The position numbers and the translations under genes are program-made. A model generated the notes under the pieces. That model did not search any database. It was not told where the DNA came from and saw only the letters and a program-made list of their open reading frames with translations. A stretch of 64,000 nucleotides of DNA, taken from the NCBI GenBank assembly GCA_902521725.1, contig CABYTF010000003.1, forward strand, positions 81,709 to 145,708. Reading direction: 5' to 3'. The stretch is from an uncultured Gammaproteobacteria bacterium (GTDB taxonomy: Bacteria > Pseudomonadota > Gammaproteobacteria > GCA-002705445 > GCA-002716945). Below are positions 1 to 64,000 of the stretch, piece by piece (positions within the stretch are counted from its first letter, which is position 1; each line of letters starts with the position of its first letter).

Positions 1-1249
1 GAATTAATGGCCCTATATCTTTAAACTTAAGCTTTAGATCTTCACATGATGACTTAACACAGGCACTTATTGACGGCTTGTCATTGAAATCTATAGTAAA
101 AAATTTAGTAACAATATCTTTCAGTATTTTTATAGTCTGAGTTTTTTCATACTTAGCAATTATATTAAAATCGTAATGAATCTCATCCTGATAAAAATAT
201 GTAATGCTACTAGCAATATTTTTAAGAGAAAATTCTCTCTCAATTCCGAGAAGTAATATATTTTTTAGATAATCATCATTTGATACTTTATTTGGAAGAT
301 TTTGTTCTTGTAAGTATGGAAGTATCTGCTCTGCCACATTATCAATGTCGTCATTTTTTATATAGTATTGATTTAACCAGTTCAATTTATCAATATCAAA
401 ACATGCCGCAGATTTGGTAACCCGACCTAAATCAAAAAGCTCCAATAGTTCCTTAATACTGAAAATTTCTTTATCACCATGCGACCAACCGGTTTTGACT
501 AAATAATTTATCAAAGCATCAACTCTGTAACCCTCCCTGAGAAAATGATTTATATCGACTGCCCCATGTCTTTTGGACAATCTCTTACCATCGGTCCCAT
601 GAATCATAGGAAGGTGACAAAAGATAGGAACATTTGCCTCAAATGATTTGAAAAGATTTACTTGTACAGGTAAGTTACTTAAGTGATCATCTCCTCTGAT
701 GAGATGCGTTATTTCCATATCAATGTCATCTACTACAGACGTAAGATTATAAGTAGGTACACCATTTGATCTAAGAATTACAACATCAAAAAAAACTTTT
801 GGATCAAATTTTATTTCTCCGTGAACAGAATCACTGATGCTAATTATATTTTCTCTCTGATTCCTAAATCTGATAACATATCCTTCTTTGTTAAGCCTAT
901 TATCATAGGCAAGAGCTAAATCAGTCTCTCTTGTCTTTTCATTTTTCTCCACTTTGTCATAGTAAGCTAAATCTTTGTTGAGAAGTTCCTCAACCTTATC
1001 AATGTAGTGACTGAATCTCTGTGATTGATAAGTAATTTCATCATCATGTTCCAGGCCAAGTTGTTTGAGTGCTGAGATGATTGAGTCTTTGAATTCATCT
1101 GTACTTCTGGAAGTGTCCGTATCATCTATTCTAAGGAAGAATTTTCCTTTATTTTTTCTTGCATACAACCAGCTATATAGAGCTGTTCTAACACCTCCTA
1201 TATGAAGCCATCCAGTGGGACTAGGTGCAAATCTTGTGTTTACTGTCAT
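1..1249 (-). CDS. gltX: glutamate--tRNA ligase (5' part of gene; continues beyond window start)
   Basis: Manual minus-strand translation from ATG at 1249: MTVNTRFAPSPTGWLHIGGVRTALYSWLYARKNKGKFFLRIDDTD... The class I aaRS HIGH motif and a KMSK-like motif (LSKR) are present. The ORF stays open to the window edge. Its ATG overlaps the pmbA stop (ATGA). Confidence 0.8.
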   Translation of the reverse strand, partial: MTVNTRFAPSPTGWLHIGGVRTALYSWLYARKNKGKFFLRIDDTDTSRSTDEFKDSIISALKQLGLEHDDEITYQSQRFSHYIDKVEELLNKDLAYYDKVEKNEKTRETDLALAYDNRLNKEGYVIRFRNQRENIISISDSVHGEIKFDPKVFFDVVILRSNGVPTYNLTSVVDDIDMEITHLIRGDDHLSNLPVQVNLFKSFEANVPIFCHLPMIHGTDGKRLSKRHGAVDINHFLREGYRVDALINYLVKTGWSHGDKEIFSIKELLELFDLGRVTKSAACFDIDKLNWLNQYYIKNDDIDNVAEQILPYLQEQNLPNKVSNDDYLKNILLLGIEREFSLKNIASSITYFYQDEIHYDFNIIAKYEKTQTIKILKDIVTKFFTIDFNDKPSISACVKSSCEDLKLKFKDIGPLI

Positions 1250-2574
1250 AAGGTCATCTTAAAATTATCTACTACTGCTCCAGGCAATCTAGCACTTGAT
1301 GTTGATCTTTCTTCATATGTTCCAGAATCAATCAATAATTCTCTGTTTGATGTGAGACCTATTAGGTTTTCACCAAGCATACTATATACACTGTCATCAA
1401 AACGCATAGTATTTATAGGGGCTGTAAGTTGACCATTCTCTACTACAAAACACCCGAACCTAGTTAACCCAGTCATCCTTGCATTATTTCGATCAGAAAA
1501 GTTTAGATACCAGAGATTACTTATATAGAGTCCATTATTGATTGTGCTTAAGATTGCATCATCATCGATAGCACCTGCTCTCATATCAATAGAATAGGGA
1601 TACTCAGAGATACTTGATGCATTATGAGCCACCGAGTATTCAAGAGATGACCGTGGAGAAGTTAGAGATTCAGTAAACTCTCCGTCTTTGATCATATTTA
1701 TTACGTCTGGCTTTATAAAGCCATCAGAACTGAAGTTAGCAGAAATCCCACCTTTAATGTTTTCATCAATTGATACTGAAGCATGGAGTGTTTTTTCGCC
1801 TTTACTCAATAAATGCAATGGGCTTGTCCCAATTTTGTTTGCTTTATAGCTAAATCCTCCCCAAGACATCATGTCAATTATTTCATTTAATGCTGACGGT
1901 TCTAAATATACCGTGTATTCACCTTTTGGTATGGTCCTAGGTGATTGGGATAATATTTTGAGTTTTTTGATTCCTTGGTCAAGGTTAGTTTCAAATTCCT
2001 CATTATTCCATTTTTTGGAAGAATAATTTAACTTTATTGCATTATTATTTTCATTATATATCGAATAATCAAAACTGAAAGAGTAATCACTATGCCAATT
2101 AAACTGACCTAATGAATTGGCTAGCCCTGTGTAAATATAGCCTGACGAATATATTCCTACTAGATCTAAGCTCGCAATCTTTGGGAGTATATAATCTAAA
2201 TTCTCTTCATCATTAATGTACTTTTTATCATCAGAAACCTCAGTCGATTGAACAGATTTTGAGAATAACAAGTAAGGGTCTTTTGGTAGGTCAGGAAGTT
2301 CTCTTCTCAAATAATTAAGTGTTTTTATAAGAGTTGATAGATCTTTATCGAAACTACCGTTTAATCGAACATAGGATTTCAAATTTCTCTTATCACGATT
2401 CGAAAGGCTAAGAGACATTGATATTTGCTTAACATTGCCAGGTTGTCTAATTTTTGCTTTATTCAATCTAACAAAATTTGAGACCTCAGCATCAAAATTG
2501 AGTATTAAAAATTCGTCTTTTTGAATATGCTTAAATAATTTCTGAGCTATATTTTCAAAATAATCTCTCATCAC
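1246..2574 (-). CDS. pmbA: PmbA/TldE-family metalloprotease partner
   Basis: 442 aa with TldD/PmbA-family length and composition. It lacks the HExxxH motif and directly follows tldD with a 4-bp overlap. Confidence 0.7.
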   Translation of the reverse strand: MMRDYFENIAQKLFKHIQKDEFLILNFDAEVSNFVRLNKAKIRQPGNVKQISMSLSLSNRDKRNLKSYVRLNGSFDKDLSTLIKTLNYLRRELPDLPKDPYLLFSKSVQSTEVSDDKKYINDEENLDYILPKIASLDLVGIYSSGYIYTGLANSLGQFNWHSDYSFSFDYSIYNENNNAIKLNYSSKKWNNEEFETNLDQGIKKLKILSQSPRTIPKGEYTVYLEPSALNEIIDMMSWGGFSYKANKIGTSPLHLLSKGEKTLHASVSIDENIKGGISANFSSDGFIKPDVINMIKDGEFTESLTSPRSSLEYSVAHNASSISEYPYSIDMRAGAIDDDAILSTINNGLYISNLWYLNFSDRNNARMTGLTRFGCFVVENGQLTAPINTMRFDDSVYSMLGENLIGLTSNRELLIDSGTYEERSTSSARLPGAVVDNFKMTL

Positions 2575-4004
2575 TCCCCACCAAAAATATCAATTTCTCT
2601 GAATAAACATGGTGGTGTAGCATGACCGACGAAAATAGTTTGATTCGGCTCTCCCTTTCCACAATTTGCTGTGCCTAGAATAGAAAAAGATGTTTCATCC
2701 CCTACCATAGATAGGTTATGCCAAAATTCTTTTGTAATTCCTCGATAGTTTGGATTTTTTGTTACAGATTTTAGTTCACCATTTTTAATAACTGTTCCTT
2801 TCTCGCAACCAAATTGGAATTTATTTCTGTAATCATCAATTGACCAAGAATTATTCGTTTCAAGTAAAATGCCATCTTCCACAGAAGCTATCATTTCAGA
2901 AAATGATGACTCTCCTGGCTCAAGATTTATATTTCCCATCCTATCAATTGGAGGTCTATTCCAACTTGTTGCACGAGAGCATGCCACATAATCTTGATTA
3001 ACTCTTTGAGAAGAATAAAAGCCTCCGATTGGTCTCTCCAGTATTCCGTCTTTGATAAGATATTTTTTAGTCGCAGCAGTTCCATCATCGTCATAATTAT
3101 ATGTCGCTAGCTCAGATTCTTGGTTTGGATTGAATGAAATATTTAATTTATCAGATCCATATTTATACTCTCCAAACATATCTAAGTTCACAAAACTAGA
3201 TCCGGCATAGTTTCTCTCATCGCCCAGTATTCTATCTAGCTCAAGTGGGTGTCCAATTGATTCATGTATTTGAAGAATCATTTGATCGGGGGCGATTAAT
3301 GCATCCATTTTAGAGTCAGGGCAATTAGGTGCCATTGATAACTCTATGGCATCATTCGCGATTTGCTCTGCTTTTGTAATTAGATCTGAGTCTCTCAGAA
3401 AATTGTAACCAATCTGTCTAGCATGGGCATGACCACCGAATGTTCGCGTTTGTATTTGTTTCTTATACTCAGCACATGCAACCAGCTGCGGCAGAATATA
3501 TGATATGTTTTGTCTGATATCGCTGCCGTTCGTATCAGTAAAAAGTGTTTCAATCTTATTATATCTGAAGCTAGCCCCCCAATTAGAAATTGTAGGTTTT
3601 GATTTGAGGGATTTATTAATCTGCATGAGGTAATCAACTTTATCTTTGTTAGACTCCTTCGCCCAGCTATCCTTTTCGTGTGTAAAGTATTTACCATCGT
3701 CTGTTCTCATAGAGGGAGGGTGTGGCACATGTACTAATTTTCCTGATGAATACTCTGCCCACTTTTTTGCTTCCTCGATAGCTTTTAGAATTCCCTCGCG
3801 TGTGAGATCACTACTTGCACCATATCCGTAACCTCCATTATGAATTATGGTTACCATTACCCCCTCATCTTCTAAAATTTCTATAGGCTCAAGAACATTT
3901 CTTGTGACAGAGACAATATTTGTGTATTTGTTCACAAATCTAAACGAACAATAGTCAACACTGGGAAAATAAGCACTTATCTGTTTGAGAAATTCGTTTT
4001 TCAT
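2571..4004 (-). CDS. tldD: TldD metalloprotease
   Basis: 477 aa. Contains the HESIGHPLELD zinc-binding motif (HExxxH) typical of TldD and has the expected family length. Confidence 0.8.
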   Translation of the reverse strand: MKNEFLKQISAYFPSVDYCSFRFVNKYTNIVSVTRNVLEPIEILEDEGVMVTIIHNGGYGYGASSDLTREGILKAIEEAKKWAEYSSGKLVHVPHPPSMRTDDGKYFTHEKDSWAKESNKDKVDYLMQINKSLKSKPTISNWGASFRYNKIETLFTDTNGSDIRQNISYILPQLVACAEYKKQIQTRTFGGHAHARQIGYNFLRDSDLITKAEQIANDAIELSMAPNCPDSKMDALIAPDQMILQIHESIGHPLELDRILGDERNYAGSSFVNLDMFGEYKYGSDKLNISFNPNQESELATYNYDDDGTAATKKYLIKDGILERPIGGFYSSQRVNQDYVACSRATSWNRPPIDRMGNINLEPGESSFSEMIASVEDGILLETNNSWSIDDYRNKFQFGCEKGTVIKNGELKSVTKNPNYRGITKEFWHNLSMVGDETSFSILGTANCGKGEPNQTIFVGHATPPCLFREIDIFGGE

Positions 4005-4022
4005 GATTTAACAAGAAATACA

Positions 4023-4997
4023 TTGTATCATTTAAGTGTAATTATGCATAAAATTTATCCACTCATAGAAAGCACTGACTTTCCACATATAGAGAGAGAT
4101 GACCTTAATATATTACAGGTTAATCTTGGTTATAAATGTAATCAGAGATGTCTCCACTGTCACGTTAATGCTGGTCCTAATAGGAAAGAAATGATGGATC
4201 TGAAAACTATCAATGAAGTGATAAAATTTTCAGTAGATAATAATATCAAAATAATCGATTTAACAGGTGGTGCACCAGAAATAAATAAGCACTTCAAATA
4301 TATTGTCCAGACTTGTAAAGAAAATAATATCCATATCATCGATAGGTGCAATCTAACAATCCTTGAAAGTGAGGGCATGAGAGATCTACCAAAATTTTTA
4401 GCAAAACATAAAATTGAGATAATTGCTTCACTACCTTGTTATATTGAAGAAAATGTAAATTCCCAACGTGGAGAAGGTGTTTTCAAGCAAAGCATCGAAG
4501 CGTTGAAAAAACTTAATTCACTTGGATATGGAAAGGATGAGGAATTAATATTGAATTTAGTCTATAACCCACAAGGCCCTGAATTACCACCAGAGCAAAG
4601 TAAACTGCAAGTCGACTATAAAAATTTTCTTGGTGAAAAATATAAGATATTTTTTAATAAACTTTATACAATTACAAATATGCCAATTAGTAGATTTGGA
4701 AGTACATTAGTCAGTAAAAAAATATTCCATGACTACATGAGTCTACTCAAGAATTCTTTTTCTAGCTTAGCATTGAAACAAGTAATGTGCAGAGGGCTCA
4801 TCAGCATAGATTATAATGGCTATGTTTATGATTGTGACTTCAATCAGATGCTTGATATGCCTCTGTCTGGTAAAAGAACCCATATATCAGAAGTTAATAT
4901 GAAAAGCCTCAAAGGAAAAAAGATTGCGACAGCTGACCACTGTTATGGTTGTACTGCTGGAACAGGAAGTAGTTGCTCTGGATCTTTAGTTCAATAG
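4023..4997 (+). CDS. radical SAM/Cys-rich domain protein (ArsS-like, rSAM-selenodomain family, Cys form)
   Basis: N-terminal CNQRCLHCHV (CxxxCxxC) radical SAM cluster motif preceded by LQVNLG. C-terminal Cys-rich tail HCYGCTAGTGSSCSGS. Followed by the GT2 and DUF2064 genes that habitually accompany this family. Confidence 0.7.
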   Translation: MYHLSVIMHKIYPLIESTDFPHIERDDLNILQVNLGYKCNQRCLHCHVNAGPNRKEMMDLKTINEVIKFSVDNNIKIIDLTGGAPEINKHFKYIVQTCKENNIHIIDRCNLTILESEGMRDLPKFLAKHKIEIIASLPCYIEENVNSQRGEGVFKQSIEALKKLNSLGYGKDEELILNLVYNPQGPELPPEQSKLQVDYKNFLGEKYKIFFNKLYTITNMPISRFGSTLVSKKIFHDYMSLLKNSFSSLALKQVMCRGLISIDYNGYVYDCDFNQMLDMPLSGKRTHISEVNMKSLKGKKIATADHCYGCTAGTGSSCSGSLVQ

Positions 4998-5669
4998 ATG
5001 AAATTTTCTATTATTATACCCACTTTAAATGAAGAACAAGCACTCAACACTAGCCAGAAGAGTTTAATCGCTTTAAAAAACAAATTAAATGCTGAAATCA
5101 TTATTGTTGATGGAAAAAGCGATGATAACACAACGCCTTTAGCGAAATTAGTTGCTGATAAGTTTTATGATCAATCACCCTCCAGATCAGGCCAGCTGAA
5201 TAAAGGTGCAAGTCATGCTAGTGGCGATTACCTAATATTTCTACATGTTGATACATACATAAATCTGAGAGGATTAGAGGAAATACTGAGTATTGATGAT
5301 GACTTCAATTGGGGATTTTTTAAAATAAGGCTGGATGATTCTCAATTAAAGTATAAATTTCTTTCTTATTGTATAAACCTCAGAAGCAAGATATTTTCTT
5401 ACTCTACTGGAGATCAAGTACTAATTATTAAAAAAGATTTATTTGATGACATCAAGGGTTATCTTGATATTAATTTGATGGAAGACGTAGAAATCACATA
5501 CAGATTAAAAAAAATATGCAAACCAATTTTATTCGAGGGAAATGCTATTAGCTCTCCAAGAAGATGGAAGAAGAATGGTTTTTTTAAAACTATTCTTCAG
5601 ATGAGGATTTTGAGAATGCTCTACCATTTAGGTGTTTGTACAAATAAATTAAATAAATTGTATAAATGA
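4998..5669 (+). CDS. family 2 glycosyltransferase (rSAM/selenodomain-associated transferase 2-like)
   Basis: N-terminal FSIIIPTLNEE GT-A fold start with DGKSDD and DxD-like motifs. Start codon abuts the rSAM stop. Confidence 0.7.
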   Translation: MKFSIIIPTLNEEQALNTSQKSLIALKNKLNAEIIIVDGKSDDNTTPLAKLVADKFYDQSPSRSGQLNKGASHASGDYLIFLHVDTYINLRGLEEILSIDDDFNWGFFKIRLDDSQLKYKFLSYCINLRSKIFSYSTGDQVLIIKKDLFDDIKGYLDINLMEDVEITYRLKKICKPILFEGNAISSPRRWKKNGFFKTILQMRILRMLYHLGVCTNKLNKLYK

Positions 5670-6250
5670 AATCAATTGTCCATATCTTATCAAAGAATCC
5701 TGATTTATGTGAATGCAAAACACGGTTGAGAGATTTTTTGTCTAACAAAGAACGAGTTTATTTGTCAAAAACTATGTTGACGATGTTATGTTCCGAAATG
5801 AATGAAATTGATGTATTTAAGCTATTGCATTTTTATCCGAGTAATCAAGGAAAGTTCTCAAAAAAGTTATCACAAAGATTTAATATTAACACTACAAGAC
5901 AAATATCAGGCTACTTAAGTGATAAAATATTTTCGGCATTAGATAATACCGACGAATCATACCAAAAAAGAATATTAATAGGGTCTGATGTACCCTCGCT
6001 CTCAAAGCATGATATTAAAGATAGTATTTATTACCTAGATACGTGTGACGTCGTTATAGGACCCTCTAATGATGGTGGATTCTATCTTGTAGGTACGAAA
6101 AATAATTCACACTATATTTTTAAAAATTTAAAGCTTAACAAAATTTCAAAACAGGATATTTTTAGTCTTTGCTCTAGAGAAAAGTTAAGTTTCAAAACAT
6201 TAAGAGTATTGAAAGATATTGATGTTCCTAAGGATCTGCTACTTTTGTAA
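5666..6250 (+). CDS. DUF2064 protein (rSAM/selenodomain-associated transferase 1-like, nucleotidyltransferase fold)
   Basis: Shows KTRL, GSDVPSL (GxDxP) and GPSNDGGFYLVG (DGGY-type) motifs characteristic of DUF2064. 4-bp overlap with the upstream GT2. Confidence 0.65.
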   Translation: MKSIVHILSKNPDLCECKTRLRDFLSNKERVYLSKTMLTMLCSEMNEIDVFKLLHFYPSNQGKFSKKLSQRFNINTTRQISGYLSDKIFSALDNTDESYQKRILIGSDVPSLSKHDIKDSIYYLDTCDVVIGPSNDGGFYLVGTKNNSHYIFKNLKLNKISKQDIFSLCSREKLSFKTLRVLKDIDVPKDLLLL

Positions 6251-6251
6251 C

Positions 6252-6998
6252 TTACTTTTTGTGAAGATCATTTAGTTTTGTATATTTAAGATAGGTATTG
6301 AACATTGTAGTCACTGCGACTTTAAATCCGTTTTTTCCCTGCAAAATACCTCCTTTGATAAAGAGTTTTTTAAAAAATGCAAATAATGCTCTTGTGATGG
6401 GGCGAACATCTGATGGCATCACACCATCTTTATAAAGCTGTCTAGCGCTCATTGAACTTCTGAAGTTCATTTTATCCACCCATTCTGCCATCGACTCATA
6501 TGTTGTATGGACAATATGGCAATTAGTTTTTAGGGTATTATTACTAATTACGGCAGCGTGGTCTGCTCTTGAATCATAGTTAACTCTGCTTTTGTCATAG
6601 AGTCGTGTCACATAATCTGGATAGAAGCCCGCTGCTTTTATCCATTCATCACCGCAATAATTCTTCCTTCTAAATGCAAAGCTATCATAGCTGGTATTAG
6701 ACAAGTCTGTCTTTTTGATAAAATCAATCAAATCCTGGTCAAGGTACTCGTCCGCGTCTAAACTAAAAATCCAGCTATTGGATGCAAAATTAGAAGCCTC
6801 TTTTTTTTGAAGTCCATCGCCAAGAAATTCCTGAGTATAGACTTTTACTCCAGCAGATTTTGCTATATCTCTAGTTGAATCAGTGCTTTTTGAGTCAAGA
6901 ACGATTATTTCATCAGAAATATTTTTTAAACTTTCAATAGCACGAAGGATATATTTCTCAGCATTCAACGTGATAATTGTGCCTGTTATTTTATTCAT
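6252..6998 (-). CDS. family 2 glycosyltransferase (LPS core-type)
   Basis: N-terminal IITLNAEKYILRAIESL...DSKSTDST GT2 signature. Lies in the heptose/LPS-core neighbourhood. Confidence 0.65.
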   Translation of the reverse strand: MNKITGTIITLNAEKYILRAIESLKNISDEIIVLDSKSTDSTRDIAKSAGVKVYTQEFLGDGLQKKEASNFASNSWIFSLDADEYLDQDLIDFIKKTDLSNTSYDSFAFRRKNYCGDEWIKAAGFYPDYVTRLYDKSRVNYDSRADHAAVISNNTLKTNCHIVHTTYESMAEWVDKMNFRSSMSARQLYKDGVMPSDVRPITRALFAFFKKLFIKGGILQGKNGFKVAVTTMFNTYLKYTKLNDLHKK

Positions 6999-8086
6999 TT
7001 TTCGCTACCCATTATCAATTCCTCGAATTTAACAAAGTGTTTATCATAATCATATCGCTCATTCGCAAACTGAGAAGCTTTATTTACTAACTGTTTAGTT
7101 GATTCTTTTTTTTCTATTATAAAATCAATTCTTTTTTGAAGATCTGTATAGTTTTTTGATTCAAAGAGTAATCCATTTTCTTGATGATTTATAATCTCAG
7201 GTACTCCGCCAGCATTGCTACCTATTACAGGAACTTCCATCATCATAGCCTCTGCAACAATTAAACCAAATGTCTCTTCGTAGGTAGGAAGTATTATCAA
7301 ATCGAAACAAGGCATGTATGACATGGGGGAATCTACAAAATCAATAAAATGAACATGATGATGTATATTAAGACGTAATGCATCGTCTTGAAGTCTCTGT
7401 TTATATGAATTATCCATGGAGTATCCAATAATACATAACTGTATTTCATGCTCACTCTGAGAAATCGCATTCAACACAAGATGTTGCCCCTTTTGCTCTT
7501 CAATTCTTGAGAATACACCAATCAAAAATATAGAATTATCTAGATCGTTATCGGAATAGAATTTTTCCTTATCTACTAATGAATCTTTTGATGGTATATT
7601 TATTCCATACTCCAACACATGAATTTTAGATTTGTCAATTGGTAAATAATCACATGCTTCATAATATAGTTTTTTGGTTATAACTAGAAAAACATCAATA
7701 TTACTATATACAAATTTATGGTAAAGATCTCTTTTTGGGCGAGATATCTTCATCTGCCGATAAAATACAATTTTAAGATATTTTTTTGAAAATACTTTTA
7801 AAAGAATTGCCAGAAATAGATCTTTAGACCAGCTTACATGAATTATATCTATATCTTTATCGACTATGTATTTTCTTAGCTTAAGGAAATTTAAAATATT
7901 ATTGATAAAGCCTCTAGGGTTACACTCTAACTTATTCTCAATAATATTTTTAGTAATATATGAGTTTCTTGTGCAAGCGACAAATAAATTATCATTGTTA
8001 TAATATCTAGCAAATTTCAGAAAATATAGCTCTAGTCCACCCTGATCTGGAGACATACATAGAGCTAGCATCTTATTCATAATCAT
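6995..8086 (-). CDS. family 4 (GT-B) glycosyltransferase
   Basis: C-terminal EETFGLIVAEAMMMEVPVIGSNAGGVPEII matches the GT1/GT4 EX7E-type region. Confidence 0.7.
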   Translation of the reverse strand: MIMNKMLALCMSPDQGGLELYFLKFARYYNNDNLFVACTRNSYITKNIIENKLECNPRGFINNILNFLKLRKYIVDKDIDIIHVSWSKDLFLAILLKVFSKKYLKIVFYRQMKISRPKRDLYHKFVYSNIDVFLVITKKLYYEACDYLPIDKSKIHVLEYGINIPSKDSLVDKEKFYSDNDLDNSIFLIGVFSRIEEQKGQHLVLNAISQSEHEIQLCIIGYSMDNSYKQRLQDDALRLNIHHHVHFIDFVDSPMSYMPCFDLIILPTYEETFGLIVAEAMMMEVPVIGSNAGGVPEIINHQENGLLFESKNYTDLQKRIDFIIEKKESTKQLVNKASQFANERYDYDKHFVKFEELIMGSEK

Positions 8087-8172
8087 ATTTTTCTAAATCA
8101 TTATAATCTTAATAAACTATTAAGGACAAAGAATAATTTGTAAGTAGTAGAATTTATTGGTGTAATAAAGAA

Positions 8173-9126
8173 ATGAGAAAACTCTTAGTTGTAAGAAATG
8201 ATAAGCTAGGTGATTTGATTTTGATCTTACCTGCCCTAAAGTTGATAAAATCCTCGTGTTCTAATATTCAAATTGATTGTTTAGTCGATAAGAAATACTC
8301 CGAAATAAGCTCAATAACGAAATATATTGATGCTACTATTTATGATGATACGAATTTAGTAGAAGTCATAAATAATAATAATTATGACTTTTCGATCTCT
8401 TTTTACTCTTCATTTGTTACTAGTTACAAATTATGGCTTTCAAATATCCCAAAAAGATATGCGCCTGCAACAAAACTTGCTCAGATTTTTCACAACAAAA
8501 AAATTAAACAAAATAGATCGCTGTCACTCAAATCTGAGTATGAGTATAATAATGCTCTTGCTAAATTTTTTCTCAAAGACAACTTCTATAAGATCCTACC
8601 AGCAGACAATTCTTATATATCATTAAATGAAAAAAGTATATCGAGTAAAAATAAGATACTGATTTTTATTCATCCATTTACTGGTGGATCCTCAAAAACT
8701 CTGTCTGGAGATGATTTTATTCAGCTTTGTTTTGAACTAGATAGGAATGTAAATTGTAAATTTATTTTGCATTGTGCTACTGACGATTACGTTAAATGCC
8801 AAAAACTAGCAGAAAAAGCAGAGGGACTAGATATAAGTACTATTGATCCTACAAATAACCTGATTGAAATGTACAAAAATATAAATAGTTGTGACTTGTT
8901 TATTGCAGGGTCTACAGGACCGTTACATGTTGCAGCATCATTGAATAAGAAGACTGTGGGTTTTTATCCATCGAAGCAGTCATCGACTTTAGTCAGATGG
9001 GATACGATAAATGATAGGAAAAATAAATTAACCTATAGTGATACTGGAAATGATAAGAATTTTATAAAAGTTGATCTTAAAAAGATAGCAAATGAAATCA
9101 GCAGGGATTTACTTAACCAATTGTAA
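8173..9126 (+). CDS. GT9 heptosyltransferase-family protein (WaaC/WaaQ-like)
   Basis: N-terminal RKLLVVRNDKLGDLILILPAL and C-terminal GSTGPLHVAASLNKKTVGFY are GT9 hallmarks. Confidence 0.55.
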   Translation: MRKLLVVRNDKLGDLILILPALKLIKSSCSNIQIDCLVDKKYSEISSITKYIDATIYDDTNLVEVINNNNYDFSISFYSSFVTSYKLWLSNIPKRYAPATKLAQIFHNKKIKQNRSLSLKSEYEYNNALAKFFLKDNFYKILPADNSYISLNEKSISSKNKILIFIHPFTGGSSKTLSGDDFIQLCFELDRNVNCKFILHCATDDYVKCQKLAEKAEGLDISTIDPTNNLIEMYKNINSCDLFIAGSTGPLHVAASLNKKTVGFYPSKQSSTLVRWDTINDRKNKLTYSDTGNDKNFIKVDLKKIANEISRDLLNQL

Positions 9127-10098
9127 AATTGAATTCTTTACGTTATCTACGGTTATATTGTTTAAACAATTCATGTGTCCTAGAGGACAAGTTTTTTTGA
9201 AACATGGACTACAGTTTAAACTCTCATAGTGGGTAATTTTTTTTTCGTCACTTAATAGTGGAGGTGTATAAATAGGTGATGATGATCCATAAATCCCAAC
9301 AACTGGTTTATCTAAAGCTGCTGCCACATGCATAAGACCAGAATCATTTGAAACAACACAACTCGATAACCTTATAATGTCTAAAGCATCAGTTATGGAA
9401 GTTTCGCCAATAAGATCTGATACATTGCTGCTTCCAAGTTCTTGGATATATTTGCTAATAGATTTATCTAATCCCACAAAAATCACTTGATGCTTATCGC
9501 TTATAGTTTTAGCTAAATCAATCCATTTATGGACAGGCCATTTCTTTGCTGGTCCAAATTCCGCATCAGGGCAAAAAACAACATAGTCTTTCTTGAGACT
9601 AAACTTATGATTCAGAGAGTTTTCGCTAACTGTCGACATGATTCTCGGCTTTAGTCTTGGTTGATATCTCTTATTAATGAGATTGAGATATCTATTTACC
9701 ATGCCCTCTTTACGATCTATTGTTTTTACTACTTTATTGATAAGTCCGTACCTAAACTCGCCAAGGTAGCCTATTCTCTTTTTTATTTTAGCAACAAAGG
9801 GAGTGATAGATGATTTAAAACTGTTGGAGAGAATGTAGCATTCTGAATATTTTTTTTCTCTAAGTTTTAATCCTAGCTTAATTCTATAAAAGAGTGATAA
9901 TTTACCATGCCGTGTCTTAGAGACAATAAGTTTAGAAACATTAGGTAGACATTGAGCAAGGTCATAAAGATTCTCATTAACTAATAAGTCTATTGTCACA
10001 TCTTTATTAATCTCTTTTAACGCATTCAATAATGTAAGGCTCATAACTAAGTCTCCAATCCATGCAGGCGCAACAATTAGAATCTTCGAGTTACTCAT
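9109..10098 (-). CDS. waaF: ADP-heptose:LPS heptosyltransferase II
   Basis: ILIVAPAWIGDLVMS, REKKYSECYILSNSFKSSITPF and RYGLINKVV align closely with E. coli WaaF. The C-terminal DSGLMHVAAAL...GIYGSSSP region also matches. Confidence 0.75.
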   Translation of the reverse strand: MSNSKILIVAPAWIGDLVMSLTLLNALKEINKDVTIDLLVNENLYDLAQCLPNVSKLIVSKTRHGKLSLFYRIKLGLKLREKKYSECYILSNSFKSSITPFVAKIKKRIGYLGEFRYGLINKVVKTIDRKEGMVNRYLNLINKRYQPRLKPRIMSTVSENSLNHKFSLKKDYVVFCPDAEFGPAKKWPVHKWIDLAKTISDKHQVIFVGLDKSISKYIQELGSSNVSDLIGETSITDALDIIRLSSCVVSNDSGLMHVAAALDKPVVGIYGSSSPIYTPPLLSDEKKITHYESLNCSPCFKKTCPLGHMNCLNNITVDNVKNSILQLVK

Positions 10099-11040
10099 TT
10101 ATGTTTTATCTAGAAAAGATAGGTATTCATTTACCCCATCCTCTAATTCAGTAGGCTTACCTGGGTATCCAGCATTATTAAGATTAGTCATATCTGCTTG
10201 TGTATAAGCTTGGTATTGTCTCTCAAGCCCCTCGGGAAAATCGATATAATCAATATATCCTGAATTAAAGTAATTTATAACAGCATTGCCTACGTCATTA
10301 AATGATCTGCTCTTACCCGTTGCGACGTTAAAAATGCCTGACAGGTTATTATTCATAAACCAAATCTTAATCTTCACAGTATCTTTTACATAAACAAAGT
10401 CTCTTCTTTGTTCCCCATCATCATAACCATGGCTCCCACGAAATAATTTTAACATCCCATGTTTTTTGAATTGATTGTAAAAATGATAGATTACACTACT
10501 CATAACTTCCTTGTGTCGCTCATATGGACCATAAACATTAAAATACCTTATTCCAACCACTTGAGATTTAATTTTTGAAAAATTCTCACGCACGAAGTTA
10601 TCAAATAATAACTTAGATTCAGAGTAGTGATTCAGTGAGGATTCATTTTCTGGCTCTTCTTTAAAGACATTGCCGCTTCCATAAACAGATGCAGATGATG
10701 CATACACCATATTTATATTATTATTGGCAGAATGTTCCAATAGGTCTTTCGAATACTCAAGGTTGGTAAACATAACATAGTCTCTATCCTGCTCAGTAGT
10801 TTTTGAGCAAGCGCCCAAATGAAAAATATATTCAATTTTATTCTTATATTTTCCATTCTTTAAGTCTTTTAAAAAATGATTATTATCCACGCAGTCTTCA
10901 ATATCGAGATCTTTTATATTTTCAAACTTTTTGGTGTACTTATCTAACTCTTCAACTACTAAAACTTTTTTATCAGATTCAAGTAATGATCTAACGAGAT
11001 TTGTCCCAATGAAGCCTGCTCCGCCAGTAACTACAATCAT
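10099..11040 (-). CDS. hldD: ADP-L-glycero-D-manno-heptose 6-epimerase
   Basis: MIVVTGGAGFIGTNLV NAD-binding N-terminus, like E. coli HldD (MIIVTGGAGFIGSN). The tracked ORF extends 10 codons further upstream, to 11070. Confidence 0.8.
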   Translation of the reverse strand: MIVVTGGAGFIGTNLVRSLLESDKKVLVVEELDKYTKKFENIKDLDIEDCVDNNHFLKDLKNGKYKNKIEYIFHLGACSKTTEQDRDYVMFTNLEYSKDLLEHSANNNINMVYASSASVYGSGNVFKEEPENESSLNHYSESKLLFDNFVRENFSKIKSQVVGIRYFNVYGPYERHKEVMSSVIYHFYNQFKKHGMLKLFRGSHGYDDGEQRRDFVYVKDTVKIKIWFMNNNLSGIFNVATGKSRSFNDVGNAVINYFNSGYIDYIDFPEGLERQYQAYTQADMTNLNNAGYPGKPTELEDGVNEYLSFLDKT

Positions 11041-11137
11041 AGTTTGAATGATACATGATTTTTTATTCAATTATAATAATACTCAATAAAAGTATTGTTA
11101 TGCTGTCAATTTAGCTGGTACAATTACTTTTTTTGAA

Positions 11138-11632
11138 ATGAAAAGATCACAAATACTTGTCGGTATAATCATGGGATCACAATCTGATTGGCCAGTCATG
11201 AAGCATGCCTCAGATACTCTAAAAGATCTATCTATAAAACATGAAAAGAAAGTGGTCTCAGCACATAGGACGCCTGATCTGTTATTTCAATATGCTGAAA
11301 ATGCATCTGAGCGAGGTATTGAAGTTATAATAGCAGGAGCAGGAGGTGCAGCTCACTTACCAGGTATGACTGCTGCAAAGACTCATCTTCCTGTGATTGG
11401 CGTACCGGTTAAAACTAAAAGTCTAGAAGGAAAAGACTCCTTATTGTCAATAGTACAGATGCCAGCTGGCATCCCTGTCGCCACTGTTGCAATTGGTAAG
11501 GCAGGATCAATAAATGCTGCATTACTTGCAGCATCCATATTAAGTATTAAATATCCTAATATTAATAAAAAAATATTAGCTTATAGAAAAAAACAAACTC
11601 AACGAGTCCTTAAATCTGCTAAATTAATCTGA
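11138..11632 (+). CDS. purE: N5-carboxyaminoimidazole ribonucleotide mutase
   Basis: IIMGSQSDW...[11 protein letters not shown] core PurE motifs. Confidence 0.85.
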
Positions 11633-12714
11633 TGAAGATTGCGATTTTTGGTGCAGGTCAACTTGCCATGATGATGATTGAAGCATCATCAGATCTTAGT
11701 CATGAATTTATTGTAATAGATCCAGCATCACGACCACCTGCGAGTAAGCTAGCCAAACATTATATGGTTGAATACAATGATGAGGAAATATTGAAATTTG
11801 TAGCCTCTGAGTGCGATATAGCAACTATAGATTTTGAAAACGTTAATATAAGTGCACTCAAGTACTTAGAGAATCATATCAAAGTTTCACCACCTTCAAA
11901 TGCACTTGAAATATGTCAAGACAGATTGTATGAGAAGAAGTTATTCACTGAGTTAGACATTAATGTTACTGAGTATCATTCTGTTAATAATATAAACGAT
12001 TTAGAAGACATCGTATTCGATGATAAGTCAAATTATTTACTCAAATCTAGGAGGTTCGGATACGATGGTAAAAACCAGCTCAAGTGTGATGAAGAAAAAG
12101 AATCATTAAATAATCTACTATCAAAAAATGACTGCATAATCGAGAAGATAGTTGATTTTAAAACAGAAGTGTCTTTGATATGTGTCAGACAAGATAAAGA
12201 TACTATTTTTTTCTATCCCCTTGTGGAGAATTTTCATAGAAATGGAATCTTAAGATATAGTATTTTCCCCTATTCAAATGCATCTCTACAAGGTGTAGCA
12301 GAAGAATATGCCACTAATCTATTAAATTATTTTAATTATGTAGGAGTTTTAGTAATTGAATTTTTTGTCAGCAATGATGGGTCACTTATTGCAAACGAAA
12401 TGGCACCACGTGTCCATAACTCAGGACATTGGTCTATTGAGGGATGTTCGATGAGTCAGTTTGAGTCTCACATCAGAGCGATAACCGGACAATTATCGAT
12501 GTTTGCTGATGATTTCAAACCATCCATTATGATGAATATTTTATCGAAATATCCTAAACCTGAAAAGATTAGTGAATTAGGAGAACATTACATGCACTCA
12601 TATAATAAAGAAGAAAGAGATTTAAGAAAGCTAGGGCATATTACGAAAGTTGCTGTTCAAAAAGAGGAAATTCTAAAAGACTTAAAAAGATATTTAGATA
12701 TTTTAGATAATTAG
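11632..12714 (+). CDS. purK: N5-carboxyaminoimidazole ribonucleotide synthase
   Basis: ATP-grasp protein immediately after purE (ATGA overlap). N-terminal [15 protein letters not shown]. Confidence 0.8.
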   Translation: MKIAIFGAGQLAMMMIEASSDLSHEFIVIDPASRPPASKLAKHYMVEYNDEEILKFVASECDIATIDFENVNISALKYLENHIKVSPPSNALEICQDRLYEKKLFTELDINVTEYHSVNNINDLEDIVFDDKSNYLLKSRRFGYDGKNQLKCDEEKESLNNLLSKNDCIIEKIVDFKTEVSLICVRQDKDTIFFYPLVENFHRNGILRYSIFPYSNASLQGVAEEYATNLLNYFNYVGVLVIEFFVSNDGSLIANEMAPRVHNSGHWSIEGCSMSQFESHIRAITGQLSMFADDFKPSIMMNILSKYPKPEKISELGEHYMHSYNKEERDLRKLGHITKVAVQKEEILKDLKRYLDILDN

Positions 12715-14132
12715 ATTTTTGCGAGATTTCTTTTCGCTTGAATTTTAGCCTCTTCCACACCCCATTGATCATAACTGTTAATACTCCATAAAATACCCTC
12801 AACAAAAACTTTATGCTCATACATACTTATCAACTTCCCAACTCTATCAGGAGATAATCTATCAATTCCTATCAAATTCGATGGTGAACTGCCTATTAAA
12901 CTTTTATGAATTTCTCTCGTTTTTTTACCTTTAAAAAGTAAGTCTGCCTGAGCAAAGACATTAGCAGCAAGGAATTTTTTAGAATCAGTATTAAGCGTTT
13001 TCAAATAAATAAAATCTAGATATACATCGAGTGTACCTTGATGAATTGCTTGGAAGAAAGAGTGTTGGCATTCAGTCCCAAGTGAACCAAACAATATAGG
13101 TGATGTTGAATTTAGTGTAATTTCATTGTTTGTTGTTACGGATTTACCATTACTCTCCATCTCAATTTGTTGTAGATAGTCCGGCAAGCTTCTGAGTCTG
13201 TATGAGTAAGGAACTATCACATTCGCATATTTTGATAAAAAATTTATATTCCAAATGTTTACTAGAGCCAAGTTCACAGGAAGATTATTAAGGATATTAC
13301 TTTTGTAAAAATGACTGTCCATACTCTTTACGCCTTGGATAATTTTTTTATAGTTATCAATTCCAAGCTCAAACATATTGATCAGATTTACAGGAGATAT
13401 GACTGAAAATCTACCTGGTAGTGTTTTCATGAAAGTAAAAATATTTTTTTCAGAGAAATTATGTTTTTTACATAATTGCTTATTAGCTGTTATAGCTACA
13501 TAATGATTTTTGAATATATTGCCAGCAACTTCAGAATGATTTTTATTAATATATTCATCTAGATATGATTTAACTCTCATAGTTTCATCAGTTTTAAAAC
13601 TTTTCGAGACAAATATGAATATTGTTTTTTTTACATCTATTTTTTTTAAAATGTCACTAATTTCATGCAGATCGCCACTAGAGACAAAGTGAGTGAGAAA
13701 ATGATTAGTTTTGTAATCCTCTAGTGCCTCAGATAAAAGTTTTGGTCCTAAGATTGAGCCACCTATGCCTATATGAACGATGTGAGATATATTAATATTT
13801 CTATGATTTCCTGTTTTGTTATTTATAGTCTTAAGATAAAACTTCGACATTTTATCTACATCACGCTGATAGGAAATACTGTTTCTGTAATAGACAAATG
13901 ACACTTTCTGAGATTCAGTATCACTAATATACTGATTATCAAATAATTGTTTACGTCTTTTAGAAAACTTTGATAGTGTCAACAAACCCCTCATCTTTAC
14001 AAGAATATCTCTACTTATGAGGTTTCTCGATAAATCTAAGCTTATACCACCAAAATTGATGTTCTTAGGAGGTTGTGCATTCTTTTTATTTGATTTCTCA
14101 TAAAAAGAATTTAATCGCTCTCTAATGTCCAC
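12711..14132 (-). CDS. pgi: glucose-6-phosphate isomerase (short form)
   Basis: IGIGGSILGP, SKSFKTDET and DQWGVE PGI signatures. About 80 aa shorter than E. coli Pgi. Its stop overlaps the purK stop convergently. Confidence 0.75.
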   Translation of the reverse strand: MDIRERLNSFYEKSNKKNAQPPKNINFGGISLDLSRNLISRDILVKMRGLLTLSKFSKRRKQLFDNQYISDTESQKVSFVYYRNSISYQRDVDKMSKFYLKTINNKTGNHRNINISHIVHIGIGGSILGPKLLSEALEDYKTNHFLTHFVSSGDLHEISDILKKIDVKKTIFIFVSKSFKTDETMRVKSYLDEYINKNHSEVAGNIFKNHYVAITANKQLCKKHNFSEKNIFTFMKTLPGRFSVISPVNLINMFELGIDNYKKIIQGVKSMDSHFYKSNILNNLPVNLALVNIWNINFLSKYANVIVPYSYRLRSLPDYLQQIEMESNGKSVTTNNEITLNSTSPILFGSLGTECQHSFFQAIHQGTLDVYLDFIYLKTLNTDSKKFLAANVFAQADLLFKGKKTREIHKSLIGSSPSNLIGIDRLSPDRVGKLISMYEHKVFVEGILWSINSYDQWGVEEAKIQAKRNLAKI

Positions 14133-14134
14133 AG

Positions 14135-14515
14135 CTATACAGCATTAATTTTCTTATTTACTGGTTTATCAATAATGTTATTCAATTCATCTACATAAAT
14201 GATTGTAGGTTTATGATTAACATATTCGTTGTCTTTTAACATGCAGTATGTACAAATAATAATTTGATCATTTACATTTATTTTATGGCAAGCTGCTCCA
14301 TTCACTGCAACTATACCTGTATCTGGTTTCCCAGGAATCGCATATGTGGAGAGTCTTTCCCCGTTTGAGATATCATATATATCTATTTGCTCATAAGGAC
14401 AAATGTTTGCTGCTTTCAACAAAGCGACATCAATTTCACATGAACCCTCATAGTCAATGTTTGAGTCAGTAACAATTGCTTTATGTATTTTTGAATTTAG
14501 GTACCTTCTTTCCAT
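14135..14515 (-). CDS. panD: aspartate 1-decarboxylase
   Basis: MERRYLNSKIHKAIVTD...YEGSCEID pyruvoyl-dependent PanD pattern. 126 aa. Confidence 0.85.
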   Translation of the reverse strand: MERRYLNSKIHKAIVTDSNIDYEGSCEIDVALLKAANICPYEQIDIYDISNGERLSTYAIPGKPDTGIVAVNGAACHKINVNDQIIICTYCMLKDNEYVNHKPTIIYVDELNNIIDKPVNKKINAV

Positions 14516-14550
14516 ACGGTTATACTACTATTATTTAGAAACTATTTTAA

Positions 14551-15381
14551 CTATATTTCAATATTATCTATCAATCTAACATCATCTAAATAACATGCTA
14601 TAAATATACCACAGCTTTTGAGCCTATCAGTCGCCTCCTCCAATGTTATCAGTGATCTGACATCAAGATACTCAACATGAATACCATTGCTCTCAAGATA
14701 CTCTACACTTTCTTCTTTTAAGTTATCAATCGTAGCACCTTTTAGTAACTCTGATTTCATATTATGTAAGGTCTCATAAATAATGCATGTTGAGCTAAGT
14801 GACTCTTTTGAGAGTCTAGTCAGCCTAGAACTCAATGCTATTTTATTTGCGTCTCTGACAGTATCTACATCGATTATACGTGTTTTTGGGAAGTAAGTGT
14901 TTGCAAGATACTTAATTAACAAAAGCTGTTGAAAATCTTTTTTACCAAAACATGCAAAATCTGGATAAACAATGTTAAAGAAATATTTTACTATTTTATA
15001 AACACCTAAAAAGTGACCTTCTCTTTTTTGTCCGCAGAGGTAACGTGTGAACTTTGGTAAATCAATGTTTTTTTCGGTTCCAACCTCGTGAGATATGTCC
15101 CCATCAGGAGCATATACAAGACTTATGTCATTTTTTCGACACACTTCTAGATCAGTTTGAAAACTCTTTGGATAATTTTGATAGTCATCATCATCGGTAA
15201 ACTGAAGTGGATTTACATATATGGTTGCTACTTTGACTGTATTTTTGGGGGCTTTAGAGAATAATACTTGATGTCCTTGATGAAGATTTCCCATCGTGGG
15301 TATCAATGTGATCTTATCTCCTCTAGATTTATACTCTTTGATTTTATCTGAGAAAGATTCTCTATTGTTAGTAACCTGCAT
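14551..15381 (-). CDS. panC: pantoate--beta-alanine ligase
   Basis: PTMGNLHQGHQVL HIGH-like motif of PanC. Confidence 0.85.
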   Translation of the reverse strand: MQVTNNRESFSDKIKEYKSRGDKITLIPTMGNLHQGHQVLFSKAPKNTVKVATIYVNPLQFTDDDDYQNYPKSFQTDLEVCRKNDISLVYAPDGDISHEVGTEKNIDLPKFTRYLCGQKREGHFLGVYKIVKYFFNIVYPDFACFGKKDFQQLLLIKYLANTYFPKTRIIDVDTVRDANKIALSSRLTRLSKESLSSTCIIYETLHNMKSELLKGATIDNLKEESVEYLESNGIHVEYLDVRSLITLEEATDRLKSCGIFIACYLDDVRLIDNIEI

Positions 15382-16127
15382 TATTTAAATTTTTTTGTAA
15401 ACTTAGAAATTTGTCTATCAAGTGAAATTTTATCATTAGTTATAAATCCATCTATTTTATTAAAACTAATACCGAGTAAATCATATATGACAGCTACTTG
15501 ACCATCAATGCCGTTCCCAGAGCCAATGCCAATCACAGGTGCACTACAATTTTGACTAATTTTCTTAGCTAGACTGTTTTCTAAACATTCAATTAATATC
15601 ACTTTTGCTCCTAGTTTATCTAGACTTACCGCTAGGTCATATAATTTTTTCGCCTCATCTTTACTTTTACCATATTTACGATACCCAGATTTAGATTTGA
15701 TAGTCTGAGGAAGTAGACCTATGTGTGCACATAAAGGTATATTTTTTTCTATGAGATATTTTGCTATTTCTATATTATTAGTATCTATCTCAATTTTTAT
15801 AAGATCAGCAAGTTTCGTTGAAATAAACTTGTGGGAATTTTTATAAGCTTTTGATTTTGTATTATATGAATTTTTTGGAAGATCGATCATTAGGATAGAG
15901 GTTTTTATTCCAGATTTTACACATCGTGCATGGTATGTTACTTCATTTAAAGTAACGCCATGTGTGGTCTTTTCACCTTTAATAACTTGTCCAAGCGAAT
16001 CTCCAACTAAGATGATATCTATCCCTGAACACTCAAGATATTTACTCATACTGGCATCATATGCAGTTATACATGAGATTTTCTTTCCTCTTTTATAGAG
16101 ATTTAATAATTTACTGAGTTTACTCAT
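15381..16127 (-). CDS. panB: 3-methyl-2-oxobutanoate hydroxymethyltransferase
   Basis: ITAYDASMSK...ILVGDSLGQV PanB signature. Sits in the panB–panC–panD order. Confidence 0.85.
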   Translation of the reverse strand: MSKLSKLLNLYKRGKKISCITAYDASMSKYLECSGIDIILVGDSLGQVIKGEKTTHGVTLNEVTYHARCVKSGIKTSILMIDLPKNSYNTKSKAYKNSHKFISTKLADLIKIEIDTNNIEIAKYLIEKNIPLCAHIGLLPQTIKSKSGYRKYGKSKDEAKKLYDLAVSLDKLGAKVILIECLENSLAKKISQNCSAPVIGIGSGNGIDGQVAVIYDLLGISFNKIDGFITNDKISLDRQISKFTKKFK

Positions 16128-16129
16128 AG

Positions 16130-16759
16130 TTATATCGATGATGGATTAAAGTATTTTTTTCCGTTTATATCTGATGATATTTCTTCTATGAGTATTTGAT
16201 AGTCAGTATCATTATTTATGTTTACGTTTGATGTATTAATTATGAGAACAGGTGAAGCGTTATACTCATGGAAGTGTTTCATGTATATCCCATTTACAGA
16301 ATCGATGTATTTTTTTTTGATATTTTTCTCTATGTCTAGACCTCTTCTCTTTATTCTCTCCAATAAAATGTCTGTTGAAGCTTGAAGATATATTATCAAA
16401 TCAGGTATAGGAGGTTTAAAATCTAGCTTTTTTCTCAATTCCTGATACATTTCATACTCAACTTCAGTTAGATTTAGTTTGGCAAATAACTCATCTTTAC
16501 CAAAGTAAAAATCCGAGATAAGTAAATTTTTTGTATCCTTTACTTCGATTGATTGTTCAATTCTTCTCAATAAGAAATAAACCTGTGTTGAAAAAGAGTT
16601 TAACTGGTTATGATCATAAAAATCTTTCAAAAATGGATTGGAGGCATAATCCTCAAACAAAGTTTGGCATTTAACAGTATCTGATATCTTTTTTGCTAGT
16701 GTTGTTTTACCAACACCTATAGCACCCTCAATAGCAATATATTTCTTTCCTATCATCAT
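16130..16759 (-). CDS. deoxynucleoside kinase family protein
   Basis: IAIEGAIGVGKTTLAKK P-loop plus the DRY-like ERIKRRG dNK/dCK/dGK-family pattern. Confidence 0.6.
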   Translation of the reverse strand: MMIGKKYIAIEGAIGVGKTTLAKKISDTVKCQTLFEDYASNPFLKDFYDHNQLNSFSTQVYFLLRRIEQSIEVKDTKNLLISDFYFGKDELFAKLNLTEVEYEMYQELRKKLDFKPPIPDLIIYLQASTDILLERIKRRGLDIEKNIKKKYIDSVNGIYMKHFHEYNASPVLIINTSNVNINNDTDYQILIEEISSDINGKKYFNPSSI

Positions 16760-17211
16760 AGGTTTTTTATTAATTTATTAATATTTCCATATTTTGGAAC
16801 CCTATAACCATAACTTGTGATCTCATAGAGTGGTATTAAAACAAACTCTCTGTATTCTAACCCAGGATGTGGGATGGTTAGTTTTTCAGTGTCCATTATG
16901 ACTTGCTCATATATGAGTATGTCTAAATCTAGACTTCTTGGTCCCCATCTCTTTGTTTTCTTCCTATTATGATTCTTCTCAAGAAATTGTAATTCCTCGA
17001 GTAGTTTATTTGGTGATAGCATAGTCTCTATTTCAACTACAGCATTTATAAAGTTAGGTTGACATTTCGGTCCAAGTGGCACAGTTTCATAAAGGCTAGA
17101 TTTTTTTATTAATCTAGTTTTATGTATTCTATTAATTTGTCTAAAAGCCCTTTGGACTCTAAAGTGAGGATGATTCTGGTTACTTCCGATACCTATGAAA
17201 ACTTGATTCAA
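16756..17211 (-). CDS. folK: 2-amino-4-hydroxy-6-hydroxymethyldihydropteridine pyrophosphokinase
   Basis: VFIGIGSNQ...GPRSLDLDIL...HPR-like HPPK motifs. Lies on the pan operon side as in E. coli. Confidence 0.8.
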   Translation of the reverse strand: MNQVFIGIGSNQNHPHFRVQRAFRQINRIHKTRLIKKSSLYETVPLGPKCQPNFINAVVEIETMLSPNKLLEELQFLEKNHNRKKTKRWGPRSLDLDILIYEQVIMDTEKLTIPHPGLEYREFVLIPLYEITSYGYRVPKYGNINKLIKNL

Positions 17212-17220
17212 TTTAAAGGT

Positions 17221-17565
17221 TTAAGTTAACTTTTCTTTAATTCTAGCAGATTTTCCTGATCTTTCTCTGAGATAGTACAATTTAGCTCTTCTAACATCAC
17301 CTCGACGTTTCACTTTTATGCTATCGATTAGAGGGCTATGTGTTTGAAACACTCTTTCGACGCCCTCGCCATAAGATATTTTTCTAACTGTAAATGACGA
17401 ACTTATTCCTCTATTTTTCACAGCAACAACTACACCCTCAAAAGCTTGAATACGCTCTCTTTTACCTTCTTTTACCTTTACCGAAACAACAACTGTGTCT
17501 CCGCTTGAGAATTTTGGGGTATCTTTAATCTGCTTCGCTGTAATTTCCTCTACGATTTTAGTCAC
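17221..17565 (-). CDS. rplS: 50S ribosomal protein L19
   Basis: FSSGDTVVV...[13 protein letters not shown] is the canonical L19. Confidence 0.9.
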
Positions 17566-18298
17566 TTTTCTTTTCCTGATGTTCAGCTATAAATTCTTGA
17601 AGTAGTCTATCATCTTCTTTTGAAAGATTCACGTTTTTTAGCAAATCGGGTCTCTTGAGATAAGTAGCTCCAAGTGACTGTTTTCTTCTCCAAAATTTTA
17701 TTTCACTGTGATTTCCTGAGAGTAATATTTCTGGAACACTGAAACCATCTATTTCATTAGGCTTAGTGTAATGTGGATGATCAAGTAGATGATCACAAAA
17801 CGAGTCATTATTTATAGATTCCATATTTTCTGGAATTCCAGGTATCAGTCGTGTTAGACCTTCGATAATTACAGCAGCAGGGATTTCACCACCAGATAAA
17901 ACGTAATCTCCAATTGAGATCTCCTCATCCACAAGATTATCTACTATTCTCTCATCAAATCCCTCATACCTGCCGCATATAAAAGTTATGTTGCTCTCGG
18001 TTGAGAGTTCATTAAATTTTGATTGTGTTAAAAGCTTACCTTGTGGAGATAGTAGGATCGTTTTTGATGACTTTATCTTTTTAAGAGCCTCTTTTACAGG
18101 AGTATACTGTATTATCATACCGGGACCTCCGCCAAAAGGTTTAAAATCAACTCTCTTGTGTTTATCACTGGTGTAATCTCTTAGGTTAATTACGTTTATG
18201 CTAATAAGTTCTCTATCTAGTCCTTTCTTCACGAGTCCATGACCTTTGAAGGATTCAAAGAAATCTGGATAAACAGTAAGTAAATTAAATAGTTTCAT
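17558..18298 (-). CDS. trmD: tRNA (guanine37-N1)-methyltransferase
   Basis: [21 protein letters not shown] and the SPQG motif. Sits in the rimM–trmD–rplS order. Confidence 0.9.
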
Positions 18299-18779
18299 GA
18301 TCTATAATAATTTTTTCATTAGGTATTACTTTGATGTGATCAATAACATACGGGATGTATACAAGTTCTTTATTATGTTTCACAGCCAGAATATCATTAG
18401 CTCCATTATTGAAAATAAAGTCCACAGATCCTATGTAAGAATTTCTAGAAGTATAAACTTCTAATCCTTCGAGATCTTTCCAATAATATTCTCCCTTTTT
18501 TAAAGCAGGAATGTCCGATGCTTCAATGAAAAGATCTTGTCCAACAAGTGGTTCTGAGGAGTTGATGTCATCATAGTCTTTCATTCGAATAATTATTTTT
18601 TTAGGCATGATCTTTAGGTTAACAATCTCAATAAACTCTTTTCTGTTTTTAATATAAAGAAAAGTATCATAGTTTTTGATGTTGTGTGTTGGGTAAGAGT
18701 AGGATTTAATTACAACCCAGCCTTTAATTCCATGTGTAGCAACTATCTTGCCTATATTGATGGCAGTACTCTTATTCAT
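18285..18779 (-). CDS. rimM: 16S rRNA processing protein RimM
   Basis: IGKIVATHGIKGWVVIKSY PRC-barrel RimM N-terminus. Positioned between rpsP and trmD. Confidence 0.8.
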   Translation of the reverse strand: MNKSTAINIGKIVATHGIKGWVVIKSYSYPTHNIKNYDTFLYIKNRKEFIEIVNLKIMPKKIIIRMKDYDDINSSEPLVGQDLFIEASDIPALKKGEYYWKDLEGLEVYTSRNSYIGSVDFIFNNGANDILAVKHNKELVYIPYVIDHIKVIPNEKIIIDHETI

Positions 18780-18802
18780 GATCTAATCCGTGAGCTACTG
18801 GA

Positions 18803-19351
18803 TCAGGATTTTTCTTTTTGTGTATCTGCTTCATCAGCATTAGCAGCATCTACAGGAACCTCTTCAGCTTTTGCTTCATTTGCAGGTGCGTCTTCTGCAG
18901 GCGCTTCTTCAGCTTTTACTTCTTCTGTAGGTGCTTCTTCAGCTTTTGCTTCATTTGCAGGTGCTTCTTCAGCTTTTACTTCTTCTGCAGGTGCTTCTTC
19001 AGCTTTTGCTTCTTCTGCAGGTGCTGCTTCTGATTCTTTAGTTTTAAGTTTTTTTACTCTATTTTTTTCTAGTAACTCATTCTTAATTTTATGGCGCTTC
19101 TCGAGATTATTTGGATCAAGTGAATATTTATGCAGCAATTTTACTCTGTCTGACATTTGAGCGCCTTGATTTAGCCAATACTCAAGTCTATCTTGTTTTA
19201 GTGTGATTCTTTTTTCGTTTTCTAAATTAGGATCGTAGCTACCAATTCTCTCGATGCATTTTCCATCTCTTTTAGACTTCTGATCTACCACCACAATGTG
19301 ATAATAAGGCCTTTTCTTGCCGCCGCCTCTTGATAATCTTACTCTGACCAT
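18803..19351 (-). CDS. rpsP: 30S ribosomal protein S16 with about 100-aa Ala/Glu/Lys-rich repetitive C-terminal extension
   Basis: MVRVRLSRGGGKKRPYYHIVVVD is the S16 N-terminus. The 182-aa product compares with about 82 aa in E. coli. Confidence 0.85.
   Translation of the reverse strand: MVRVRLSRGGGKKRPYYHIVVVDQKSKRDGKCIERIGSYDPNLENEKRITLKQDRLEYWLNQGAQMSDRVKLLHKYSLDPNNLEKRHKIKNELLEKNRVKKLKTKESEAAPAEEAKAEEAPAEEVKAEEAPANEAKAEEAPTEEVKAEEAPAEDAPANEAKAEEVPVDAANADEADTQKEKS
18856..19036. repeat. about six copies of a 30-bp tandem repeat (two alternating variants) encoding AEEAPAEEVK/AEEAPANEAK in the rpsP 3' end
   Basis: Direct reading finds units cttcttcagcttttgcttcatttgcaggtg and cttcttcagcttttacttcttctgcaggtg alternating on the plus strand. 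Confidence 0.75.
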
Positions 19352-19529
19352 TTGAACCTCATTTTTGAATCATGTGATTATATCACCAGACAGTAAAAAT
19401 CTCATACTTTTTAAACAAAAATTACAAAAATTTAGCCTATTAATACATAATTTTATATATAATCATCAAAGATGGACCTTTATAAAACTTGTTTAATTGA
19501 ATCAGCATCAGTAAACCAATAAAGTAACA

Positions 19530-20300
19530 ATGCTGTACCTACCGCATATAATTGGAATTATTTATCTCGCAATGTCTGTATGCCTGTTTAACTTATATAT
19601 GGGCAGAGACTGTAAGATCCCTTTGAGCATTTCTTATTTAAGAATTATTGGTTTATTTCTATTAGGATTGTTTGTTTTCAAGGTTGCATATCCATTTAAC
19701 GTTTTTAGCTTTGTAAGCTCATTATTTATAATATTATTCATAATAAATTTATTCTTTATGGTGCTTAATTTTTATCGACCTGTTGATTATATCGGTCTCA
19801 TACTTAATCCTGTAATATTTCTTGCGTTACTTACCTATATAATAGTTGACTTACCTCAGGCAGGGTCAATTGTTGAGAAAAATTTATACATACATATTAT
19901 ATTCTCATTGTCTTCATATGGTTTTCTCTTTCTTGCAGGTATCCAGGCTTTGATTTTGAAATATCAAATAACAAGTATTAAAAACATCCATCACTCAACA
20001 CTTCTGAATTCATTCCCTTCTATTGAGGAAATGGGTAAAATTATGCATAGATTAATTCTATCCGGGTTCATTTTACTTACACTCTCGCTTCTCTCTGGAA
20101 TACCATACATGACCAATGCTATTGGAACCGATAACAGTCAGAAGATAGTATTTTCAATAATTGCTTGGATTGCTTACCTATACCTATTGTTCAAAAAATC
20201 GAACTATGGAATTAATGATACAACTGCGGCAAACATGACTATTGGTGGCTTGGTGTTTCTAATATTTGCATACTTAGGAACAAAACTCTTTATTGGATAA
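19530..20300 (+). CDS. CcsA-like cytochrome c assembly family inner-membrane protein (YpjD-like)
   Basis: Polytopic membrane protein in the position E. coli ypjD occupies next to the rpsP operon and the corC-like gene. No WWD motif, so it is not CcmC. Confidence 0.5.
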   Translation: MLYLPHIIGIIYLAMSVCLFNLYMGRDCKIPLSISYLRIIGLFLLGLFVFKVAYPFNVFSFVSSLFIILFIINLFFMVLNFYRPVDYIGLILNPVIFLALLTYIIVDLPQAGSIVEKNLYIHIIFSLSSYGFLFLAGIQALILKYQITSIKNIHHSTLLNSFPSIEEMGKIMHRLILSGFILLTLSLLSGIPYMTNAIGTDNSQKIVFSIIAWIAYLYLLFKKSNYGINDTTAANMTIGGLVFLIFAYLGTKLFIG

Positions 20301-20309
20301 TTCATTATT

Positions 20310-21566
20310 ATGAGCTCTATAACTTTAGAAAGTCTTTTTTTGATCCTGATAATTTTATTATTCATGTCAGCATTTTTTTCTGGATCAGAAACAGCGCTGA
20401 TGAGTGTAAACAAGTATAAACTCAAACATCGTGTAAAAAATAATGAGTCTTCAGCGATAAGAGTAGAATACTTACTAAATAACACAGATAAAACACTAGG
20501 CTTAATATTGCTTCTAAATAACTTTGTTAATATTTTAGCCTCAGCTATCACAACTCTCATTGCCATTGAAGTTTATGGTGATAAAGGCGTCGCCATTGGA
20601 GCAGGAGTTTTAACTTTTCTGATATTAGTCTTCTCTGAGGTTACTCCAAAAACATTTGCATCGCATCATGCCGATGCTATTGCCTATAGAATATCTTTTA
20701 TATTCTACTATGCACTAAAAGTTTTCTCCCCAATTGTGATATTTATCAATTTTTTCTCAAAATCTATATTAAAAATATTTAGAGTAAATAAAAAATTAGT
20801 AGGGTCAGATAACCTTTCCAATGAAGAGATAAAAACTATTATCCAAGAATCATCGAGTAAAATCACAGAGAACTATGAGGAGATGGTGCTTAACTTACTA
20901 GATTTACAGCAGGTTACCGTAGAACATGCAATGATCCCAAAAAATGATGTGGAAGGAATTGATATAAATGACCTTGAGTCAAATATTAACAAAAAATTAA
21001 TAGATATAAATCATACGAGAATGCCGATTTATACAAAATCATTAAACAATATAAAAGGTTTCTTAAATAAGAAACATATCCCATCTATGGTAAAGGATAA
21101 TAATATAATTAAAGTTGAAAAATTGCTCGAATACACCACACAGCCTTATTTTATTCCTGAGGATACATCTTTACTCAGTCAACTTATAATCTTTAAGAAG
21201 GAAAAAAAGAGGATTGGTTGCGTTGTGGATGAGTATGGTGACATTAAAGGTATACTTACGCTTGACGATATATTAGAGGAAATTGTAGGAGAATACAGTG
21301 TGTCTGACCAAAAAGATGCTCTGATAAAGGACATATCTCAGAATAAAATTGAAGTTCATGGGTCTATTCAACTCAGAGACATAAATAAAAGGTTAGGTAT
21401 AAACTTGTCAGATTCTACAGTTACAACTATCAACGGATATATTCTTGAATCTTTGCAAGAGATCCCTCAAGCAGGTATGACTTTTAAGGAAGATAATATT
21501 ATTATAGAAGTAGAGAGGGTAAATAATAATTACGTAGAGAAAGCGATAATAACTAATAATGGCTAA
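20310..21566 (+). CDS. CNNM/CorC-family transporter (DUF21–CBS pair–CorC_HlyC)
   Basis: N-terminal DUF21 helices, a central CBS region, and a C-terminal transporter-associated domain ending KAIITN. Confidence 0.7.
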   Translation: MSSITLESLFLILIILLFMSAFFSGSETALMSVNKYKLKHRVKNNESSAIRVEYLLNNTDKTLGLILLLNNFVNILASAITTLIAIEVYGDKGVAIGAGVLTFLILVFSEVTPKTFASHHADAIAYRISFIFYYALKVFSPIVIFINFFSKSILKIFRVNKKLVGSDNLSNEEIKTIIQESSSKITENYEEMVLNLLDLQQVTVEHAMIPKNDVEGIDINDLESNINKKLIDINHTRMPIYTKSLNNIKGFLNKKHIPSMVKDNNIIKVEKLLEYTTQPYFIPEDTSLLSQLIIFKKEKKRIGCVVDEYGDIKGILTLDDILEEIVGEYSVSDQKDALIKDISQNKIEVHGSIQLRDINKRLGINLSDSTVTTINGYILESLQEIPQAGMTFKEDNIIIEVERVNNNYVEKAIITNNG

Positions 21567-21762
21567 GAAAAATACAAATTTAAGTAACTTTGAAAGTGAC
21601 TTGAAAAAACTTCAAGGTATATTAGATGATATTGAATCAGATAAGTTATCTTTAGAGGAATCAATTGAAAAATATAAAGAGGGTGTGGAGCTGTCTAAAA
21701 AATGTCAGAGAGCACTCGAAGATGCAAAACAAATAATTAAAGTCTTAGACGATGAAAAATAA
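21559..21762 (+). CDS. xseB: exodeoxyribonuclease VII small subunit
   Basis: 67 aa. FESDLKKLQGILDDIESDKLSLEESIEKYKEG matches the XseB consensus. Located upstream of dxs as in E. coli. Confidence 0.75.
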   Translation: MAKKNTNLSNFESDLKKLQGILDDIESDKLSLEESIEKYKEGVELSKKCQRALEDAKQIIKVLDDEK

Positions 21763-23641
21763 CAATTATCCTCTTTTGGATGAGATCAATACTCCGTCAG
21801 ATCTTAAAAAACTAAATGATGGTGAATTAAGATTACTTGCTGATGATATAAGAGCATACATACTAGAAGTTATCTCTCAAACCGGAGGACATCTTGCTGC
21901 AGGGCTAGGAACTGTAGAGTTATCTATATCTCTTCATTACGTATTTAATACCCCAATTGATAAGATCATCTGGGATGTTGGTCATCAATGCTACCCCCAT
22001 AAAATACTAACGGGTAGAAAAGACAAGATGCTGACAATAAGAAAATATAAAGGCATTAGCGGTTTCTTGAAGATAGATGAGAGTGAGTACGATGTTTTTG
22101 GAGCTGGTCATTCTAGTACATCCATAAGTGCAGCTCTAGGCATGGCGATAGCTAGAGATGCTAAGAATGAGAATTATAAGATTATTTCAGTTATAGGTGA
22201 TGGCGGTATTACTGCTGGTATGTCATATGAGGCACTATGTCATGCGGGATATCTGAAGAGAGATATGCTAGTGATTCTCAATGATAATGAGATGTCTATA
22301 TCGAGAAATGTAGGGGCGATGAATAAATATTTAACGAAGATTCTGTCTGGTAAGACTCTCTCAACTATTAAACAAAAAGGTGGTGAACTTCTTAGTGATA
22401 AATCTCCTATAAAAAGAATAATTAAAAAAATAAAAGATAATGCACAAAATATTTTATCTCCGGGACATTTATTTGAGGAAATTGGATTTAGCTATTATGG
22501 ACCTATAGATGGACATGATATTTCATCATTGAACAAGGTTTTGAGTAATCTCAGAGATAAAAGTGGTCCTATATTGCTACATGTGATTACAAAGAAGGGC
22601 AAGGGTTACAAGATAGCTGAACAAGATCCAATTAAGTACCATGGTGTAACTCCTTTTAATGTAAAGACGGGTGTCAGTGAGAAGATAAAATCACCAAAGA
22701 TGCTTACCTATACAAACATATTTAGTAAATGGATAAATTATGCAGCCTCAAATAATTCTAATTTCGTAGCAATTACTCCAGCAATGCGAGAGGGCTCTGG
22801 TCTCGTAGAGTTTGAGGAGAAATATCCTTCTAGATTCTTTGATGTTGGTATCGCAGAGCAACACTCCGTTACTCTAGCAGCAGGAATAGCATTAGGAGGG
22901 TTAAAACCAATTGTTGCAATATATTCTACATTTCTACAAAGAGCATTTGACCAGTTGGTTCATGATGTAAATCTTCAAAATTTAGATGTAATGTTTGCCA
23001 TAGATAGAGCTGGTCTAGTTGGTGCTGATGGAGAAACACACCATGGAATTTATGATATTTCTTTCATGCGTATACTGCCTAAAATTGTTCTAATGACGCC
23101 CTCAAATGAGAGAGAAATGTTATTAATGCTAAATACAGGACTCAATCATAATGGTCCATCAGCCATAAGATATCCCAGGGGTAACACCGAATCTAGTGAT
23201 ATAGATATGACAGAAGAAAAAATATTGATAGGTAAATCGAGACTGATCCAGAGAGGTGAGAAGGTTGCTATTCTTGTATTTGGACAATTATTGAATCAAG
23301 TAATTGATATTTCTAAGAGGTTATCTCTCACGCTCATAGATATGAGATTTGCCAAGCCTATCGACAAAGAGAGAGTAGATGAATTATCAAATACTCATCA
23401 ACACTTGATAACTATTGAAGATAACGTTGTCACAGGAGGGGCAGGATCATCTGTAAATGAATATCTTGTCGAGAAAGGATATGAAATTTCAATTACAAAC
23501 TTTGGGATACCTGATCAAATCATATCACATGGTAGTCAGGATGAGTTATATGCTGAGATCGGCTTAGATAAAAAATCGTTAGAATACAAAATTAATGAGA
23601 TATACAATTACATCTCAAGAAACAAAAAAATAGTAAAGTAA
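21752..23641 (+). CDS. dxs: 1-deoxy-D-xylulose-5-phosphate synthase
   Basis: GHLAAGLGTVEL, GDG TPP motif, HQCYPHKILTGR. 629 aa. Confidence 0.9.
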   Translation: MKNNNYPLLDEINTPSDLKKLNDGELRLLADDIRAYILEVISQTGGHLAAGLGTVELSISLHYVFNTPIDKIIWDVGHQCYPHKILTGRKDKMLTIRKYKGISGFLKIDESEYDVFGAGHSSTSISAALGMAIARDAKNENYKIISVIGDGGITAGMSYEALCHAGYLKRDMLVILNDNEMSISRNVGAMNKYLTKILSGKTLSTIKQKGGELLSDKSPIKRIIKKIKDNAQNILSPGHLFEEIGFSYYGPIDGHDISSLNKVLSNLRDKSGPILLHVITKKGKGYKIAEQDPIKYHGVTPFNVKTGVSEKIKSPKMLTYTNIFSKWINYAASNNSNFVAITPAMREGSGLVEFEEKYPSRFFDVGIAEQHSVTLAAGIALGGLKPIVAIYSTFLQRAFDQLVHDVNLQNLDVMFAIDRAGLVGADGETHHGIYDISFMRILPKIVLMTPSNEREMLLMLNTGLNHNGPSAIRYPRGNTESSDIDMTEEKILIGKSRLIQRGEKVAILVFGQLLNQVIDISKRLSLTLIDMRFAKPIDKERVDELSNTHQHLITIEDNVVTGGAGSSVNEYLVEKGYEISITNFGIPDQIISHGSQDELYAEIGLDKKSLEYKINEIYNYISRNKKIVK

Positions 23642-24009
23642 TGTTTAAACTTGTTGTTAAGAAAGAATTCTCATCGGCCCATATCTTGCATGGTCATCCA
23701 GGAGACTGCAAGCGGATGCATGGTCATAATTGGACAGTGGAAGCAAAAGTTGAGGGAGATAATATCAATAATATAGGTATGGTAATTGATTTTAAGGATG
23801 TAAAAAAAAGTCTAGCAGACATAATCTCCAAATTAGACCATAGGTTTCTTAATGAAATTGAACCATTCACTGAGGATAATCCTACAGCAGAAAATATTTC
23901 AAAATATATTTATAAAGAACTATCAAAAAATATTAATACTGATAACATTAAAGTCAGTGAAATTAAACTTTGGGAAACAAACAATTCTGCAGTGATTTAC
24001 ACGGAATGA
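23641..24009 (+). CDS. queD: 6-carboxy-5,6,7,8-tetrahydropterin synthase / PTPS-family protein
   Basis: CKRMHGHNW (CxxxHGH) motif. 122 aa. Confidence 0.7.
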   Translation: MFKLVVKKEFSSAHILHGHPGDCKRMHGHNWTVEAKVEGDNINNIGMVIDFKDVKKSLADIISKLDHRFLNEIEPFTEDNPTAENISKYIYKELSKNINTDNIKVSEIKLWETNNSAVIYTE

Positions 24010-24024
24010 ACAACAGGGGGTAGA

Positions 24025-24834
24025 ATGTCCACATCAAAGTCAAAATTAGAAATTAATAACCTTCCAGACACGCAAGGCCAGGCTGATACAAGAAACATGC
24101 CAATTAACAAAGTAGGGATAAAAGACATAGTTCATCCTATGATTATTAAGCAAAGATCAGGTAAAGAGCAATCTACAATTGCAAACTTCAACATGTATGT
24201 AAATCTTCCTCATGATTTCAAGGGCACCCATATGTCAAGATTCGTTCATATTCTTAATAATCATGAAGAACAAATTACAGTTGACTCCTTCAAAAAAATG
24301 ATTGATGAAATGCTTATTCTTCTTGAAGCAGAATCGGGTCATATTGAAATGAAGTTTCCATATTTTATTAATAAAACTGCACCTGTTTCAAAAGTACAAA
24401 GCTTGCTTGACTACTCTGTGTCTTTAATAGGTGAGATTGAAGACGGTAAATCAAAATTGAAAGTCAAAGTTTTAGTGCCTGTAACTAGCCTTTGCCCATG
24501 CTCAAAGAAAATTTCAGATTATGGAGCTCACAATCAAAGATCTCATGTAACGATTACAGTCACGATAAATGACTTTATATGGATTGAGGAAATAATTGAT
24601 ATAGTGGAAAAAGAAGCCTCGTCTGAATTGTATGGTTTGCTAAAAAGACCAGATGAAAAATTTGTTACAGAGCGAGCTTATGATAATCCCAAATTTGTTG
24701 AAGACATGGTCAGAGATATTGCGGTACACTTCAACAATGATGATAGAGTGACTGAGTATGTCGTTGAATCTGAGAATTTTGAGTCAATACATAATCACTC
24801 AGCGTATGCTCAGATTCATAAAGTCAAAGATTAA
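24025..24834 (+). CDS. folE2: GTP cyclohydrolase FolE2 (type IB)
   Basis: [22 protein letters not shown] matches the FolE2/MptA signature region. Confidence 0.8.
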
Positions 24835-24837
24835 TAT

Positions 24838-26049
24838 CTAACGAAGATTGGCGTACAGTCCTCTGATAAGCTCTTCTGTTGGCGAAGTCTGAACTTGGGT
24901 ATAAGATTCATTCTCAATTGTAACAAGTGTATGTTCTCCTTTTTCTCCACCTTGAGAAACTCTTACGATGATTGTGTCGGCTTGATCATCACCACCAAAA
25001 AGTTTATCAAACAACCCGGGGCTTTCTTTTACGGTTTTATTACTTAAAATTATCTGTCTTTTTTCAAGGTACTCACTTTCGGTAACAATCGATCTATCTC
25101 GTAAAGAGGAAAGCTTACTCAGTGCTTCAGTAACTTGTGGACTGTAACTTATTGATTCACTCAATGAGACTAGTATCAATCCATCAGAAGGATTTTCGGA
25201 AAGTATATTAATACCGAGTTTATCTAGGCTAGATATGATTCTAGGATAGACTCTTTCATATATGTCTGGAATGAATAATGTTTGAAATCCTCGATCGTCA
25301 CTTGATAATAATACCTTATCAGTTGTCCTATTAATATTTGCTACGACATATCCTGCTTCTCTTGCTTCATCGCCTCCGAGGTACATAAACATTCTGCTTA
25401 TCATCTCATTTTCAAATTCAATATCTCTTGGTCTATTTTGCCATCTGAATTCGGTGTCTCCATCAGACATAAATTCTTTACCATAATGGGTTACAACTAC
25501 ATCGTAGCCATTCTCTTTTTTTACTAGTCTAGTGCTGTAACTATCTCTTGTTTCAGGCGATACTAATAACGGTACATATCTTCCAACTACTCGCTGAACA
25601 GTACCAAGCTGTGCTTCACTAAGATTCTCTAAATAGTTTGTCCTAATAGAAGCAATAGTAATATCCTCATTAAGAATTTGAAATCCTTCAGTTAGCCAGA
25701 ATGATTTTATATTATTCCAAAGTAAAATTTTATCAGTTGTAGATACAGACAAGAACATACTTTGACCTTGCCTGAAAATTTTAATATTATCTAACTGGGT
25801 GTCCACAGTGAACAATTTTTCACTATCATTTTTCACAATCTCAGGTAAGGATAAGGATCTTTCAGTATTTGGTTGAGTCAGATCAGGGGGTATTATTAGC
25901 TCAATTTGAGAAGATGAATAATCTCTGTCTGTTTTATAAACTAGTTGTTCATTTCTGGGATCAGATAATATGTTTTTTGCATAGTTATTAAGACCAGAGC
26001 ATCCTGCGGAAAATATTGATAATAGTATGACTATTGCAATTTTATTCAT
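24838..26049 (-). CDS. lipoprotein, BamC/NlpB-like (downstream of dapA)
   Basis: Lipobox LSIFSAGCSG. Occupies the dapA–nlpB(bamC) position of E. coli. Assignment rests on synteny plus lipoprotein features only. Confidence 0.45.
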   Translation of the reverse strand: MNKIAIVILLSIFSAGCSGLNNYAKNILSDPRNEQLVYKTDRDYSSSQIELIIPPDLTQPNTERSLSLPEIVKNDSEKLFTVDTQLDNIKIFRQGQSMFLSVSTTDKILLWNNIKSFWLTEGFQILNEDITIASIRTNYLENLSEAQLGTVQRVVGRYVPLLVSPETRDSYSTRLVKKENGYDVVVTHYGKEFMSDGDTEFRWQNRPRDIEFENEMISRMFMYLGGDEAREAGYVVANINRTTDKVLLSSDDRGFQTLFIPDIYERVYPRIISSLDKLGINILSENPSDGLILVSLSESISYSPQVTEALSKLSSLRDRSIVTESEYLEKRQIILSNKTVKESPGLFDKLFGGDDQADTIIVRVSQGGEKGEHTLVTIENESYTQVQTSPTEELIRGLYANLR

Positions 26050-26929
26050 CGATGACTCCTGATTTTATCAAGCCCTCAGTCAACGGTCTATCGAATTTTT
26101 CATCCATCCATGTCAGAGGGAGTCTTATGCCTTTTTTGATGAGTCCCATCTTATGTAAGCACCATTTAACCGGTATGGGGTTAGATTCACAGAATAATAA
26201 ATCATGGAGAATATCTAATTTTAAATTTAATTTTGATGCATTTTCAATATCACCCTCAAGAGCACTCTGGCACATTTGATGCATCTCCAAAGGCGCCACA
26301 TTAGCAGTCACCGAAATATTCCCTGAAAACCCGTCTGCTATATCAGACATAGATGTTTTATCATCGCCAGTGAAAATCTTCATATTCTTCGAGCATAATT
26401 TCATAAGAGATGTTGATCTATCTTTACTGCCTGATGCTTCTTTTATACCGACAATATTTTTGTGAGTTGACAGTCTCAGTACAGTTTCAGGTTGCATATC
26501 CACGGATGTTCTCCCTGGCACATTATATAGGATTTGGGGAATATCAACCTGGTCAGCAATTTTTTTATAATGCTGATAAAGTCCTTCTTGTGTAGGTTTA
26601 TTGTAATATGGCGTGACAAGTAGGCAGCCATCAGCCCCATTATTTTTTGCGCTTTTTGTTAACTCAACTGCCTCTGATGTCGAGTTAGCACCTGTTCCAG
26701 CTATGACAGGAATTCTGCCATTTACAAACTCAATAGTTTTCTTTATTACTTGCGAGTGCTCATCGAAATCTAGTGTGGCAGATTCTCCAGTAGTTCCTAC
26801 TGATATAATTACATCTGTCTGATTTTCAATATGAAATTCAATTAAATTTTTAAGAGAAATGAAGTCAATAGAACCATCTTCATTCATAGGAGTCACTATG
26901 GCAACCATGCTTCCTCTAAACATATTCAT
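26042..26929 (-). CDS. dapA: 4-hydroxy-tetrahydrodipicolinate synthase
   Basis: MFRGSMVAIVTPM...GTTGES...YNVPGRT DapA motifs. The true start is probably Met3 of the tracked ORF. Confidence 0.85.
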   Translation of the reverse strand: MNMFRGSMVAIVTPMNEDGSIDFISLKNLIEFHIENQTDVIISVGTTGESATLDFDEHSQVIKKTIEFVNGRIPVIAGTGANSTSEAVELTKSAKNNGADGCLLVTPYYNKPTQEGLYQHYKKIADQVDIPQILYNVPGRTSVDMQPETVLRLSTHKNIVGIKEASGSKDRSTSLMKLCSKNMKIFTGDDKTSMSDIADGFSGNISVTANVAPLEMHQMCQSALEGDIENASKLNLKLDILHDLLFCESNPIPVKWCLHKMGLIKKGIRLPLTWMDEKFDRPLTEGLIKSGVIDE

Positions 26930-26938
26930 AAATATTCC

Positions 26939-27991
26939 TTATGTTGTTGCACGTGGCCATACATTTAAGATTGTATTAATCAATACTGCAAGAGGTATAG
27001 CGAAAAAGACACCCCAAATACCCCATACAGACCCAAAGAATAATATAGACAATAGTATAGCAAACGGATGGATATTTACAGCGTCTGAGAATAGAATTGG
27101 AACTACAACATTCCCGTCGATAGCCTGTATCAACAAATGACCAATCACAACGTACCAAAATTCTGATGCAATCCCCCATTGAAAATAAGCAACTAATACT
27201 ATAGGAATAGTGACAGCAATCATACCTACGTAGGGAATAATAACAGAGATGCCACATAGAAAGCTTAACAATAGGGAATAATTGAACCCCAGTGAAATGA
27301 ATAAAATAAATGATGCTACCCATACAATAATAATTTCGATGAATTTGCATCTTATGTAATTTCCAATTTTTAAGTTTAGTTCTGAGTAAGCTTTTTGAGT
27401 CAACTCTAATTTTTTAGGAAAAAATTTTGATATCCAACCATTGATAGCATCCTTATCAAACAGCATGAAAAAAATCATAATCGGTACCAGAATTGTGTAG
27501 ACAATTATTGCAAAAAGTCCGCCTGCTGATGCTAGAGAAAATGCAAATATAGAATTTCCTAATTTCGATGTTTCTCCCTGAAGACCAAGAAAGAGGCTAT
27601 CAATGTAGTCTTTGGGAATATACTCATTTTGATCATACATACCCAAAATGAGATTTTTGCTTTTATCAAATATTTCGGGTAGAGATTTTACAAATAATGT
27701 AAGTTGGTCAAGTAATAAAGGTATTAGCATGAACAATGTTATTACACTTAAAATCAAGAATATTAAAAAGACTACAATTACAGAAATATTTCTAACAATA
27801 TGAGCAGTCTTCATGAGATTTTGAACAAGACCCTCCAACATATATGCTAAAACAATAGCAACTAAAATAGGCGATATGGTTTGAATAAGAATATAAGTTA
27901 TTAAAACAGAAAAAATCACTATCAAAGCAAGTGATACCTGATTAGGGTCAGTAAAGTTTTCTTCGTACCATTGTTTTAAATAATTAAGCAT
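26939..27991 (-). CDS. AI-2E family transporter (PerM-like)
   Basis: 350-aa polytopic membrane protein with AI-2E family topology and composition. The E. coli perM-like neighbourhood (hda, purMN) is nearby. Confidence 0.65.
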   Translation of the reverse strand: MLNYLKQWYEENFTDPNQVSLALIVIFSVLITYILIQTISPILVAIVLAYMLEGLVQNLMKTAHIVRNISVIVVFLIFLILSVITLFMLIPLLLDQLTLFVKSLPEIFDKSKNLILGMYDQNEYIPKDYIDSLFLGLQGETSKLGNSIFAFSLASAGGLFAIIVYTILVPIMIFFMLFDKDAINGWISKFFPKKLELTQKAYSELNLKIGNYIRCKFIEIIIVWVASFILFISLGFNYSLLLSFLCGISVIIPYVGMIAVTIPIVLVAYFQWGIASEFWYVVIGHLLIQAIDGNVVVPILFSDAVNIHPFAILLSILFFGSVWGIWGVFFAIPLAVLINTILNVWPRATT

Positions 27992-28074
27992 TGATCAGTT
28001 TATCAAGATTATTGATATATATGATACATACAATCATGGTAAACTTAAACAATTATAGGTTTCTAAAGAGTGTA

Positions 28075-29331
28075 ATGAAGGCATCGAAATACCCACTATT
28101 TACCCAGAAAAATGAACCATCTGACGCTGAGATCATCAGTCACAAGCTTATGATTAAAGCAGGCTTAGTAAGACAACAATCTTCAGGACAATATAGTTTT
28201 CTCCCAATTGGCTTACGAATACTAAAAAAGATAGAAAATATCATTCGCCAAGAGATGAATGCAATTGGATCTGCTGAAATTCTTATGCCCTCAATTCAGC
28301 CGCGTGAGCTTTGGCAAGAATCAGGAAGATGGGATGATTACGGACCCGAGCTTCTAAGATTAAATGATAGACATGACAGAGAGTATTGTGTTGGTCCGAC
28401 ATTTGAGGAGGTTATAACAGATTTGATAAGAAAAGAACTTAATAGCTATAAACAACTTCCTATAAATCTTTATCAAATATCCTCAAAGTTTAGAGATGAA
28501 ATAAGGCCAAGATTTGGGATAATGCGAGCGAGAGAGTTCACCATGAAAGATGCTTACTCATTTCATATGGATAATACTTGTCTGGATGAGTGGTATGAAG
28601 TCTACAAAGAAGCATACAATAAGATATTCACGCGCCTACAATTAGAATACACTATGGTTGATGCAGATAGTGGCAATATTGGTGGGAGTAAATCAAATGA
28701 ATTTCATGTTATTGCAGACACTGGTGAGGATGATCTTCTAATTGATAAACATGGTGTTGGAATTAATTTTGAAATCGCAAAAGAAAAATATAAAACAGAT
28801 GATATAGAAAAAATTAGTAGTGAAAATGATCTTATACATAAAAAAGGCATAGAAGTTGGTCACATCTTTAAGTTAGGTGACAAATATAGTAAATCAATGA
28901 ATCTCTCTATCGCAGATTCGGAAAATAATAGTCATTTTCTTCAAATGGGCTGCTATGGCATTGGAGTGTCTAGAATAATCGCAGCAGCTATTGAACAAAA
29001 CTATGATGCAAACGGCATCATTTGGCCAAAAAGTATTTCGCCTTTTGATGTAGTCCTTATTGAAATCGACGGTGATAAAAATAAAGACGTTAGAGAATAT
29101 TCAGAAAATATTTATGAAATGCTAATTGATAAAGAACTAGACATAATTTTAGATGATAGAAATGCGAAACTAGGCAATAAACTCAATGACTGGGAGCTGA
29201 TAGGTGTTCCTCAGTTTATTATCATTGGGAGATCTGAAGCACAAAACAATGAGGTCACATATAAAAAAAGAGGTAGTGCAGAAAAAGATACTTTAAAACA
29301 CGATGATATTTATAACGTTCTAACAAGTTAA
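28075..29331 (+). CDS. proS: proline--tRNA ligase, short form lacking the INS editing insertion
   Basis: MKASKYPLFTQKNEPSDAEIISHKLMIKAGLVRQ aligns to the E. coli ProRS N-terminus. Class II motifs are FGIMRAREFTMKDAYSFH and GCYGIGVSRII. About 420 aa versus 572 in E. coli. The tracked ORF begins 28 codons earlier, at 27991. Confidence 0.8.
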   Translation: MKASKYPLFTQKNEPSDAEIISHKLMIKAGLVRQQSSGQYSFLPIGLRILKKIENIIRQEMNAIGSAEILMPSIQPRELWQESGRWDDYGPELLRLNDRHDREYCVGPTFEEVITDLIRKELNSYKQLPINLYQISSKFRDEIRPRFGIMRAREFTMKDAYSFHMDNTCLDEWYEVYKEAYNKIFTRLQLEYTMVDADSGNIGGSKSNEFHVIADTGEDDLLIDKHGVGINFEIAKEKYKTDDIEKISSENDLIHKKGIEVGHIFKLGDKYSKSMNLSIADSENNSHFLQMGCYGIGVSRIIAAAIEQNYDANGIIWPKSISPFDVVLIEIDGDKNKDVREYSENIYEMLIDKELDIILDDRNAKLGNKLNDWELIGVPQFIIIGRSEAQNNEVTYKKRGSAEKDTLKHDDIYNVLTS

Positions 29332-29633
29332 TCTAAAAAACGATATTTATCCTTTTGCTTCTCATACTGCTCATATGCCATATTAGCTTCATTCAACGCT
29401 TTTTTGGCTAATGTGACTGATTTCTCATAATTCTGCTCTTTGTGTGCCTTCTTAGCATTTTTAATTATTTTCTTGGTATCTCGCCATGCATTTTTAACCT
29501 TTAAAACTTTTTTATATTTTTTCTCAGCTTCTTGGATTATTTCAGAAGACGTTTGCTCATCGAATTGATCAGCGCTGATATTTGGTGCTAGGAATGATGA
29601 AAATATAAAAACTAGGAATAAAGCAATTCTCAT
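29328..29633 (-). CDS. small Lys-rich secreted protein, unknown function
   Basis: Signal peptide MRIALFLVFIFSSFLAPNISA followed by a charged helical region. Confidence 0.4.
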   Translation of the reverse strand: MRIALFLVFIFSSFLAPNISADQFDEQTSSEIIQEAEKKYKKVLKVKNAWRDTKKIIKNAKKAHKEQNYEKSVTLAKKALNEANMAYEQYEKQKDKYRFLD

Positions 29634-30052
29634 TTATCATTCTCCAAAAATATTATATCTGATTCTTCCCTATAACCGACAACCCAGAGACCCCTTATTT
29701 TTGCATATTCTCTAGCTTTGACTCTAGATTTATCTGAAATATTTCTGTGTATTATGAGGCTTTGGCCAGGTAAAATCAAATCTGCATCGTATATCTTATT
29801 TTGGTTGTTTTTGAAAATATTTGGCCAGACAAAAGGATCATCATAATATTTGTAAGATATATCCCATAATGTGTCTCCATAAACAACTGTGTGGTATTGA
29901 GTTGGCTCATTATCATCTACGATGCTAGAGAACTTTGTTGTGCCTTCGATATCTATGGTTTGAGATGTACATGATGATAGGGTAATTACTATAAAAAACA
30001 AAATTGATGCAAATGTGTTCTTTTTAAAGTTCATAAAAGGTATCCTATGCAT
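29630..30052 (-). CDS. LysM domain lipoprotein
   Basis: Lipobox LSSCTS. LysM motif YHTVVYGDTLWDISYKYY. Confidence 0.55.
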   Translation of the reverse strand: MHRIPFMNFKKNTFASILFFIVITLSSCTSQTIDIEGTTKFSSIVDDNEPTQYHTVVYGDTLWDISYKYYDDPFVWPNIFKNNQNKIYDADLILPGQSLIIHRNISDKSRVKAREYAKIRGLWVVGYREESDIIFLENDK

Positions 30053-30616
30053 ATGAATGATATCTTAATACTATATTACTCAAAAAATGATTCAACAAAA
30101 AAAATGGCTCGTGCTATAGCGCGTGGAATCGAATCATCAAATCTGGCAAGTTCATCTATAAGAACAGTTCACTCTGACAGTTACAAAGAAAGTGATGACA
30201 TACTTGTAACTAAAGAAGATCTTAAAAAATGCTCAGGAATGATAATTGGCAGTCCCACTCATTTCGGAAATATGGCTGCTCCTCTGAAAGCTTTTTTTGA
30301 TAGTACAACAGATGAATGGTTTAATAATACCCTAGAGAGTAAATTAGGTGGTGTATTCACTTCTACCTCAAGTATGCACGGCGGCCAGGAGACTACACTA
30401 ATAAGCATGATGATGCCTTTAATTCATCATGGCATGATCATAGCTGGGGTGCCATATAGTGAGAAAAATCTATCATCGACAATCTCAGGTGGAACACCTT
30501 ATGGTCCTAGTCACGTTTCTCACAATCAAAAAGTAGATTTGACTGAAGAAGAAAAACTAATTTGTTTATCATACGGCAAAAGATTTGCTGAGTTAGTGGG
30601 TAAGTTAAATTCTTAA
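30053..30616 (+). CDS. wrbA: NAD(P)H:quinone oxidoreductase, WrbA type
   Basis: ILILYYS...GSPTHFGNMAAPLKAFFD...GGTPYGPS aligns with E. coli WrbA. Confidence 0.75.
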   Translation: MNDILILYYSKNDSTKKMARAIARGIESSNLASSSIRTVHSDSYKESDDILVTKEDLKKCSGMIIGSPTHFGNMAAPLKAFFDSTTDEWFNNTLESKLGGVFTSTSSMHGGQETTLISMMMPLIHHGMIIAGVPYSEKNLSSTISGGTPYGPSHVSHNQKVDLTEEEKLICLSYGKRFAELVGKLNS

Positions 30617-31302
30617 TCGTTATGCAACGTAATGACCTTCTTTATAAATGGTATAGTTATTTTTCTTCGCATCGAAAGCGAAACTTTATCAAGATTCTTA
30701 ATTAGTGCGCATAAAAAATACAAGTCCCTACTGCAGTTATTCATTATGTATTGTAGAACTTTTTCATGTATCTCAAGACCTCTCTGAGAGCAATAAAATG
30801 TCATCATGTTTATTTTATCTGAATCGCTGAGATCACTTATAGTAAATATCTTATCTGAGAGTAGTCGAGAAGATAAATCTTTTAGTTGGATTCCACAATC
30901 ATTTACATCCGTTGATGATGATATTACTACGGGTTTTTTATAAAGAATTTGATTATTTATCAAGTTAAAAAGACTCTCCTCATCTTGTTTCGATGAGATT
31001 AACTTATCCAAATCGTCTATAACTAGTAACTCATAAAAATCAAGTGATACAAGGTCCGATAATTTAGATTTACTATCTATCAACGTAACGCTATCAAGGT
31101 ATGTATTGCATAAGGCCTCACAGATATGAGTTTTACCTGATGATTTATTGCCGTATATGAGAATTAGTTGATCAGTATCTATGATATTTTGTAAGGAGCT
31201 ATATAGTTTTTTATTATCACCGATAATAAAATTATCGAAAGTCTTCACAGTAAAAAATCCAAAATCTATTGGTATCTGATTATAATGAAGCTCTTGAGTC
31301 AT
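30613..31302 (-). CDS. hda: DnaA-homolog regulatory protein Hda-like AAA+ protein
   Basis: Walker A YGNKSSGKTHI. 229 aa. Adjacent to purMN as in E. coli. Confidence 0.6.
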   Translation of the reverse strand: MTQELHYNQIPIDFGFFTVKTFDNFIIGDNKKLYSSLQNIIDTDQLILIYGNKSSGKTHICEALCNTYLDSVTLIDSKSKLSDLVSLDFYELLVIDDLDKLISSKQDEESLFNLINNQILYKKPVVISSSTDVNDCGIQLKDLSSRLLSDKIFTISDLSDSDKINMMTFYCSQRGLEIHEKVLQYIMNNCSRDLYFLCALIKNLDKVSLSMRRKITIPFIKKVITLHND

Positions 31303-31354
31303 ATAAGTATCTATAATAATTCCTTTGGGATATAATTATACCCTATCTACAGTA

Positions 31355-32395
31355 ATGAATAATAAGCAAAAAACGAAAATTAATTACCAAAAATCAGGCG
31401 TTAGTATTGATAGAGCAGATAAGCTAATTTCTTCACTCAAATCTAAAAATATAAATAAAGATAAGAATGTCCTGTCAAATATTGGAGGGTTCTCTAGCCT
31501 CTATAAAATAGACACAAAGATTAAAGATCCAGTTATTGTCTCGGGTACAGATGGTGTAGGGACGAAATTAAAAATCGCTAATAAGCTTAAATGCCACAAA
31601 CATATCGGCCAAGATCTGGTTGCTATGTGTGTGAATGATATAATAACTAGTGGAGCAAAGCCTTTGTTCTTCTTGGATTATCTAGCGACGAGTAAAATAA
31701 AGCAGAACATACATTCTGATGTGCTCAAAAGTATAAAAAATGCATGCCATAAATGTGGAATGAGTTTGATAGGAGGTGAAACTGCGGAAATGCCAGGCAT
31801 GTATCATAGAGATGATTATGACATAGCAGGATTTTGTGTCGGAATAGTATCTCAAAAAAAAATTATATCTCCAAAAAAAGTCAAATCTGGAAATATCATC
31901 ATTGGTCTTCCATCGAGTGGTTTTCATTCAAATGGATTCTCTTTAATCAATAAATTAATTGAATCAAAAAGATTAAATCTAAACAAAGTTTTTCACAAAT
32001 CAAGCCTAGGCAATATTCTTATAAAGCCAACAAGACTTTACTGGAAAATAATTAATTCTCTCCAGAAAGAAATCCAAATAAATGGATTAGCTCACATAAC
32101 TGGTGGAGGTATTACAGATAATGTTCCGCGCATACTTCCTGATAACTTATCGGCAAGTATTGACCTACGTACTCTAAAAATACCTAATATATTTAGATAT
32201 ATTCAAGATTTGTCAAAAATAAATGATCTTGAAATGCTCCAAACTTTCAATTGTGGCATTGGTATGGCAGTTATCGTAGATGAAAGGAATATTTCAAAAG
32301 TAGATAAGATTTTCAAAAAAAATAGACAACCATACAAAATTATTGGTCAAATAATCTCCAAACCTTTCAAAGAAAAAATAATATATGTCGATTAA
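31355..32395 (+). CDS. purM: phosphoribosylformylglycinamidine cyclo-ligase
   Basis: YQKSGVSIDRADKL...VSGTDGVGTKL...DYLA PurM motifs. The tracked ORF starts 10 codons earlier. Confidence 0.85.
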   Translation: MNNKQKTKINYQKSGVSIDRADKLISSLKSKNINKDKNVLSNIGGFSSLYKIDTKIKDPVIVSGTDGVGTKLKIANKLKCHKHIGQDLVAMCVNDIITSGAKPLFFLDYLATSKIKQNIHSDVLKSIKNACHKCGMSLIGGETAEMPGMYHRDDYDIAGFCVGIVSQKKIISPKKVKSGNIIIGLPSSGFHSNGFSLINKLIESKRLNLNKVFHKSSLGNILIKPTRLYWKIINSLQKEIQINGLAHITGGGITDNVPRILPDNLSASIDLRTLKIPNIFRYIQDLSKINDLEMLQTFNCGIGMAVIVDERNISKVDKIFKKNRQPYKIIGQIISKPFKEKIIYVD

Positions 32396-33014
32396 AAAAA
32401 GCGTAGTTTTGTTTTCAGGTAATGGCTCTAATTTAAAAAATCTTTTGGAAAATAGTTCAAATATAAAAGATAAATTAATCTATGAAGGCGCCTTCACGAA
32501 TAATCCAAAAGCAGGAGGCATAGAGATTTGTCAAAATTTCAATCTAGATGTATGTGTATGTAGTGATGAAGATATTAACTCAGAATTATCTAAGTTTTTA
32601 AATCAACATGATCCGGATCTAATTGTGCTTGCAGGTTATATGAAAATAATACCTCCTGAAATTGTAAATCGATATTCTGGTAAAATAGTTAATATACATC
32701 CATCCCTTTTACCTAAGTATCCTGGGCTCAATACCTATGCAAAAGTTTTAGCTCATCATGATGTATATAATGGTGCGACGGTTCATTTTGTTACATGTGA
32801 TCTTGATCAAGGTCCAATAATAATCCAAGGTAAATATACTGTTCCAAATGGGTCAGACGAATCATCGCTACAGACTTTAACTCACAACGCTGAGCACATG
32901 ATATATCCTATTGCAGTAAAGTGGTTTGCAGACAACGTGATCAAAATGAAAGGGGGGAAACTATACTTCAACAATAGAATGATTGAATCTCCTATAGTTT
33001 TATTAATTGAGTAG
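32385..33014 (+). CDS. purN: phosphoribosylglycinamide formyltransferase
   Basis: VLFSGNGSNL...NIHPSLLPKYPG PurN motifs. Confidence 0.85.
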   Translation: MSIKKSVVLFSGNGSNLKNLLENSSNIKDKLIYEGAFTNNPKAGGIEICQNFNLDVCVCSDEDINSELSKFLNQHDPDLIVLAGYMKIIPPEIVNRYSGKIVNIHPSLLPKYPGLNTYAKVLAHHDVYNGATVHFVTCDLDQGPIIIQGKYTVPNGSDESSLQTLTHNAEHMIYPIAVKWFADNVIKMKGGKLYFNNRMIESPIVLLIE

Positions 33015-33729
33015 TCAGATGTATATCATTGTTAAATATATAATCATTTTTTTATGTATGTCACCAATACTTTCATATTCTGAGCCCGATCAATATAAAG
33101 CAGTCTATAGTTTTTCGCTAAAGGGAATTGAATTTGCTAACTCAGAGCACAACCTCACTTATGATAAGAATAGAGATGAATGGTGTATAAACACTATAAG
33201 CTATACAGTAAACATTTTTAGTCTCAAAGAAGATACGAGAACAGAAAATAGTTGTTTTACTTTTCATAAAACTAACAACACAGATTTAAACATACCATTG
33301 TTGAATGGTTACTTAGGATTTAAAAGCTATCACTTTGAGAGGATAAGATCAGGAGAAATAACTAGTGTTGTCAGTAAAGTGATTGACAGTGAAGTAGTAT
33401 CTACCCTTAATGAAAAGGAGGTTAGATATGATGATAATTCGAAACTTGATAGACTTACTGCTCAACTATTTGGTTATGCTCTTGGTGAGATAAATATAAA
33501 TGATAAAGGTCGTGAAAGAAAATATACTTTTAGACACATTCGTGATGATAAGATTAAAACAATTTTTGGAGACACTAACGTTAAAATTATTAAAAAAGAT
33601 ATTGTTAATAATAAAAGAAGCTCATTGATATGGTACTCCATAGACAATAACTACCTGCCAGTAATGATTGAACAATATAGACTAGATAAACTAATGTTTA
33701 GAGCAAAACTAAAAAGCTTCGAAGATTAA
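33007..33729 (+). CDS. DUF3108-like secreted protein
   Basis: Signal peptide. Occupies the position after purN that DUF3108 proteins commonly hold in gammaproteobacteria. Confidence 0.4.
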   Translation: MSSQMYIIVKYIIIFLCMSPILSYSEPDQYKAVYSFSLKGIEFANSEHNLTYDKNRDEWCINTISYTVNIFSLKEDTRTENSCFTFHKTNNTDLNIPLLNGYLGFKSYHFERIRSGEITSVVSKVIDSEVVSTLNEKEVRYDDNSKLDRLTAQLFGYALGEININDKGRERKYTFRHIRDDKIKTIFGDTNVKIIKKDIVNNKRSSLIWYSIDNNYLPVMIEQYRLDKLMFRAKLKSFED

Positions 33730-34926
33730 TTATTTCTGCCTTGTTTTTAATCTTAAAGAGTTAATCTTTATAAAGCCCTCAGCATCTCTTTGGTCATATG
33801 CTCCAGAGTCGTTTTCGAAAGTAGATAAGTCCTCGGAATACAACGAATTTGGCGATTTTCTACCTTCAACAATAACATTGCCTTTGAACAGTTTCAGTCT
33901 TACATTCCCTGATACCTTTGCTTGTGATTGGTCTATTAAATTTTGTATTGACTCTCTCTCGGGACTAAACCAGTAGCCATTATAAATCAGTCTAGAATAT
34001 CTATTTGTTAAATCCTCTTTTAAATGAAGCAGCTCTCTATCAAGAGTGATTGATTCCATTGCTTTGTGTGCTTTATAGTAGATTGTTCCACCAGGTGTTT
34101 CATAACAACCTCTTGATTTAATTCCGACATATCTGTTCTCTACTATATCATCCCTACCAATGCCATGATTGCCTGCCATGATATTCAAATGATGAAGTAC
34201 ATTCGAAGGACTCATTTTCTTGCCATTGATGGCAGAAATATCACCCTTGGTGAAGGTAAGATCTAAACGCTGTGGTTTTGATTTGCTATTTTCAAGCGAT
34301 TTAGTTCTTAGCCACATAGATTCTTCTGGTTTCCTCCATGGATCTTCAAGTATCCCTCCCTCATATGATGTATGTAAAATGTTTGCATCCATTGAGTAAG
34401 GGCTTTTTTTTCCATGATCAAAGTCAACTGCGATTTGATGTTTTCTAGCATATCTCATCAAATCAGACCGAGAAACGAAGTCCCATTCTCTCCATGGCGC
34501 TATTACTTTTATTTTTGGATTTAATGCATAGGCGGCTAGTTCAAACCTAACTTGATCATTGCCCTTACCTGTTGCACCATGACATATGTAATCAGCTTTT
34601 TCTTTTTTTGCTATTTCTATAAGCCGTTTGCTGATTAATGGTCTTGCAATTGACGTTCCTAAAAAATATTCTCCTTCATAAATCGCATTTGCTCTAAACA
34701 TTGGGTACACGTAATTTTTAACAAAATCTTCACGCAAATCCTCAATATAAATTTTTTTGATACCTAATTTTTTTGCTTTAACCCTAGCATCTCTTGTTTC
34801 CTCTCCCTGCCCAATGTCTGCGGTAAAGGTGACTACTTCAAGGTCATACTCTTCCATAAGCCATTTCGCAATGACGGAAGTATCTAAGCCACCAGAGTAA
34901 GCTAGAACAACCTTCTTAGGCCTCAT
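33730..34926 (-). CDS. argG: argininosuccinate synthase
   Basis: [13 protein letters not shown]...[13 protein letters not shown] ArgG signatures. Confidence 0.9.
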
Positions 34927-35374
34927 TCATATCCTCTGATATTTCTGCTTGAGGTTCAACCCACCTAAAACCTTTATCAGTAGATTCCTTTTTCCAAAAA
35001 GGAGCTTCACTTTTTAGTGCTTCCATGATTTCTCTAGTAGCATCGAATGCATCTTCTCTGTGTTCAGACCATGTTGCAACTAAAACAATTGGATCTGATG
35101 GACTAACAAGACCGACTCTATGTAAAATTATAGTATCAATAATTTTATATTTTTTAATGGCGTTCTCCGAAATCTTCTCAAGGTAGGACTCAGTCATCTC
35201 AGGGTAGTGCTGTAATTCCATAGACTTTATCTCATCACCAGAATTAATATCTCTCATAGTCCCTAAAAAAACACTGCACGCGCCTATATTTTTTCTATCT
35301 TTCAGCTGAGACTTTTTATAGTCAACAAGCTTCTGCCACGGATCAAACTCTTCATTTATAATTTCAATATACAT
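34916..35374 (-). CDS. moaE: molybdopterin synthase catalytic subunit
   Basis: 151 aa. MoaE-like with GxxxVFxGxxR-type core ([11 protein letters not shown]). Confidence 0.7.
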
Positions 35375-35376
35375 AT

Positions 35377-35610
35377 TTAGCCACCTGTCACTGGGGGAAA
35401 GAAAGCAACTTCATCCTCATCTCTAAGTAAATAGTTTTCATCTACATACTCATGATTCACTGCCGTCATAACCTTACCAGCATATTTTATATTTTTTGAA
35501 ACATCTGTCCAAACTTCCCCAACAGTCATTTCATGCTGGAGTACTATTTTTTCAGAAGTCTTTCCTACTGCATCACTGATACTTGCAAAGTATTTTACTA
35601 CAATTATCAT
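35377..35610 (-). CDS. moaD: molybdopterin synthase sulfur-carrier subunit
   Basis: C-terminal ...FPPVTGG Gly-Gly. The likely start is MIIVVKYFA, so the tracked ORF is 7 codons longer. Confidence 0.65.
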   Translation of the reverse strand: MIIVVKYFASISDAVGKTSEKIVLQHEMTVGEVWTDVSKNIKYAGKVMTAVNHEYVDENYLLRDEDEVAFFPPVTGG

Positions 35611-35667
35611 TATTATGAATGAATGATACATATATGTTTGAGTAAGTTCAAATATAATGTATGAGGG

Positions 35668-35925
35668 TTACGCTCGAGTCCTTACTTTATTACTGAAAAC
35701 GACTCCTAATAAGATCGATAGATAACATACAATCAAATAGATCCAGTTGCCATCATTCAATGCTGGATAGATCGGGATTAGCGGAAAAAACATTGCCGTT
35801 CCTATAAAGCCTACAAGGATGTGGAACACACCATAATCTGGAAACATTTGAGCTAATATCTCAAAACCAGCGGCCAAAGCTGAGAGTATCGCAATTGAAT
35901 AGAAAATATATGACAAAACTCTCAC
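35668..35925 (-). CDS. small hydrophobic membrane protein, unknown function
   Basis: 85 aa with 2–3 predicted TM helices. Wedged between moaA and moaD. Confidence 0.35.
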   Translation of the reverse strand: MRVLSYIFYSIAILSALAAGFEILAQMFPDYGVFHILVGFIGTAMFFPLIPIYPALNDGNWIYLIVCYLSILLGVVFSNKVRTRA

Positions 35926-35926
35926 A

Positions 35927-36949
35927 TTATCCTCCGATGTAAGACATTTCGACCTTAGGTAGATCTCTTTTTGATGAAAATCTTATCTGAGAGTACTGAT
36001 CTGAGCGTTCCATCCAGATTTTTTTGAAGAACTCTAAAAGTTTTTCCTCATAATCACCAGATCTTATTACGCTTTTGATATCAAATCCATTGCTTGCGAA
36101 TAAGCAGGTGAATAGTTTACCATCAACAGAAAGTCTTGCTCTGTTACAGCTTGAGCAAAAGGGTTGGGTAATGGAAGATATTAATCCAATTGAAGAATTA
36201 CTACCTTTAATATGCCATTTTTTTGCGGTTGAGGAAGTCTCCGTTTTCATTTGCTTAAGACTATAATGCTGATTTATACTCTCAAGTAGACTCTCAGATG
36301 AGACAACTTTGCTTGGGTCCCATTTATTTGACTCACCAACATCCATATACTCTATGAATCTGATCTCAGATTTAAAATTTTTCATATGATTGATAATATC
36401 TATTACCTCATCATCATTGACACCCTTTATAACAACAGTATTTGTTTTTATAATATTAAAGTGCTTTTCGATACTCTCTAAAATAGGCATTAAGCTGAAA
36501 TTTTTTTTTGTACCATTAATAACAGAAATTTTATCTTTATCCAATGTATCTAAGCTTAAGGTAATTGAGTCCAGACCTGATTTTTTGAGTTCACTTACTT
36601 TATCATCTGATAACAAAGAGCCATTTGTTGTCATGCTAACATGATCAAGCATGACGTCTGTTTTGAGCTTAAAGATAAGTTTATCAATATTTTTTCTCAA
36701 AAGAGGTTCACCTCCTGTGATACGAACTTTCATCAAACCTATTTTTTTTAGGAGTTTGCAGATATCAATTATCTCCTCATATGACAAAATATTGTCCTGA
36801 GATATATAACTATAGTCTTTATTAAATATATCGGAGGGCATACAATAGCTGCACCTAAAATTACATCGATCAGTTACAGATATTCTTAAATATTCGAAAT
36901 TTCTTGATAGTTTGTCTGTTACAGTGTTAGTCACAAAATTTGCACTCAT
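35927..36949 (-). CDS. moaA: GTP 3',8-cyclase
   Basis: LRISVTDRCNFRCSYCMP radical SAM motif of MoaA. The C-terminal Cys cluster is present. Confidence 0.85.
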   Translation of the reverse strand: MSANFVTNTVTDKLSRNFEYLRISVTDRCNFRCSYCMPSDIFNKDYSYISQDNILSYEEIIDICKLLKKIGLMKVRITGGEPLLRKNIDKLIFKLKTDVMLDHVSMTTNGSLLSDDKVSELKKSGLDSITLSLDTLDKDKISVINGTKKNFSLMPILESIEKHFNIIKTNTVVIKGVNDDEVIDIINHMKNFKSEIRFIEYMDVGESNKWDPSKVVSSESLLESINQHYSLKQMKTETSSTAKKWHIKGSNSSIGLISSITQPFCSSCNRARLSVDGKLFTCLFASNGFDIKSVIRSGDYEEKLLEFFKKIWMERSDQYSQIRFSSKRDLPKVEMSYIGG

Positions 36950-37694
36950 GATCTTTGTTTATGGTTATAGTCTTAAACTCATAATTTTTCATATCGATCA
37001 ACATTAGTTTACTGCCGAAGTTATCACCTATGTCACAAATTAACTTGATGCATTCTGTTGCTAGCATAGTACCTACAAGCCCAGTGACACTTCCAAGTAT
37101 TCCTGAATCGAGACATGATGGAGAAGTGTCTGGCAAATCGTTATATAGGCATCTGTAACATGGCATGTCATCAAGGTCATTTCTAAAAGTAGCAATCTGA
37201 CCCTGCATTTTTATTGCCGCTCCACTTATTAGCGGTATCTTATTCGCTATTGAGATATTATTAATTTCACTCCTGGTTTGAAAGTTATCTGTACAGTCTA
37301 TAATGTAGTCATAATCTTTGAGCAGATCTTTATCAAATTTATTATCAATTTTTCTTGGAATTGACTTAATATCTATCTCTGAATTCAATGATTGAAGATT
37401 TTTTTTTGCTGCCTCAGCTTTTTTTTCAGATATATCATCTTCAGAGAATAAGACTTGACGATTTAAATTAGATAAAGACACATGATCAAAATCAATTAAA
37501 CACAAATGGCCTACTCCTGATGATGCTAGATATGTAGCTGCGGGGCATCCAATTCCTCCCAAACCAATTACTGCTACTTTTGATTTAAGAAGAGATAATT
37601 GACCGTCTATGTCTATCTCTGGTAAAACAATATTTCTGTTATATCTCAGAAGATCTTTGTCTTGAAGTTCAGCCTTTGTTTTTTTGGCTTGCAT
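36927..37694 (-). CDS. moeB: molybdopterin-synthase adenylyltransferase (ThiF/MoeB family)
   Basis: RYNRNIVLPEIDIDGQ...VIGLGGIGCPAA nucleotide-binding motif. C-terminal CxxC (HECKFCD). The likely start is MQAKK rather than the longer tracked ORF. Confidence 0.7.
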   Translation of the reverse strand: MQAKKTKAELQDKDLLRYNRNIVLPEIDIDGQLSLLKSKVAVIGLGGIGCPAATYLASSGVGHLCLIDFDHVSLSNLNRQVLFSEDDISEKKAEAAKKNLQSLNSEIDIKSIPRKIDNKFDKDLLKDYDYIIDCTDNFQTRSEINNISIANKIPLISGAAIKMQGQIATFRNDLDDMPCYRCLYNDLPDTSPSCLDSGILGSVTGLVGTMLATECIKLICDIGDNFGSKLMLIDMKNYEFKTITINKDHECKFCD

Positions 37695-37962
37695 TGAATT
37701 TTTCCAGCTGTTCTTTAGTAGCTTCTTTTTGATGTTTATTTTTGTACTCATCATATGGCATACCATAAACTAACTCTCTAGCTTGATCGTATGATATTTC
37801 CTCTCCATGAGTTGTTGATTCTGAGACATACCATTTAGAGATACAGTTTCTACAAAAATTAGCTAAGTTCATCAGATCAATATTCTGCACTTCGGGGTTA
37901 TCTTGTAAGTGCCTTACTATCCGTCTAAATGTAGCTGCTTCAATTTCTGTTTTTTTATCCAT
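37669..37962 (-). CDS. DUF1244-like small protein
   Basis: FRRIVRHL...NIDLMNLANFCRNCISKWY pattern, as I recall for DUF1244. 97 aa. Confidence 0.45.
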   Translation of the reverse strand: MDKKTEIEAATFRRIVRHLQDNPEVQNIDLMNLANFCRNCISKWYVSESTTHGEEISYDQARELVYGMPYDEYKNKHQKEATKEQLEKFNASQKNKG

Positions 37963-38001
37963 GGTTTAATGATACTACAGATCAATCTCTGGTGAAATAA
38001 A

Positions 38002-38883
38002 TTAAGGAATAGAATTAGCTAGCTTAATACCAAATAGAATTACTAGAAGGCCAAGAATATAATTCCAGCTGAATTGATCATTAAGAATAATGATACCAAA
38101 CAGGATAGCCCATAGTGGTATTAAAAAATTCATCATTGAAATAAATGATGCTCCCTCACTCTGCAATATTTGAAAATAAATTACTGTCGCGATAGCTGTA
38201 CACAAAACCCCAAGAAGTAAAATATTCATATCTAGTAGAAGGTTAGAATAACTTGGTTTCGATTGGTCTATGAATATTAAATAGATTGTCATGAAGAAAG
38301 TCGCAAATAAAATCGTACCTGTTGATGCACTAAGCGGATCAGTAATTTTATATTTCTTGCCATAGATTGCTGCAAATGCATAAAGTGTTGCTCCCAATAT
38401 TACTAATAATTGGGATTCAAATGTTTCGCTTATAGAGTTATCAATAAATAAATCATCCCGATATATAAGAATAAATACGCCTAGGAAAGATATTATAAAG
38501 CCTATAAATTTCTGTTTGTTCATTTTTTCATCGTCTAAAAACAGATGAGAAAGTAAGATAGTGGAGATTGGCATTGTAGCCATCAATATGCCGGCCATCG
38601 CACTATCAATATTCTTCTGACCAGTGATAATTGCAATAAATGGAATAACAATACCCACCAAGCTCATGAATAAGTAATAATTTACTTGAGCAAGATTTAT
38701 TGAAAATCTTTTATATAAAAAATATATCAATGCGACTAAAAACACCGATCCTGAAATAAGCCTTCCTGCAACGATCACCTCTGGCGTGAATGAGTCTAGA
38801 GCCATCTTATTAAGGGTGAATGCCCCGCCCCATATAGCAGATAGTAAAATTAGTAGGAACCAGTTAGATTTGACTAAATTCAT
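38002..38883 (-). CDS. EamA/DMT-family transporter
   Basis: About 10 TM helices with two EamA-like halves. Confidence 0.65.
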   Translation of the reverse strand: MNLVKSNWFLLILLSAIWGGAFTLNKMALDSFTPEVIVAGRLISGSVFLVALIYFLYKRFSINLAQVNYYLFMSLVGIVIPFIAIITGQKNIDSAMAGILMATMPISTILLSHLFLDDEKMNKQKFIGFIISFLGVFILIYRDDLFIDNSISETFESQLLVILGATLYAFAAIYGKKYKITDPLSASTGTILFATFFMTIYLIFIDQSKPSYSNLLLDMNILLLGVLCTAIATVIYFQILQSEGASFISMMNFLIPLWAILFGIIILNDQFSWNYILGLLVILFGIKLANSIP

Positions 38884-38903
38884 GTTAATATCATTGAAAG
38901 CAT

Positions 38904-39563
38904 ATGAAAATTTTATCTATAAATACTTCTGAACCGCAAAAGGTTATTTTTAATGGTAAAGAGCTTATCACAAGTATCTATAAAAAGCCTGTTTCAAAAA
39001 AGGTGCAAGTGACACCCCAAGGCATAGAAGGTGACAGGCAAGCTGATTTAAGTGTTCATGGTGGTTTTGATAAAGCAGTATATGGGTATTCTTACACTCA
39101 TTACAAACTATGGGGTGAACGTTTAGAAAAAGATTTCAAAGAATTTGGACTGGTTGGAGAAAACCTAACAATTGATGAGTTTGATGAAAACACTATAAAC
39201 ATCGGCGACAGATTCCAGATAAATGATTGTATTCTTCAAGTCAGTCAACCAAGGATTCCTTGTTATAAAATTGGGATTAAAATGAATAGCAGAGATTTTC
39301 CTAAAATGTTTTCTCAATCAGGTCTACTTGGAAGCTATTTCAGAGTTATCCAACAGGGTAGCATTGAAACCGGTGATCAAATAGAGAAGGTCCATTCAGA
39401 AGAAAATTCAATGAGCCTAAAAGAAATAGCCTCTGTCCTATTTGTAGATATAAAGAACATAGACCTAATGAAAAAAGCGCTCGATATTAAACCTTTAACT
39501 GAAGAGATCAAAGAAAAATTCAGAGAAAGGCTCATGAAACTTGGTGATTTTTCTTCGCTCTAA
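38904..39563 (+). CDS. yiiM: MOSC domain protein, YiiM-like (Moco-dependent)
   Basis: GDRQADLSVHGG...IGDRFQINDCILQVSQPRIPCYK aligns well to E. coli YiiM. Confidence 0.7.
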   Translation: MKILSINTSEPQKVIFNGKELITSIYKKPVSKKVQVTPQGIEGDRQADLSVHGGFDKAVYGYSYTHYKLWGERLEKDFKEFGLVGENLTIDEFDENTINIGDRFQINDCILQVSQPRIPCYKIGIKMNSRDFPKMFSQSGLLGSYFRVIQQGSIETGDQIEKVHSEENSMSLKEIASVLFVDIKNIDLMKKALDIKPLTEEIKEKFRERLMKLGDFSSL

Positions 39564-39566
39564 AAT

Positions 39567-39788
39567 ATGATTAAACGTCAAAATCTTAAGGTTGTTGAAA
39601 ATACAGTAAATAAAGTCTCATGCGCAGGTGATGAAAAGTCTGGCAAACATCCATTAGTTTATTTAACTATAAAAGATGGAAGTGCAGAATGTTATTACTG
39701 TGGTAAAATGTTCGTTACTAAAGATACACATGAGAAATACCTCAATAAAGTGAGAAAAAAATTTAAGAAAGCCACTAAAAATGTTTAA
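39567..39788 (+). CDS. zf-CHCC type zinc-finger small protein
   Basis: VSCAGDEKSGKHPLVYL...AECYYCGKMF pattern (C..H..C..C). Confidence 0.4.
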   Translation: MIKRQNLKVVENTVNKVSCAGDEKSGKHPLVYLTIKDGSAECYYCGKMFVTKDTHEKYLNKVRKKFKKATKNV

Positions 39789-40236
39789 AGAGAGAAAGAC
39801 AATAAAACAAGTTGAAGAGGGAAATGAGCTTGCTCCTAAATTTGACCAAAATGGTTTTATACCTGTCGTAACGACTGATGCTAAGTCAGGAATAGTTTTA
39901 ATGCATGCCTATATGAATGATGAGGCATTAAAGAAAACTATCGCGACTAAGGAAGCTCATTACTATAGTAGAAGCAGAAAATGTTTATGGCACAAAGGCG
40001 CGACTAGTGGATTAATACAAGATGTGAAAAATATATATATCGATGATGATCAAGACTGTGTTTGGTTGAATGTAATCGTTCGTGGCGAAGCCAGTTGTCA
40101 TGTGGGTTACAAATCATGTTTTTATAGAGAGATTGATATTGACTCAAAACAACTTGAACTCAAGTTTATTGAAGATGAAAAAATATTTGATCCTGATGAG
40201 GTTTATGGTGATGCACCAAACCCTACCATCCTATAG
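39781..40236 (+). CDS. hisI: phosphoribosyl-AMP cyclohydrolase (stand-alone)
   Basis: HAYMNDEALKKTIATKEAHYYSRSRKCLWHKGATSG...CHVGYKSCFY is the canonical PRA-CH. Confidence 0.8.
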   Translation: MFKERKTIKQVEEGNELAPKFDQNGFIPVVTTDAKSGIVLMHAYMNDEALKKTIATKEAHYYSRSRKCLWHKGATSGLIQDVKNIYIDDDQDCVWLNVIVRGEASCHVGYKSCFYREIDIDSKQLELKFIEDEKIFDPDEVYGDAPNPTIL

Positions 40237-40458
40237 ATTCAAGTTTTTAACAAAAAAATTGGCAAATAAACCCAGCAAGTAAAGTGTTACTATTAAATAG
40301 ACAATTCCTAGTGACATTGACGAGAAAAAATATAATATTGACGGAATTGGACTGTATTGCGAAAAATATCCATGGGTAAAATGTATAAATATTAACAATG
40401 GTATGGATATTAGAGAACCATGTAATACGTTTTTAATAATGCTTTTAATAAAATCCAT
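40231..40458 (-). CDS. small membrane protein, unknown function
   Basis: 75 aa, two hydrophobic segments. Weak support. Confidence 0.25.
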   Translation of the reverse strand: MDFIKSIIKNVLHGSLISIPLLIFIHFTHGYFSQYSPIPSILYFFSSMSLGIVYLIVTLYLLGLFANFFVKNLNL

Positions 40459-40469
40459 AGCTTTACCTA

Positions 40470-41231
40470 ATGTCTAAAATCAGTATATCAAAAAAAACTG
40501 CTTGGTCACTTATTTTAAAAATTAATACTAAAATTTCATGCAATAATAATTTAGTTAATATTAATGAAGATATAAGTGGTCATAAAATTAATATTATCTT
40601 CAACAAGAGCAATAATCATATAGAAAATTCCAATCTAAGAGATGATCATGAAGTAAATGACTTACTTAAAATTTTCCTCCCTATCGTTTGCTCCTCAAAA
40701 AAAACACAATTTATTGCACACATCGCACAGTCATTGGACGGTTTCATTGCGACTAATTCAGGAGAATCAAAATATATAAGTAGTAAAGAAAACTTAGACC
40801 ATATACATCGTTTACGTGCTATCTCAGATATCATAATTGTAGGCGCCAATACTTTTCGTGAAGATAAACCAAAACTGACAACACGGTTGGTTGAGGGCAA
40901 TAATCCTAAAATATATGTGTTTGATCCAAAAAAAATTCTTAAATCAAATCAAACATCAAACATAAAAGTAATAAGTGATAAAGATATAATGAGAAATAAA
41001 TTTAAGAAATACAAGACAATATATATTGAAGGTGGTGGAAGAACAATTTCATATTTTATGGAAAAAAATATACTTGATCGTATTCATGTCTGTCTATGTC
41101 CTATCATGCTCGGTGGAGGAAGGCCTTCTTTTATTGAAAACAAAAACATAAGTATAAACAATTTAAAATCTTATGATCCAAAGCATTATCAAATGGGAAA
41201 TGATGTTCTGTTCGATCTTAAGGTTAGATAG
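40470..41231 (+). CDS. RibD C-terminal-domain (dihydrofolate reductase-like) reductase with low-complexity N-terminal extension
   Basis: FIAHIAQSLDGFIATNSGESKYISSKENLDHIHRLRAISDIIIVGANTFRED is the RibD_C/DHFR-like fold signature. Confidence 0.5.
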   Translation: MSKISISKKTAWSLILKINTKISCNNNLVNINEDISGHKINIIFNKSNNHIENSNLRDDHEVNDLLKIFLPIVCSSKKTQFIAHIAQSLDGFIATNSGESKYISSKENLDHIHRLRAISDIIIVGANTFREDKPKLTTRLVEGNNPKIYVFDPKKILKSNQTSNIKVISDKDIMRNKFKKYKTIYIEGGGRTISYFMEKNILDRIHVCLCPIMLGGGRPSFIENKNISINNLKSYDPKHYQMGNDVLFDLKVR

Positions 41232-42096
41232 TATTTCTTTTTAAGAAGAAATAAGCGCCTGGCAAAGAGCACAACAAATTACATAGACCATAAACTATAG
41301 CTACGGTGACACTGGCTGATACTGATAAACCAAGGAGAAATGATATGACTAGCGCAGTCGTTTCTCTTATTCCCCAGCCTCCTATACTTACTGGGAGTGC
41401 CATAGAAAATAAGATAATTGGTGCAAAAACGAAGAAACTTATTAAATCAATGTTCAAATTTAATGAGTACGCACAGATTATATATGTTGTTATGTAAGTC
41501 AAAACAATAATTAAAGATAATAAAAAATGCTTGTAAAGGCGTTTACCGCTAAATATATATTTGAAGTTTATAAAATACTGATTTTTCTTTTGATAAAAAA
41601 ATAAGAGCTTTGTCAGAATAACAAATATAATGATTACAGCTAGTACATAAGTGGAGGCCATATATTTTTCATTTACTATAAAAAATATCTGAAGTGAAAA
41701 TATGAATGTTACTACAAGAGCAAGTTGTCCAGATAATCTTTCAAAAATTACCGACTGCAAAGATTTTATGAAATTGCTACTGTTTTTATTATTAACTTTG
41801 ATATTTAGTGTTCTATATAGATCTCCTAGGATTCCTGTTGGTAAGATGTTATTCATAAATCCTGCAATATAATAATACCTTATTGCGTCACTATAATTTA
41901 TCGAAGACTGTGTTTTGGATGCAATAAAACACCATCTCCATGCGGATAGTAAATATTGAAATATACTCACTGCTAATACCAGCGGCAAAAAGATCAGATC
42001 AACACTTCCTAAAATGTATACTATTTCACTTCCATATGTCTGTAATATATAAAACATAAGAGTTAGTGAAAGTATGTATTTAATATATTTCTTCAC
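41224..42096 (-). CDS. UPF0104 'flippase-like'/lysylphosphatidylglycerol-synthase-TM-region family membrane protein
   Basis: LPVSIGGWGIRE and GILGDLYR motifs typical of the family. About 8 TM helices. Confidence 0.55.
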   Translation of the reverse strand: MKKYIKYILSLTLMFYILQTYGSEIVYILGSVDLIFLPLVLAVSIFQYLLSAWRWCFIASKTQSSINYSDAIRYYYIAGFMNNILPTGILGDLYRTLNIKVNNKNSSNFIKSLQSVIFERLSGQLALVVTFIFSLQIFFIVNEKYMASTYVLAVIIIFVILTKLLFFYQKKNQYFINFKYIFSGKRLYKHFLLSLIIVLTYITTYIICAYSLNLNIDLISFFVFAPIILFSMALPVSIGGWGIRETTALVISFLLGLSVSASVTVAIVYGLCNLLCSLPGAYFFLKRNTI

Positions 42097-42965
42097 TTTT
42101 TATACAGCAATAAATCTTTATGTCCGACTTGAACCTTAATTGATTTGTTTGTAATACTGTCAATTTTGTCATTATGCCAGCGCCTTAGCATAGACCTATC
42201 TATACCATCCATGTGGAAAAGAGATTTTTTAATATCTGATACATATCTTTTCAAGAATGTAATATCATCCAAAGATTCATTCTGAATGATCCAAGGGGAA
42301 TCAGCAATTTTGATCTCATACCCTAATTCTCTTGCTTTTTTGGAAACATAATCAATGGATTTGTATCCTAAAGCCTTGCCGAATCCTTTGTCATATGACT
42401 GGTGTTTATTGAAATAGGACATAATATATTTATCATATGGATGACTCAGCTTCCACTTGACTTTACCGTCAAAGCATAATGATAAAAATAATATATTGTA
42501 ATGATTTATTTTGTTCAGACAAATATCAATAGATGATTTGGACATTAGGTCTATGGCCGCAGAATAACTTATGATATGTGGTTGTGTGTCTTTTATTTCA
42601 TACGTATCACAATTTTCTTTAACTATAGACACATCAAATTTTTTCTGAGATTTATCACTTATAGTAAGATCTAGATTATTTGTGTTTGATTTAATTACAT
42701 AAATATTTTTAAAATTTTGTCTAAGATTGCTTTTTATAGATTTAAGTAAATTGATGTCATTATCGACAAGTATAGCTCTATTAGGAAATAGTCCCTGTTT
42801 AAGTGCCCATATTAAAAAACTCCCGGAGCCTGTACACATATCGATCATGTGATAGTTTTGTTTTAGATTATTTTTCTCAATGAATTCATTTAGAATTCCA
42901 CTTCTTGCTATGGTGTCATAGTGAATTCTCATGTTTATCCAAGATTTACTAAACTTACTATCCAT
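42093..42965 (-). CDS. class I SAM-dependent methyltransferase
   Basis: Motif I IDMCTGSGSF. Confidence 0.5.
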   Translation of the reverse strand: MDSKFSKSWINMRIHYDTIARSGILNEFIEKNNLKQNYHMIDMCTGSGSFLIWALKQGLFPNRAILVDNDINLLKSIKSNLRQNFKNIYVIKSNTNNLDLTISDKSQKKFDVSIVKENCDTYEIKDTQPHIISYSAAIDLMSKSSIDICLNKINHYNILFLSLCFDGKVKWKLSHPYDKYIMSYFNKHQSYDKGFGKALGYKSIDYVSKKARELGYEIKIADSPWIIQNESLDDITFLKRYVSDIKKSLFHMDGIDRSMLRRWHNDKIDSITNKSIKVQVGHKDLLLYKK

Positions 42966-43944
42966 CTAACACCCGCTTGAATTTCGAGCCTACATCATCC
43001 CAGCTCATAAGAGAGGAATTTTTGATTGGGGATATATCATGTGACAAATCATTAACTGCTTTTGCAATCTCCAGGTAGTTATTTTTATTAACATATTTTC
43101 TTTTAAAGCCTTTTAAATTTTCATGAAATACAGGCAAGTCCGAGACTACGAGAGGTAGTCCAAGTGCTCCAGCTTCGACGTTTGCTATACCATATCCCTC
43201 ATAATGACTCATACACATATAAATCCTAGAATTAATCAAAGTCTGAAATAGATCCGAATGTTTATTGATTACTCCAAGAAACTTAACTCTATTTGTAAGA
43301 CCTAGCTGCGTAATAATTTCGTTTATAGTTAAGAAGTAATTATCATCATTTTCATATTTTCCAACGATTAATAATTTCCATTTATCATCCAGATGAATTA
43401 GTGCTTGTATACATGATTCTATATTTTTTCTTGGGATGATGGATCCAACACAGATAAGATTATAATTTTTTGGCTCGTGCTGGTTATTTCTTAAATATAT
43501 GTCATCGATACCAGGTTGTATTACATCGATTGTTTTTCTGTTATTTAACATTTTCTGAATTACTTTCCTCATAGTTTTACTTACAGTAATCAGGCCATGT
43601 GCTTTCGAAAAAATCATTCGTTCTTTTAGTTTTAAAGAAATAACTCCAAATTTATTATTTTCATATGAGACCGGATGATGGATCAATAGAATTACACGGT
43701 ATTTTCTTACAATTGTGTTCATTAAACAATACATCTTCGATGCTAAAAGGCCATCAATAATTAGTGTAGATCTTTTGGGCAAACCGTTTATGGTGTTAAA
43801 GAAATTGAAAGTAAGTGCTGATGAATTTGTTGGATAAATATTGGTAATTTTAAATCCTATTTTCTTAAGATAATTTAAAATTTTTTTATCGTATTTATTT
43901 CCGCCAGTGATGCTTGAAAGATCTGGAGTGATAAAATAATTCAC
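42958..43944 (-). CDS. family 4 (GT-B) glycosyltransferase
   Basis: EGYGIANVEAGALGLPLVVSDLPVFHE GT1/GT4 C-terminal motif. Confidence 0.65.
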   Translation of the reverse strand: MNYFITPDLSSITGGNKYDKKILNYLKKIGFKITNIYPTNSSALTFNFFNTINGLPKRSTLIIDGLLASKMYCLMNTIVRKYRVILLIHHPVSYENNKFGVISLKLKERMIFSKAHGLITVSKTMRKVIQKMLNNRKTIDVIQPGIDDIYLRNNQHEPKNYNLICVGSIIPRKNIESCIQALIHLDDKWKLLIVGKYENDDNYFLTINEIITQLGLTNRVKFLGVINKHSDLFQTLINSRIYMCMSHYEGYGIANVEAGALGLPLVVSDLPVFHENLKGFKRKYVNKNNYLEIAKAVNDLSHDISPIKNSSLMSWDDVGSKFKRVLDG

Positions 43945-43945
43945 T

Positions 43946-44338
43946 TTATATTGTTTTTGTATATGAAGCTGAGGCTAAATGATTTTCTTTAAGTGATATT
44001 TTGATTGCAGAAAGTTTATTTACTTGGAAATTTCGTGTTTGTAGTTCATCATAGATCTCATCAGTAAATCGTTTAGCCATAAACTCTGTTGTGGTAATCT
44101 CGTCTTTAAGCTCATCTAAATTATCTAGATTTTTATAATTATATTTCTCTATTACAGTTTTCAGAATATCTGTTGCTAGGCCAATATCAATTATAATATT
44201 ATTGTTTATAAGTTTGTCGGAGAGTAACATCATATCAATAATATATGTTGTTCCATGAAGGTGTTTAGCTGGTCCAAAGAAATCATCTTTCAAACTATGA
44301 GCAATAAAACAGTAGTCCCTTATTTTTAATTCATACAT
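43946..44338 (-). CDS. 6-pyruvoyl-tetrahydropterin synthase-family (PTPS-like) protein, non-canonical active site
   Basis: FIAHSL...HLHGTTYII...DIG...YNYKNLD...TTEFMA follows the PTPS fold pattern. It lacks the CxxxHGH of QueD. Confidence 0.5.
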   Translation of the reverse strand: MYELKIRDYCFIAHSLKDDFFGPAKHLHGTTYIIDMMLLSDKLINNNIIIDIGLATDILKTVIEKYNYKNLDNLDELKDEITTTEFMAKRFTDEIYDELQTRNFQVNKLSAIKISLKENHLASASYTKTI

Positions 44339-45306
44339 TAGTACCTCACTACCTTACATAAACCTTTAAGGTATTCCTTTTTGAAAAACATAGGTAAGTC
44401 TTTTAACTTGATCTCATTTTTATCAATCAATATATCGAGAACATCATCATCCAACATTTTTAATGCGAGATTCCTTCTTTTTAGGTTATCAAATTTTCTA
44501 AGTTTATAAGATGGCATATTACCTACTTGCGAGAATATTATATTTAAACGTCTTGAAAAACAATTCTCTCCCATTCTAATTTTGGACTGTTGCTTCCCGT
44601 ACCAGCTTAACACACAAATTTTTGTATCAAGATCGGTGAAACGCTGAAGTTGGTCAAGCGCAGCAATATTTCCTGAGCATTCGTATATTATGTCGGGATT
44701 TTTGATGTTTTTGATATTATTGTCAAAATTTATATTCAATCTATTACATAACATTCTTTTTTTGTTGTCTTTATCAATCATGATAACTTCAATACCAAAA
44801 GTTTTTGATAGAACATAAGCCATTAATAGACCAACAATCCCAGCGCCGATTATGTAGACCTTATCACCAATAGATGGCATGCTATCCCACATAGCATTTA
44901 TAGCTGTCTCCATATTTGCCGTAAGTAGTGCTCTCTTAAGGGGAATTGTTTCTGGGATAACACTGACCAAAGAGGAATTGATAATATATTTTGTTTGATG
45001 CGGATACATCGTGTAAACCATTTTATTTATGAAATCCTTTGGACCATCAATTACCTTTCCGACATTCAAATAACCATATTTTACACGTGTATTGAATGAA
45101 CCTTCCTGATGTGGTGCTTTCATGTACTGGAACTGATTAGATGGAACCTGTGAGTTAAAAACAATTTTCTCTGTCCCGTAGCTAATTCCAGTATAAAAAG
45201 TTTTTACAAGTAATTCATCATGATCTAAATTCTTTTTTAAATATTCCGTTTCAATTGTTCCTTTTTTCTTCGAAACCCAAAATGATTGTGCGTTATACTG
45301 ATCCAT
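44338..45306 (-). CDS. MDR-superfamily (zinc-ADH-like) dehydrogenase without obvious Zn-Cys ligands
   Basis: Rossmann IIGAGIVGLLMAYV in the mid-protein region. 322 aa. Confidence 0.45.
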   Translation of the reverse strand: MDQYNAQSFWVSKKKGTIETEYLKKNLDHDELLVKTFYTGISYGTEKIVFNSQVPSNQFQYMKAPHQEGSFNTRVKYGYLNVGKVIDGPKDFINKMVYTMYPHQTKYIINSSLVSVIPETIPLKRALLTANMETAINAMWDSMPSIGDKVYIIGAGIVGLLMAYVLSKTFGIEVIMIDKDNKKRMLCNRLNINFDNNIKNIKNPDIIYECSGNIAALDQLQRFTDLDTKICVLSWYGKQQSKIRMGENCFSRRLNIIFSQVGNMPSYKLRKFDNLKRRNLALKMLDDDVLDILIDKNEIKLKDLPMFFKKEYLKGLCKVVRY

Positions 45307-45308
45307 GA

Positions 45309-46019
45309 ATGAATTATATCAAAAATATGTTATCTAGATATGCAGGTTTTCAGTTATTTTTTCTCAACGTATCATACTTAATGTTACTGGTTCTACTCTT
45401 GACGCCAGGAGAAATAACACAAAGCATACTGACCTCCTCTTTGTATGTGCTAATGTTTATTTCTGCAATCTCAATTTACACTCTAAGGGAAAGTCGGATA
45501 GATTTTAATATTCCAAATTTGATCACAAACTTTAGACTAGTTTTAAACATTTTCATTTTCGTCTGTATCTATAATACTGAAAGTTATAATATCGAAACAA
45601 TTCTACTTCTCGTTATAATAAGCTTGATATTAGATGGAGCCGATGGCTACTTATCTAGATACCTAAATCAAATGACCTTATTTGGGAAGACATTTGATCA
45701 AGAGGTTGATAATTTCTTAATATTTATTCTCTCATTCTCATTGATATACAACTATGATTTCAACATAGCATTAGTTTGTATCCCTCTATATAGATATATT
45801 TTTCTGATTTTGATTAATCAGGAATTCATTAGTAATCATGAGCTTCCTGAATCCTTATTCAGAAAAACAGTCTGCGTTATAACAATATTGTCTCTAGCTG
45901 CATGTAACTATTACAATATGGTTGAATCAATGAGAAGTTTAATATATATAATTATAGTATTAGTTTCATATTCATTTTTGAAAGACACTATTTACTTATA
46001 TAGGAGAAAGAATGCTTAA
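45309..46019 (+). CDS. CDP-alcohol phosphatidyltransferase family protein
   Basis: LDGADGYLSRYLNQMTLFGKTFDQEVD fits D-G-x2-A/S-R-x8-G-x3-D-x3-D. Polytopic. Confidence 0.65.
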   Translation: MNYIKNMLSRYAGFQLFFLNVSYLMLLVLLLTPGEITQSILTSSLYVLMFISAISIYTLRESRIDFNIPNLITNFRLVLNIFIFVCIYNTESYNIETILLLVIISLILDGADGYLSRYLNQMTLFGKTFDQEVDNFLIFILSFSLIYNYDFNIALVCIPLYRYIFLILINQEFISNHELPESLFRKTVCVITILSLAACNYYNMVESMRSLIYIIIVLVSYSFLKDTIYLYRRKNA

Positions 46020-46587
46020 AAAATTTATAATACTTTTATTGTTCCCTGTAATAACTTTTGCGTCTACAGACAAATACATAATCGATAAGTCTCACTTTGC
46101 AATTGGTTTCTTAGTTGAACATGTCGGCTATGCAAAAACATTGGGAATGTTCCGTGAAATTGATGGAAATTACTCTCACGATACTGAAAATAACACAATT
46201 AACGACATTAACATTATTATTAAAACAGATAGTGTCTTCACAAACCATGATAAGAGAGATGAACATTTAATGAGTCCCGATTTTCTTAATGTCAGTAAGT
46301 ACCCAGAAATGACCTTCAGAGCAAGTAACATAAAAATTGACAATGAGGAAACTATCATAGATGGTCAACTGACACTCCTGGGCATCACGAAGCCATTAAC
46401 ACTCTATGGAAGGATAAATAAAATAGCGAAATATCCATTTGGCGGAATAATTAAACCTTATGTAATGGGCATATCAGCAAAAGGTGTTATCAAGAGATCT
46501 GATCATGGGATGATGTACGCCGTTAAAGACAATCTAGTTGGTGACGAAATAGAACTTATTATTGAATTCGAAGCCATAAGACAATAA
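46012..46587 (+). CDS. yceI: YceI-family periplasmic protein
   Basis: Signal peptide plus YceI-like core. yceA/trhO follows two genes later, as in E. coli. Confidence 0.65.
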   Translation: MLKKFIILLLFPVITFASTDKYIIDKSHFAIGFLVEHVGYAKTLGMFREIDGNYSHDTENNTINDINIIIKTDSVFTNHDKRDEHLMSPDFLNVSKYPEMTFRASNIKIDNEETIIDGQLTLLGITKPLTLYGRINKIAKYPFGGIIKPYVMGISAKGVIKRSDHGMMYAVKDNLVGDEIELIIEFEAIRQ

Positions 46588-47249
46588 TGTCAGCCGATTC
46601 TCCAATAATAAAAAAAGAGCTGCGTGAATATGTTGATATCCTTGGTTATAGTGAATCTGAATTATTAAAAAAAAATAGAGAAGAGACAAAGAAGCTGGGT
46701 CCAATATCCATAATGCAAGTCGGCGCTGCACAAGGCGCTTTTTTGTCAATATTGTGCAAATGCGGTAAATTTAAGAATTGCCTTGAAGTGGGTGTATTTA
46801 CGGGTTACAGCTCATTGTGTATAAGTTCAGCAATAGAGAATGATTCAAGGCTAACAGTTATTGATAATAATAATGAATATTTAGATATTGCAAAAAAGTA
46901 TTGGAAATTAGCAAACGTTGTAGAAAAAATAAATGTGATCAAGAAAGATGCTTTAGAGGCCTTGTCAGAATTAAAAAGTAATTCTGATAAACAATTTGAT
47001 TTTGCTTTCATAGATGCAGATAAAGCAAACTATGTTGAATATTATGATTTGATATTGCCATTAATGAGTCGAGGAGGGATATTGTGTATAGACAATACAC
47101 TTTGGAAAGGAAGAGTATATGATCTTGACAATCAAACTGATAGTACAAAAGCAATCAGATCACTTAACCAAAAAATAAAAAACGATAAAAGGGTTGAACA
47201 CTCTATTCTTACAATTTATGATGGCATGACAATTTGTTACATTAAATAA
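46587..47249 (+). CDS. class I SAM-dependent O-methyltransferase (caffeoyl-CoA OMT-like)
   Basis: LEVGVFTGYSSL...FDFAFIDADKANY...GGILCIDNTLW motifs. Confidence 0.7.
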   Translation: MSADSPIIKKELREYVDILGYSESELLKKNREETKKLGPISIMQVGAAQGAFLSILCKCGKFKNCLEVGVFTGYSSLCISSAIENDSRLTVIDNNNEYLDIAKKYWKLANVVEKINVIKKDALEALSELKSNSDKQFDFAFIDADKANYVEYYDLILPLMSRGGILCIDNTLWKGRVYDLDNQTDSTKAIRSLNQKIKNDKRVEHSILTIYDGMTICYIK

Positions 47250-47941
47250 TGTTCGTATACAATTTCTATAAATTCATAAATATTCCTGATTTATCTATAA
47301 AAAAAGATATTTTGTTAAAAAGGCTAAATCATTTAAATATAAAAGGGACGATTCTCTTGGCAGCTGAGGGTATCAATGTAAACATAAGTCAAAAAAAACA
47401 ACTTCTTGATAAGGCATTAAAGGTTATTAATGAGCAAATATCTTTGGAAGATATACATATAAATAAAACAAAGAGTGATGATATCGCTTTTCAAAAACTC
47501 AAAGTGAAAGTGAAGAATGAAATTATTAGATTTAATTCTCTATTAAAGTATAGTGATAAAAAATATTTAAAATGCATCACTCCTCAACATTGGGATGAAA
47601 TAATTAAAAATGATGCTCAAATCATCGATATGAGAAATAATTTCGAATACAACTTAGGGACATTCAAAGGTGCCATAAATCTTTGTCTGATAAACTTTAC
47701 AGACCTTAAGGATAAGACTAATGAGCTAGACAAGTTAGATAGAAAAAAGAAAACTGCAATCTTTTGTACTGGTGGGATTAGATGTGAAAAGGCTGGAAAA
47801 TACCTCAGTGATATTGGTTTTGAGGATATATATCAACTTCAAGGCGGAATAATTAACTATTTAAATAGCACAAAGAATAAATATTGGAAAGGTGAATGCT
47901 TTGTATTTGATGACAGAATACTACTAAAAGGTAACTCGTAA
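47249..47941 (+). CDS. trhO: rhodanese-domain tRNA U34 hydroxylase (UPF0176/YceA)
   Basis: FCTGGIRCEKA rhodanese active-site loop. Located next to yceI. Confidence 0.7.
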   Translation: MFVYNFYKFINIPDLSIKKDILLKRLNHLNIKGTILLAAEGINVNISQKKQLLDKALKVINEQISLEDIHINKTKSDDIAFQKLKVKVKNEIIRFNSLLKYSDKKYLKCITPQHWDEIIKNDAQIIDMRNNFEYNLGTFKGAINLCLINFTDLKDKTNELDKLDRKKKTAIFCTGGIRCEKAGKYLSDIGFEDIYQLQGGIINYLNSTKNKYWKGECFVFDDRILLKGNS

Positions 47942-48892
47942 TATTTCTTTTTTGACACTATTGTAATTACTGATATTCATTCTAAATACTTCTATAAGAT
48001 TTACATCACTTGAAAATCGGTCACTTTTTGAATGTTTGATTATGAATTCAAAGTCATTGGGGACATTTGTGTTCTCTTTCACCATGAAATCATTGGATGT
48101 GAACTTTACATTAAAGTTGGCACTGTTTATTTTAACTCTTTTAATGGCGAAAGGCTGATTAATATTTTTCTCTTTCAATATCATAAAGAAGTAGCCCTCG
48201 TATTTATCCCTCGAAGTAACTGATAAGTCTAGTATGGTTTGAGATAGACCTGAACTATCTTTTAGGTTTGTTAGTAATTTCTTATATTCATTTTTATTAG
48301 CTATATTTGGATGTTGGATTATTTCATTCAATGTATTTTGTGCAAGAAGATTATCATTCACATTGAAAGAAAAACTTAGAAGATCTAGTAAAGCTTGAGG
48401 TTCATTGGTTTTGTCAATGTAAATAACAAAATATTTTTCTATCAAATCTTTATTGATAATCTCGCCATCGCTCCTTAGTACTAATATGTACTCACGAAGT
48501 GCGTCCATATTATCAGGTCTTAAATTAATAGCTATCTGATATGCTTTTGATGCTTTTTGATAATTTTTCAGAATCGAATACGATTTTCCAAGCATCAACC
48601 ACCCATTGAAGTCGTCTGAAGAATTAAGAAGCCGTGATTCTAGTTTGGGTATATTTTCTCTGATAGTTTTAATATTATTACGCACTGACATATTCTTAGA
48701 GTGAATTTTTTTGTAATCAGCTGTATTAGATAGGTCATAACTTAATGAAAAAATATAGACGGTGATTACCGATAAAAATAGGACAATAAATAAATACAAC
48801 TTCATGCTCGTAAATTGTCCATCAACATTTCTACTCTTGAAGAGAATAAATAAATATATGAGGATGATCACAGAGAGGAAAATATAAATCAT
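47924..48892 (-). CDS. ccmI: cytochrome c-type biogenesis protein CcmI-like (TM + TPR)
   Basis: N-terminal TM helices then TPR-like repeats (GWLMLGKSYSILKNYQKASKAYQIAI). Last gene of the ccm cluster. Confidence 0.5.
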   Translation of the reverse strand: MIYIFLSVIILIYLFILFKSRNVDGQFTSMKLYLFIVLFLSVITVYIFSLSYDLSNTADYKKIHSKNMSVRNNIKTIRENIPKLESRLLNSSDDFNGWLMLGKSYSILKNYQKASKAYQIAINLRPDNMDALREYILVLRSDGEIINKDLIEKYFVIYIDKTNEPQALLDLLSFSFNVNDNLLAQNTLNEIIQHPNIANKNEYKKLLTNLKDSSGLSQTILDLSVTSRDKYEGYFFMILKEKNINQPFAIKRVKINSANFNVKFTSNDFMVKENTNVPNDFEFIIKHSKSDRFSSDVNLIEVFRMNISNYNSVKKEILRVTF

Positions 48893-49251
48893 TTTATATA
48901 TCGCCTAAGCAAGAAATATCCTAGGAACATTATGAATATAAATGGGCCAAGCCAAAGGAGGATATTTTGCATATTAACAGGTGGGTCGTAAAGGATGTAT
49001 GAGCTATATCTTTCAGACAAAAAACTTTTTATTTCTTTTTCAGTCTTACCAGCTTCAAGCATATCTCGAATTTTTTCTTTCATATCTACTGCTAAGGGCG
49101 CTTCCGACTCTGCAAGATTTTGATTTTGACAAACCATGCATCTAAGCTCCTCAATGAGCTTTGTGTATTGTCTTTCAATATCAACTGACGCAAATGATGT
49201 GTTGCTTATCAATAAGAAAATCATTAAGTGGTAAATTCTCATCTTATTCAC
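48889..49251 (-). CDS. ccmH: cytochrome c-type biogenesis protein CcmH
   Basis: LRCMVCQNQNLAESEAPLA is the LRCxxC motif. Confidence 0.85.
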   Translation of the reverse strand: MNKMRIYHLMIFLLISNTSFASVDIERQYTKLIEELRCMVCQNQNLAESEAPLAVDMKEKIRDMLEAGKTEKEIKSFLSERYSSYILYDPPVNMQNILLWLGPFIFIMFLGYFLLRRYIK

Positions 49252-49798
49252 TCAGAATAGGTAGCATTTCCTCTTGGATAATTTGATTATTGATGGGTCC
49301 AATATGTTTGTATTGAATTACTTGATTTTTATCCAAAATATATGTCTCAGGCACTCCATATACACCAAGATCAAGTGATAAATCACCTATGCTGTCTTTG
49401 ATAATTATCCTATAGGGATTTCCCCTCATGCTCAACCATCCCATAGCTTCACTTGTCTCATCCTTATAATTAATCCCAATCATATCAATATCTTTATTTT
49501 TTGAAAGCTGAATCAAATATGAGTGCTCTCTCTCACATTCAAGACACCAACTAGCCCATACATTTACAATAGTTTTTTTTTCTAGGAAGTTACTATTTGT
49601 AAGTGTGTCCTTGGTATATAGATCTGTTAGTTTAAATTCCGGAAAAGTTTTGCCAATCAAAGGGGATTCAATCTTTTTAGGATCATAGTGCAGCCCTTTA
49701 TACAGGAATATAGTTACGGATATAAAAATTAGGGCATAGAAGATAGTGATTTTATTCATATATTTTCGATTGCTTAAATCTAATACTAAATATAGCAC
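49244..49798 (-). CDS. ccmG: thiol:disulfide interchange protein DsbE/CcmG
   Basis: WASWCLEC CxxC thioredoxin motif. Single N-terminal TM. Confidence 0.8.
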   Translation of the reverse strand: MLYLVLDLSNRKYMNKITIFYALIFISVTIFLYKGLHYDPKKIESPLIGKTFPEFKLTDLYTKDTLTNSNFLEKKTIVNVWASWCLECEREHSYLIQLSKNKDIDMIGINYKDETSEAMGWLSMRGNPYRIIIKDSIGDLSLDLGVYGVPETYILDKNQVIQYKHIGPINNQIIQEEMLPILSE

Positions 49799-51641
49799 CT
49801 AATATCATGAATATCGTCCCAATCCATATAAGTCTAATCAATGGTTTATCGTAAATTCTCATAGACCATTTATTATCAGATACCATATTTCCAAGTGAAA
49901 CATAAAGATCCCTATCGAGCCTTCCATTTATACCTGCTTCGGTCATCGGAGAATCACTTGAGTGATATAGCCTTTTTTCTGGATTAATTTCTGTAATGAA
50001 TCTGTCATCTTTACTGACAATAATAGAAGCAATTACCGCATCATAATTAGCAGACTTAAACTCTTTGAGATTTTCAAATCTATAATCAAAGACACCTACT
50101 TTTTTTGACTCTCCAATTTCAAGAGTAAACTCTTTCTCTATTTTATTACTCTCTGAGACGCTTGCTCCAATTATAAATATCGCCAGACCAAAATGTGCAA
50201 AGTACATGCCTACTCTTCTTCTAATTTTCACAGAATTATCTGACGATCTATAGAAATCAAAAAGTATATTCGCAATGATCCAAACAGTAGAAAATATACC
50301 AACGAAAAAAAGTACAGATTGTACGGAAAAGATAAATGACAAAAATATACTAATAACAAATATTATAAATAACTGAACTAGTTGTGAATCAATTGAGGTC
50401 CTTGACAGAAGAATAGGAACATAGCCAACCAATAATATCAATGGAATCATTAAAGGCACAAACACAGCATTATAGTAAGGAACCCCCACAGAAATTTTTT
50501 CAAGTCCCAATATATCTAAAAATAACGGATACATTGTTCCAAGAAGGATAGTAAATGTAGCTGTTACAAGAAGAATATTGTTAAGTAAAAAGAAACCTTC
50601 CCTAGAAATAAGTCTTACGTCACTGTCGTCTATGAATTTTTTTGAGTTTAGTGCATAAGATAAAAGTCCTCCACCTATCAATGCAACCAGCATAAATAAT
50701 ATAAATACTCCCCTGGAAGGGTCATTTGCAAAAGAATGAACAGAGATCAAAATACCAGATCTAACTAAAAAAGTGCCAAGCAAACTTAAAGAAAAAGTAA
50801 AAATCGATAATAATATTGTCCAACTTTTAAAAATTCCTCTTTCACTTGTAGCAATCACCGAATGAAGAAGCGCTGTAGCCATAAGCCATGGCATAAAGGA
50901 TGCGTTTTCGACGGGATCCCAGAACCACCATCCTCCCCAGCCTAATTCATAGTATGCCCACCAACTTCCAAGCGCTATCCCTAAAGTTAGAAATGCCCAC
51001 GAGGCTAATACCCAAGGTCTGATCCATTGAGCCCATTCTTTTTTGAAATCATCCTCGAAACAACACGCAACGGCAAAAGAGAAAACAACTGATAGACCAA
51101 CATATCCCATATACAACATTGGAGGGTGAACTATTAAGCCAAAATCTTGTAAAAGTGGATTGAGGTCATTTCCATCAAGAGGGATAGTCATATTTCTATC
51201 AAAAGGATTGGAGGTTGCGACCACAAAAAGAAGAAAGCCAAGATTAAGGATGCCCATTATCGCTAAAAAATTGACTCTCAGGCGCTTGTGTAGATTAGTA
51301 CTGTACATACTTGCAAGAAACATCCAAAAACTTGAGACCACGCACCATAAAAGCATTGATCCCTCATGTCCTGCCCATGCTGCTGATATTTTATATATGA
51401 GCGGAAGGCTTGAATTTGAATTTTTAGATACATAATCTAGAGAGTAGTCTTCACCTACAAAAGTTGTTATCAAGCATAAAAAGGAGATAAGTATAATTGG
51501 AAAGTGTAATTTAGATGCAGAGAATAATATTTCCTGTGAAATATTTGAATTTGTTAATACTTTGGGCGAAAGCAGTATAATACAATTCATAAGGCCTAAT
51601 AGTAGAAGGAAGTGCCCGACATATCCAATCTCGATAATCAT
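49752..51641 (-). CDS. ccmF: cytochrome c-type biogenesis heme lyase CcmF
   Basis: GWGGWWFWDPVEN WWD domain. 629 aa polytopic. Confidence 0.9.
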   Translation of the reverse strand: MIIEIGYVGHFLLLLGLMNCIILLSPKVLTNSNISQEILFSASKLHFPIILISFLCLITTFVGEDYSLDYVSKNSNSSLPLIYKISAAWAGHEGSMLLWCVVSSFWMFLASMYSTNLHKRLRVNFLAIMGILNLGFLLFVVATSNPFDRNMTIPLDGNDLNPLLQDFGLIVHPPMLYMGYVGLSVVFSFAVACCFEDDFKKEWAQWIRPWVLASWAFLTLGIALGSWWAYYELGWGGWWFWDPVENASFMPWLMATALLHSVIATSERGIFKSWTILLSIFTFSLSLLGTFLVRSGILISVHSFANDPSRGVFILFMLVALIGGGLLSYALNSKKFIDDSDVRLISREGFFLLNNILLVTATFTILLGTMYPLFLDILGLEKISVGVPYYNAVFVPLMIPLILLVGYVPILLSRTSIDSQLVQLFIIFVISIFLSFIFSVQSVLFFVGIFSTVWIIANILFDFYRSSDNSVKIRRRVGMYFAHFGLAIFIIGASVSESNKIEKEFTLEIGESKKVGVFDYRFENLKEFKSANYDAVIASIIVSKDDRFITEINPEKRLYHSSDSPMTEAGINGRLDRDLYVSLGNMVSDNKWSMRIYDKPLIRLIWIGTIFMILGAIFSIRFKQSKIYE

Positions 51642-52093
51642 TGAGTAATACTTTCCATAGTTTTATATTTACCATCTTCAGTTAAGCCTAGTGAGTCTTT
51701 TACCTCTGGTGGCATGTAGGTCTCATCATGTTTTGCTAGCACCTCCTCGGCGACAAAAAGGTTATTCTGAAGGTAACCTCTAATCACGACACCCTGACCC
51801 TCTCTAAAAAGATCTGGTAATATTCCATCATACTTAACTAAGACTTTGTTGTTAAAGTCTGTAACGTTAAAAGAAACTTTCTTTGTCCCTGATACTCTAA
51901 TAAGTGAGCCCTCCTCGACCATTCCTCCGATTCTAAATATATAATTATCCGGGAAGTTACCATTAACTAATTGAGTTGGGCTACGGTAATATAACAAGTT
52001 TTCATTAAATGTTTTAACGAATGCATACAAAACGAATCCTAAAATAACGAGTAAAAAGGAAACATAGTAAATTCTTGCGGATCTTTTCTTCAT
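51638..52093 (-). CDS. ccmE: cytochrome c-type biogenesis protein CcmE
   Basis: VLAKHDETYMPPEV heme-binding His region. Confidence 0.85.
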   Translation of the reverse strand: MKKRSARIYYVSFLLVILGFVLYAFVKTFNENLLYYRSPTQLVNGNFPDNYIFRIGGMVEEGSLIRVSGTKKVSFNVTDFNNKVLVKYDGILPDLFREGQGVVIRGYLQNNLFVAEEVLAKHDETYMPPEVKDSLGLTEDGKYKTMESITQ

Positions 52094-52100
52094 AAGCAGT

Positions 52101-52223
52101 CTATCTTTCAGAGATTTTTTTTCTAATTTCTCTACCTTTGTATATCAAAATAAGCACAACCAAAACCATTGGTACAATTACCAAGAAATATGCCCAAAAT
52201 ATGTAAGGTGCGTAATCAAACAT
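52101..52223 (-). CDS. ccmD: heme exporter protein D (40 aa; not in ORF track)
   Basis: Manual translation gives MFDYAPYIFWAYFLVIVPMVLVVLILIYKGREIRKKISER. Single TM plus basic tail. Lies 7 bp upstream of ccmE. Confidence 0.55.
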   Translation of the reverse strand: MFDYAPYIFWAYFLVIVPMVLVVLILIYKGREIRKKISER

Positions 52224-52713
52224 TTGTAAAATATATCTTAAATTTAAGCCAATAAAAACAATAAGATTTTAACAGGAACTTGACTTATTTACTCAAGAAT
52301 TACGTCTTCAGAGTGAAGATTTATACATAATTTTAGATCTCTGCAAAACAGGATTTTATTGGGTTTTTAATGAATAACTATGAGATTAAGCTGAAGGAAG
52401 TCGAGTAATTAGCTTCGCCGCAGCTTGTCTAGTGTAAATTCTCTTGATTGGTTCTTGTGATTCTTATGATGTAGTATTTCATCCACAGAGTGTTCAGTAG
52501 CGTGGTGAGCGTTTAAATACAAACAAGTTATAAATAACCTCATATATCCAAAGTACTCTCAAAAAAAAGAAATTTCTACAGCTAAATTTAATTATTTTTA
52601 TTGACTTTTTATTGCGTATTTATCACATCAAAATAGCCAGAACTCTGAATCATATTTTTAAAAAATAAACAAGATTATAAAGAAATATTTAATGTATTAT
52701 AATATTTCATCTC

Positions 52714-52944
52714 GTGGATCTTAGTGGTATTAGTAACATTATCGAGAAACAGATGGATCAAATATCATTAATCACAATCTTTTCAATAACAATAGTCTAC
52801 TTCCTGCTAAGACCATATTATCTTAAAGATATTGTCAATTATGAGTACAAAACTATAGCAGATATTCTTGCTTTTCTATTTCTATCATGGGTTGTAAGTA
52901 CAGTGCTGGGATTAATTCTTGCTATGAACTTAGTTCCTATCTAA
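52714..52944 (+). CDS. small membrane protein, unknown function
   Basis: 76 aa with two hydrophobic segments. Its stop overlaps the next ORF start (TAATG). Confidence 0.3.
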   Translation: MDLSGISNIIEKQMDQISLITIFSITIVYFLLRPYYLKDIVNYEYKTIADILAFLFLSWVVSTVLGLILAMNLVPI

Positions 52945-53120
52945 TGAAAATTAAAAAGCAAAAAAAGTGCTCACAATGTTCAAAGGAATTTTATAAACTT
53001 TTCCGATGCAGATACGGGAATACAGACTGGGTTTTTTTATGTCAGGATTGCCTATCCAAAGTTAAGCAAAAGTATGACAAATCATATCAATATGGGGGAA
53101 CCTGGAAATCAACTAATTGA
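52944..53120 (+). CDS. small zinc-ribbon protein (CxxC...CxxC)
   Basis: MKIKKQKKCSQCSKEFYKLFRCRYGNTDWVFLCQDCLSK. The tracked ORF starts earlier, in the overlap with the upstream gene. Confidence 0.4.
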   Translation: MKIKKQKKCSQCSKEFYKLFRCRYGNTDWVFLCQDCLSKVKQKYDKSYQYGGTWKSTN

Positions 53121-53481
53121 TCTCAATTATTGAATTACATAAGTCTTTGTATTCTCTCTCTACTTTTAGATCTGAATACCTTTGACCTTTTTCTTGAGCT
53201 TCATATGACCAAGACTCCATGATACTTGTAATAGACAATATATAACTGGATGTTGATACTTCTGGATATCGAGTCATGAAAATTTCTTTTAGATTATTAA
53301 AGTATTTATTATGATAATTGTATTTTTCTTCTCCGAAATACTGGCTGTTGAGTTTTTCTTTGAAATGGTAAGCCGAACAAGTCAATAGATTACTTTTATC
53401 ATAAGTCTTATCTGCAAGAGATGTATGTGAAATCGCAATAAGCGAGAATATTGAGATTAGAGATAATAGGTTCTTAGTCAT
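53113..53481 (-). CDS. secreted hypothetical protein
   Basis: Signal peptide LLSLISIFSLIAISHTSLA. 122 aa. Confidence 0.35.
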   Translation of the reverse strand: MTKNLLSLISIFSLIAISHTSLADKTYDKSNLLTCSAYHFKEKLNSQYFGEEKYNYHNKYFNNLKEIFMTRYPEVSTSSYILSITSIMESWSYEAQEKGQRYSDLKVEREYKDLCNSIIEIN

Positions 53482-53550
53482 GAATTGAGTATATGTTGAT
53501 GAACTATAATTACAAATATATTTTTATTTAATGAGACTAATTTTCAAATG

Positions 53551-53579
53551 ATATTATGCCGAGTAACCCGACATAATAT
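53551..53579 (-). terminator. AT-rich hairpin (8-bp stem atattatg/cataatat, 13-nt loop) just past the TonB receptor stop
   Basis: Seen directly. The stem is all A/T and there is no clear U-tract, so this is weak. Confidence 0.2.
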
Positions 53580-53590
53580 CTTTGTGCCCT

Positions 53591-55561
53591 CTAGAATTTG
53601 TAATCAAGCGATACGTCAAATCCGAAGCTTGATGCTGGTAGTGGGACATGTGCTTTTACAAATGAAGCATGGTTTCTTCTAGTCGTATCTAATAAATTGT
53701 TACCAAATAGATTCACGTTGAGATCATAGTTGTTACTAATGGCAATCTTATTTGAGTATTTCATTGCAAGATCAACATAGGAATTTGTTTCTGTCTCAAT
53801 AGATGAAAAATCTTTTTGACTCTCTGAGAAAATTAAACTTATTACATATGTCTCATTTTTATGACCCAGTATAGCTAGATCTAAAACATTTTTAGCGCTA
53901 GGTATTCTTGGTACATATGTATCGTTTTCAAATGTTGCAGATATATCATCCCTACTTAGGGTAAGAAATAAATCAGTATCACCTAGAGTAAATGGTTTCA
54001 TGTATGAAATTTCATAGCCTTGAAATACAGCATCTTTTTGAGACCAATTAGCATCTTGATGTGTGCCATCATAAGTCTTGGTACCTAAATCTCTCAAGTA
54101 AATAAAGTCTTTAACATCATTGTGATAGAGAGAAAAATCTAAAATGGAATCTCCGCTTGTAAACTGAAGTCCTAGATCAATATTTTTTGAGACTTCTCTA
54201 TCAAGTGAACTATCCCCCTTCTCATATCTGTTTGTCGGTCCATGTTTCCCATCTGCAAATAATTCAGCCATATTGGGGCTTCTTGATACATGTGATAGAC
54301 CCAGATTATATGACAGATTATCTGTAATTTGCTGACTGGTGTTTGTAGATATGCTAATTGCTGAGTCTTCATAATTTTTCGTCGAAGTTAGTCTCTCATT
54401 AAAATCATATCTAAGCGCATAATTAAAATCTAAACCATACATCTTTGACTGAGAGTAATATGCAATTGATCGATCAAAGCTCTCTGACTTTGGAACATAT
54501 GCATTGCTTGAAAATGGGGATTTGGCATGCTCATAACTTAGCAGTAATCTTTTTTCAATATCATTGGAATCAAGATTAAACTTAAAATTATATGCTGTAG
54601 AGTTATTATTCATAACTTTGAAGGTCCCGTTTTCTTCATGCTCTTTAATGTGTGCATTCGTATTGCTGATAGAAAAGTCAAGAGAATGTGCAAATGCAAG
54701 GTTGTCCAATCTTCCGATAAAATTATATGTATCTGACTTATGTGCTGAATAAATCCTATGCTCGCCCTCTTCCTCTTCTTCCTCTTCTTCCTCAGCGTGA
54801 TAGGCTATACCATAAGTACCTTTATTATTCACAAAAGAGAAACTTAAGTAACCCCAATCCTTGATCAATGATAATCCAATAGTTGAACTTTTATCAGCGT
54901 AGTCAGAATTATTTAAGGTATGGACTTCACTACCCTCTTCATAGAGCGATCCCTCTGATAGATCATACTTAAAATAATCTCTCTTATCTTGTGAGAAGTA
55001 AAATGCAATGTCACTGATATTTTTCTTAAGAAGGAAATTATTTGAATAACCTTCGCTGACAGTATCGTAAGATCTACCTAAACTTATTATTTCATCAGTG
55101 TACAACTTATCTGTAGATGAGCCTGTGATTACGTTAACTATACCACCGGTGGTTCCACTGTGATTGAATAATGACGATGGACCTTTGATGATCTCTATGT
55201 GCGATGCATGATTTAGATTTAACATAACCGGATGATCCGCACTGAAAAAACTCAAATCGCTGACATAGTTATTGTTTGAAAGCACTCTCACTCTACTGCC
55301 TCCTAAACCTCTAATGACCGGTTGACCGACAGAAGTACCGTAATCAGAATTAGACACTCCTGGGATACGCCTTAAGTTGGTACCGATAGATTTAGACGGA
55401 TCTAAGTCTTTACCTTCTATTAAAGATGCGGGATATTTATTTTCTGTAATTGAATTAGATAAAATTGATGACTCAACTTTAATAGACGTGAGATCCTCAG
55501 AATGTACATATGGTGTTACAAATAATGCCGCTACTAATGGCATTAACCTAAAAGTTTTCAT
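53591..55561 (-). CDS. TonB-dependent outer-membrane receptor with internal poly-Glu/His loop (ZnuD-like?)
   Basis: Signal peptide and plug region (IRGLGGSRV, GPSSLFN). C-terminal ...LDYKF terminal Phe. Internal YHAEEEEEEEEEGEHRIYSAH segment. Confidence 0.75.
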   Translation of the reverse strand: MKTFRLMPLVAALFVTPYVHSEDLTSIKVESSILSNSITENKYPASLIEGKDLDPSKSIGTNLRRIPGVSNSDYGTSVGQPVIRGLGGSRVRVLSNNNYVSDLSFFSADHPVMLNLNHASHIEIIKGPSSLFNHSGTTGGIVNVITGSSTDKLYTDEIISLGRSYDTVSEGYSNNFLLKKNISDIAFYFSQDKRDYFKYDLSEGSLYEEGSEVHTLNNSDYADKSSTIGLSLIKDWGYLSFSFVNNKGTYGIAYHAEEEEEEEEEGEHRIYSAHKSDTYNFIGRLDNLAFAHSLDFSISNTNAHIKEHEENGTFKVMNNNSTAYNFKFNLDSNDIEKRLLLSYEHAKSPFSSNAYVPKSESFDRSIAYYSQSKMYGLDFNYALRYDFNERLTSTKNYEDSAISISTNTSQQITDNLSYNLGLSHVSRSPNMAELFADGKHGPTNRYEKGDSSLDREVSKNIDLGLQFTSGDSILDFSLYHNDVKDFIYLRDLGTKTYDGTHQDANWSQKDAVFQGYEISYMKPFTLGDTDLFLTLSRDDISATFENDTYVPRIPSAKNVLDLAILGHKNETYVISLIFSESQKDFSSIETETNSYVDLAMKYSNKIAISNNYDLNVNLFGNNLLDTTRRNHASFVKAHVPLPASSFGFDVSLDYKF

Positions 55562-55591
55562 TTATTACTCCTTAATTAATTAAAAAAAATT

Positions 55592-55837
55592 TTAATTAAT
55601 CAGAAGTGGTGGAGCTCGAGTAAAGAAGTATTCTTGAGAGCATTGCTCATGTAAACTCTCTATTTTTTTAGAGAGGGTTTCCTCAAGACAGTGATGTTCT
55701 TTAATGAAATAAACTGAATGGACTTTACCGCATTGGCGACAAACTGAACTGTGTATATGATCATTATCATGGCACTGCTCAGTATGGGTATGTTCGTTTA
55801 CATGATCATGATTATCGCACATGAGATTATGATACAA
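55592..55837 (-). CDS. His/Cys-rich small protein (putative metal-binding), co-directional and upstream of the TonB receptor
   Basis: MCDNHDHVNEHTHTEQCHDNDHIHSSVCRQCGKVH. Confidence 0.4.
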   Translation of the reverse strand: MYHNLMCDNHDHVNEHTHTEQCHDNDHIHSSVCRQCGKVHSVYFIKEHHCLEETLSKKIESLHEQCSQEYFFTRAPPLLIN

Positions 55838-55957
55838 TAAACCATGTCAAAAAGAACTAAATCATTGATCTTAATTATATTTAGTTTGACCGCGTTCTAT
55901 GTTTATCAATATGTCATTGGTATTCTTATTTTATTGCTTGCTATACATACCATAATG

Positions 55958-55981
55958 AATGATTGAATATGCTTGATCATT
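55958..55981. promoter_or_regulatory. candidate Fur/Zur-family operator-like palindrome (AATGAT-n12-ATCATT) upstream of the His-rich gene/TonB receptor operon
   Basis: Palindromic AATGATTGAATATGCTTGATCATT about 120 bp upstream of the 55837 start. Resembles the AATGAT/ATCATT halves of Fur-type boxes. Confidence 0.25.
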
Positions 55982-56109
55982 TGATGTTGATGAGAATTAG
56001 GACTGCTAAACCCACAAAAGAGACTCCAATAAGAAGAAGCTTAAAAATCTCCATTAAAATTACTTTCTTTGTTTTGTCTTTTTCAGCCATAAATATAAGG
56101 TGATTCTCG

Positions 56110-56301
56110 CTAGCCGTAAATAAAAAACCAAATTATTATCAAGACTAATGGAAAAACAACGCTGCCAAATGGATTTGCTTTTAGCATCTCTAGTGACATT
56201 CTTGGATTTGTAAACCAGGCATTTAGAAACTTATATAAATCGGTGGACACAAGCAAGACAATTGCAGCAATTAAAAGATAAAAAAGGATATCATACAACA
56301 T
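56110..56301 (-). CDS. small membrane protein, unknown
   Basis: 63 aa with two TM segments. Confidence 0.25.
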   Translation of the reverse strand: MLYDILFYLLIAAIVLLVSTDLYKFLNAWFTNPRMSLEMLKANPFGSVVFPLVLIIIWFFIYG

Positions 56302-56355
56302 ACATTGGGGATTATAAGATGCTATCCATAATCATACAAATCAAATGATCCTATT

Positions 56356-56724
56356 TTAGAACTTATACTTTGTGTTTATCTTTAGCTGATTGTTATCTTT
56401 AGCTGATGAGTTTAGCTTACTTTCAAACTGAACCTCAAGATCAAGAGAATCAAAATACTTAGTCTCAAATCCAACTTTATAATAATCATAGTCTGATCCA
56501 GATCCAATGGATTGCCCTTCGGTTATGTCCTCTCCAAAACCTATTTCACCAAAAACTTGATAGCCATCGAGCGTAATATTTCTACCAATAACTACTCTTT
56601 GCTCTGTCTGTTCATAAGCTCCATTTTTAAATTTCAGCTCATGCTCTGAGGCAATATAATTATAATCTGAAGCATAAATATCATATGCAAAAGTAGCTAA
56701 ACCAATTAACAACAATTTTTTCAT
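56356..56724 (-). CDS. small secreted beta-rich (OMP-like) protein
   Basis: Signal peptide MKKLLLIGLATFAYDIYA. Alternating hydrophobic pattern. C-terminal ...KYKF. Confidence 0.4.
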   Translation of the reverse strand: MKKLLLIGLATFAYDIYASDYNYIASEHELKFKNGAYEQTEQRVVIGRNITLDGYQVFGEIGFGEDITEGQSIGSGSDYDYYKVGFETKYFDSLDLEVQFESKLNSSAKDNNQLKINTKYKF

Positions 56725-56815
56725 GTCTTCCCCCTAGTTTGGGAAAAGATTAACACATATCGCTAATTTATTAACAGTTATTGACAATAATTCAATAAAA
56801 GCTAATATACCCCAT

Positions 56816-57421
56816 ATGGGTATATATAAATTCATTGGATTATTTGTTGCGCTTATGTCAGCGTCAATAGTTGAGGCCCGTCCAATATCATGGACTGGAG
56901 GTTCAACGATAATGTATAAATCCAACTCAATGATGTCATCGTACTACTATCATTATTCGCCGAGTTTTAAATATTCAGTGGGCGCTGAATATATAAATGA
57001 TAGATATTATAATGATCAATACATTAGTATACGATCTACCTATCTGTTAGACAGGAAAAATACTAAAGCATCTCAGAGAAATTTATATCTAACTGCATCA
57101 ATATCTACAAAAAATAACGATGATTTGTACTATGGCGTCCATGGTGATTGGGAGACACGGAGGTACTTTACTTCTTTTTCAATACTTGATAAACGTGCTA
57201 GTCAAGAGGATTATACTGAAAATGAATTCCAAATAGGTATAGCGCCATACCTTGGAGAATATAATCAGCTTCATACATGGATCATGCTCAAATCAAAAAA
57301 AGATACTAGAGAAGATAAATGGAAAACTTATCCTTTTATCAAGCTATTTAAAGGGGATTTTTTATTAGAAGTTGGAAGTAAAGAGTCGCATTGGGATTTA
57401 CATTTCATGAAAAGGTTTTAA
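56816..57421 (+). CDS. Tyr-rich secreted outer-membrane-like protein
   Basis: Signal peptide ...SIVEA. Amphipathic beta pattern. C-terminal aromatic ...KRF. Confidence 0.4.
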   Translation: MGIYKFIGLFVALMSASIVEARPISWTGGSTIMYKSNSMMSSYYYHYSPSFKYSVGAEYINDRYYNDQYISIRSTYLLDRKNTKASQRNLYLTASISTKNNDDLYYGVHGDWETRRYFTSFSILDKRASQEDYTENEFQIGIAPYLGEYNQLHTWIMLKSKKDTREDKWKTYPFIKLFKGDFLLEVGSKESHWDLHFMKRF

Positions 57422-57438
57422 ATTTATAGGGAGAAAAT

Positions 57439-57849
57439 ATGTATAAAATAATAATATTAACAACATTATTCATTTCTAATAACTTATATGCAATGGATAA
57501 TATGCATGATCATGATTCAAAACAACATGATCATAATTCACATGTTGCAGTAGATGGTTCAAAAACAAAATTAGACGACGCAATGTATAATAAATTCGTC
57601 TCTGACCTTGGTAGTTCTCAAGTAGTTATCGTTGATGTTAATGGAATGGTATGTGACTTTTGTGCCAGAGGAATTGAAAAAACATTTTACGACGATGCTT
57701 TAGTAAAAAGAGTACTAGTAAGTCTTGAGACTGGAAAAGTGCTTATTGCCTATGATAATGCTAAAAAAGTAGACTTTGGAGAAATTAAGAATATATTTTT
57801 ATCTAATGGACAGTCAGCTACTGGTATGACATTGAAGAAAATTACATGA
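57439..57849 (+). CDS. periplasmic heavy-metal-associated (HMA) domain protein, MerP-like with His-rich N-terminal region
   Basis: Signal peptide. MHDHDSKQHDHNSH region. GMVCDFCARGIEK (GMxCxxC) HMA motif. Confidence 0.65.
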   Translation: MYKIIILTTLFISNNLYAMDNMHDHDSKQHDHNSHVAVDGSKTKLDDAMYNKFVSDLGSSQVVIVDVNGMVCDFCARGIEKTFYDDALVKRVLVSLETGKVLIAYDNAKKVDFGEIKNIFLSNGQSATGMTLKKIT

Positions 57850-58223
57850 CCAATAAACAAGAATCGTCAAAGCTAGGTTTGTTGACGCTTTTAGCTTCAA
57901 CGTCAACATTAATATGTTGTGCTTTACCTGCACTGTTTGTAGCCCTCGGTGCAGGCGCTACTTTTGCATCAATGGTTAATGCTTTTCCGCAGCTTGTTGT
58001 AATTTCACACTATAAAATATATATATCGGTTATAACGTTAATAATTCTTGTTATTGCTGGTCTTTTAATTGAAAAATCTAAAAATGATCCATGTCCAGTA
58101 GATCCAGATTTAAGAGACATTTGCTTGAGAACCAGAAAAAGGACTTCTAGTATCTATTACGTATCTGTTGGTATATTCATATTCGCTAGCTTCTTCACTT
58201 ACGTTCTACCGGAGTATCTATAA
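57846..58223 (+). CDS. MerT-like metal transport membrane protein
   Basis: TM1 contains vicinal Cys (STLICCALPALFVALGAG) as in MerT. A second Cys (DPCPVD) lies in the loop. 125 aa. Confidence 0.5.
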   Translation: MTNKQESSKLGLLTLLASTSTLICCALPALFVALGAGATFASMVNAFPQLVVISHYKIYISVITLIILVIAGLLIEKSKNDPCPVDPDLRDICLRTRKRTSSIYYVSVGIFIFASFFTYVLPEYL

Positions 58224-58225
58224 CT

Positions 58226-58489
58226 ATGAAAGATCATCCATCGCATCAATCTCAGTTGTCTGCTCTTAAAAGAGTCGAAGGTCAAATTAGAGGTGTAATC
58301 AAAATGATTGATGAGGGTAAATATTGTATAGATGTCATAAACCAGATCAAAGCTGCAAAAGCTGCTTTAGTAAGAATTGAGTCAAATGTTCTAAAAAAAC
58401 ACGTTGAATCTTGTGTAGTAGAGTCATTTAAAAATAAGAAAGCTCTTGATAATAAAGTCGAAGAGCTATTAAAGTTGATCAATAAATGA
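58226..58489 (+). CDS. csoR: CsoR/RcnR/FrmR-family metal-sensing repressor (CsoR-like C-H-C spacing)
   Basis: LKRVEGQIRGVIKMIDEGKYCIDVINQIKAAKAAL. Cys34, His59, Cys63 have the same spacing as the M. tuberculosis CsoR ligands. Confidence 0.7.
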   Translation: MKDHPSHQSQLSALKRVEGQIRGVIKMIDEGKYCIDVINQIKAAKAALVRIESNVLKKHVESCVVESFKNKKALDNKVEELLKLINK

Positions 58490-58763
58490 ATGACTGTAAA
58501 GATAAAAATGTCGAAGCTATCGATATAAAGAAAAAAGAGAGAGAAAAAGCTGAAAAAATAGTCAGGGACTATCTCAAGCCATCTTGTGATGAGGAAATTT
58601 CTGAGGAAGAGTATCCTATTGTAAAAGATTAGTATAATGTCTGATTTAGGAAAATTATTTAAAGGCTTAGTAATAGCAGTTATTGTTTTGACAATATTTG
58701 CTTATCTTGGAGTGTATATTATTTCGCTTGTTATTTAATGAGTTAACTTTGATGGAAATAAAA

Positions 58764-58925
58764 TATGAGTAAATGGGAATATAAAACTTTCACATCAACA
58801 GGAGGGCTTAGGATCGCAGTTGAAGAAAGTTCGAGTCTTGGTGAAGACGGTTGGGAGTTAGTAACAATAAATTACTGTAATGATTATCGTGAGTGGGTAT
58901 TTACTTACAAAAGACCTCAAGAATA
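58764..58925 (+). CDS. DUF4177-like small protein (53 aa; not in ORF track)
   Basis: Manual translation gives MSKWEYKTFTSTGGLRIAVEESSSLGEDGWELVTINYCNDYREWVFTYKRPQE. Shows the WEYK...GWELV pattern. Confidence 0.35.
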
Positions 58926-58941
58926 ATATTGAGACAAGTAG

Positions 58942-59136
58942 ATGGAAGTCATTGCTTTCCTGATTGGAGTTATCATCCTAGTCGTATACATGGGGATATG
59001 GTATGCGATTGGTTGTGAGCTTAATGCCAGATATGGTGAGAAGATTGCGGTCTTTTTTTCCGCGTTGGGAATTATTGTTTTCTTTCCATTACCTATGAGT
59101 ATTTTTACCCAAGTCGCCAGCATTCTGGGTGTCTGA
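58942..59136 (+). CDS. small membrane protein, unknown
   Basis: 64 aa with two TM helices. Confidence 0.3.
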   Translation: MEVIAFLIGVIILVVYMGIWYAIGCELNARYGEKIAVFFSALGIIVFFPLPMSIFTQVASILGV

Positions 59137-59267
59137 GTACAATAGCAGATAGTTCATTTGAAAAACCTGTTCTTCATTCATAACCTTGGGTGAATCTATC
59201 TTAACTTTTATGAATATTTAGGGTTAAGATAAGGACTATGAAATATACTTAATGAGAGAGTAATAAT

Positions 59268-59630
59268 ATGAATTTAATAAAAGTTATAGAAAAAGGATTG
59301 CTTGGTGTGATTGCCTTACTAACGATTGTTGCAACCATCCAAGAGATAATGTCAATATACACAATTGGTAGAGTAAACTTGCCAGATTTGTTGTTACTGT
59401 TTATATACACAGAGGTTTTAGGCATGATTGGTGTATTCTATGTAAGTAACAAAATACCTATAACATTACCCTTGTTCATTGCCATGACGGCACTATCAAG
59501 ATTGATAATATTACAGGGTAAAGACATGGAACCAAGTACATTAATTTACGAAGCGGGTGCAATATTACTGATTGCAATTGCTTGTCTGATCATTAGATAT
59601 AGACCACCCAATCAGAGTAAAGAATTATGA
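59268..59630 (+). CDS. psiE: PsiE-family (phosphate-starvation-inducible E-like) membrane protein
   Basis: Topology and the ALSRLIILQGKD...LIYEAGAILLIAIA motif resemble E. coli PsiE. Confidence 0.45.
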   Translation: MNLIKVIEKGLLGVIALLTIVATIQEIMSIYTIGRVNLPDLLLLFIYTEVLGMIGVFYVSNKIPITLPLFIAMTALSRLIILQGKDMEPSTLIYEAGAILLIAIACLIIRYRPPNQSKEL

Positions 59631-60088
59631 GTGTAACAATATGTAAATTTCATGAGCATTGATTATTTTAAAAAGATTGCATTTGTTATATGCCTTGCTC
59701 AATTAATAATATCTACTTGTTATTGGTTCATACAGTGGTATCTCTAATTGACTCGCAAATCGCGCACAAACATTGACTAATTTGTACACATGTCTCATTT
59801 ATTTACGCGTTTCTCGACTTATTTTTAAGATCTTCTTCTCTCTCGATTTGCATTTCTTTGTGCAGTTTTTCTTCTTACACTTCTTAGAACAATAAATCTT
59901 TAATTTTGACATTGCATTATTATGCACCAGATAACTAAATAATAAAAAAATAAAAAATAAAAGGTTTTTAAAGATAGCAATCTTTTACTCTTAATACCCT
60001 CATAAAAAATGTTTAATTTATTGGCAATATTTTTTTCATAATTATCATCTAGAATAAGATAACTTTTCCTCCAGAAAGGTGCTTTAGG

Positions 60089-60123
60089 GGCTAATCGACA
60101 GACACCTCTCCCTGCGATTAGCC
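60089..60123 (+). other. perfect 9-bp stem / 17-nt loop hairpin (ggctaatcg-N17-cgattagcc) in a long 5' leader
   Basis: Seen directly. Lies about 60 bp upstream of the 60182 ORF start. Not followed by a U-tract. Confidence 0.3.
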
Positions 60124-60181
60124 TCTTTACTAGTCAGCACTTACAGTTGCGTATATAGTTTGATCATACAGGAGAATAACT

Positions 60182-60403
60182 ATGAGTTTAACACTACTAA
60201 AATGGGGGAGCACATTTCTGGTCTTAACAGGGATACTCGTTGCTCAATTTAATGTATATCCTCTATATATCTTTATACATTCAATTGGCGCATTAGGTTG
60301 GATGATATCTGGATATTTGATGAATGATAAAGCTGTAATGACTAACTTTGGACTACAGCTACCTATATTTGGAATTGGTTATATGAATTATTTTTTGATC
60401 TAA
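60182..60403 (+). CDS. small two-TM membrane protein, unknown
   Basis: 73 aa. Preceded by a plausible RBS (caggagaataactATG). Confidence 0.35.
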   Translation: MSLTLLKWGSTFLVLTGILVAQFNVYPLYIFIHSIGALGWMISGYLMNDKAVMTNFGLQLPIFGIGYMNYFLI

Positions 60404-60530
60404 TAACACGTAATTTTATCTGAGGATATATGATCCAATACTACTAATGAGATGCAGTCACTAGTCTAAAGACGATGGGGATATAATAGGCTGGAGTTAT
60501 TTAATAAAATCACAATATAATTCAGTTATA

Positions 60531-61556
60531 TTGAATAGTGTGTTTAGGATAATATTTTTATTTTTATTTCTTGGGTTAATAACTGTGGTGGCCTCATTGA
60601 ACCCATACCATGCTTGTTATCATAAGGATAGTACAACAATTACACATAAATCTGATGTTTTTACCGCATGTGTAACATCATCAAACACATTTGATTATAA
60701 TTATGATAATTCACAGCATCATTTGAGTGTACCCGTGCATTTTTATTTTCCAAAATCATCGAATAAGGTACCCATAATTATTATTTCGCATGGAGCAGGT
60801 GGTATTTTTCAGTTCCATCATAATTATAAAGATATTTTTTTATCAAACGGTTTTGCTGTTGCGATAATAGATCATTTTAGCCCAAGGAATATTGCAATTG
60901 ATTTTAATTTTGTTGATGTCTCAGAGGCAATGATGTTGTCTGATGTATCTGGAACTTTAAAACATCTTATCAACTACTATAGCCATAGAATTAATGGGCA
61001 AATTGGTTATATTGGTTGGTCAAAGGGTGGAATCTCTTCACTTTCACTAAGAAGCAAAAAAATATACGATAAATATATCCCAACGAACATCAAATTATCA
61101 TTTCTGGGAGGCATATATACATACTGTGGTGTCTCATTCGAAGATTATCAATCTTCAAACACTCCTTTATTATTAATTAGTGGAGAAATGGATGGGATAA
61201 CCCCTTCAAAGTATTGCGAAAATTTATATGAAGACTACAGAGATGATGAGGAGATTGAGTATCATCAGTTAGAGAATGCTCACCACGGATTTGATAATCA
61301 TGCTTTTTTACTGGGTGCATACCTACCATGGCAACCCACGCTAATTAAATCTGAGACATGCACAATCAAAATTAATGATTCACTGATGACAGTGAATGAA
61401 GCCGGAACCTATTCCTTGAATGACCAGCAATCTAGAGGGGAATTTGTAGAAGTTTGTACAAAAAAAGGAGCTTTTGTAAAGTATGATACTTCTTCTAAGA
61501 ATAAATCACAGAAGATTGTTTCAGAGTTCGTCAAGTCTAAATTCAAGTTTAATTAA
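60531..61556 (+). CDS. secreted alpha/beta-hydrolase (dienelactone hydrolase-like)
   Basis: Signal peptide. IIIISHGAGG and GYIGWSKGG (GxSxG) nucleophile elbow. C-terminal His (ENAHHGFD). Confidence 0.55.
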   Translation: MNSVFRIIFLFLFLGLITVVASLNPYHACYHKDSTTITHKSDVFTACVTSSNTFDYNYDNSQHHLSVPVHFYFPKSSNKVPIIIISHGAGGIFQFHHNYKDIFLSNGFAVAIIDHFSPRNIAIDFNFVDVSEAMMLSDVSGTLKHLINYYSHRINGQIGYIGWSKGGISSLSLRSKKIYDKYIPTNIKLSFLGGIYTYCGVSFEDYQSSNTPLLLISGEMDGITPSKYCENLYEDYRDDEEIEYHQLENAHHGFDNHAFLLGAYLPWQPTLIKSETCTIKINDSLMTVNEAGTYSLNDQQSRGEFVEVCTKKGAFVKYDTSSKNKSQKIVSEFVKSKFKFN

Positions 61557-61612
61557 TAAAATTTTCAAAAACCTTTAACTTTATTACCATCATTGGTAAA
61601 TATTATTATTTA

Positions 61613-62395
61613 GTGCAAGAGCATGACTATAGATCGATTTTTATTTCCGATATACATCTCGGGACGAAAGGATGTCAAGCTGACGTCCTACTTAGTTTCC
61701 TGAAAAGATACTCTTCATTGAATCTATATTTGATAGGCGACATCGTTGATGGATGGCAGGTAAATAATGGATTTTATTGGCCACAAGAGCATACAAATGT
61801 CATTAGGAGATTTTTAACATCTGCAAAAAGAGGAACTAAAGTAAGATATATTCTTGGCAATCACGACGAGGCTCTCAGAAAGTATTTAACATATGATATC
61901 ACTTTTGGAGACATATCTATTCTTGATGAATGCACTCACTATGGTACTGATATGAAAAAATATCTCATAACACACGGGGATCATTATGATAAAACTATGG
62001 AGTACCCATGGCTCAGTTACTTCGGAGACCGAGCATACAACTATGCCGTGTGGTTAAGTAGGCAACTCAATAAAGTGAGACGATTACTGAGATTACCTTA
62101 CTGGAGTTTCTCAGGAATGTTAAAACAAAAAGCAAAAGGTTATCTTGATTATCTCTACCAATTTGAATCACAGATTGCAAAACATGCTCAAATAAGAAAC
62201 TTTGATGGTGTTATTTGTGGTCATACGCATACAGCAAAAATTGTTGAGATTAATGACATAATTTACATGAACGATGGTGATTGGGTCGACAGCTGTACAG
62301 CTTTAGTGGAACACCATAATGGACAATTTGAGATCATCAATTGGAGGGATAAAAGTAAACAGCTTGACCTTGGTTTAGAGGAATTTTACCAGTAA
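61613..62395 (+). CDS. calcineurin-like metallophosphoesterase, LpxH-like
   Basis: SDIHLG ...(27)... IGDIVDGW ... ILGNHDE spacing matches the LpxH-type metallophosphoesterase motif series. Confidence 0.45.
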   Translation: MQEHDYRSIFISDIHLGTKGCQADVLLSFLKRYSSLNLYLIGDIVDGWQVNNGFYWPQEHTNVIRRFLTSAKRGTKVRYILGNHDEALRKYLTYDITFGDISILDECTHYGTDMKKYLITHGDHYDKTMEYPWLSYFGDRAYNYAVWLSRQLNKVRRLLRLPYWSFSGMLKQKAKGYLDYLYQFESQIAKHAQIRNFDGVICGHTHTAKIVEINDIIYMNDGDWVDSCTALVEHHNGQFEIINWRDKSKQLDLGLEEFYQ

Positions 62396-62473
62396 TAAAT
62401 ACTTAATAAAATTGTAGATAAAATAAAACTAAACGTTTTTATTATTTTAATAATTTTTAATTACATTGCGAAT

Positions 62474-63328
62474 GTGATTAATTTAATTACTCAAAAGAGC
62501 AGAGATCTCACAAATCATCTATTTGATCATAGTAAATCATACCCTAAATTTTCGTTCAAAGAAGCTGAGACTATAAAAGAAACAAATCAAGCTCAGAATT
62601 TGAGATACAAGATTTTTAAAAATGAGCTGCATGTTACGACAAAATTAAAGGGGAAACTGATTAAGAGAGAGTTTGATCAGTATGATGAAAAAGCTTCTCA
62701 TATAATCGTTAAATCTAAATCTACACCACTGAGTCGTGAGAAGGTGGTTGGTGTGTATCGAGTAATAAAATATTCATCCTCCTCTCAGTTAGATAACTGC
62801 TATACGGTAAAGAGCATGTGCTTTAACCTAGATCTTTTTAAAAAAAATATTGGATATAGTAACTTTCTAGAACTGGGTCGCACTTGCATACTCCCAGAGT
62901 ATAGAAAATCTGGAGTTCTCAAGCTTCTTTGGAAAGGATTATATAATTATATTATGCAAGAGAAAATAGATGTCCTACTGGGATGTGCAAGTTTCTGGAC
63001 AATTGAGCCCGATGAAATAGTCCCGCAACTCAGTTACCTCAAACAAAACCATCTTATGGATGAAAAAATTTTAGTAACACCAAGGGAGAGTATATCTCCA
63101 TCTGTTGACAAGTTATCAAAATGTAAAATGTATGATAGCTTTGATCTTCATGGCACCGAAAAATCAGTATTCAAATCACTTCCAAGTTTAATTAAAGCAT
63201 ATATAAATGTTGGGTCTAAGTTTGGAGATGGTGCTGTGATTGATTATGAGTTTAGATCTATTGATGTTTTTACCTATGTCGATATCCATAGTATCGATGA
63301 TAGAGTTAAAAGATTTTATGCAAAATAA
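62474..63328 (+). CDS. olsB: GNAT-fold N-acyltransferase, OlsB-like (ornithine lipid / N-acyl amino acid synthase family)
   Basis: LRYKIFKNELH N-terminal motif of the COG3176 'hemolysin-like' acyltransferases. Directly followed by a PlsC-type acyltransferase. Confidence 0.5.
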   Translation: MINLITQKSRDLTNHLFDHSKSYPKFSFKEAETIKETNQAQNLRYKIFKNELHVTTKLKGKLIKREFDQYDEKASHIIVKSKSTPLSREKVVGVYRVIKYSSSSQLDNCYTVKSMCFNLDLFKKNIGYSNFLELGRTCILPEYRKSGVLKLLWKGLYNYIMQEKIDVLLGCASFWTIEPDEIVPQLSYLKQNHLMDEKILVTPRESISPSVDKLSKCKMYDSFDLHGTEKSVFKSLPSLIKAYINVGSKFGDGAVIDYEFRSIDVFTYVDIHSIDDRVKRFYAK

Positions 63329-64000
63329 CACTCGTAATAGAATATCAATAGCAGCCTTTGAGAAAAATATTATAAAAAGAAACATACTAGTTTTTTTAGA
63401 AAAATTGTTAGGTATCACGGTGATTGATAAGTTATATGGAGAATCAATAGCCAAAAATACAAACGATAACTTTTGGTCGTCAGCAATAAAAGTACTGAAT
63501 ATAGATCTGGAAATTAATTATCAAAATGATGCTGAAGTACCTCGTCAAGGTCCATTGATAGTGGTTTGCAATCATCCTTTTGGAATTATAGACGGAATTT
63601 TGATAGGAAAAATCATTTCCTTTTATAGAGATGACTATATGTTTCTTGCTAATTCAGCTCTTCAGAAAATTCCAGAGATAAAAGATAGAATTATTCCTGT
63701 CGATCTTAGTACTCTCGAGAAAAAAAATTCTAAGGCCAGTTCGTTATCATCAATGAGAAAAGTACATTCTCATTTAAATGAAGGTGGTGTACTCATAATT
63801 TTTCCAGGAGGAGAAGTCTCAAGCGCCCAAAGAATATGGGATACACCAGTCGATCCAGTATGGAGCCCTCTGCCTGTGAAGTTGTCAAGAACTTTTAATT
63901 GCGGAATACTTCCCATTTTTATACACGGTAGCTCTAGCCTATTATTCCAATTTGTAACAAAGATATCATTTTCTCTAAGAAAATATTTTTTGTTTAGAGA
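63318..64000 (+). CDS. olsA: lysophospholipid (PlsC/OlsA-like) acyltransferase, 5' part (runs off window end)
   Basis: Manual translation from ATG 63318 gives MQNNTRNRISIAAFEK...VVCNHPFGIIDG (HX4D motif)...IFPGGEVS. The ORF stays open to position 64000. Confidence 0.6.
   Translation, partial: MQNNTRNRISIAAFEKNIIKRNILVFLEKLLGITVIDKLYGESIAKNTNDNFWSSAIKVLNIDLEINYQNDAEVPRQGPLIVVCNHPFGIIDGILIGKIISFYRDDYMFLANSALQKIPEIKDRIIPVDLSTLEKKNSKASSLSSMRKVHSHLNEGGVLIIFPGGEVSSAQRIWDTPVDPVWSPLPVKLSRTFNCGILPIFIHGSSSLLFQFVTKISFSLRKYFLFR

Follow-up and report, generated by a model that had tools for sequence, protein, structure and literature searches.

Three tightly coupled genes in a 64,000-nucleotide stretch of DNA from an uncultured Gammaproteobacteria bacterium (hereafter the window) probably constitute a minimal, strain-variable ArsS/TIGR04283/TIGR04282 cassette that lacks ArsM, and their position beside the peptidase genes tldD–pmbA is probably coincidental, a matter of inherited gene order. 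The trio consists of a radical SAM (rSAM) gene of the ArsS family (4044..4997, plus strand, 317 aa; TIGR04167, PF04055, PF12345), a gene for a GT2-fold glycosyltransferase (4998..5669, plus strand, 223 aa; TIGR04283, PF00535) and a gene for a DUF2064/CofC-like putative nucleotidyltransferase (5666..6250, plus strand, 194 aa; TIGR04282-like, PF09837, PF01983). All five ORFs that the initial annotation had called here, i.e. the trio and the tldD–pmbA pair, are present where it had placed them. Direct reading of the junctions bears out the tight coupling that it described: the rSAM TAG is followed at once by the GT2 ATG (0 bp between), the GT2 and DUF2064 genes have an ATGA in common (4-bp overlap), and the DUF2064 stop codon lies 1 bp from that of a convergent downstream glycosyltransferase gene, GT2b. 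To judge from the alignments, the rSAM gene most likely starts at ATG 4044, and TTG 4023 is an unlikely start. Relatives are mostly 316–317 aa long, and the 21 nt upstream of ATG 4044 are conserved also in strains without any rSAM gene, so this conservation is non-coding. With the ATG 4044 start, the spacer to tldD, previously given as 18–40 bp, measures 39 bp. Gene lengths are constant throughout the window's lineage and all three genes are under purifying selection (dN/dS 0.08–0.30; rSAM 0.09–0.12, GT2 0.19–0.30, DUF2064 about 0.08), which argues that the trio is functional.

Family models, Pfam domains and gene order agree in placing the trio in the TIGR04167/TIGR04283/TIGR04282 neighbourhood, as had been proposed. 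The rSAM protein scores 447.5 bits against TIGR04167 (ArsS; cutoff 300; model positions 2–303 of 303), 45 bits against PF04055 and 186 bits against PF12345, the DUF3641 Cys-rich C-terminal domain. Its earlier description as a relative of ArsS is thus outdated, since it passes the ArsS equivalog model itself, far over the cutoff; a close homologue is already annotated as ArsS in a marine Gammaproteobacteria MAG. The GT2 protein matches PF00535 and passes TIGR04283 (210.1 bits, cutoff 182). TIGR04282 is the best match of the third gene product and is covered over model positions 2–189 of 189, though the score of 115.7 bits stays under the cutoff of 134, so that at the level of cutoffs the predicted family assignments hold for two of the three proteins. 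The same protein passes Pfam DUF2064 (PF09837; 61.8 bits, cutoff 25.8) and CofC (PF01983; 42.4 bits), and scores 44.9 bits against TIGR03552 (CofC). In the rSAM protein the CX3CX2C motif (CNQRCLHC) is invariant, and the invariant cysteines comprise C32, C36, C39, C249, C264, C300, C303 and C311. TIGR04167 includes some selenoproteins, which have a GxxU motif (PMC13188914). At the equivalent position, located by that motif, Cys and not TGA is found in 86/86 homologues examined; the window protein has the tail ...HCYGCTAGTGSSCSGSLVQ, ending in GSSC, with no in-frame TGA in its gene, and was correctly described as the Cys (non-selenocysteine) form. ArsS adenosylates DMAs(III) to DDMAA (5'-deoxy-5'-dimethylarsinoyl-adenosine) (PMC13598754; PMC12159101). 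The initial statement that substrate and product of the module are unknown has therefore been overtaken as regards the ArsS reaction; the putative roles of the partners, GT2 and DUF2064, are named by association only.

The trio is a conserved unit, its adjacency being far beyond chance. We collected 79 distant proteobacterial cassette loci, 45 of them with full flanks. Of the full-flank loci, 39/45 carry GT2 and 35/45 carry DUF2064 no further than 10 kb from the rSAM gene; in 20 of the 79, GT2 lies directly downstream of it. An ArsM-like gene stands beside the cassette in 6/45 full-flank loci and in 13/79 overall (about 13–16%). Most often added to this core are a DedA–FAD disulfide-reductase (MerA-like) fusion, present in 27/45 loci, and a TIGR03169 'N-terminal-to-SelD' oxidoreductase. 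The window has the core genes, order and tight coupling of this proteobacterial neighbourhood, but not the DedA–FAD fusion, the TIGR03169 oxidoreductase, the ArsM-like gene or the phosphoesterase-like and DUF547-like proteins seen in other lineages, and its DUF2064 member, with the sub-cutoff score, is divergent.

The two neighbours across the spacer, neither of which belongs to the cassette, encode a TldD-like metallopeptidase with a HESIGH motif (2571..4004, minus strand, 477 aa; PF01523, PF19289) and a PmbA-like partner without HExxxH (1246..2574, minus strand, 441–442 aa; PF19289, 73 bits). In E. coli, TldD and PmbA process microcin B17 and CcdA. The reading of the window genes as such a pair holds for translational coupling (the stop codon of tldD shares bases with the start codon of pmbA, GTGATG in the sequence) and for the Pfam domains, and HExxxH occurs in one subunit only, as in E. 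coli; it does not hold for canonical equivalog status. The TldD-like protein reaches 61 bits against NF008006 (513 required) and 121 bits against NF040952 (635 required), while the PmbA-like protein has no NCBIfam match and leaves the canonical PmbA model silent. By these scores the window pair belongs to a divergent TldD/PmbA-family subfamily other than that of the E. coli genes, and its members are not equivalogs of the latter. Members of the TldD subfamily from many phyla share about 50% identity, TldD–PmbA-like pairing is seen in nearly every locus with enough downstream sequence, and tldD has a dN/dS of 0.05. The divergent spacer between tldD and the trio (4005..4043, unstranded, 39 bp) contains TGnTACAAT, an extended -10-like element at 4022–4030 on the minus strand that ends 17 nt before the tldD ATG. 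The alignment shows this element to be invariant upstream of tldD in trio-bearing and trio-less strains, and it is a putative promoter element. Counts of generic promoter motifs are no higher than chance. With the element kept irrespective of the trio and the motif counts at chance, the shared divergent promoter suggested by the initial annotation is not upheld.

The same spacer is the left boundary of a hypervariable recombining block of ~7 kb (4044..11070, unstranded), delimited by identity profiles, that unites the trio with LPS-core genes. These are GT2b (6252–6998) and GT4 (6995–8086), both convergent to the trio, followed by GT9 (8173–9126), waaF (9109–10098) and hldD (10099–11070). Compared with loci L169/L170, the flanks have 86–95% protein identity and the block 49–78%; compared with L091, the pattern is reversed. 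The boundaries fall between tldD and rSAM and between hldD and purE, and the genes from rSAM through hldD co-vary and recombine together. The cassette is thus genetically linked to a variable LPS-core glycosyltransferase block.

The proximity of an rSAM enzyme to TldD/PmbA had raised the idea that they act together on a small molecule or modified peptide in a RiPP-like pathway driven from a shared divergent promoter region. The divergent layout across a mere 39 bp, the peptide-processing role of the E. coli proteins and the persistence of the adjacency throughout the window's lineage, in which TldD identity falls to about 63%, all speak for such a link; even at locus L099, where its adjacency to GT2 and DUF2064 has been lost, the rSAM gene is still beside tldD. 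However, the adjacency is found only within that lineage, where all flanking genes from gltX to purEK are equally syntenic. An adjacent TldD/PmbA-family gene was found in 0/79 distant cassette loci by tblastn, subfamily HMMs, a family-level HMM or jackhmmer (the single remote homologue is 8.5 kb off), and conversely 0/64 distant TldD/PmbA pairs have a cassette beside them, so that the co-occurrence in other genomes that a functional link would predict does not extend beyond the window's own lineage. In one sub-clade of this lineage the trio has been lost, with tldD–pmbA and the upstream element still in place, and a recombination boundary, at which the identity profiles switch, falls exactly in the spacer between tldD and rSAM. 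Since a precursor-peptide ORF would not fit into junctions of 0, -4 and 1 bp or a spacer of 39 bp, the initial observation that none is evident is confirmed. The predicted fold offers a further apparent argument for peptide chemistry. In the AlphaFold model of the rSAM protein (pTM 0.77, moderate pLDDT of 72, low confidence in the C-terminal tail), the nearest solved folds by Foldseek are twitch/SPASM rSAM enzymes (E 1e-9 to 1e-6, TM about 0.5), including the RiPP maturases SkfB and SuiB. Like the window protein, SkfB, SuiB, BlsE and anSME have an rSAM core followed by a Cys-rich C-terminal domain, but they are only 14–18% identical to it; the HMMs of such enzymes score far below cutoff (RiPP-maturase models at most 50 bits, cutoffs 300–850), and there is no peptide substrate gene here. 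The modelled likeness at TM about 0.5 reflects generic twitch/SPASM architecture. Taken together, the functional link fails and the RiPP-like pathway, already largely refuted, is extremely improbable; tldD–pmbA, a strongly conserved pair of housekeeping protease genes, is unrelated to the cassette and happens to flank the insertion/deletion site, and its adjacency should not be taken by annotators as a biosynthetic link.

On the other side of the trio, the co-variation and joint recombination with LPS-core genes, the 1-bp convergent junction with GT2b and the glycosyl- or nucleotidyl-transferase-like nature of two of the three proteins could be read as signs of envelope glycoconjugate synthesis (LPS core or glycolipid decoration), with the trio forming one functional unit with GT2b, GT4 and the heptosyltransferase genes. 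We regard this as very unlikely: homologues of the window's GT2b, GT4 and GT9 are near 0/79 distant cassette loci, the LPS genes are intact in the trio-less sub-clade, the trio is convergent to GT4–GT2b and hence a separate operon, and linkage within a hypervariable region is enough to explain the co-variation. A different question is whether the cassette performs the same chemistry, i.e. 5'-deoxyadenosylation and subsequent glycosyl or nucleotidyl tailoring, with arsenic replaced as substrate by, for example, selenium, sulfur or another soft metalloid, in which case the name 'arsenosugar' would be an over-extension from cyanobacteria. The rarity of adjacent ArsM-like genes next to the near-constant presence of GT2 and DUF2064, the frequent MerA-like fusion and SelD-associated partners, the existence of GxxU selenoproteins in the family and the lack of ars genes in the window lend this some plausibility. 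Nevertheless, the 447 bits of the rSAM protein, where 300 are required, put it at equivalog level, the cassette does have an ArsM-like neighbour in 13/79 loci, and no alternative substrate has direct support. Furthermore, ArsM-adjacent rSAM genes are dispersed on the family tree (13 leaves, 12 state changes) and identity to the window protein is equal for ArsM-adjacent and ArsM-less members; with the two kinds phylogenetically intermixed, the tree gives no sign of a separate non-arsenic rSAM subfamily. On balance we think a non-arsenic substrate unlikely.

We therefore return to an arsenic-directed, ArsM-less cassette as the probable reading; for the widespread ArsS/TIGR04283/TIGR04282 cassette NCBI uses the label 'arsenosugar biosynthesis'. 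The closest characterised system is ArsS of Synechocystis sp. PCC 6803, which has in common with the window protein the equivalog family TIGR04167, the CX3CX2C motif, the DUF3641 Cys-rich C-terminal domain and a Cys-form GxxC tail. The systems differ in setting: Synechocystis arsS is co-transcribed with arsM, whereas the window gene is in an operon with GT2 and DUF2064, and arsM is absent from the 64 kb; and the bearer of the cassette is a marine gammaproteobacterium of heterotrophic type instead of a cyanobacterium. The 64-kb window and the extra flanks of syntenic contigs hold no arsM, arsC, acr3/arsB, arsR or arsH, and tblastn (E<=0.01) gave zero matches to ArsM-like sequence in the window and syntenic flanks. 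A methyltransferase gene at 42093–42965 in the window was considered as a candidate ArsM and rejected, its product not being ArsM-like. Proteobacterial cassettes have ArsM beside them in only about 13–16% of cases, and the proteobacterial module is therefore assigned to arsenic by homology. On that footing, the rSAM enzyme would reductively cleave SAM at the [4Fe-4S] cluster bound by CX3CX2C, and the 5'-deoxyadenosyl radical would, given the equivalog-level homology, add to the arsenic of dimethylarsenite to yield DDMAA, a step established for cyanobacterial ArsS (PMC13598754; PMC12159101). The invariant C-terminal cysteines are probable ligands of an auxiliary cluster, and the flexible tail with its GSSC end is likely to present As(III), the thiophilic substrate. 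GT2 and the CofC-like nucleotidyltransferase may then turn the arsenonucleoside into arsenosugar-type products. With no arsM nearby, we propose that an arsM in another part of the genome would supply the dimethylarsenic, or that dimethylarsenate would be taken up from seawater.

The gammaproteobacterium that carries the cassette is marine, abundant, streamlined and low in GC. Much of the organoarsenic in the ocean is present as arsenosugars and arsenosugar phospholipids, which are usually ascribed to algae and cyanobacteria. For surface-ocean arsenosugar phospholipids, some forms suggest a bacterial source (bioRxiv 10.1101/2021.03.22.436501). As a speculation that we ourselves rate as improbable, the ArsM-less trio of this heterotrophic lineage might scavenge dimethylarsenic from phytoplankton and convert it into arsenosugar head-groups of membrane or envelope lipids, a strain-variable trait encoded in a cell-surface hypervariable region. 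If so, the lineage would be a source of the 'bacterial-type' arsenosugar phospholipids in surface-ocean particles. An ArsS-type cassette, functional and under selection, makes this common heterotroph-like lineage a candidate bacterial producer. Strains with and without the trio occur naturally and provide a ready-made comparison, and with just three genes the minimal cassette is a compact construct for assigning functions to TIGR04283 and TIGR04282. In marine metagenomes, the cluster of proteins near-identical to the window rSAM enzyme comprises 283 sequences.

The cassette lies on the plus strand, with an arsS-like radical SAM (rSAM) gene (4023/4044–4997) followed by GT2 (4998–5669) and DUF2064 (5666–6250) genes, and diverges from a TldD-like gene encoding a HESIGH motif (minus strand, 2571–4004) and a PmbA-like gene (minus strand, 1246–2574). 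These ORFs are arranged as described in the initial annotation. At the junctions, read directly from the sequence, the stop codon of tldD runs into the start of pmbA, the GT2 ATG directly follows the rSAM TAG, an ATGA is common to the ends of GT2 and DUF2064, and a convergent GT2 gene (6252–6998) has its stop 1 bp from that of DUF2064. The genes are densely packed, and GC content around the trio is ~31–37%. The rSAM start is most likely the ATG at 4044, since its relatives are mostly 316–317 aa long and since the 21 nt preceding it show conservation even in strains without an rSAM gene. No mobile-element signatures were seen at the cassette edges, judging by the 1-bp and 39-bp junctions only, and neither Rfam nor tRNA scanning gave a match in the window.

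HMM searches bear out the family identity proposed for the trio. The rSAM protein scores 447.5 bits against the ArsS equivalog model TIGR04167 (cutoff 300) and the GT2 protein 210.1 bits against TIGR04283 (cutoff 182); for the DUF2064 protein TIGR04282 is the best match and covers the full length, yet stays below cutoff (115.7 bits, cutoff 134). Pfam agrees, assigning Radical_SAM and DUF3641 to the first protein, Glycos_transf_2 to the second, and DUF2064 and CofC to the third. MoaA, QueE, PqqE-like enzymes and RiPP maturases all score at most 51 bits against cutoffs of 170–850, and the rSAM protein is therefore not placed in a different, characterised family. Its CX3CX2C motif is invariant, as are five cysteines of the C-terminal part. 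Judged by sequence, it is an equivalog-level ArsS member with its catalytic motifs intact; NCBI already gives the name ArsS to a close homologue from a marine Gammaproteobacteria MAG. A PDB sequence search returned generic radical SAM core matches only. The ‘tldD’ and ‘pmbA’ products contain Pfam PmbA_TldD domains and are far from reaching the canonical equivalog cutoffs; their subfamily is labelled only ‘TldD/PmbA family protein’ and shows ~50% identity across many phyla.

The initial annotation had also raised a functional link between the rSAM gene and the protease pair, possibly through a shared promoter region. Close relatives (from marine SAGs and MAGs and from Tara samples, with rSAM identity down to ~69%) keep the full order gltX–pmbA–tldD <> rSAM–GT2–DUF2064 <> GT2b–GT4–GT9–waaF–hldD–purEK, and among them the adjacency is not distinguishable from general synteny. 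The forward scan of species-representative genomes covered the best 80 loci among the matches listed (rSAM identity 51–60%), its distant cassettes being nearly all from Pseudomonadota, with cyanobacterial and deltaproteobacterial cassettes outside the sample. TldD/PmbA genes were sought there with tblastn, two subfamily HMMs, jackhmmer and a family-level HMM built on the C-terminal domain that TldD and PmbA share, added because neither subfamily HMM recognised the other protein. In only one of these 80 loci, L012, do TldD/PmbA genes adjoin the cassette; this locus is wholly syntenic with the window and hence counted as the same lineage. The other 79 hold a single remote family member, 8.5 kb from rSAM in locus L080, which the family-level HMM picks up along with TldD and PmbA. 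The reverse scan covered the best 80 metagenomic loci with a TldD-like protein among the matches listed, 64 of them distant (45–52% identity). In these 64, a PmbA-like gene lies 3' of TldD wherever the contig is long enough, and none shows the cassette in the flank that its contig offers, at most 8 kb. A functional tie is thus rejected from both directions, by 79 distant cassettes and by 64 distant proteases. A scan with promoter consensus sequences, bearing on the shared-promoter idea, found 27 motifs against 28.5 ± 5.8 expected by chance.

Within the lineage, the trio can be lost without the proteases. Three contigs (TldD 82–85% identical) have pmbA–tldD directly beside GT2b–GT4, ~125 bp standing where the trio would be (L090:4560-4700, L092:7870-8004 and L093:1800-1936), and form one sub-clade nested within trio-bearing strains. 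Their intergenic DNA retains ~17 nt homologous to the rSAM 5' end as well as the TGnTACAAT element, which is invariant and sits 17 nt ahead of the tldD ATG. The most parsimonious account is a single deletion that removed the trio and left the upstream element of tldD intact. The trio also belongs to a hypervariable, recombining block (4044–11070) that continues through the LPS-core genes GT2b, GT4, GT9, waaF and hldD. Compared with two homologous contigs, L169 and L170, protein identity is 90–92% for gltX, pmbA and tldD, 49–78% from rSAM to hldD, and 86–95% for purE and purK. Compared with another contig, L091, the pattern is the opposite, with 80–84% for gltX, pmbA and tldD, 77–90% from rSAM to hldD, and 87% for purE, the right flank here being purE only. 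This reversal places a recombination boundary in the tldD|rSAM spacer and links the trio to the variable LPS-core block, not to the protease pair. Co-occurrence of tldD/pmbA with the cassette is seen among own-lineage relatives, that sub-clade apart, and fails at the distant loci of both scans; trio loss and the recombination boundary speak against the protease link as well, while the HMM and Pfam identity of the cassette stands. We consider it highly probable that this is an ArsS-type cassette unrelated to TldD/PmbA.

Upstream of gltX, some relatives (L003:2119-4105) carry two divergent class-I methyltransferases, neither of them ArsM, and the same spot in L001, L002 and L169 holds S6PP-like / 404-aa / alpha-amylase genes instead, making it a further strain-variable site. 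In a related lineage (L099:4455-5947; TldD 67% identical) rSAM is still divergent to tldD; next to it come a His-rich ORF of 169 aa that looks secreted and, beyond this, hisD, aroG, hisG and murA, with GT2 and DUF2064 absent near rSAM.

We next turn to the partners of distant cassettes, counted in those 45 distant loci among the best 80 listed whose flanks extend for 5 kb or more on each side. GT2 is present in 39 of the 45 and DUF2064 in 35, followed by a DedA–FAD disulfide-reductase fusion (27), a DUF547-like protein (12), a phosphoesterase-like protein and the TIGR03169 oxidoreductase (11 each) and an ArsM-like methyltransferase (6); TldD/PmbA is found in none. Extended cassettes are frequent in beta- and gammaproteobacteria among L007–L086 (e.g. 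L011:7669-9882, L080:15715-16857 and L036:10872-11963), the extras being the fusion of a DedA membrane domain to a MerA-like FAD disulfide reductase, the TIGR03169 ‘N-terminal-to-SelD’ oxidoreductase, phosphoesterase-like and DUF547-like proteins and other uncharacterised proteins; these hint at soft-metalloid redox handling. Neither arsM nor any other extended-cassette gene occurs in the window and its syntenic flanks, and the window thus holds the minimal cassette core. The rest of the window, of core housekeeping content, has no ars or sel genes; an FMN reductase considered as ArsH (30047–30616) is WrbA. ArsM-adjacent rSAM genes are dispersed over the family tree (13 leaves, 12 state changes) and lie neither nearer to the window rSAM nor farther from it than ArsM-less members do. 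The sequences thus suggest no separate functional subfamily of ArsM-less copies.

ArsS adenosylates dimethylarsenite with the SAM-derived 5'-deoxyadenosyl radical to give 5'-deoxy-5'-dimethylarsinoyl-adenosine (DDMAA), the first committed step toward arsenosugars (PMC13598754; PMC12159101). The rSAM protein would catalyse the same reaction, after which tailoring of the arsenonucleoside would fall to GT2 and the CofC-like enzyme. Synechocystis arsS is co-transcribed with arsM. The dimethylarsenic here would come from a distant arsM or from seawater uptake. The lineage may, as a guess from its GC content of ~32%, its streamlining and its marine sources, be SAR86-like; no paper linking SAR86 and arsM was found. 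Purifying selection acts on all three genes (dN/dS 0.09–0.12 for rSAM, 0.19–0.30 for GT2 and ~0.08 for DUF2064, versus 0.05 for TldD). The nearest solved folds to the rSAM model (pTM 0.77; tail residues 298–317 of low confidence) are SkfB, SuiB, BlsE and anSME, at TM ~0.5, and its C-terminal domain appears to resemble twitch/SPASM auxiliary-cluster domains. The published GxxU selenocysteine position, on which the Cys/Sec correspondence is based, matches the terminal Cys of the Gly/Ser-rich tail (PMC13188914), and this tail may present a thiophilic substrate; none of the 86 rSAM homologues is a selenocysteine variant. That arsenic is the actual substrate in this organism is a reading we somewhat favour.

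Specific to this locus are its minimal ArsM-less architecture, its strain-variable presence and its position at the edge of an LPS hypervariable block, in a lineage common in marine metagenomes. Arsenosugar phospholipid features in surface-ocean lipidomes suggest bacterial producers, according to a preprint (bioRxiv 10.1101/2021.03.22.436501), which gives the cassette some ecological interest, the link being conjectural.

Elsewhere in the window, 53591–58489 looks like a small metal-homeostasis cluster, with a TonB-dependent receptor that has a poly-Glu insert, an 81-aa ORF rich in His and Cys (55592–55837), a CopZ-like HMA protein whose N-terminus is His-rich (57439–57849), a membrane protein that weakly resembles MerT (57846–58223) and a repressor of the CsoR/RicR family (58226–58489). 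A cluster possibly devoted to lipid head-groups or glycolipids (41224–46019) encodes an LPG_synthase_TM protein, a weak class-I methyltransferase that is not ArsM-like, GT4, PTPS-like and BchC/zinc-dehydrogenase-like proteins and a CDP-alcohol phosphatidyltransferase. Molybdenum-cofactor genes (34916–39563; moaE, moaA, ThiF/MoeB-like and a MOSC-domain protein) are interrupted by an EamA transporter; moaA (35927–36949) is the second radical SAM gene of the window and has no relation to the trio. The genes for cytochrome c maturation stand in two places: ccmF and ccmE, together with a ccmD-like ORF of 40 aa, lie at ~49.7–52.2 kb (site 51638–52223) with no ccmC beside them, and a CcmC-like Cytochrom_C_asm protein is encoded 30 kb away (19530–20300).

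Follow-up and report, generated by a model that had tools for sequence, protein, structure and literature searches.

The window analyzed here, a 64,000-nucleotide stretch of DNA from an uncultured Gammaproteobacteria bacterium, contains a block of genes at 40470-46019 that raises the question of what a PTPS-like protein, a dehydrogenase, a CDP-alcohol phosphotransferase, a glycosyltransferase, a methyltransferase and a flippase-like membrane protein could make together. The initial annotation had been unable to match this combination to any described phospholipid or glycolipid route, and this still stands: no published function for the cluster, and no mention of its membrane module, was found in the full-text literature. 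Our reading, held with about even confidence, is that the block is a streamlined marine-gammaproteobacterial version of a widespread uncharacterized cluster that makes a GTP-derived head group, which is joined to a lipid and flipped. The YceI-like gene at 46012-46587 is probably part of the block.

Gene content of the block

The genes, with the evidence for each assignment, are as follows.

40470..41231, + strand, RibD_C-type pyrimidine reductase paralogue (Pfam RibD_C, 103 bits)
41224..42096, - strand, UPF0104 / MprF-type flippase-like membrane protein (Pfam LPG_synthase_TM, 112 bits)
42093..42965, - strand, class I SAM-dependent methyltransferase (sub-threshold Pfam and AlphaFold model)
42958..43944, - strand, GT4 (GT-B) glycosyltransferase (Pfam Glycos_transf_1, 84 bits)
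43946..44338, - strand, PTPS-IV-type T-fold protein, SCO6650 family (Pfam PTPS, 61 bits)
44338..45306, - strand, Zn-less MDR dehydrogenase (AlphaFold fold and alignment A1; sub-threshold Pfam)
45309..46019, + strand, CDP-alcohol phosphotransferase (Pfam CDP-OH_P_transf, 71 bits)
46012..46587, + strand, YceI-like periplasmic lipid/polyisoprenoid-binding protein (Pfam YceI, 126 bits)

The six packed genes from 41224 to 46019, and the RibD_C gene just upstream, were found with the coordinates and identities first given to them. Neighbors among the seven genes of 40470-46019 overlap by 1-8 bases or are separated by gaps of 1-2 bases, and the YceI gene overlaps the transferase gene by 8 bases. The dehydrogenase and transferase genes are divergent, with start codons 2 bases apart (2-35 bases in the marine lineage). 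Pfam agreed with the original domain calls for five of the proteins, and AlphaFold folds settled the methyltransferase and the dehydrogenase, for which Pfam scores were sub-threshold. None of the seven proteins reached an NCBIfam equivalog cut-off.

The PTPS-like protein had been described as lacking the CxxxHGH motif, and the corresponding region reads FGPAKHLHGT, in which there is no Cys and Thr replaces the last His. By sequence, it has neither the catalytic Cys nor the third Zn-ligand His known from PTPS/QueD. It matched PDB 3D7J ('Uncharacterized protein SCO6650') over its full length (E 8.5e-26) and kept the signature VRD..AHS..FGPAQ..HGAT..DIG..NLD..T.TE..ESH, with K for Q. FGPAQ is the PTPS-IV signature (PMC5445326), and on its sequence the protein is placed in the PTPS-IV/SCO6650 subfamily of COG0720. 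Published neighborhood networks tie PTPS-IV to PF00925 and PF01872 (GTP cyclohydrolase II and RibD_C), a link that is already known.

The dehydrogenase was rightly called an MDR enzyme without zinc ligands: residues 1-186 are free of Cys, and the GxCGxD position is taken by Ser42. It has a GAGxxG Rossmann motif and an invariant Asp178 (alignment A1), and scored 56 bits against NCBIfam BchC (cut-off 291). Its AlphaFold model (pLDDT 88.4) has an MDR polyol-dehydrogenase fold, with best structural matches to L-idonate 5-dehydrogenase, RspB, glucose, sorbitol, xylitol and arabinitol dehydrogenases, and TarJ; as modeled, the protein resembles polyol and polyol-phosphate dehydrogenases, TarJ included. 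The methyltransferase has the invariant features DxxxGxG, VDND, HQxxDKGFGxALG and VGHxD (alignment A2), and the Foldseek neighbors of its model (pLDDT 92.7) are small-molecule methyltransferases; on this model it is a class I SAM methyltransferase, one whose subfamily has not been described. The GT4 protein reached no NCBIfam equivalog cut-off, and the UPF0104 protein, which is without a synthase domain, fell far under those for MprF and HpnL.

The transferase motif is complete as originally claimed, though not in the consensus form given for it, since DGADGYLSR-x8-G-x3-D-x3-D has Ser for the consensus Ala. The motif was intact in 75 of 79 homologues, with Ala at that position in 70 of the 75. 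An identity as the PgsA or PssA of core phospholipid synthesis had been named beforehand as grounds for refutation, but both were rejected by their NCBIfam models (42.6 bits against a cut-off of 109 for pgsA, and 27.9 against 107 for pssA). Scores against the cardiolipin synthase and PIP synthase models were also under cut-off (16.9 versus 170 for PIP synthase), and the best family-level resemblance was to pgsA.

Conservation of the cluster across bacteria

At least 582 species harbor a member of the dehydrogenase family, which served as the marker gene for the cluster, and the family comprises 734 representative clusters at E ≤ 1e-30. Seventy-nine non-marine loci from other lineages were surveyed, with presence counted per gene family. 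The PTPS-like gene adjoined the dehydrogenase gene in all 79, and this pairing of a PTPS-IV/SCO6650-type T-fold protein with a Zn-less MDR dehydrogenase is the hallmark of the cluster. A GT4 gene was directly downstream of the PTPS-like gene in 76 loci. The other families were the CDP-alcohol transferase (69 loci), GTP cyclohydrolase II (56), RibD_C (55), UPF0104 (53, with its position unchanged), the methyltransferase (51) and a creatininase-family hydrolase (42). Gene order was largely fixed and recurs in at least six phyla, so the arrangement is far beyond chance; the carriers include Halomonadaceae and Marinobacter, Actinomycetota (Streptomyces among them), Acidobacteriota, Gemmatimonadota, and Alpha- and Betaproteobacteria. 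Such a neighborhood survey had been named beforehand as the test of co-conservation; the neighbors were strongly kept across phyla, and natural fusions bind the genes further.

Four kinds of fusion were found: creatininase with RibD_C (locus L017), RibD_C with the dehydrogenase (P0352, on two contigs, preceded by GTP cyclohydrolase II), GT4 with the methyltransferase (seven Halomonadaceae and Marinobacter loci), and the CDP-alcohol transferase with an LtaS/EptA-like 'Sulfatase' domain of the AP superfamily (L040 and L056). These fusions join successive enzymes and indicate the order of steps, which is thereby supported by comparative evidence.

Flippase-like, YceI, LtaS/EptA-like, cytochrome b561 and IMPase genes also recur in the cluster. 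A YceI gene was present in nine unrelated non-marine loci, directly downstream of the transferase gene in eight of them, from carriers that include Wenzhouxiangellaceae, Halomonas, Salinicola, Marinobacter, Variovorax and Hydrogenophaga; in L091 it lies inside the cluster. YceI is therefore a probable accessory component. The transferase was not seen in ten of the 79 loci, six of which are full-length and have a GT2(+methyltransferase) membrane protein instead, and the Roseibaca locus has no GT4; the chemistry of membrane attachment is thus variable.

The proposed pathway and its alternatives

GTP is the most likely source of the head group, via a branch of riboflavin synthesis, because the PTPS-IV subfamily associates with GTP cyclohydrolase II and RibD_C. 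For the window this origin is extrapolated from other lineages, since cluster-encoded GTP cyclohydrolase II and creatininase genes are absent from it and from its marine relatives. In the first step, GTP cyclohydrolase II would give 2,5-diamino-6-ribosylamino-4(3H)-pyrimidinone 5'-phosphate. In most other lineages this enzyme is encoded in the cluster, often with a creatininase-family hydrolase, and here the housekeeping RibA presumably supplies the activity. A creatininase gene co-occurs with each of the 20 cyclohydrolases that have Met, His or Leu in place of E. coli Tyr105, and with 17 that have the canonical Tyr, where a simple deformylase model needs none. The match of the creatininase homologue to ArfB was weak (25.7 bits, cut-off 180), so a deformylase role is suggested only at the family level.

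In the second step, the RibD_C paralogue would reduce the ribosylamino to the ribitylamino form without deamination, so that the 2-amino-4-oxo (pterin/guanine-type) ring would be retained. The protein has an N-terminal extension of about 80 amino acids and no deaminase domain, and none of the RibD_C proteins scanned carried such a domain. It was under every cut-off of the NCBIfam RibD and archaeal reductase models, and among solved structures it is closest to RibD reductase domains and to the archaeal/fungal diaminopyrimidine reductases 2azn, 6p8c and 4ha7. In Chromohalobacter the RibD_C gene is flanked by GTP_cyclohydro2 and Creatininase genes. These two steps, like the order of the enzymes, are supported by comparative evidence.

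For the later steps we infer a pterin-like product that is a lipid, attached through a phosphodiester and flipped. The dehydrogenase may oxidize the ribityl phosphate chain at one of its hydroxyls and the PTPS-IV protein then process the product, the most economical chemistry being ring closure to a dihydroneopterin-phosphate-like pterin. The methyltransferase and GT4 would decorate this compound, and the CDP-alcohol phosphotransferase would link it to a membrane lipid via a phosphodiester. No conserved cytidylyltransferase was found in the surveyed clusters, so CDP-diacylglycerol is the likely donor, as it is when PgsA acts on glycerol 3-phosphate. The UPF0104 protein would flip the product to the outer leaflet, where YceI may bind it and where, in other lineages, an LtaS/EptA-like transferase may hand the head group on.

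A soluble product is rather unlikely. It would be a modified pterin or pyrimidine glycoside acting as a cofactor or compatible solute, with the transferase forming a soluble phosphodiester and the UPF0104 protein acting as an exporter. CDP-alcohol phosphotransferases can form soluble phosphodiesters, as di-myo-inositol-phosphate (DIPP) synthase does, and among the PDB sequence matches of the transferase are AF2299 and IPCT-DIPPS, two enzymes with soluble CDP-alcohols as substrates. Soluble proteins would carry out all of the early steps, halophiles such as Halomonadaceae and Marinobacter are common among the carriers, and cyanobacterial pterin glycosides are made by a PTPS, a reductase and a glycosyltransferase. 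However, a cytidylyltransferase able to make a soluble CDP-alcohol is not conserved in the clusters, the recurrent partners handle lipid or envelope (MprF-type flippase domain, YceI, the LtaS/EptA-like membrane protein, fused to the transferase in several genomes), and soil Actinomycetota and Acidobacteriota that are not halophilic have the cluster as well.

It is likewise unlikely that the lipid is only a carrier, from which an LtaS/EptA/OpgB-like enzyme would transfer the phospho-head group to an envelope polymer (periplasmic glucans, LPS or lipoglycans). LtaS and OpgB use the head groups of phosphatidylglycerol for polymer decoration in this way. In 27 of the 79 loci there is a gene for a membrane protein of the AP superfamily ('Sulfatase' domain, about 540 amino acids), usually directly after the transferase, to which it is fused in the two loci noted above, and the Roseibaca cluster abuts MdoG and a GT2 protein. 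But neither the window nor its marine relatives have the gene, and about two thirds of the loci lack it too; in the marine lineage the lipid itself would be the end product, or an unlinked enzyme of the LtaS/EptA/OpgB type would be used. Pfam scores for the protein are weak (20.5 to 36 bits, cut-off 25, with several under it), and it could equally be a terminal-phosphate phosphatase like PGP phosphatase.

A quite improbable reading divides the block, with RibD_C, the dehydrogenase, PTPS-IV and the methyltransferase making a riboflavin- or deazaflavin-type precursor and the membrane genes forming an unrelated lipid operon. A review citing unpublished work places PTPS-IV in archaeal F420 synthesis (PMC5041015), the published networks join PTPS-IV only with GTP cyclohydrolase II and RibD_C, and a few loci lack the transferase or flippase. 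Such a division is hard to reconcile with the retention of GT4 at the same position and of the transferase across six phyla, at the frequencies given above, or with the short divergent spacing of the transferase and dehydrogenase genes in the marine lineage. No conserved deaminase, lumazine synthase or FO synthase genes were found in the surveyed clusters, and neither the Halomonadaceae nor the marine lineage is known to use F420.

Most improbable of all is a chance adjacency of housekeeping genes (core phospholipid, queuosine/folate, riboflavin) in a very compact genome where unrelated genes do overlap and where an adjacent O-methyltransferase and UPF0176 pair is indeed a separate tRNA-modification unit (in none of the 79 non-marine loci), as no protein reached the PgsA, PssA, QueD, RibD, MprF or BchC cut-offs, the PTPS-like protein lacks the QueD/PTPS catalytic residues, and co-conservation in order across phyla, with four kinds of fusion, contradicts it.

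Comparison with known systems

The proposed lipid-linked, GTP-derived head group can be set beside five systems. One is the SCO6650-SCO6655 region of Streptomyces coelicolor. Streptomyces loci share the transferase, dehydrogenase, PTPS-IV, GT4 and UPF0104 core, but the window protein carries FGPAK where the family has FGPAQ. They also encode a creatininase and a GTP cyclohydrolase II whose Tyr105 position is Met, neither of which the marine cluster has; the latter in turn includes YceI and keeps the methyltransferase, for which most Streptomyces loci give a weak match or none. Spoonamore et al. (2006, 2008) reportedly found that SCO6650 lacks both bound zinc and PTPS activity and that SCO6655 forms the formylated product FAPy. 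The Streptomyces cluster is itself uncharacterized, and the likeness is one of membership in an orphan family rather than an explanation.

The archaeal and fungal riboflavin/F420 enzymes ArfA/ArfB/ArfC and Rib7 follow the same logic, with GTP ring opening, a creatininase-family formamide hydrolase and stand-alone RibD_C-type reduction before deamination. The solved structures closest to the window reductase include MjaRED (2azn) and 2,5-diamino-6-ribosylamino-pyrimidinone 5'-phosphate reductases. In contrast, ArfB and ArfC scores were far under the NCBIfam cut-offs, and the cluster continues not with a deaminase, lumazine synthase, riboflavin synthase or FO synthase but with the Zn-less MDR dehydrogenase, PTPS-IV, methyltransferase, GT4 and membrane enzymes.

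Pteridine glycoside synthesis in cyanobacteria and green sulfur bacteria (PTPS, sepiapterin reductase and pteridine glycosyltransferase) also combines a PTPS T-fold protein, a dehydrogenase/reductase and a GT-B enzyme with a GTP precursor. The cluster differs in its entry through GTP cyclohydrolase II and RibD_C rather than GTP cyclohydrolase I, in a PTPS homologue without Zn site and catalytic Cys, in an MDR rather than SDR reductase, and in its added genes for membrane attachment and flipping.

The membrane module has the same cast as phosphatidylglycerol handling (PgsA, PGP phosphatase, MprF, LtaS/OpgB): a PgsA-like transferase for a would-be polyol phosphate, an MprF-type flippase domain, an LtaS/OpgB-like transferase and, in some loci, a phosphatase candidate (IMPase or AP-superfamily domain). 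However, no cluster protein reaches the cut-offs of those families, there is no aminoacyl-PG synthase domain, and in place of glycerol 3-phosphate the acceptor proposed here is a polyol phosphate that bears a heterocycle derived from GTP. Finally, while the cluster has head-group genes of riboflavin/pterin type and no inositol-phosphate synthase, the phosphatidylinositol/PIM pathway (PIP synthase, phosphatase and the GT4 enzyme PimA) offers a parallel in which a transferase acts on a polyol phosphate, followed by dephosphorylation and then a GT4.

Gene content, conservation and limits of the cluster

The seven genes listed in the initial annotation were all present at its coordinates, in low-GC DNA (about 30% G+C across the region):

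40470-41231, plus strand: RibD_C protein
41224-42096, minus strand: UPF0104 protein
42093-42965, minus strand: methyltransferase
42958-43944, minus strand: GT4 protein
43946-44338, minus strand: PTPS-like protein
44338-45306, minus strand: MDR dehydrogenase
45309-46019, plus strand: CDP-alcohol phosphotransferase

All five of its strong domain calls (RibD_C, UPF0104, GT4, PTPS, and CDP-alcohol transferase) were confirmed by Pfam. Neighbors among the five minus-strand genes overlapped or abutted (1-8 bases), which is what a single operon would show. Only 2 bases lay between the start codons of the divergent dehydrogenase and transferase genes (CAT-GA-ATG, 45304-45311; 2-35 bases in relatives), so that the promoter and ribosome-binding site of each gene must lie within the coding sequence of the other. 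When the window and four diverse loci were searched against Rfam at gathering thresholds, neither riboswitches nor any other RNA families were detected. A consensus scan for promoters and terminators gave no more hits than the shuffled expectation in this AT-rich DNA, and operon boundaries therefore could not be set by scanning.

The block, which had been proposed as a single cluster, was found to be a conserved unit, and the decisive evidence came from distant genomes. Marine relatives had identical synteny with dehydrogenase identity as low as 44%, which alone proves little because the surroundings of the block were equally syntenic. A soil metagenome contig had an identical core and a dehydrogenase that was 39% identical. 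When one genome for each species was scanned by pattern, relatives of the dehydrogenase were found in at least 582 species, and a profile search against 1.84 billion representative proteins gave 734 clusters at E ≤ 1e-30. The window proteins were used as queries against the 79 best non-marine loci with a dehydrogenase homolog, from Halomonadaceae, Marinobacter, Streptomyces, Actinoplanes and other Actinomycetota, Vicinamibacterales, Gemmatimonadota, Beijerinckiaceae, Variovorax, Hydrogenophaga, and others. Because antisense shadow ORFs made GC3 gene calling unreliable in the high-GC loci, genes there were taken from homology to the window proteins, Pfam, and pre-called genes. The PTPS-like gene was found in all 79 loci, GT4 in 76, the CDP-alcohol transferase in 69, RibD_C in 55, UPF0104 in 53, and the methyltransferase in 51; these counts are lower bounds, because some of the loci sit on truncated contigs. 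The commonest order was that of the window: the transferase divergent from the dehydrogenase, followed by PTPS, GT4, methyltransferase, and UPF0104, with RibD_C convergent.

Three flanking genes were considered as members and rejected, as none of them occurred in any of the 79 non-marine loci: HisI (39781-40236), a ring-opening cyclohydrolase beside RibD_C that passed the HisI equivalog cut-off, a Methyltransf_3 O-methyltransferase (46587-47249, plus strand; 214 bits), and a UPF0176 rhodanese (47249-47941, plus strand). Their absence places the limits of the cluster at 40470 and at either 46019 or 46587, depending on whether the YceI gene is included. The UPF0176 gene overlapped the O-methyltransferase gene by 1 base, and the two continued from YceI without a gap. 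They look like a TrmR-type/TrhO pair, presumably for hydroxylation and methylation of the tRNA wobble uridine (ho5U to mo5U).

An unannotated, strongly hydrophobic 75-aa ORF (40231-40458, minus strand), probably with two transmembrane helices, was present in the 233 bases that separate HisI from RibD_C. Its start and that of RibD_C are divergent, with 11 bases between them. In marine relatives it was 88, 83, 54, 51, and 47% identical, tracking the dehydrogenase, and it was not found in Chromohalobacter, Wenzhouxiangellaceae, Roseibaca, or L091, a metagenome-contig locus. It could encode a small membrane protein that acts with the cluster in this lineage.

Genes related to the molybdenum cofactor were located just upstream (35927-39788):

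35927-36949, minus strand: MoaA-like radical SAM protein
36927-37766, minus strand: ThiF/MoeB-like protein
also in this stretch: DUF1244 protein and EamA transporter
38904-39563, plus strand: MOSC-domain protein
39567-39788, plus strand: zf-CHCC ORF, 73 aa

Molybdopterin is also derived from GTP. The synteny of these genes with the cluster was confined to the marine lineage.

The PTPS-like protein and entry from GTP

None of the seven cluster proteins reached the curated cut-off of any NCBIfam equivalog; the families checked included PgsA, PssA, cardiolipin synthase, PIP synthase, QueD, RibD, the archaeal reductase, MprF, HpnL, and BchC. The PTPS-like protein belongs to the PTPS/QueD superfamily (COG0720, PF01242; Pfam PTPS 61.3 bits, cut-off 22.4). 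It did not contain the QueD (PTPS-I)/PTPS-II motif, CxxxHGH or CxxxxxHGH, which supplies the catalytic Cys and the Zn-binding His pair. The absence of CxxxHGH, already pointed out from the sequence, was borne out: the corresponding stretch is FGPAKHLHGT, with no Cys and with Thr for the last His. Its QueD score was 35 bits against a cut-off of 89. The PDB entry 3D7J, 'Uncharacterized protein SCO6650', matched it over its whole length (residues 1-129, E 8.5e-26), and the remaining PTPS/QueD entries in the PDB all gave E > 0.09. An alignment of 86 family members yielded the signature VRD..AHS....FGPAQ..HGAT..VD...DIG.A...NLD...T.TE..A...L.ESH.A.A., which the window protein kept except for three conservative changes. 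Its FGPAK is at residues 21-25, where 92% of the 86 members have Q in the last position, and the conserved T-fold Glu aligned as Glu118. T-fold enzymes recognize the 2-amino-4-oxopyrimidine moiety through a conserved Glu, and SCO6650 has reportedly a pterin-compatible pocket. By its signature and its full-length similarity to SCO6650, the protein belongs to the PTPS-IV (SCO6650-type) subfamily, for which FGPAQ is the published signature (PMC5445326).

Neighborhoods of PTPS-IV contain PF00925 and PF01872 (PMC5445326 supplement). Additional file 2 of that paper labels PF00925 'GTP cyclohydrolase I; includes FolE2'. Since PF00925 is GTP cyclohydrolase II, the statement that FolE2 is found next to PTPS-IV (PMC5445326) is probably a labeling slip. 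The window has the RibD_C member of this neighborhood. GTP cyclohydrolase II was present in 56 of the 79 other loci and a creatininase-family hydrolase in 42, and neither was found in the 64-kb window or in its marine relatives. In Chromohalobacter, for example, the RibD_C gene is followed by both.

The RibD_C protein had the RibD_C fold (Pfam, 103 bits) and scored below the cut-offs of both RibD (TIGR00326, 79 vs 156) and the archaeal pyrimidine reductase ArfC (TIGR01508, 68 vs 186). A deaminase domain was absent from it and from every other RibD_C protein scanned, from which we infer that the 2-amino-4-oxopyrimidine ring is retained.

The residue aligned with Tyr105 of E. coli RibA was read in the cluster cyclohydrolases. 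It was Tyr in 36, Met in 15 (all 15 from Streptomyces), His in four other actinomycetes, and Leu in one, and all 20 of the non-Tyr enzymes had a creatininase neighbor. SCO6655, the Met variant, reportedly releases the formylated ring-opened product (FAPy) rather than the diaminopyrimidine. ArfB, which deformylates FAPy in archaea, is a creatininase-family enzyme. The cluster hydrolase is distant from ArfB (25.7 bits, cut-off 180), so its putative role is assigned at the family level. The cyclohydrolase of locus L012 (15403-16557) and those of 19 other loci, from Halomonadaceae, some other Proteobacteria, Acidobacteriota, and Gemmatimonadota, began with a conserved extension of about 165 aa, which resembled PRK08815 in NCBIfam (337 bits, cut-off 464). 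The cyclohydrolase II of soil contig L009 was 699 aa long, with a 500-aa N-terminal region that had no match.

Four kinds of natural gene fusion were found. Creatininase was fused to RibD_C in a single Gemmatimonadota MAG, the sole case, and RibD_C to the dehydrogenase in a 648-aa protein on two contigs, with GTP cyclohydrolase II directly before it. The adjacency of the dehydrogenase and PTPS genes was invariant in the 79 loci. Together these indicate a chain of cyclohydrolase II, (creatininase), RibD_C, dehydrogenase, and PTPS-IV. Two further modules were indicated by other fusions: GT4 with the methyltransferase, in seven Halomonadaceae and Marinobacter genomes, and the CDP-alcohol transferase with a domain of the alkaline-phosphatase (AP) superfamily, in one gammaproteobacterial and one actinobacterial MAG (Pfam). 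In five more loci phmmer placed the transferase and the AP-superfamily domain in one ORF; Pfam showed both in none of the three scanned.

The dehydrogenase, the decorating enzymes and the membrane module

The dehydrogenase gave only below-threshold Pfam matches. Its description as a Zn-ligand-less MDR protein proved accurate: residues 1-186 contain no Cys, Ser42 stands at the Cys position of GxCGxD, and neither the Cys, His, and Glu/Cys ligands of Zn-dependent MDR enzymes nor their structural Zn Cys cluster were found as a set. The His66 and Glu68 positions were not invariant across the family, and the Rossmann site G154-A-G-x-x-G159 was. An AlphaFold model made from the dehydrogenase alignment (pLDDT 88.4) grouped with the MDR polyol dehydrogenases, with TM-scores of 0.75-0.80 to L-idonate 5-dehydrogenase, RspB, and a putative zinc-binding dehydrogenase (4ejm), and it confirmed a two-domain MDR fold with a GxGxxG site. 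Foldseek placed the model closest to polyol and sugar-acid dehydrogenases, with TarJ, the ribulose-5-phosphate/ribitol-5-phosphate enzyme, among the matches. The score against BchC (TIGR01202) was 56.5 bits, well below the cut-off of 291.

The methyltransferase also gave only below-threshold Pfam matches. Its AlphaFold model, made from its own alignment (pLDDT 92.7), grouped with the class I SAM methyltransferases and matched more than 360 PDB methyltransferase chains at E ≤ 0.001. The invariant residues were D42, G46, G48, D68, and D70. The protein is of the class I SAM type, with a Rossmann-like fold, motif I (DxGxGxG-like), and an acidic residue ending beta-2. Foldseek searches with this model and that of the dehydrogenase confirmed the folds and not the substrates. 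GT4 matched Glycos_transf_1 (83.9 bits, cut-off 26.4) and reached no specific NCBIfam equivalog, the best being VpsD (69, cut-off 300). In Roseibaca sp. V10 the locus comprised the CDP-alcohol transferase, AP-superfamily protein, UPF0104, inositol-monophosphatase-family protein (IMPase), FkbM, dehydrogenase, PTPS, methyltransferase, and RibD_C, with no GT4, so the methyltransferase need not be a sugar methylase. The L091 locus had GT4, methyltransferase, YceI, GTP cyclohydrolase II, RibD_C, dehydrogenase, PTPS, UPF0104, and the transferase.

The CDP-alcohol transferase scored 71 bits in Pfam. The catalytic motif D-x2-D-G-x2-A-R-x8-G-x3-D-x3-D, which had been called complete, was whole from residue 109 (DGADGYLSRYLNQMTLFGKTFDQEVD) with one conservative change, Ser for Ala. 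The possibility that the enzyme is PgsA or PssA of core phospholipid synthesis was checked, and both scores were below the NCBIfam cut-offs (CDP-DAG--glycerol-3-phosphate 3-phosphatidyltransferase PgsA, TIGR00560, 42.6 bits, cut-off 109.1; phosphatidylserine synthase PssA, TIGR00473, 27.9 bits, cut-off 107). At family level it most resembles PgsA. Searches of PDB sequences with the transferase and with the methyltransferase found nothing that resolved specificity. The UPF0104 protein (290 aa) shared with MprF the LPG_synthase_TM domain only and had no C-terminal aminoacyl-PG synthase domain; it scored 17 bits against MprF (NF033480, cut-off 600) and 18.2 bits against the hopanoid-associated HpnL (TIGR03476, cut-off 195.65).

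Additional membrane-related genes recurred in the 79 loci. A membrane protein (about 540 aa) whose 'Sulfatase' domain (LtaS/EptA/OpgB-type, AP superfamily) scored weakly was found in 27, usually directly after the transferase, an FkbM methyltransferase in 17, and a GT2 protein in about 15, often fused to a CMAS-type methyltransferase. YceI was found in 9, cytochrome b561 in 6, and an IMPase in 4. Six full-length non-marine loci (L042, L046, L066, L075, L083, and L085) had no CDP-alcohol transferase. All six carried a membrane protein of the GT2 family (about 650 aa), frequently fused to the CMAS-type methyltransferase, and several also had cytochrome b561. This suggests that these loci attach or export the product by other means.

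Proposed pathway, alternatives and relation to known systems

Comparison of the loci showed that the pathway is entered from the product of GTP cyclohydrolase II, followed by RibD_C-type reduction, and it is very probable that the window block belongs to the conserved PTPS-IV/SCO6650-type cluster, which starts from a GTP-derived diaminopyrimidine. In the marine lineage the cluster has lost its own cyclohydrolase and hydrolase and would use the product of the housekeeping RibA, which would make the RibD_C paralog the branch point from riboflavin synthesis.

Beyond this point the chemistry of the product is what we infer. The substrate of the dehydrogenase would be 2,5-diamino-6-(5-phosphoribitylamino)pyrimidin-4-one, a 1-amino-1-deoxy-ribitol 5-phosphate. 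Its oxidation at C2' could give a ketone placed for condensation with the 5-amino group, which would close a 7,8-dihydropterin ring with a dihydroxy-phosphopropyl side chain, a dihydroneopterin 3'-phosphate-like compound. PTPS-IV may catalyze or follow the closure, and the pterin would then arise without GTP cyclohydrolase I. This fits the sequence of the fusions and the pterin-compatible pocket reported for SCO6650. The side chain would formally be a C1-substituted glycerol 3-phosphate, suiting a PgsA-like transferase. No cytidylyltransferase was conserved in the clusters, an indirect hint that makes CDP-diacylglycerol the obvious putative donor. GT4 and the methyltransferase may decorate the head group, and the IMPase or AP-superfamily domain may act as a phosphatase or head-group transferase. 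YceI and, in some loci, cytochrome b561 hint more faintly at a periplasm-facing, possibly redox-active product.

The full reading, including lipid attachment and flipping, seems to us evenly balanced. The specific pterin ring closure and the 'phosphatidyl-neopterin' idea are tentative and on the unlikely side. It is doubtful that the product is, in every particular, an undescribed class of membrane lipid with a pterin-like, GTP-derived head group, a 'phosphatidyl-neopterin' analog of phosphatidylglycerol that is methylated, glycosylated, located in the outer leaflet, and made on a branch of the riboflavin pathway in hundreds of species, abundant streamlined marine Gammaproteobacteria among them, with a polyol dehydrogenase and a Zn-less T-fold protein closing the ring independently of GTP cyclohydrolase I.

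In one alternative the lipid would be a carrier from which the head group is transferred to an envelope polymer. For a third of the loci this is supported by the AP-domain fusions, but the AP-superfamily gene is missing from the window. It is also possible that the membrane CDP-alcohol transferase makes a soluble product, as DIPP synthase, itself a membrane CDP-alcohol transferase, makes soluble phosphodiesters; however, this requires an unexplained CDP-alcohol donor and leaves the lipid-handling partners unaccounted for. An anti-phage 'conflict system', suggested by a match of the GT4 protein to PF20706 (GT4-conflict), was set aside, because that match is weaker than the general GT4 match it overlaps and the rest of the cluster is not defense-like. 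Two unrelated operons, or chance neighbors, are contradicted by the conservation statistics.

If the proposed pathway is correct, many bacteria over a broad phylogenetic range, among them Halomonadaceae, Streptomyces, Acidobacteriota, Gemmatimonadota, and abundant low-GC marine Gammaproteobacteria, divert a riboflavin-pathway intermediate into an undescribed membrane- or envelope-bound compound. PTPS-IV would gain a function, the retention of a GTP cyclohydrolase II variant in Streptomyces would be explained, and bacterial lipid biochemistry would gain a new head-group class, with possible roles in periplasmic redox chemistry, light/UV responses, or envelope decoration. That so streamlined a genome has kept all seven genes, with overlapping reading frames, argues for the importance of the product in the ocean. 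The comparative map offers cultivable hosts (Chromohalobacter, Halomonas, Marinobacter, Roseibaca, Variovorax, and S. coelicolor) and predicts the order of the enzymatic steps, which makes the question directly testable.

The window carries a streamlined version of a cluster whose family is an orphan. A structure has been deposited for one protein of the family (3D7J), and the neighborhood of the soluble genes (cyclohydrolase II and RibD_C) is already in print. In the literature found, 3D7J was deposited as uncharacterized, and a function for PTPS-IV appeared only through one citation of unpublished work (an F420 claim, PMC5041015). That literature contained nothing on the dehydrogenase, GT4, transferase, or flippase-like gene and no assigned product, and full-text searches returned no functional study of the cluster and no description of its membrane module. 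The earlier impression that the set matches no described route held for every characterized pathway known to us or retrieved, and the product has a real chance of being categorically new. The enzyme families are all familiar; the combination joins an entry of the riboflavin type to a T-fold/MDR pair that lacks Zn and to a module for attachment and flipping in the style of phospholipids. The enzymes that handle phosphatidylglycerol and its derivatives appear to be mirrored by the recurrent cluster partners: the IMPase or AP-superfamily domain, the MprF-type flippase domain, and the LtaS/OpgB-like protein.

Follow-up and report, generated by a model that had tools for sequence, protein, structure and literature searches.

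The locus examined here raises the question of how the production of a TonB-dependent receptor with a strongly acidic surface loop is controlled, and what part is played by a small His/Cys-rich open reading frame (the uORF) found directly upstream of it. Both genes are encoded on the reverse strand of a 64-kb stretch of DNA (64,000 nucleotides, here called the window) from an uncultured marine gammaproteobacterium. The features of the receptor gene are as follows.

53591..55561, reverse strand: TonB-dependent receptor, 656 aa, ZnuD-like, with a signal peptide, a plug and a 22-strand barrel
55232..55237, reverse strand: Asp109-His110 in the apical loop of the plug, equivalent to Asp99-His100 of ZnuD by alignment
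54758..54799, reverse strand: loop-3 segment H255-A-E9-G-E-H268, a proposed extracellular metal-capture loop (model and alignment)
54242..54244, reverse strand: His440 (FADGKHGPTN), equivalent to His499 of ZnuD; aligned with His513 of the ZnuD chain in YAHGKHVATN
53545..53584, reverse strand: strong hairpin directly 3' of the receptor stop codon (MFE -18.8 kcal/mol, z-score -4.8)

The receptor and its relationship to ZnuD

The 656-residue TonB receptor described in an earlier sequence-only reading of this DNA is encoded at 53591-55561 and carries the Pfam domains Plug (PF07715, 7e-12) and TonB_dep_Rec_b-barrel (PF00593, 1.8e-15). The N-terminal plug and 22-strand β-barrel by which TonB-dependent receptors are recognized were both found in the product, and the AlphaFold model (pLDDT 76, pTM 0.79) consists of a plug and about 22 strands. 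More than 100 homologues of the receptor are present in marine metagenomes.

Among the characterized or solved receptors, ZnuD is the closest in both sequence and fold. The best NCBIfam match is ZnuD (NF038289, 1e-58; next family 1e-22), with a score of 199.5 bits against a cutoff of 950 bits that the receptor does not reach, the model being a narrow "exception" model. The best solved structure by sequence is ZnuD (PDB 4rdr, 2.6e-26; profile 1.1e-47), and the best Foldseek match is again ZnuD (1.2e-35, TM 0.83), the next family being eight orders of magnitude worse (1.8e-27). These sequence and model comparisons support the assignment of the receptor as a ZnuD-type TonB-dependent transporter, in agreement with the earlier suggestion.

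The zinc ligands of ZnuD are Asp99, His100, Glu340, and His499 (PMC4557270). Three of the four are retained by the receptor as Asp109, His110, and His440, and these residues are invariant in 46 receptor homologues. Asp109 and His110 align with residues 113-114 of the ZnuD chain, which correspond to the numbering of the paper plus 14. The region of Glu340 is not alignable, and the invariant residues E307, H308, and E310 at the top of β7/loop 4 are candidates. The buried-site Asp-His of the plug and His of the barrel are common to the receptor and to ZnuD, the protein that transports zinc in Neisseria meningitidis (PDB 4RDR/4RDT/4RVW; Calmettes et al. 2015, PMC4557270), and in both proteins a His/acidic cluster is found at the start of extracellular loop 3. 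However, the identity in the fold alignment is only 18-20%, loop 3 is about 77 residues long in ZnuD and about 19 in the receptor, and the loop-3 cluster is a mixture of His, Asp, and Glu in ZnuD but nearly pure Glu in the receptor. The host also differs, being a free-living marine bacterium in which no Zur box was found for this receptor.

Two copper-related assignments were considered and rejected. The copper site of OprC is composed of Cys, Met, and His. An OprC/NosA-type receptor is not indicated by the TIGR01778 score (49 vs 472 bits) or by the composition of the receptor, which has no cysteine. CrtA orthologues are 707-911 aa in length, form a sequence cluster apart from the receptors of known structure, and are usually followed by a PepSY_TM gene. 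The receptor is a ZnuD-like protein of 656 aa, and no CrtA was found among its sequence matches or its 50 best fold matches; the gene downstream of it (53113-53481), where CrtA typically has a PepSY_TM gene, is without a Pfam match. Between these two genes, the hairpin at 53545-53584 was not equaled in folding by any of 200 shuffled sequences. It is without a long U-tract and likely marks the end of the transcript as a putative terminator, which would make the unit bicistronic.

The acidic insertion noted earlier is present as Y254-H-A-E9-G-E-H268, with E9 encoded at 54767-54793 by mixed GAA and GAG codons. As had been expected for an extracellular loop, the segment lies between β5 (237-251) and β6 (271-286), which is loop 3 by strand parity. 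It is disordered in the AlphaFold model, and HAE9GEH aligns with cluster 1 of ZnuD loop 3, HSHEYDDCHAD. The Glu/His run persists in receptor homologues down to 46% identity, and both sequence and model are consistent with the proposal that this segment may gather divalent metal. The encoding (CTC/TTC)n tract had been suggested to be variable in length, and it could be a contingency locus in which slippage varies the surface loop. We consider this extremely improbable. The number of Glu residues does range from 6 to 10 across related lineages, and to this small extent the suggestion is borne out, but the insert measures 13-14 residues for 89 of the 119 homologues, every change preserves the reading frame, and the order of GAA and GAG varies from lineage to lineage, which leaves no perfect repeat. 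The synonymous codon variation and the steady length therefore point to purifying selection on the Glu run, which keeps it at 9-10 residues, rather than to a slippage-prone repeat. The Glu9-10/His loop is kept from marine Gammaproteobacteria to relatives in Bdellovibrionales and Thermoanaerobaculia and can serve as a metagenome marker for this group of receptors.

The conserved upstream reading frame

The features of the uORF are as follows.

55592..55822, reverse strand: uORF, 76 aa, MCDNHDHVNEHTHTEQCHDNDHIHSSVCRQCGKVHSVYFIKEHHCLEETLSKKIESLHEQCSQEYFFTRAPPLLIN, a proposed metal-sensing translation-arrest leader peptide (conservation)
55742..55822, reverse strand: variable N-terminal tract rich in His, Asp, Glu, and Cys, residues 1-27 (composition kept)
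55688..55741, reverse strand: Cys/His core C28-x2-C31-G-x2-H35-x3-F-I-x2-H43-H44-C45, a proposed metal-binding knuckle (conservation)
55607..55618, reverse strand: RAPP (Arg69-Ala-Pro-Pro72), a proposed ribosome-arrest motif four codons before the stop (invariant R-x-P-P)

The sequence-only reading had described an 81-residue ORF, rich in His and Cys and co-directional with the receptor. The ORF and its composition stand, and the length does not: the 81-residue version begins at a TTG that is absent from the relatives, and the conserved start is the ATG at 55822 (MCDNHDH...), which gives 76 residues. The conservation on which that reading had made the small ORF depend was found, with a similar ORF directly upstream of every receptor homologue examined (47-93% receptor identity, three genomic contexts). 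In all 46 loci where both genes are readable, the uORF precedes the receptor with a spacer of 27-41 nt. The invariant residues use several synonymous codons (Arg as CGA, CGT, CGC, and CGG; Gly with all four codons) and third-position differences dominate, a pattern which indicates that the uORF is translated.

The uORF has 72 protein relatives, none with a Pfam annotation, and the uORF itself has no Pfam or NCBIfam match, DUF2946 included. PF11162 gave no match for the uORF of the window or its close relatives even at E ≤ 10, and none of the 72 relatives carries the domain. In five of seven contexts, the gene pair adjoins a cluster of CsoR-like (C34/H59/C63), HMA, and MerT-like genes. The 3' end of the uORF (55581-55660) has a modest C>G stretch, and the FolE2 gene mentioned in the earlier reading was located elsewhere in the window at 24025-24834.

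The sequence of the N-terminal tract is not conserved but its His-rich composition is (for example, HHERTLHHHEHHEHHEHH in L014 and HEHKHDDHCHHDNHCHHDEHE in L012), and this speaks against an artefact of Fur-box-like DNA. Among 41 aligned relatives, C28, C31, G32, H35, F39, I40, and H43 never vary, and the conservation of C45 is 90% or higher; across a set of 36 unique DNA sequences, all eight of these residues are invariant. The core shared by about 70 metagenomic relatives is CxxCGxxH…FIxxH[H/Y]C, found 37 residues before a C-terminal R[A/D/G/S]PP in 60 of the 61 relatives that have no signal peptide. In the AlphaFold model (pLDDT about 66-81), a β-hairpin (25-27, 34-36) is formed around the CxxC motif and is followed by helices; a fold search with this model gave no significant match. 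As judged from the alignment, the additional His/Cys and hydrophobic residues that do not vary point to a folded tetrahedral site more than to a CxxC on its own.

The R-x-P-P motif is invariant in the relatives, as RAPP (36), RDPP (13), RGPP (11), or RSPP (8), and is followed by a tail of 2-9 residues. The uORF is the sole ORF in the 64-kb window that ends in RxPP. An arrest function for RAPP is established for ApdA/ApdP and CruR (PMC10951233; PMC12992588; PMC9426467). RAPP, RGPP, RDPP, and RSPP belong to the tetrapeptides that bacteria avoid most strongly; RAPP and RGPP most readily arrest the ribosome, while RDPP and RSPP, as substitutions in ApdA/ApdP, are only partially permissive (PMC12992588). 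In CruR, the ribosome stalls with two proline codons in the P and A sites (PMC12992588). The uORF has the arrangement that marks this class, a RAPP/RGPP-like motif near the C-terminus of a small ORF upstream of a candidate regulated gene. Such RAPP uORFs are common before TonB receptors, and nearly all of them have a signal peptide (PMC12992588).

The nearest precedent is CruR of Bordetella pertussis, a DUF2946 protein whose gene precedes that of the copper transporter CrtA/BfrG (Roy et al. 2022, PMC9426467; Hachmi et al. 2026, PMC12914433). CXXC and RAPP at a fixed spacing are the signature of this copper-sensing uORF, which is found upstream of a TonB-dependent transporter (PMC9426467), and its export signal is dispensable for regulation. 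Like CruR, the uORF is the first gene of its operon and directly precedes a TonB-dependent transporter (46 loci), it contains a CXXC motif (CRQC, residues 28-31) and a C-terminal RAPP (69-72), and the logic proposed for it is the same, with metal on the nascent chain relieving the arrest and the importer being turned off. The uORF differs from CruR in having no signal peptide, in a His-rich N-terminus with extra invariant His, Cys, Phe, and Ile residues, and in the distance from CXXC to RAPP, which is 45 in CruR (give or take 1-2) and 37 in the uORF. CruR is followed by a 162-nt spacer with a Rho-dependent terminator, whereas the spacer here is 27-41 nt with a hairpin that sequesters the Shine-Dalgarno sequence (SD), and the receptor is ZnuD-like rather than CrtA or OprC.

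The relatives also include a membrane type, in which the maximal Kyte-Doolittle hydropathy (15-residue window) is 2.7 vs 0.43 in the uORF, which has no hydrophobic segment. In all seven membrane-type relatives the distance from CxxC to RxPP is 44. The profiles of the signal-less and membrane-type uORFs match weakly, in the last 22 columns only (hhalign probability 56%), and the two types can be linked only loosely through gene position, shared motifs, and this weak profile match.

A plain copper switch of the CruR type would account for part of these observations. Cu(I) would be sensed by the CxxC motif, Rho would terminate transcription ahead of the receptor gene or within it, in the manner of Bordetella cruR-crtA, and the receptor would import copper or a copper chelate. 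The order of CXXC, C-terminal RAPP, and TonB-dependent transporter is exactly that of CruR, and the spacing of 44 in the relatives with a signal or membrane segment is inside the 45 ± 2 of DUF2946. One membrane-type relative gave a sub-threshold match (E = 0.051) with the end of the PF11162 model, and the CsoR-like/HMA/MerT-like cluster and the C>G stretch described above also fit. We nevertheless regard this explanation as unlikely, given a receptor that resembles neither CrtA nor OprC, the suggested tetrahedral site, and a spacer far from 162 nt that is filled by the hairpin. Rho polarity on untranslated receptor mRNA could add to a translational effect.

A predicted mRNA hairpin over the Shine-Dalgarno sequence

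The features of the junction between the two genes are as follows.

55567..55607, reverse strand: mRNA hairpin from the end of the uORF to the receptor SD (RNAfold, covariation)
55590-55607, reverse strand: 5' arm, made of the last base of the Pro72 codon, CUU CUG AUU AAU, the UAA stop, and two further bases
55567-55585, reverse strand: 3' arm, ending in the receptor SD AAGGAG (55568-55573)

RNAfold predicted the SD hairpin in the window and in six other clade representatives. In most clades the codons immediately after Pro-Pro pair with the receptor SD, and the anti-SD is always within the footprint of a ribosome stalled at Pro-Pro (offsets -8 to +1). For 33 unique loci, the SD has a predicted probability of 0.03 of being unpaired, and a fraction of 0.86 of its pairing involves the 16 nt covered by the stalled ribosome. 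With the footprint bases masked, the cost at which the ribosome-binding site can be opened is 3.0 instead of 8.3 kcal/mol. For the window itself the cost falls from 7.3 to 2.5 kcal/mol, with the SD still mostly paired after masking (P unpaired 0.14), and the structure at the receptor ribosome-binding site ranks only 4th among 19 genes of the window.

In shuffle tests, p values of 0.01-0.04 were obtained in five of six clades (0.26 in L014; Fisher-combined 7e-5). A covariance model derived from a single clade recovered the element, with its end at the receptor ATG, in all the other clades tested but L014, where the element was not found at the expected position. Both sides change in 8 of the 16 pairs, and the covariation score is 0.29 vs 0.15 for shuffles and 0.03-0.10 for slid controls, in an alignment that was fitted to the structure and drawn from related clades. 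The anti-SD and SD change together between clades as CUUCU:AGGAG, CUCUC:GAGAG, GCUCC:GGAGC, and CCUAG:CUAGG.

In systems of the SecM, MifM, and ErmCL type, a stem-loop conceals the ribosome-binding site of the downstream gene and is melted by the stalled ribosome. The receptor SD is predicted to be sequestered in the manner of this class, an assignment made on thermodynamic and covariation grounds only. As in SecM-secA, MifM-yidC2, ErmCL-ermC, and ApdA/ApdP (PMC7897499, PMC10951233), the uORF has a C-terminal motif of the kind that stalls the ribosome (RAPP in ApdA/ApdP). The inputs to those systems are protein export or insertion, or an antibiotic, whereas the input proposed for the uORF is a metal ion bound to the nascent chain.

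Simple translational coupling, too, classically relies on a hairpin that upstream translation opens. The uORF could accordingly be a stable cytoplasmic metal-binding protein, such as a mini zinc-ribbon or metallochaperone, that is merely coupled to the receptor and whose RAPP end has no regulatory role. The strong conservation of the Cys/His core at the protein level and the small fold suggested by the AlphaFold model are consistent with this explanation. We consider it improbable, as RxPP is invariant, at a fixed distance from CxxC and always 2-9 residues from the stop, and is one of the motifs that bacterial proteomes avoid most. The constant position of the anti-SD in the footprint also speaks against it, and it is not obvious why a cytoplasmic chaperone would be paired with a receptor of the outer membrane. 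The roles of metal-binding protein and arrest peptide are not mutually exclusive.

It was previously suggested that a Fur/Zur-like palindrome is located upstream of the uORF. The palindrome, AATGATTGAATATGCTTGATCATT, does exist at 55958-55981 and is unique in the window, but its resemblance to an operator was not upheld. It is complementary in the outer 6+6 bases only, and AATGAT-N12-ATCATT with at most one mismatch is found once, where 1.9 occurrences are expected per shuffled window. It overlies the 3' ends of two convergent ORFs for small membrane proteins, 55977-56090 on the reverse strand and 55844-55966 on the forward strand. The closest relative, L015, preserves both arms. In L006 the left arm has changed, and L012 and L008 lack the palindrome. 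Upstream of the uORF in 12 clade representatives, no convincing Fur or Zur box was found; the best consensus matches, in AT-rich DNA, were 11-14 of 19 and 12-16 of 23 positions. The palindrome is therefore not supported as a Fur/Zur operator, being at chance level, located on coding 3' ends, not conserved, and unlike a Fur or Zur box. Predominantly transcriptional control of the receptor, by Fur or Zur acting on this site, is very improbable, even though the outer hexamers are similar to one half of a Fur-type AATGAT/ATCATT repeat and the Zur consensus of this lineage may be different. The RAPP motif at a fixed distance from CxxC and the pairing of the post-motif codons with the SD indicate instead that control of the receptor is most likely post-transcriptional, in place of or in addition to control by an operator.

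Proposed translational switch

We propose that the uORF is a metal-sensing arrest peptide, probably for zinc, that unmasks the ribosome-binding site of the receptor when metal is scarce, and we consider this proposal moderately probable. In the two-gene operon, the uORF would be translated first, and the ribosome would stall on reaching Pro71-Pro72 of the C-terminal RAPP. The stalled ribosome would cover the next ~10 nt (CUUCUGAUU), which are otherwise paired with the receptor SD 30 nt downstream, and because the anti-SD is covered the ribosome-binding site would be open and the receptor made. The Glu9/His segment of loop 3 would collect divalent metal and hand it over to the buried Asp-His...His(-Glu) site, as in Neisseria ZnuD.

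During the stall, the His-rich N-terminus and the CxxC motif would have left the exit tunnel or reached its mouth, with H43/H44/C45 about 27 residues from the peptidyl-transferase center. With ample metal, most likely Zn2+ and with Cu as the main alternative, the Cys/His core would bind the metal and fold. The pull of folding on the nascent chain would free the arrest, the ribosome would terminate four codons later, the hairpin would re-form, and translation of the receptor would be turned off. The sequences and models show the conserved anatomy, the spacing of the motifs, the covarying hairpin, and the kinship with ZnuD; arrest, its relief by metal, the probable identity of the metal as zinc, and the sign of the regulation are inferred. 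As a counterpoint on the metal, the sole characterized precedent, CruR, senses copper, and the CsoR-like/HMA/MerT-like cluster is near the gene pair in most of the contexts.

There is an engineered parallel for the folding step. A zinc finger of 29 residues, when it lies 24-26 residues ahead of the SecM arrest proline, brings about zinc-dependent release of the arrest from inside the tunnel (PMC4571824). The ADR1a zinc finger-SecM construct (Nilsson et al. 2015, PMC4571824) and the uORF both have a small Cys/His fold about 25 residues before an arrest proline; in the uORF, C45 is 27 residues before Pro72. The construct is a reporter, whereas the uORF would be a natural regulatory version with a putative metal dependence. 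No riboswitch is known for Cu or Zn (Roy et al., PMC9426467). More tentatively, the uORF may be the first of its kind, a natural zinc-sensing nascent peptide in which a signal-less mini zinc-knuckle folds at or inside the exit tunnel, ends the RAPP arrest, and re-closes the hairpin over the ribosome-binding site of a ZnuD-type importer, with control that is purely translational and independent of Zur, a riboswitch, or Rho; we regard this specific version as possible but doubtful.

Bacterial metal homeostasis is explained nearly wholly by metal-sensing transcription factors and a few riboswitches, and copper, sensed by CruR with a different read-out, is the only metal for which an arrest-peptide switch has been demonstrated to date. 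The uORF family would be a re-tooled form of this principle, with a cytosolic His-rich knuckle-like sensor, another spacing, a ZnuD-type receptor, and a SecM-like read-out by unmasking of the ribosome-binding site. If the metal is zinc, the control of gene expression by metal-driven co-translational folding could be tested directly in a natural system, and the family would be a natural counterpart of the engineered ADR1a-SecM force sensor in streamlined marine Gammaproteobacteria. If the proposal is correct, a costly outer-membrane importer would be tuned to the supply of trace metal in genome-streamlined ocean bacteria with no dedicated regulator.

The receptor and its acidic loop

The receptor gene and the small ORF that precedes it (uORF) lie on the same strand of the window, which has a G+C content of 32.5%. 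All close relatives were found in marine metagenomes or in MAGs whose only label is Gammaproteobacteria.

53591-55561 (-), receptor, 656 aa, with Plug and TonB-barrel domains
55592-55822 (-), uORF, 76 aa

The best curated family for the receptor was found to be the zinc-piracy receptor ZnuD (NF038289, 1e-58), at a score of 199 bits that is below the narrow ZnuD cut-off of 950. The haem and haemoglobin receptor families were second best (1e-22 and 1e-20), and the copper receptor model TIGR01778 gave 3.5e-13. ZnuD was also the top solved structure by sequence (4rdr; 2.6e-26, or 1.1e-47 using a profile of 46 sequences). The AlphaFold model of the receptor (pLDDT 76, pTM 0.79) was closest to ZnuD in a Foldseek search (E = 1.2e-35, TM 0.83), with PhuR, FrpB, OprC, BtuB, and ChuA next, all near 1e-27. 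The family, PDB sequence, and fold searches all put ZnuD first, and the ZnuD-like assignment made in the sequence-only reading is upheld.

The copper site of OprC is composed of Cys, Met, and His. An OprC-type copper site is excluded in the window receptor because the protein contains no cysteine, and an OprC-like identity was rejected on the curated-family, fold-search, and cysteine-content evidence. A CrtA-like identity was rejected as well, since at 656 aa the receptor is shorter than the members of the CrtA copper-chelate family (707-911 aa), which cluster separately from every receptor of known structure (PMC12914433).

The buried zinc site of ZnuD is formed by Asp99, His100, Glu340, and His499 (PMC4557270), the PDB chain numbering being that of the paper plus 14. 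Asp109-His110 of the receptor were aligned onto Asp99-His100, and His440 (FADGKHGPTN) onto His499 (YAHGKHVATN); all three residues are invariant among 46 homologues. The region of Glu340 had no alignment to the receptor, and the candidate equivalents are E307, H308, and E310, which are invariant and located at the top of beta7/loop 4.

The Glu run is found in the segment Y254-H-A-E9-G-E-H268. The model shows residues 255-268 as a loop without order that links strand 237-251 to strand 271-286. With the first barrel strand at 158-166 and periplasmic turns of two residues at 183-184 and 235-236, the strand count places this segment in extracellular loop 3, in agreement with the surface position that had been supposed for it. 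The run aligns with the start of loop 3 of ZnuD, cluster 1 (241-HSHEYDDCHAD), described as a peripheral metal-binding element that switches conformation (PMC4557270).

Among the 120 homologues listed, down to 46% identity, only a few lack the conserved Glu/His run. The insert between YH and RI[YF] is 13-14 residues long in 89 of 119 homologues, and Glu accounts for 72% of the insert residues. Because this length is steady and the order of GAA and GAG codons differs from lineage to lineage, the sequences indicate selection that maintains a Glu run of fixed length, and not a slippage-prone repeat; the earlier suggestion that the tract could be length-variable finds little support. A contig scan dominated by the pattern EEEEEEEE yielded distant receptors only (25-27% identity), from Thermoanaerobaculia, Bdellovibrionales, and Pseudomonadales MAGs. 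These ZnuD-like proteins have Glu/His runs that are similar or longer, such as GHHHHDEGEDDEEEEEEEEG, and since such runs recur in other phyla, the acidic loop is, judged by sequence comparison, a trait of a wide receptor group.

L001:818-3424, L002:5393-7522, and L003:3754-6273 (contigs with related loci), distant ZnuD-like receptors with long Glu/His runs

The uORF and its relation to known arrest peptides

The uORF is located 30 nt upstream of the receptor gene. The ORF listing gives 81 aa from a TTG codon; the relatives all start at the position of ATG 55822 (MCDNHDH...), and the resulting 76-aa product contains 11 His and 6 Cys. An ORF of 74-98 aa was found directly upstream of every receptor homologue with a readable contig, also at a receptor of 47% identity whose genomic context is unrelated, and the small ORF is conserved. 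A profile search returned 72 relatives, none of which has a Pfam annotation, and a metagenome scan added 39 further loci.

The relatives share the invariant core C-x2-C-G-x2-H-[ST]-x2-F-I-x2-H-[HY]-C, followed by a C-terminal R-[ADGS]-P-P (RAPP, Arg69-Ala-Pro-Pro72, in the window) and another 2-9 residues. Of 61 relatives, 60 have a distance of exactly 37 residues from CxxC to RxPP. Over the N-terminal 25-50 residues the sequence is variable, but the richness in His, Asp, and Glu is retained. Invariant residues are encoded by synonymous codons (four for Arg, four for Gly, three for Ile, and two or three for Cys, His, Phe, and Pro), and codon differences are dominated by the third position (14022, versus 8971 and 6906 at the other two); the sequence comparison therefore places the conservation of the uORF at the protein level. 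The possibility that the His/Asp-rich start (GATAATCATGATCAT...) is Fur-box DNA read as protein was rejected, given the His-rich composition kept by unrelated sequences and the synonymous-codon conservation. The AlphaFold model of the uORF product (pLDDT 63) consists of a beta-hairpin around the CxxC motif and subsequent helices. A fold search with this model gave no significant match, the weak ones being mostly zinc fingers or ribbons with E > 2.

The hallmarks of CruR (DUF2946) are a CXXC motif, a C-terminal RAPP at a spacing of 45 ± 1-2, and a position as the first operon gene before a TonB-dependent transporter (PMC9426467). In Bordetella, the ribosome stalls on the RAPP of CruR; when copper is sensed through the CXXC of the nascent chain, the stall is relieved, and transcription is then terminated by Rho within the intergenic region of 162 nt (PMC9426467). 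The arrest was later demonstrated in vitro, at the two Pro codons of RAPP (PMC12992588). No tetrapeptides are more under-represented in bacterial proteomes than RAPP and RGPP, RDPP and RSPP are avoided too, and uORFs with RAPP or RGPP are enriched before TonB receptors, nearly all of them with a signal sequence (PMC12992588). The window uORF differs from CruR in that it has no hydrophobic segment, a spacing of 37 instead of 45, additional invariant His, Cys, Phe, and Ile residues, no match to PF11162 even at E <= 10, and a ZnuD-like receptor as partner. In a full-text search of one literature collection, no zinc-linked arrest uORF was found to be described upstream of a TonB receptor.

A sub-group of the receptors at 46-48% identity is preceded by a second type of uORF, which has an N-terminal membrane or signal segment, the motif HLHLDEHxHxxEHxCxxC, a second hydrophobic stretch, and an RSPPLL end at a spacing of 44. 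In the Pseudomonadales MAG (L003), too, the receptor (26% identity) follows a membrane-type CxxC...RAPP uORF whose spacing is 43; the spacer between the two genes is approximately 117 nt if the receptor starts at ATG 4198, and the surrounding genes in L003 gave no hint as to the metal. An exhaustive profile search from the membrane-type uORFs returned 9 proteins only, among them no signal-less uORF and no member of the large DUF2946 family. One membrane-type relative had a sub-threshold match to PF11162 (E = 0.051) aligned to the model end, and hhalign aligned the two uORF types over the last 22 columns only (probability 56%). The membrane-type uORFs look like intermediates, with a link to the signal-less type that is not proven by sequence methods. 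The window uORF is therefore filed, by analogy, as one that probably works like CruR and not as a demonstrated DUF2946 member.

Expression signals and neighbouring genes

The distance from the uORF stop to the receptor ATG is 27-41 nt in all 46 loci, and the Shine-Dalgarno (SD) of the receptor is always strong. With RNAfold, bases at or just after the Pro-Pro codons were predicted to pair with this SD in a hairpin in 7 clade representatives.

55607-55590 (-), 5' arm of the hairpin, ACUUCUGAUUAAUUAAAA
55585-55567 (-), 3' arm of the hairpin, UUUUAAUUAAUUAAGGAGU

The two sides of the helix shift together across clades (CUUCU or CUCCU with AGGAG, CUCUC with GAGAG, GCUCC with GGAGC, CCUAG with CUAGG, and CUCUU with AAGGAG). 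For 33 unique sequences, the probability that the SD is unpaired was calculated to be 0.03, with 0.86 of the SD pairing directed to a stretch of 16 nt that begins at the first Pro codon. When these bases were masked, to imitate a ribosome stalled at Pro-Pro (P and A sites), the ribosome-binding site became cheaper to open in the same set, at 3.0 ± 1.5 instead of 8.3 ± 1.7 kcal/mol. Shuffling of the upstream part gave p = 0.01-0.04 in 5 of 6 clades (Fisher-combined p 7e-5), the clade represented by L014 not being significant. Register shifts kept MAFFT with RNAalifold from finding a consensus over all clades. This problem was overcome with a covariance model built from the clade of the window only; with it the element was recovered in the other tested clades except L014, with its end at the receptor ATG (E 1e-6 to 0.07). 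In the best 24 matches, 88.5% of cells are paired and 8 of 16 pairs are altered on both sides; the covariation score of 0.29, in an alignment fitted to the structure and from related clades, compares with 0.15 for shuffled alignments (0 of 500 reach 0.29) and 0.03-0.10 for slid controls.

The receptor ribosome-binding site ranks 4th for structure among the 19 SD-bearing genes of the window and is not a lone outlier. The most structured site (13.7 kcal/mol to open) belongs to the gene at 56356-56724 (-) for a 122-aa small outer-membrane barrel protein with a weak Phage_OMP match (9e-6). After masking, weak alternative partners of the window SD remain (P unpaired 0.14). The leading edge of the stalled ribosome would be approximately 23 nt before the SD, a modelled geometry that appears workable. 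A second copy of CUUCU is found in uORF codons 65-68 (UAC UUC UUU ACU; 55621-55632, -), just upstream of RAPP, and could be an alternative SD partner or part of a three-way switch.

A strong hairpin directly follows the receptor stop and is likely a transcript end or stabiliser, which suggests that the transcription unit is composed of the uORF and the receptor alone. The cytochrome c maturation genes ccmD/E/F/(G)/H (47924-52223, -) are directly downstream of the receptor region and syntenic in most related contigs.

53545-53584 (-), hairpin of 17-18 bp, MFE -18.8 kcal/mol, z = -4.8, no clear U-tract
56110-56301 (-), conserved membrane-protein ORF, 63 aa
55977-56090 (-), conserved membrane-protein ORF, 37 aa
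55844-55966 (+), conserved membrane-protein ORF, 40 aa
56816-58489 (+), divergent four-gene cluster (201-aa protein, HMA/CopZ-like, MerT-like, CsoR/RicR-type)

The three small ORFs (55844-56301) lie between the two clusters. Only approximately 20 nt separate the beginning of the 40-aa ORF from the start codon of the uORF, whose promoter must therefore overlap the 40-aa ORF. A scan immediately upstream of the uORF gave no convincing sigma-70 promoter. The uORF has no SD in any clade, and its mRNA may be leaderless; the -10-like hexamers 6-8 nt before the ATG point the same way but carry no evidential weight in DNA of 32% GC.

The sequence-only reading had proposed a Fur/Zur-like operator in the palindrome at 55958-55981. 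This palindrome is unique in the window; only its outer hexamers are complementary, and 1.9 occurrences of its pattern class are expected per window by chance. The palindrome overlaps the stop codon of the 37-aa ORF and the end of the opposite-strand 40-aa ORF, and its conservation is restricted to the closest relatives. Matches to the Fur/Zur consensus upstream of the uORF were at chance level in 12 clade representatives, and the operator was rejected on these grounds. The zinc-independent GTP cyclohydrolase IB that the same reading had cited as a zinc-scarcity adaptation is present, 30 kb from the receptor.

24025-24834 (+), FolE2, PF02649, 8e-99

Proposed mechanism and candidate metals

When the metal is scarce, the ribosome would stall at RAPP, the hairpin would be prevented from forming, and the receptor would be translated. 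When the metal is sufficient, the Cys/His core of the nascent chain would bind it and fold, aided by the exposed His-rich N-terminus. The stall would then be released, termination would follow four codons later, and the hairpin would shut the ribosome-binding site. The receptor read-out appears to be translational. Rho polarity on the untranslated receptor mRNA is a possible added effect, and a modest C>G stretch is found at 55581-55660.

Arrest, metal-driven folding, and release by force are inferred throughout. The idea of release by force has a precise precedent in experiment: the 29-residue zinc finger ADR1a, placed 24-26 residues before the SecM arrest proline, folds inside the tunnel and releases the stall in a Zn-dependent manner (PMC4571824). 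In the uORF, by comparison, Pro72 follows C45, the last of the conserved ligand candidates, by 27 residues and C28 by 44.

Zinc is favored by the relationship to ZnuD with its conserved ligands, by the lack of an OprC-type copper site in the cysteine-free receptor, and by the invariant uORF residues, which form a Cys2-His-Cys-like set with hydrophobic core positions. Copper is favored by the CruR precedent and by the neighbouring divergent cluster with its CsoR-type repressor. This cluster is found beside the uORF-receptor pair in 5 of 7 contexts, including L006, L012, L013, and L014; it is replaced by a Redoxin and a P19-like PF10634 protein in L008 and L009 and is absent in L010. One of its genes encodes a 201-aa signal-peptide protein that ends in Phe and is outer-membrane barrel-like with no Pfam match. 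Another product, HMA/CopZ-like, is exported and has a CDFC motif and an N-terminus rich in His. The remaining two are a MerT-like membrane protein and a CsoR/RicR-type repressor that bears the copper(I) fingerprint Cys34/His59/Cys63. In a rough weighting, we give zinc an even chance or slightly better, regard copper as a distinctly weaker though real candidate, and leave the remainder to other metals.

Our reading of these sequences is that the uORF is probably an unannotated, signal-less variant of the metal-sensing RAPP arrest peptides, which would be coupled to a ZnuD-type receptor through a hairpin that sequesters the SD.
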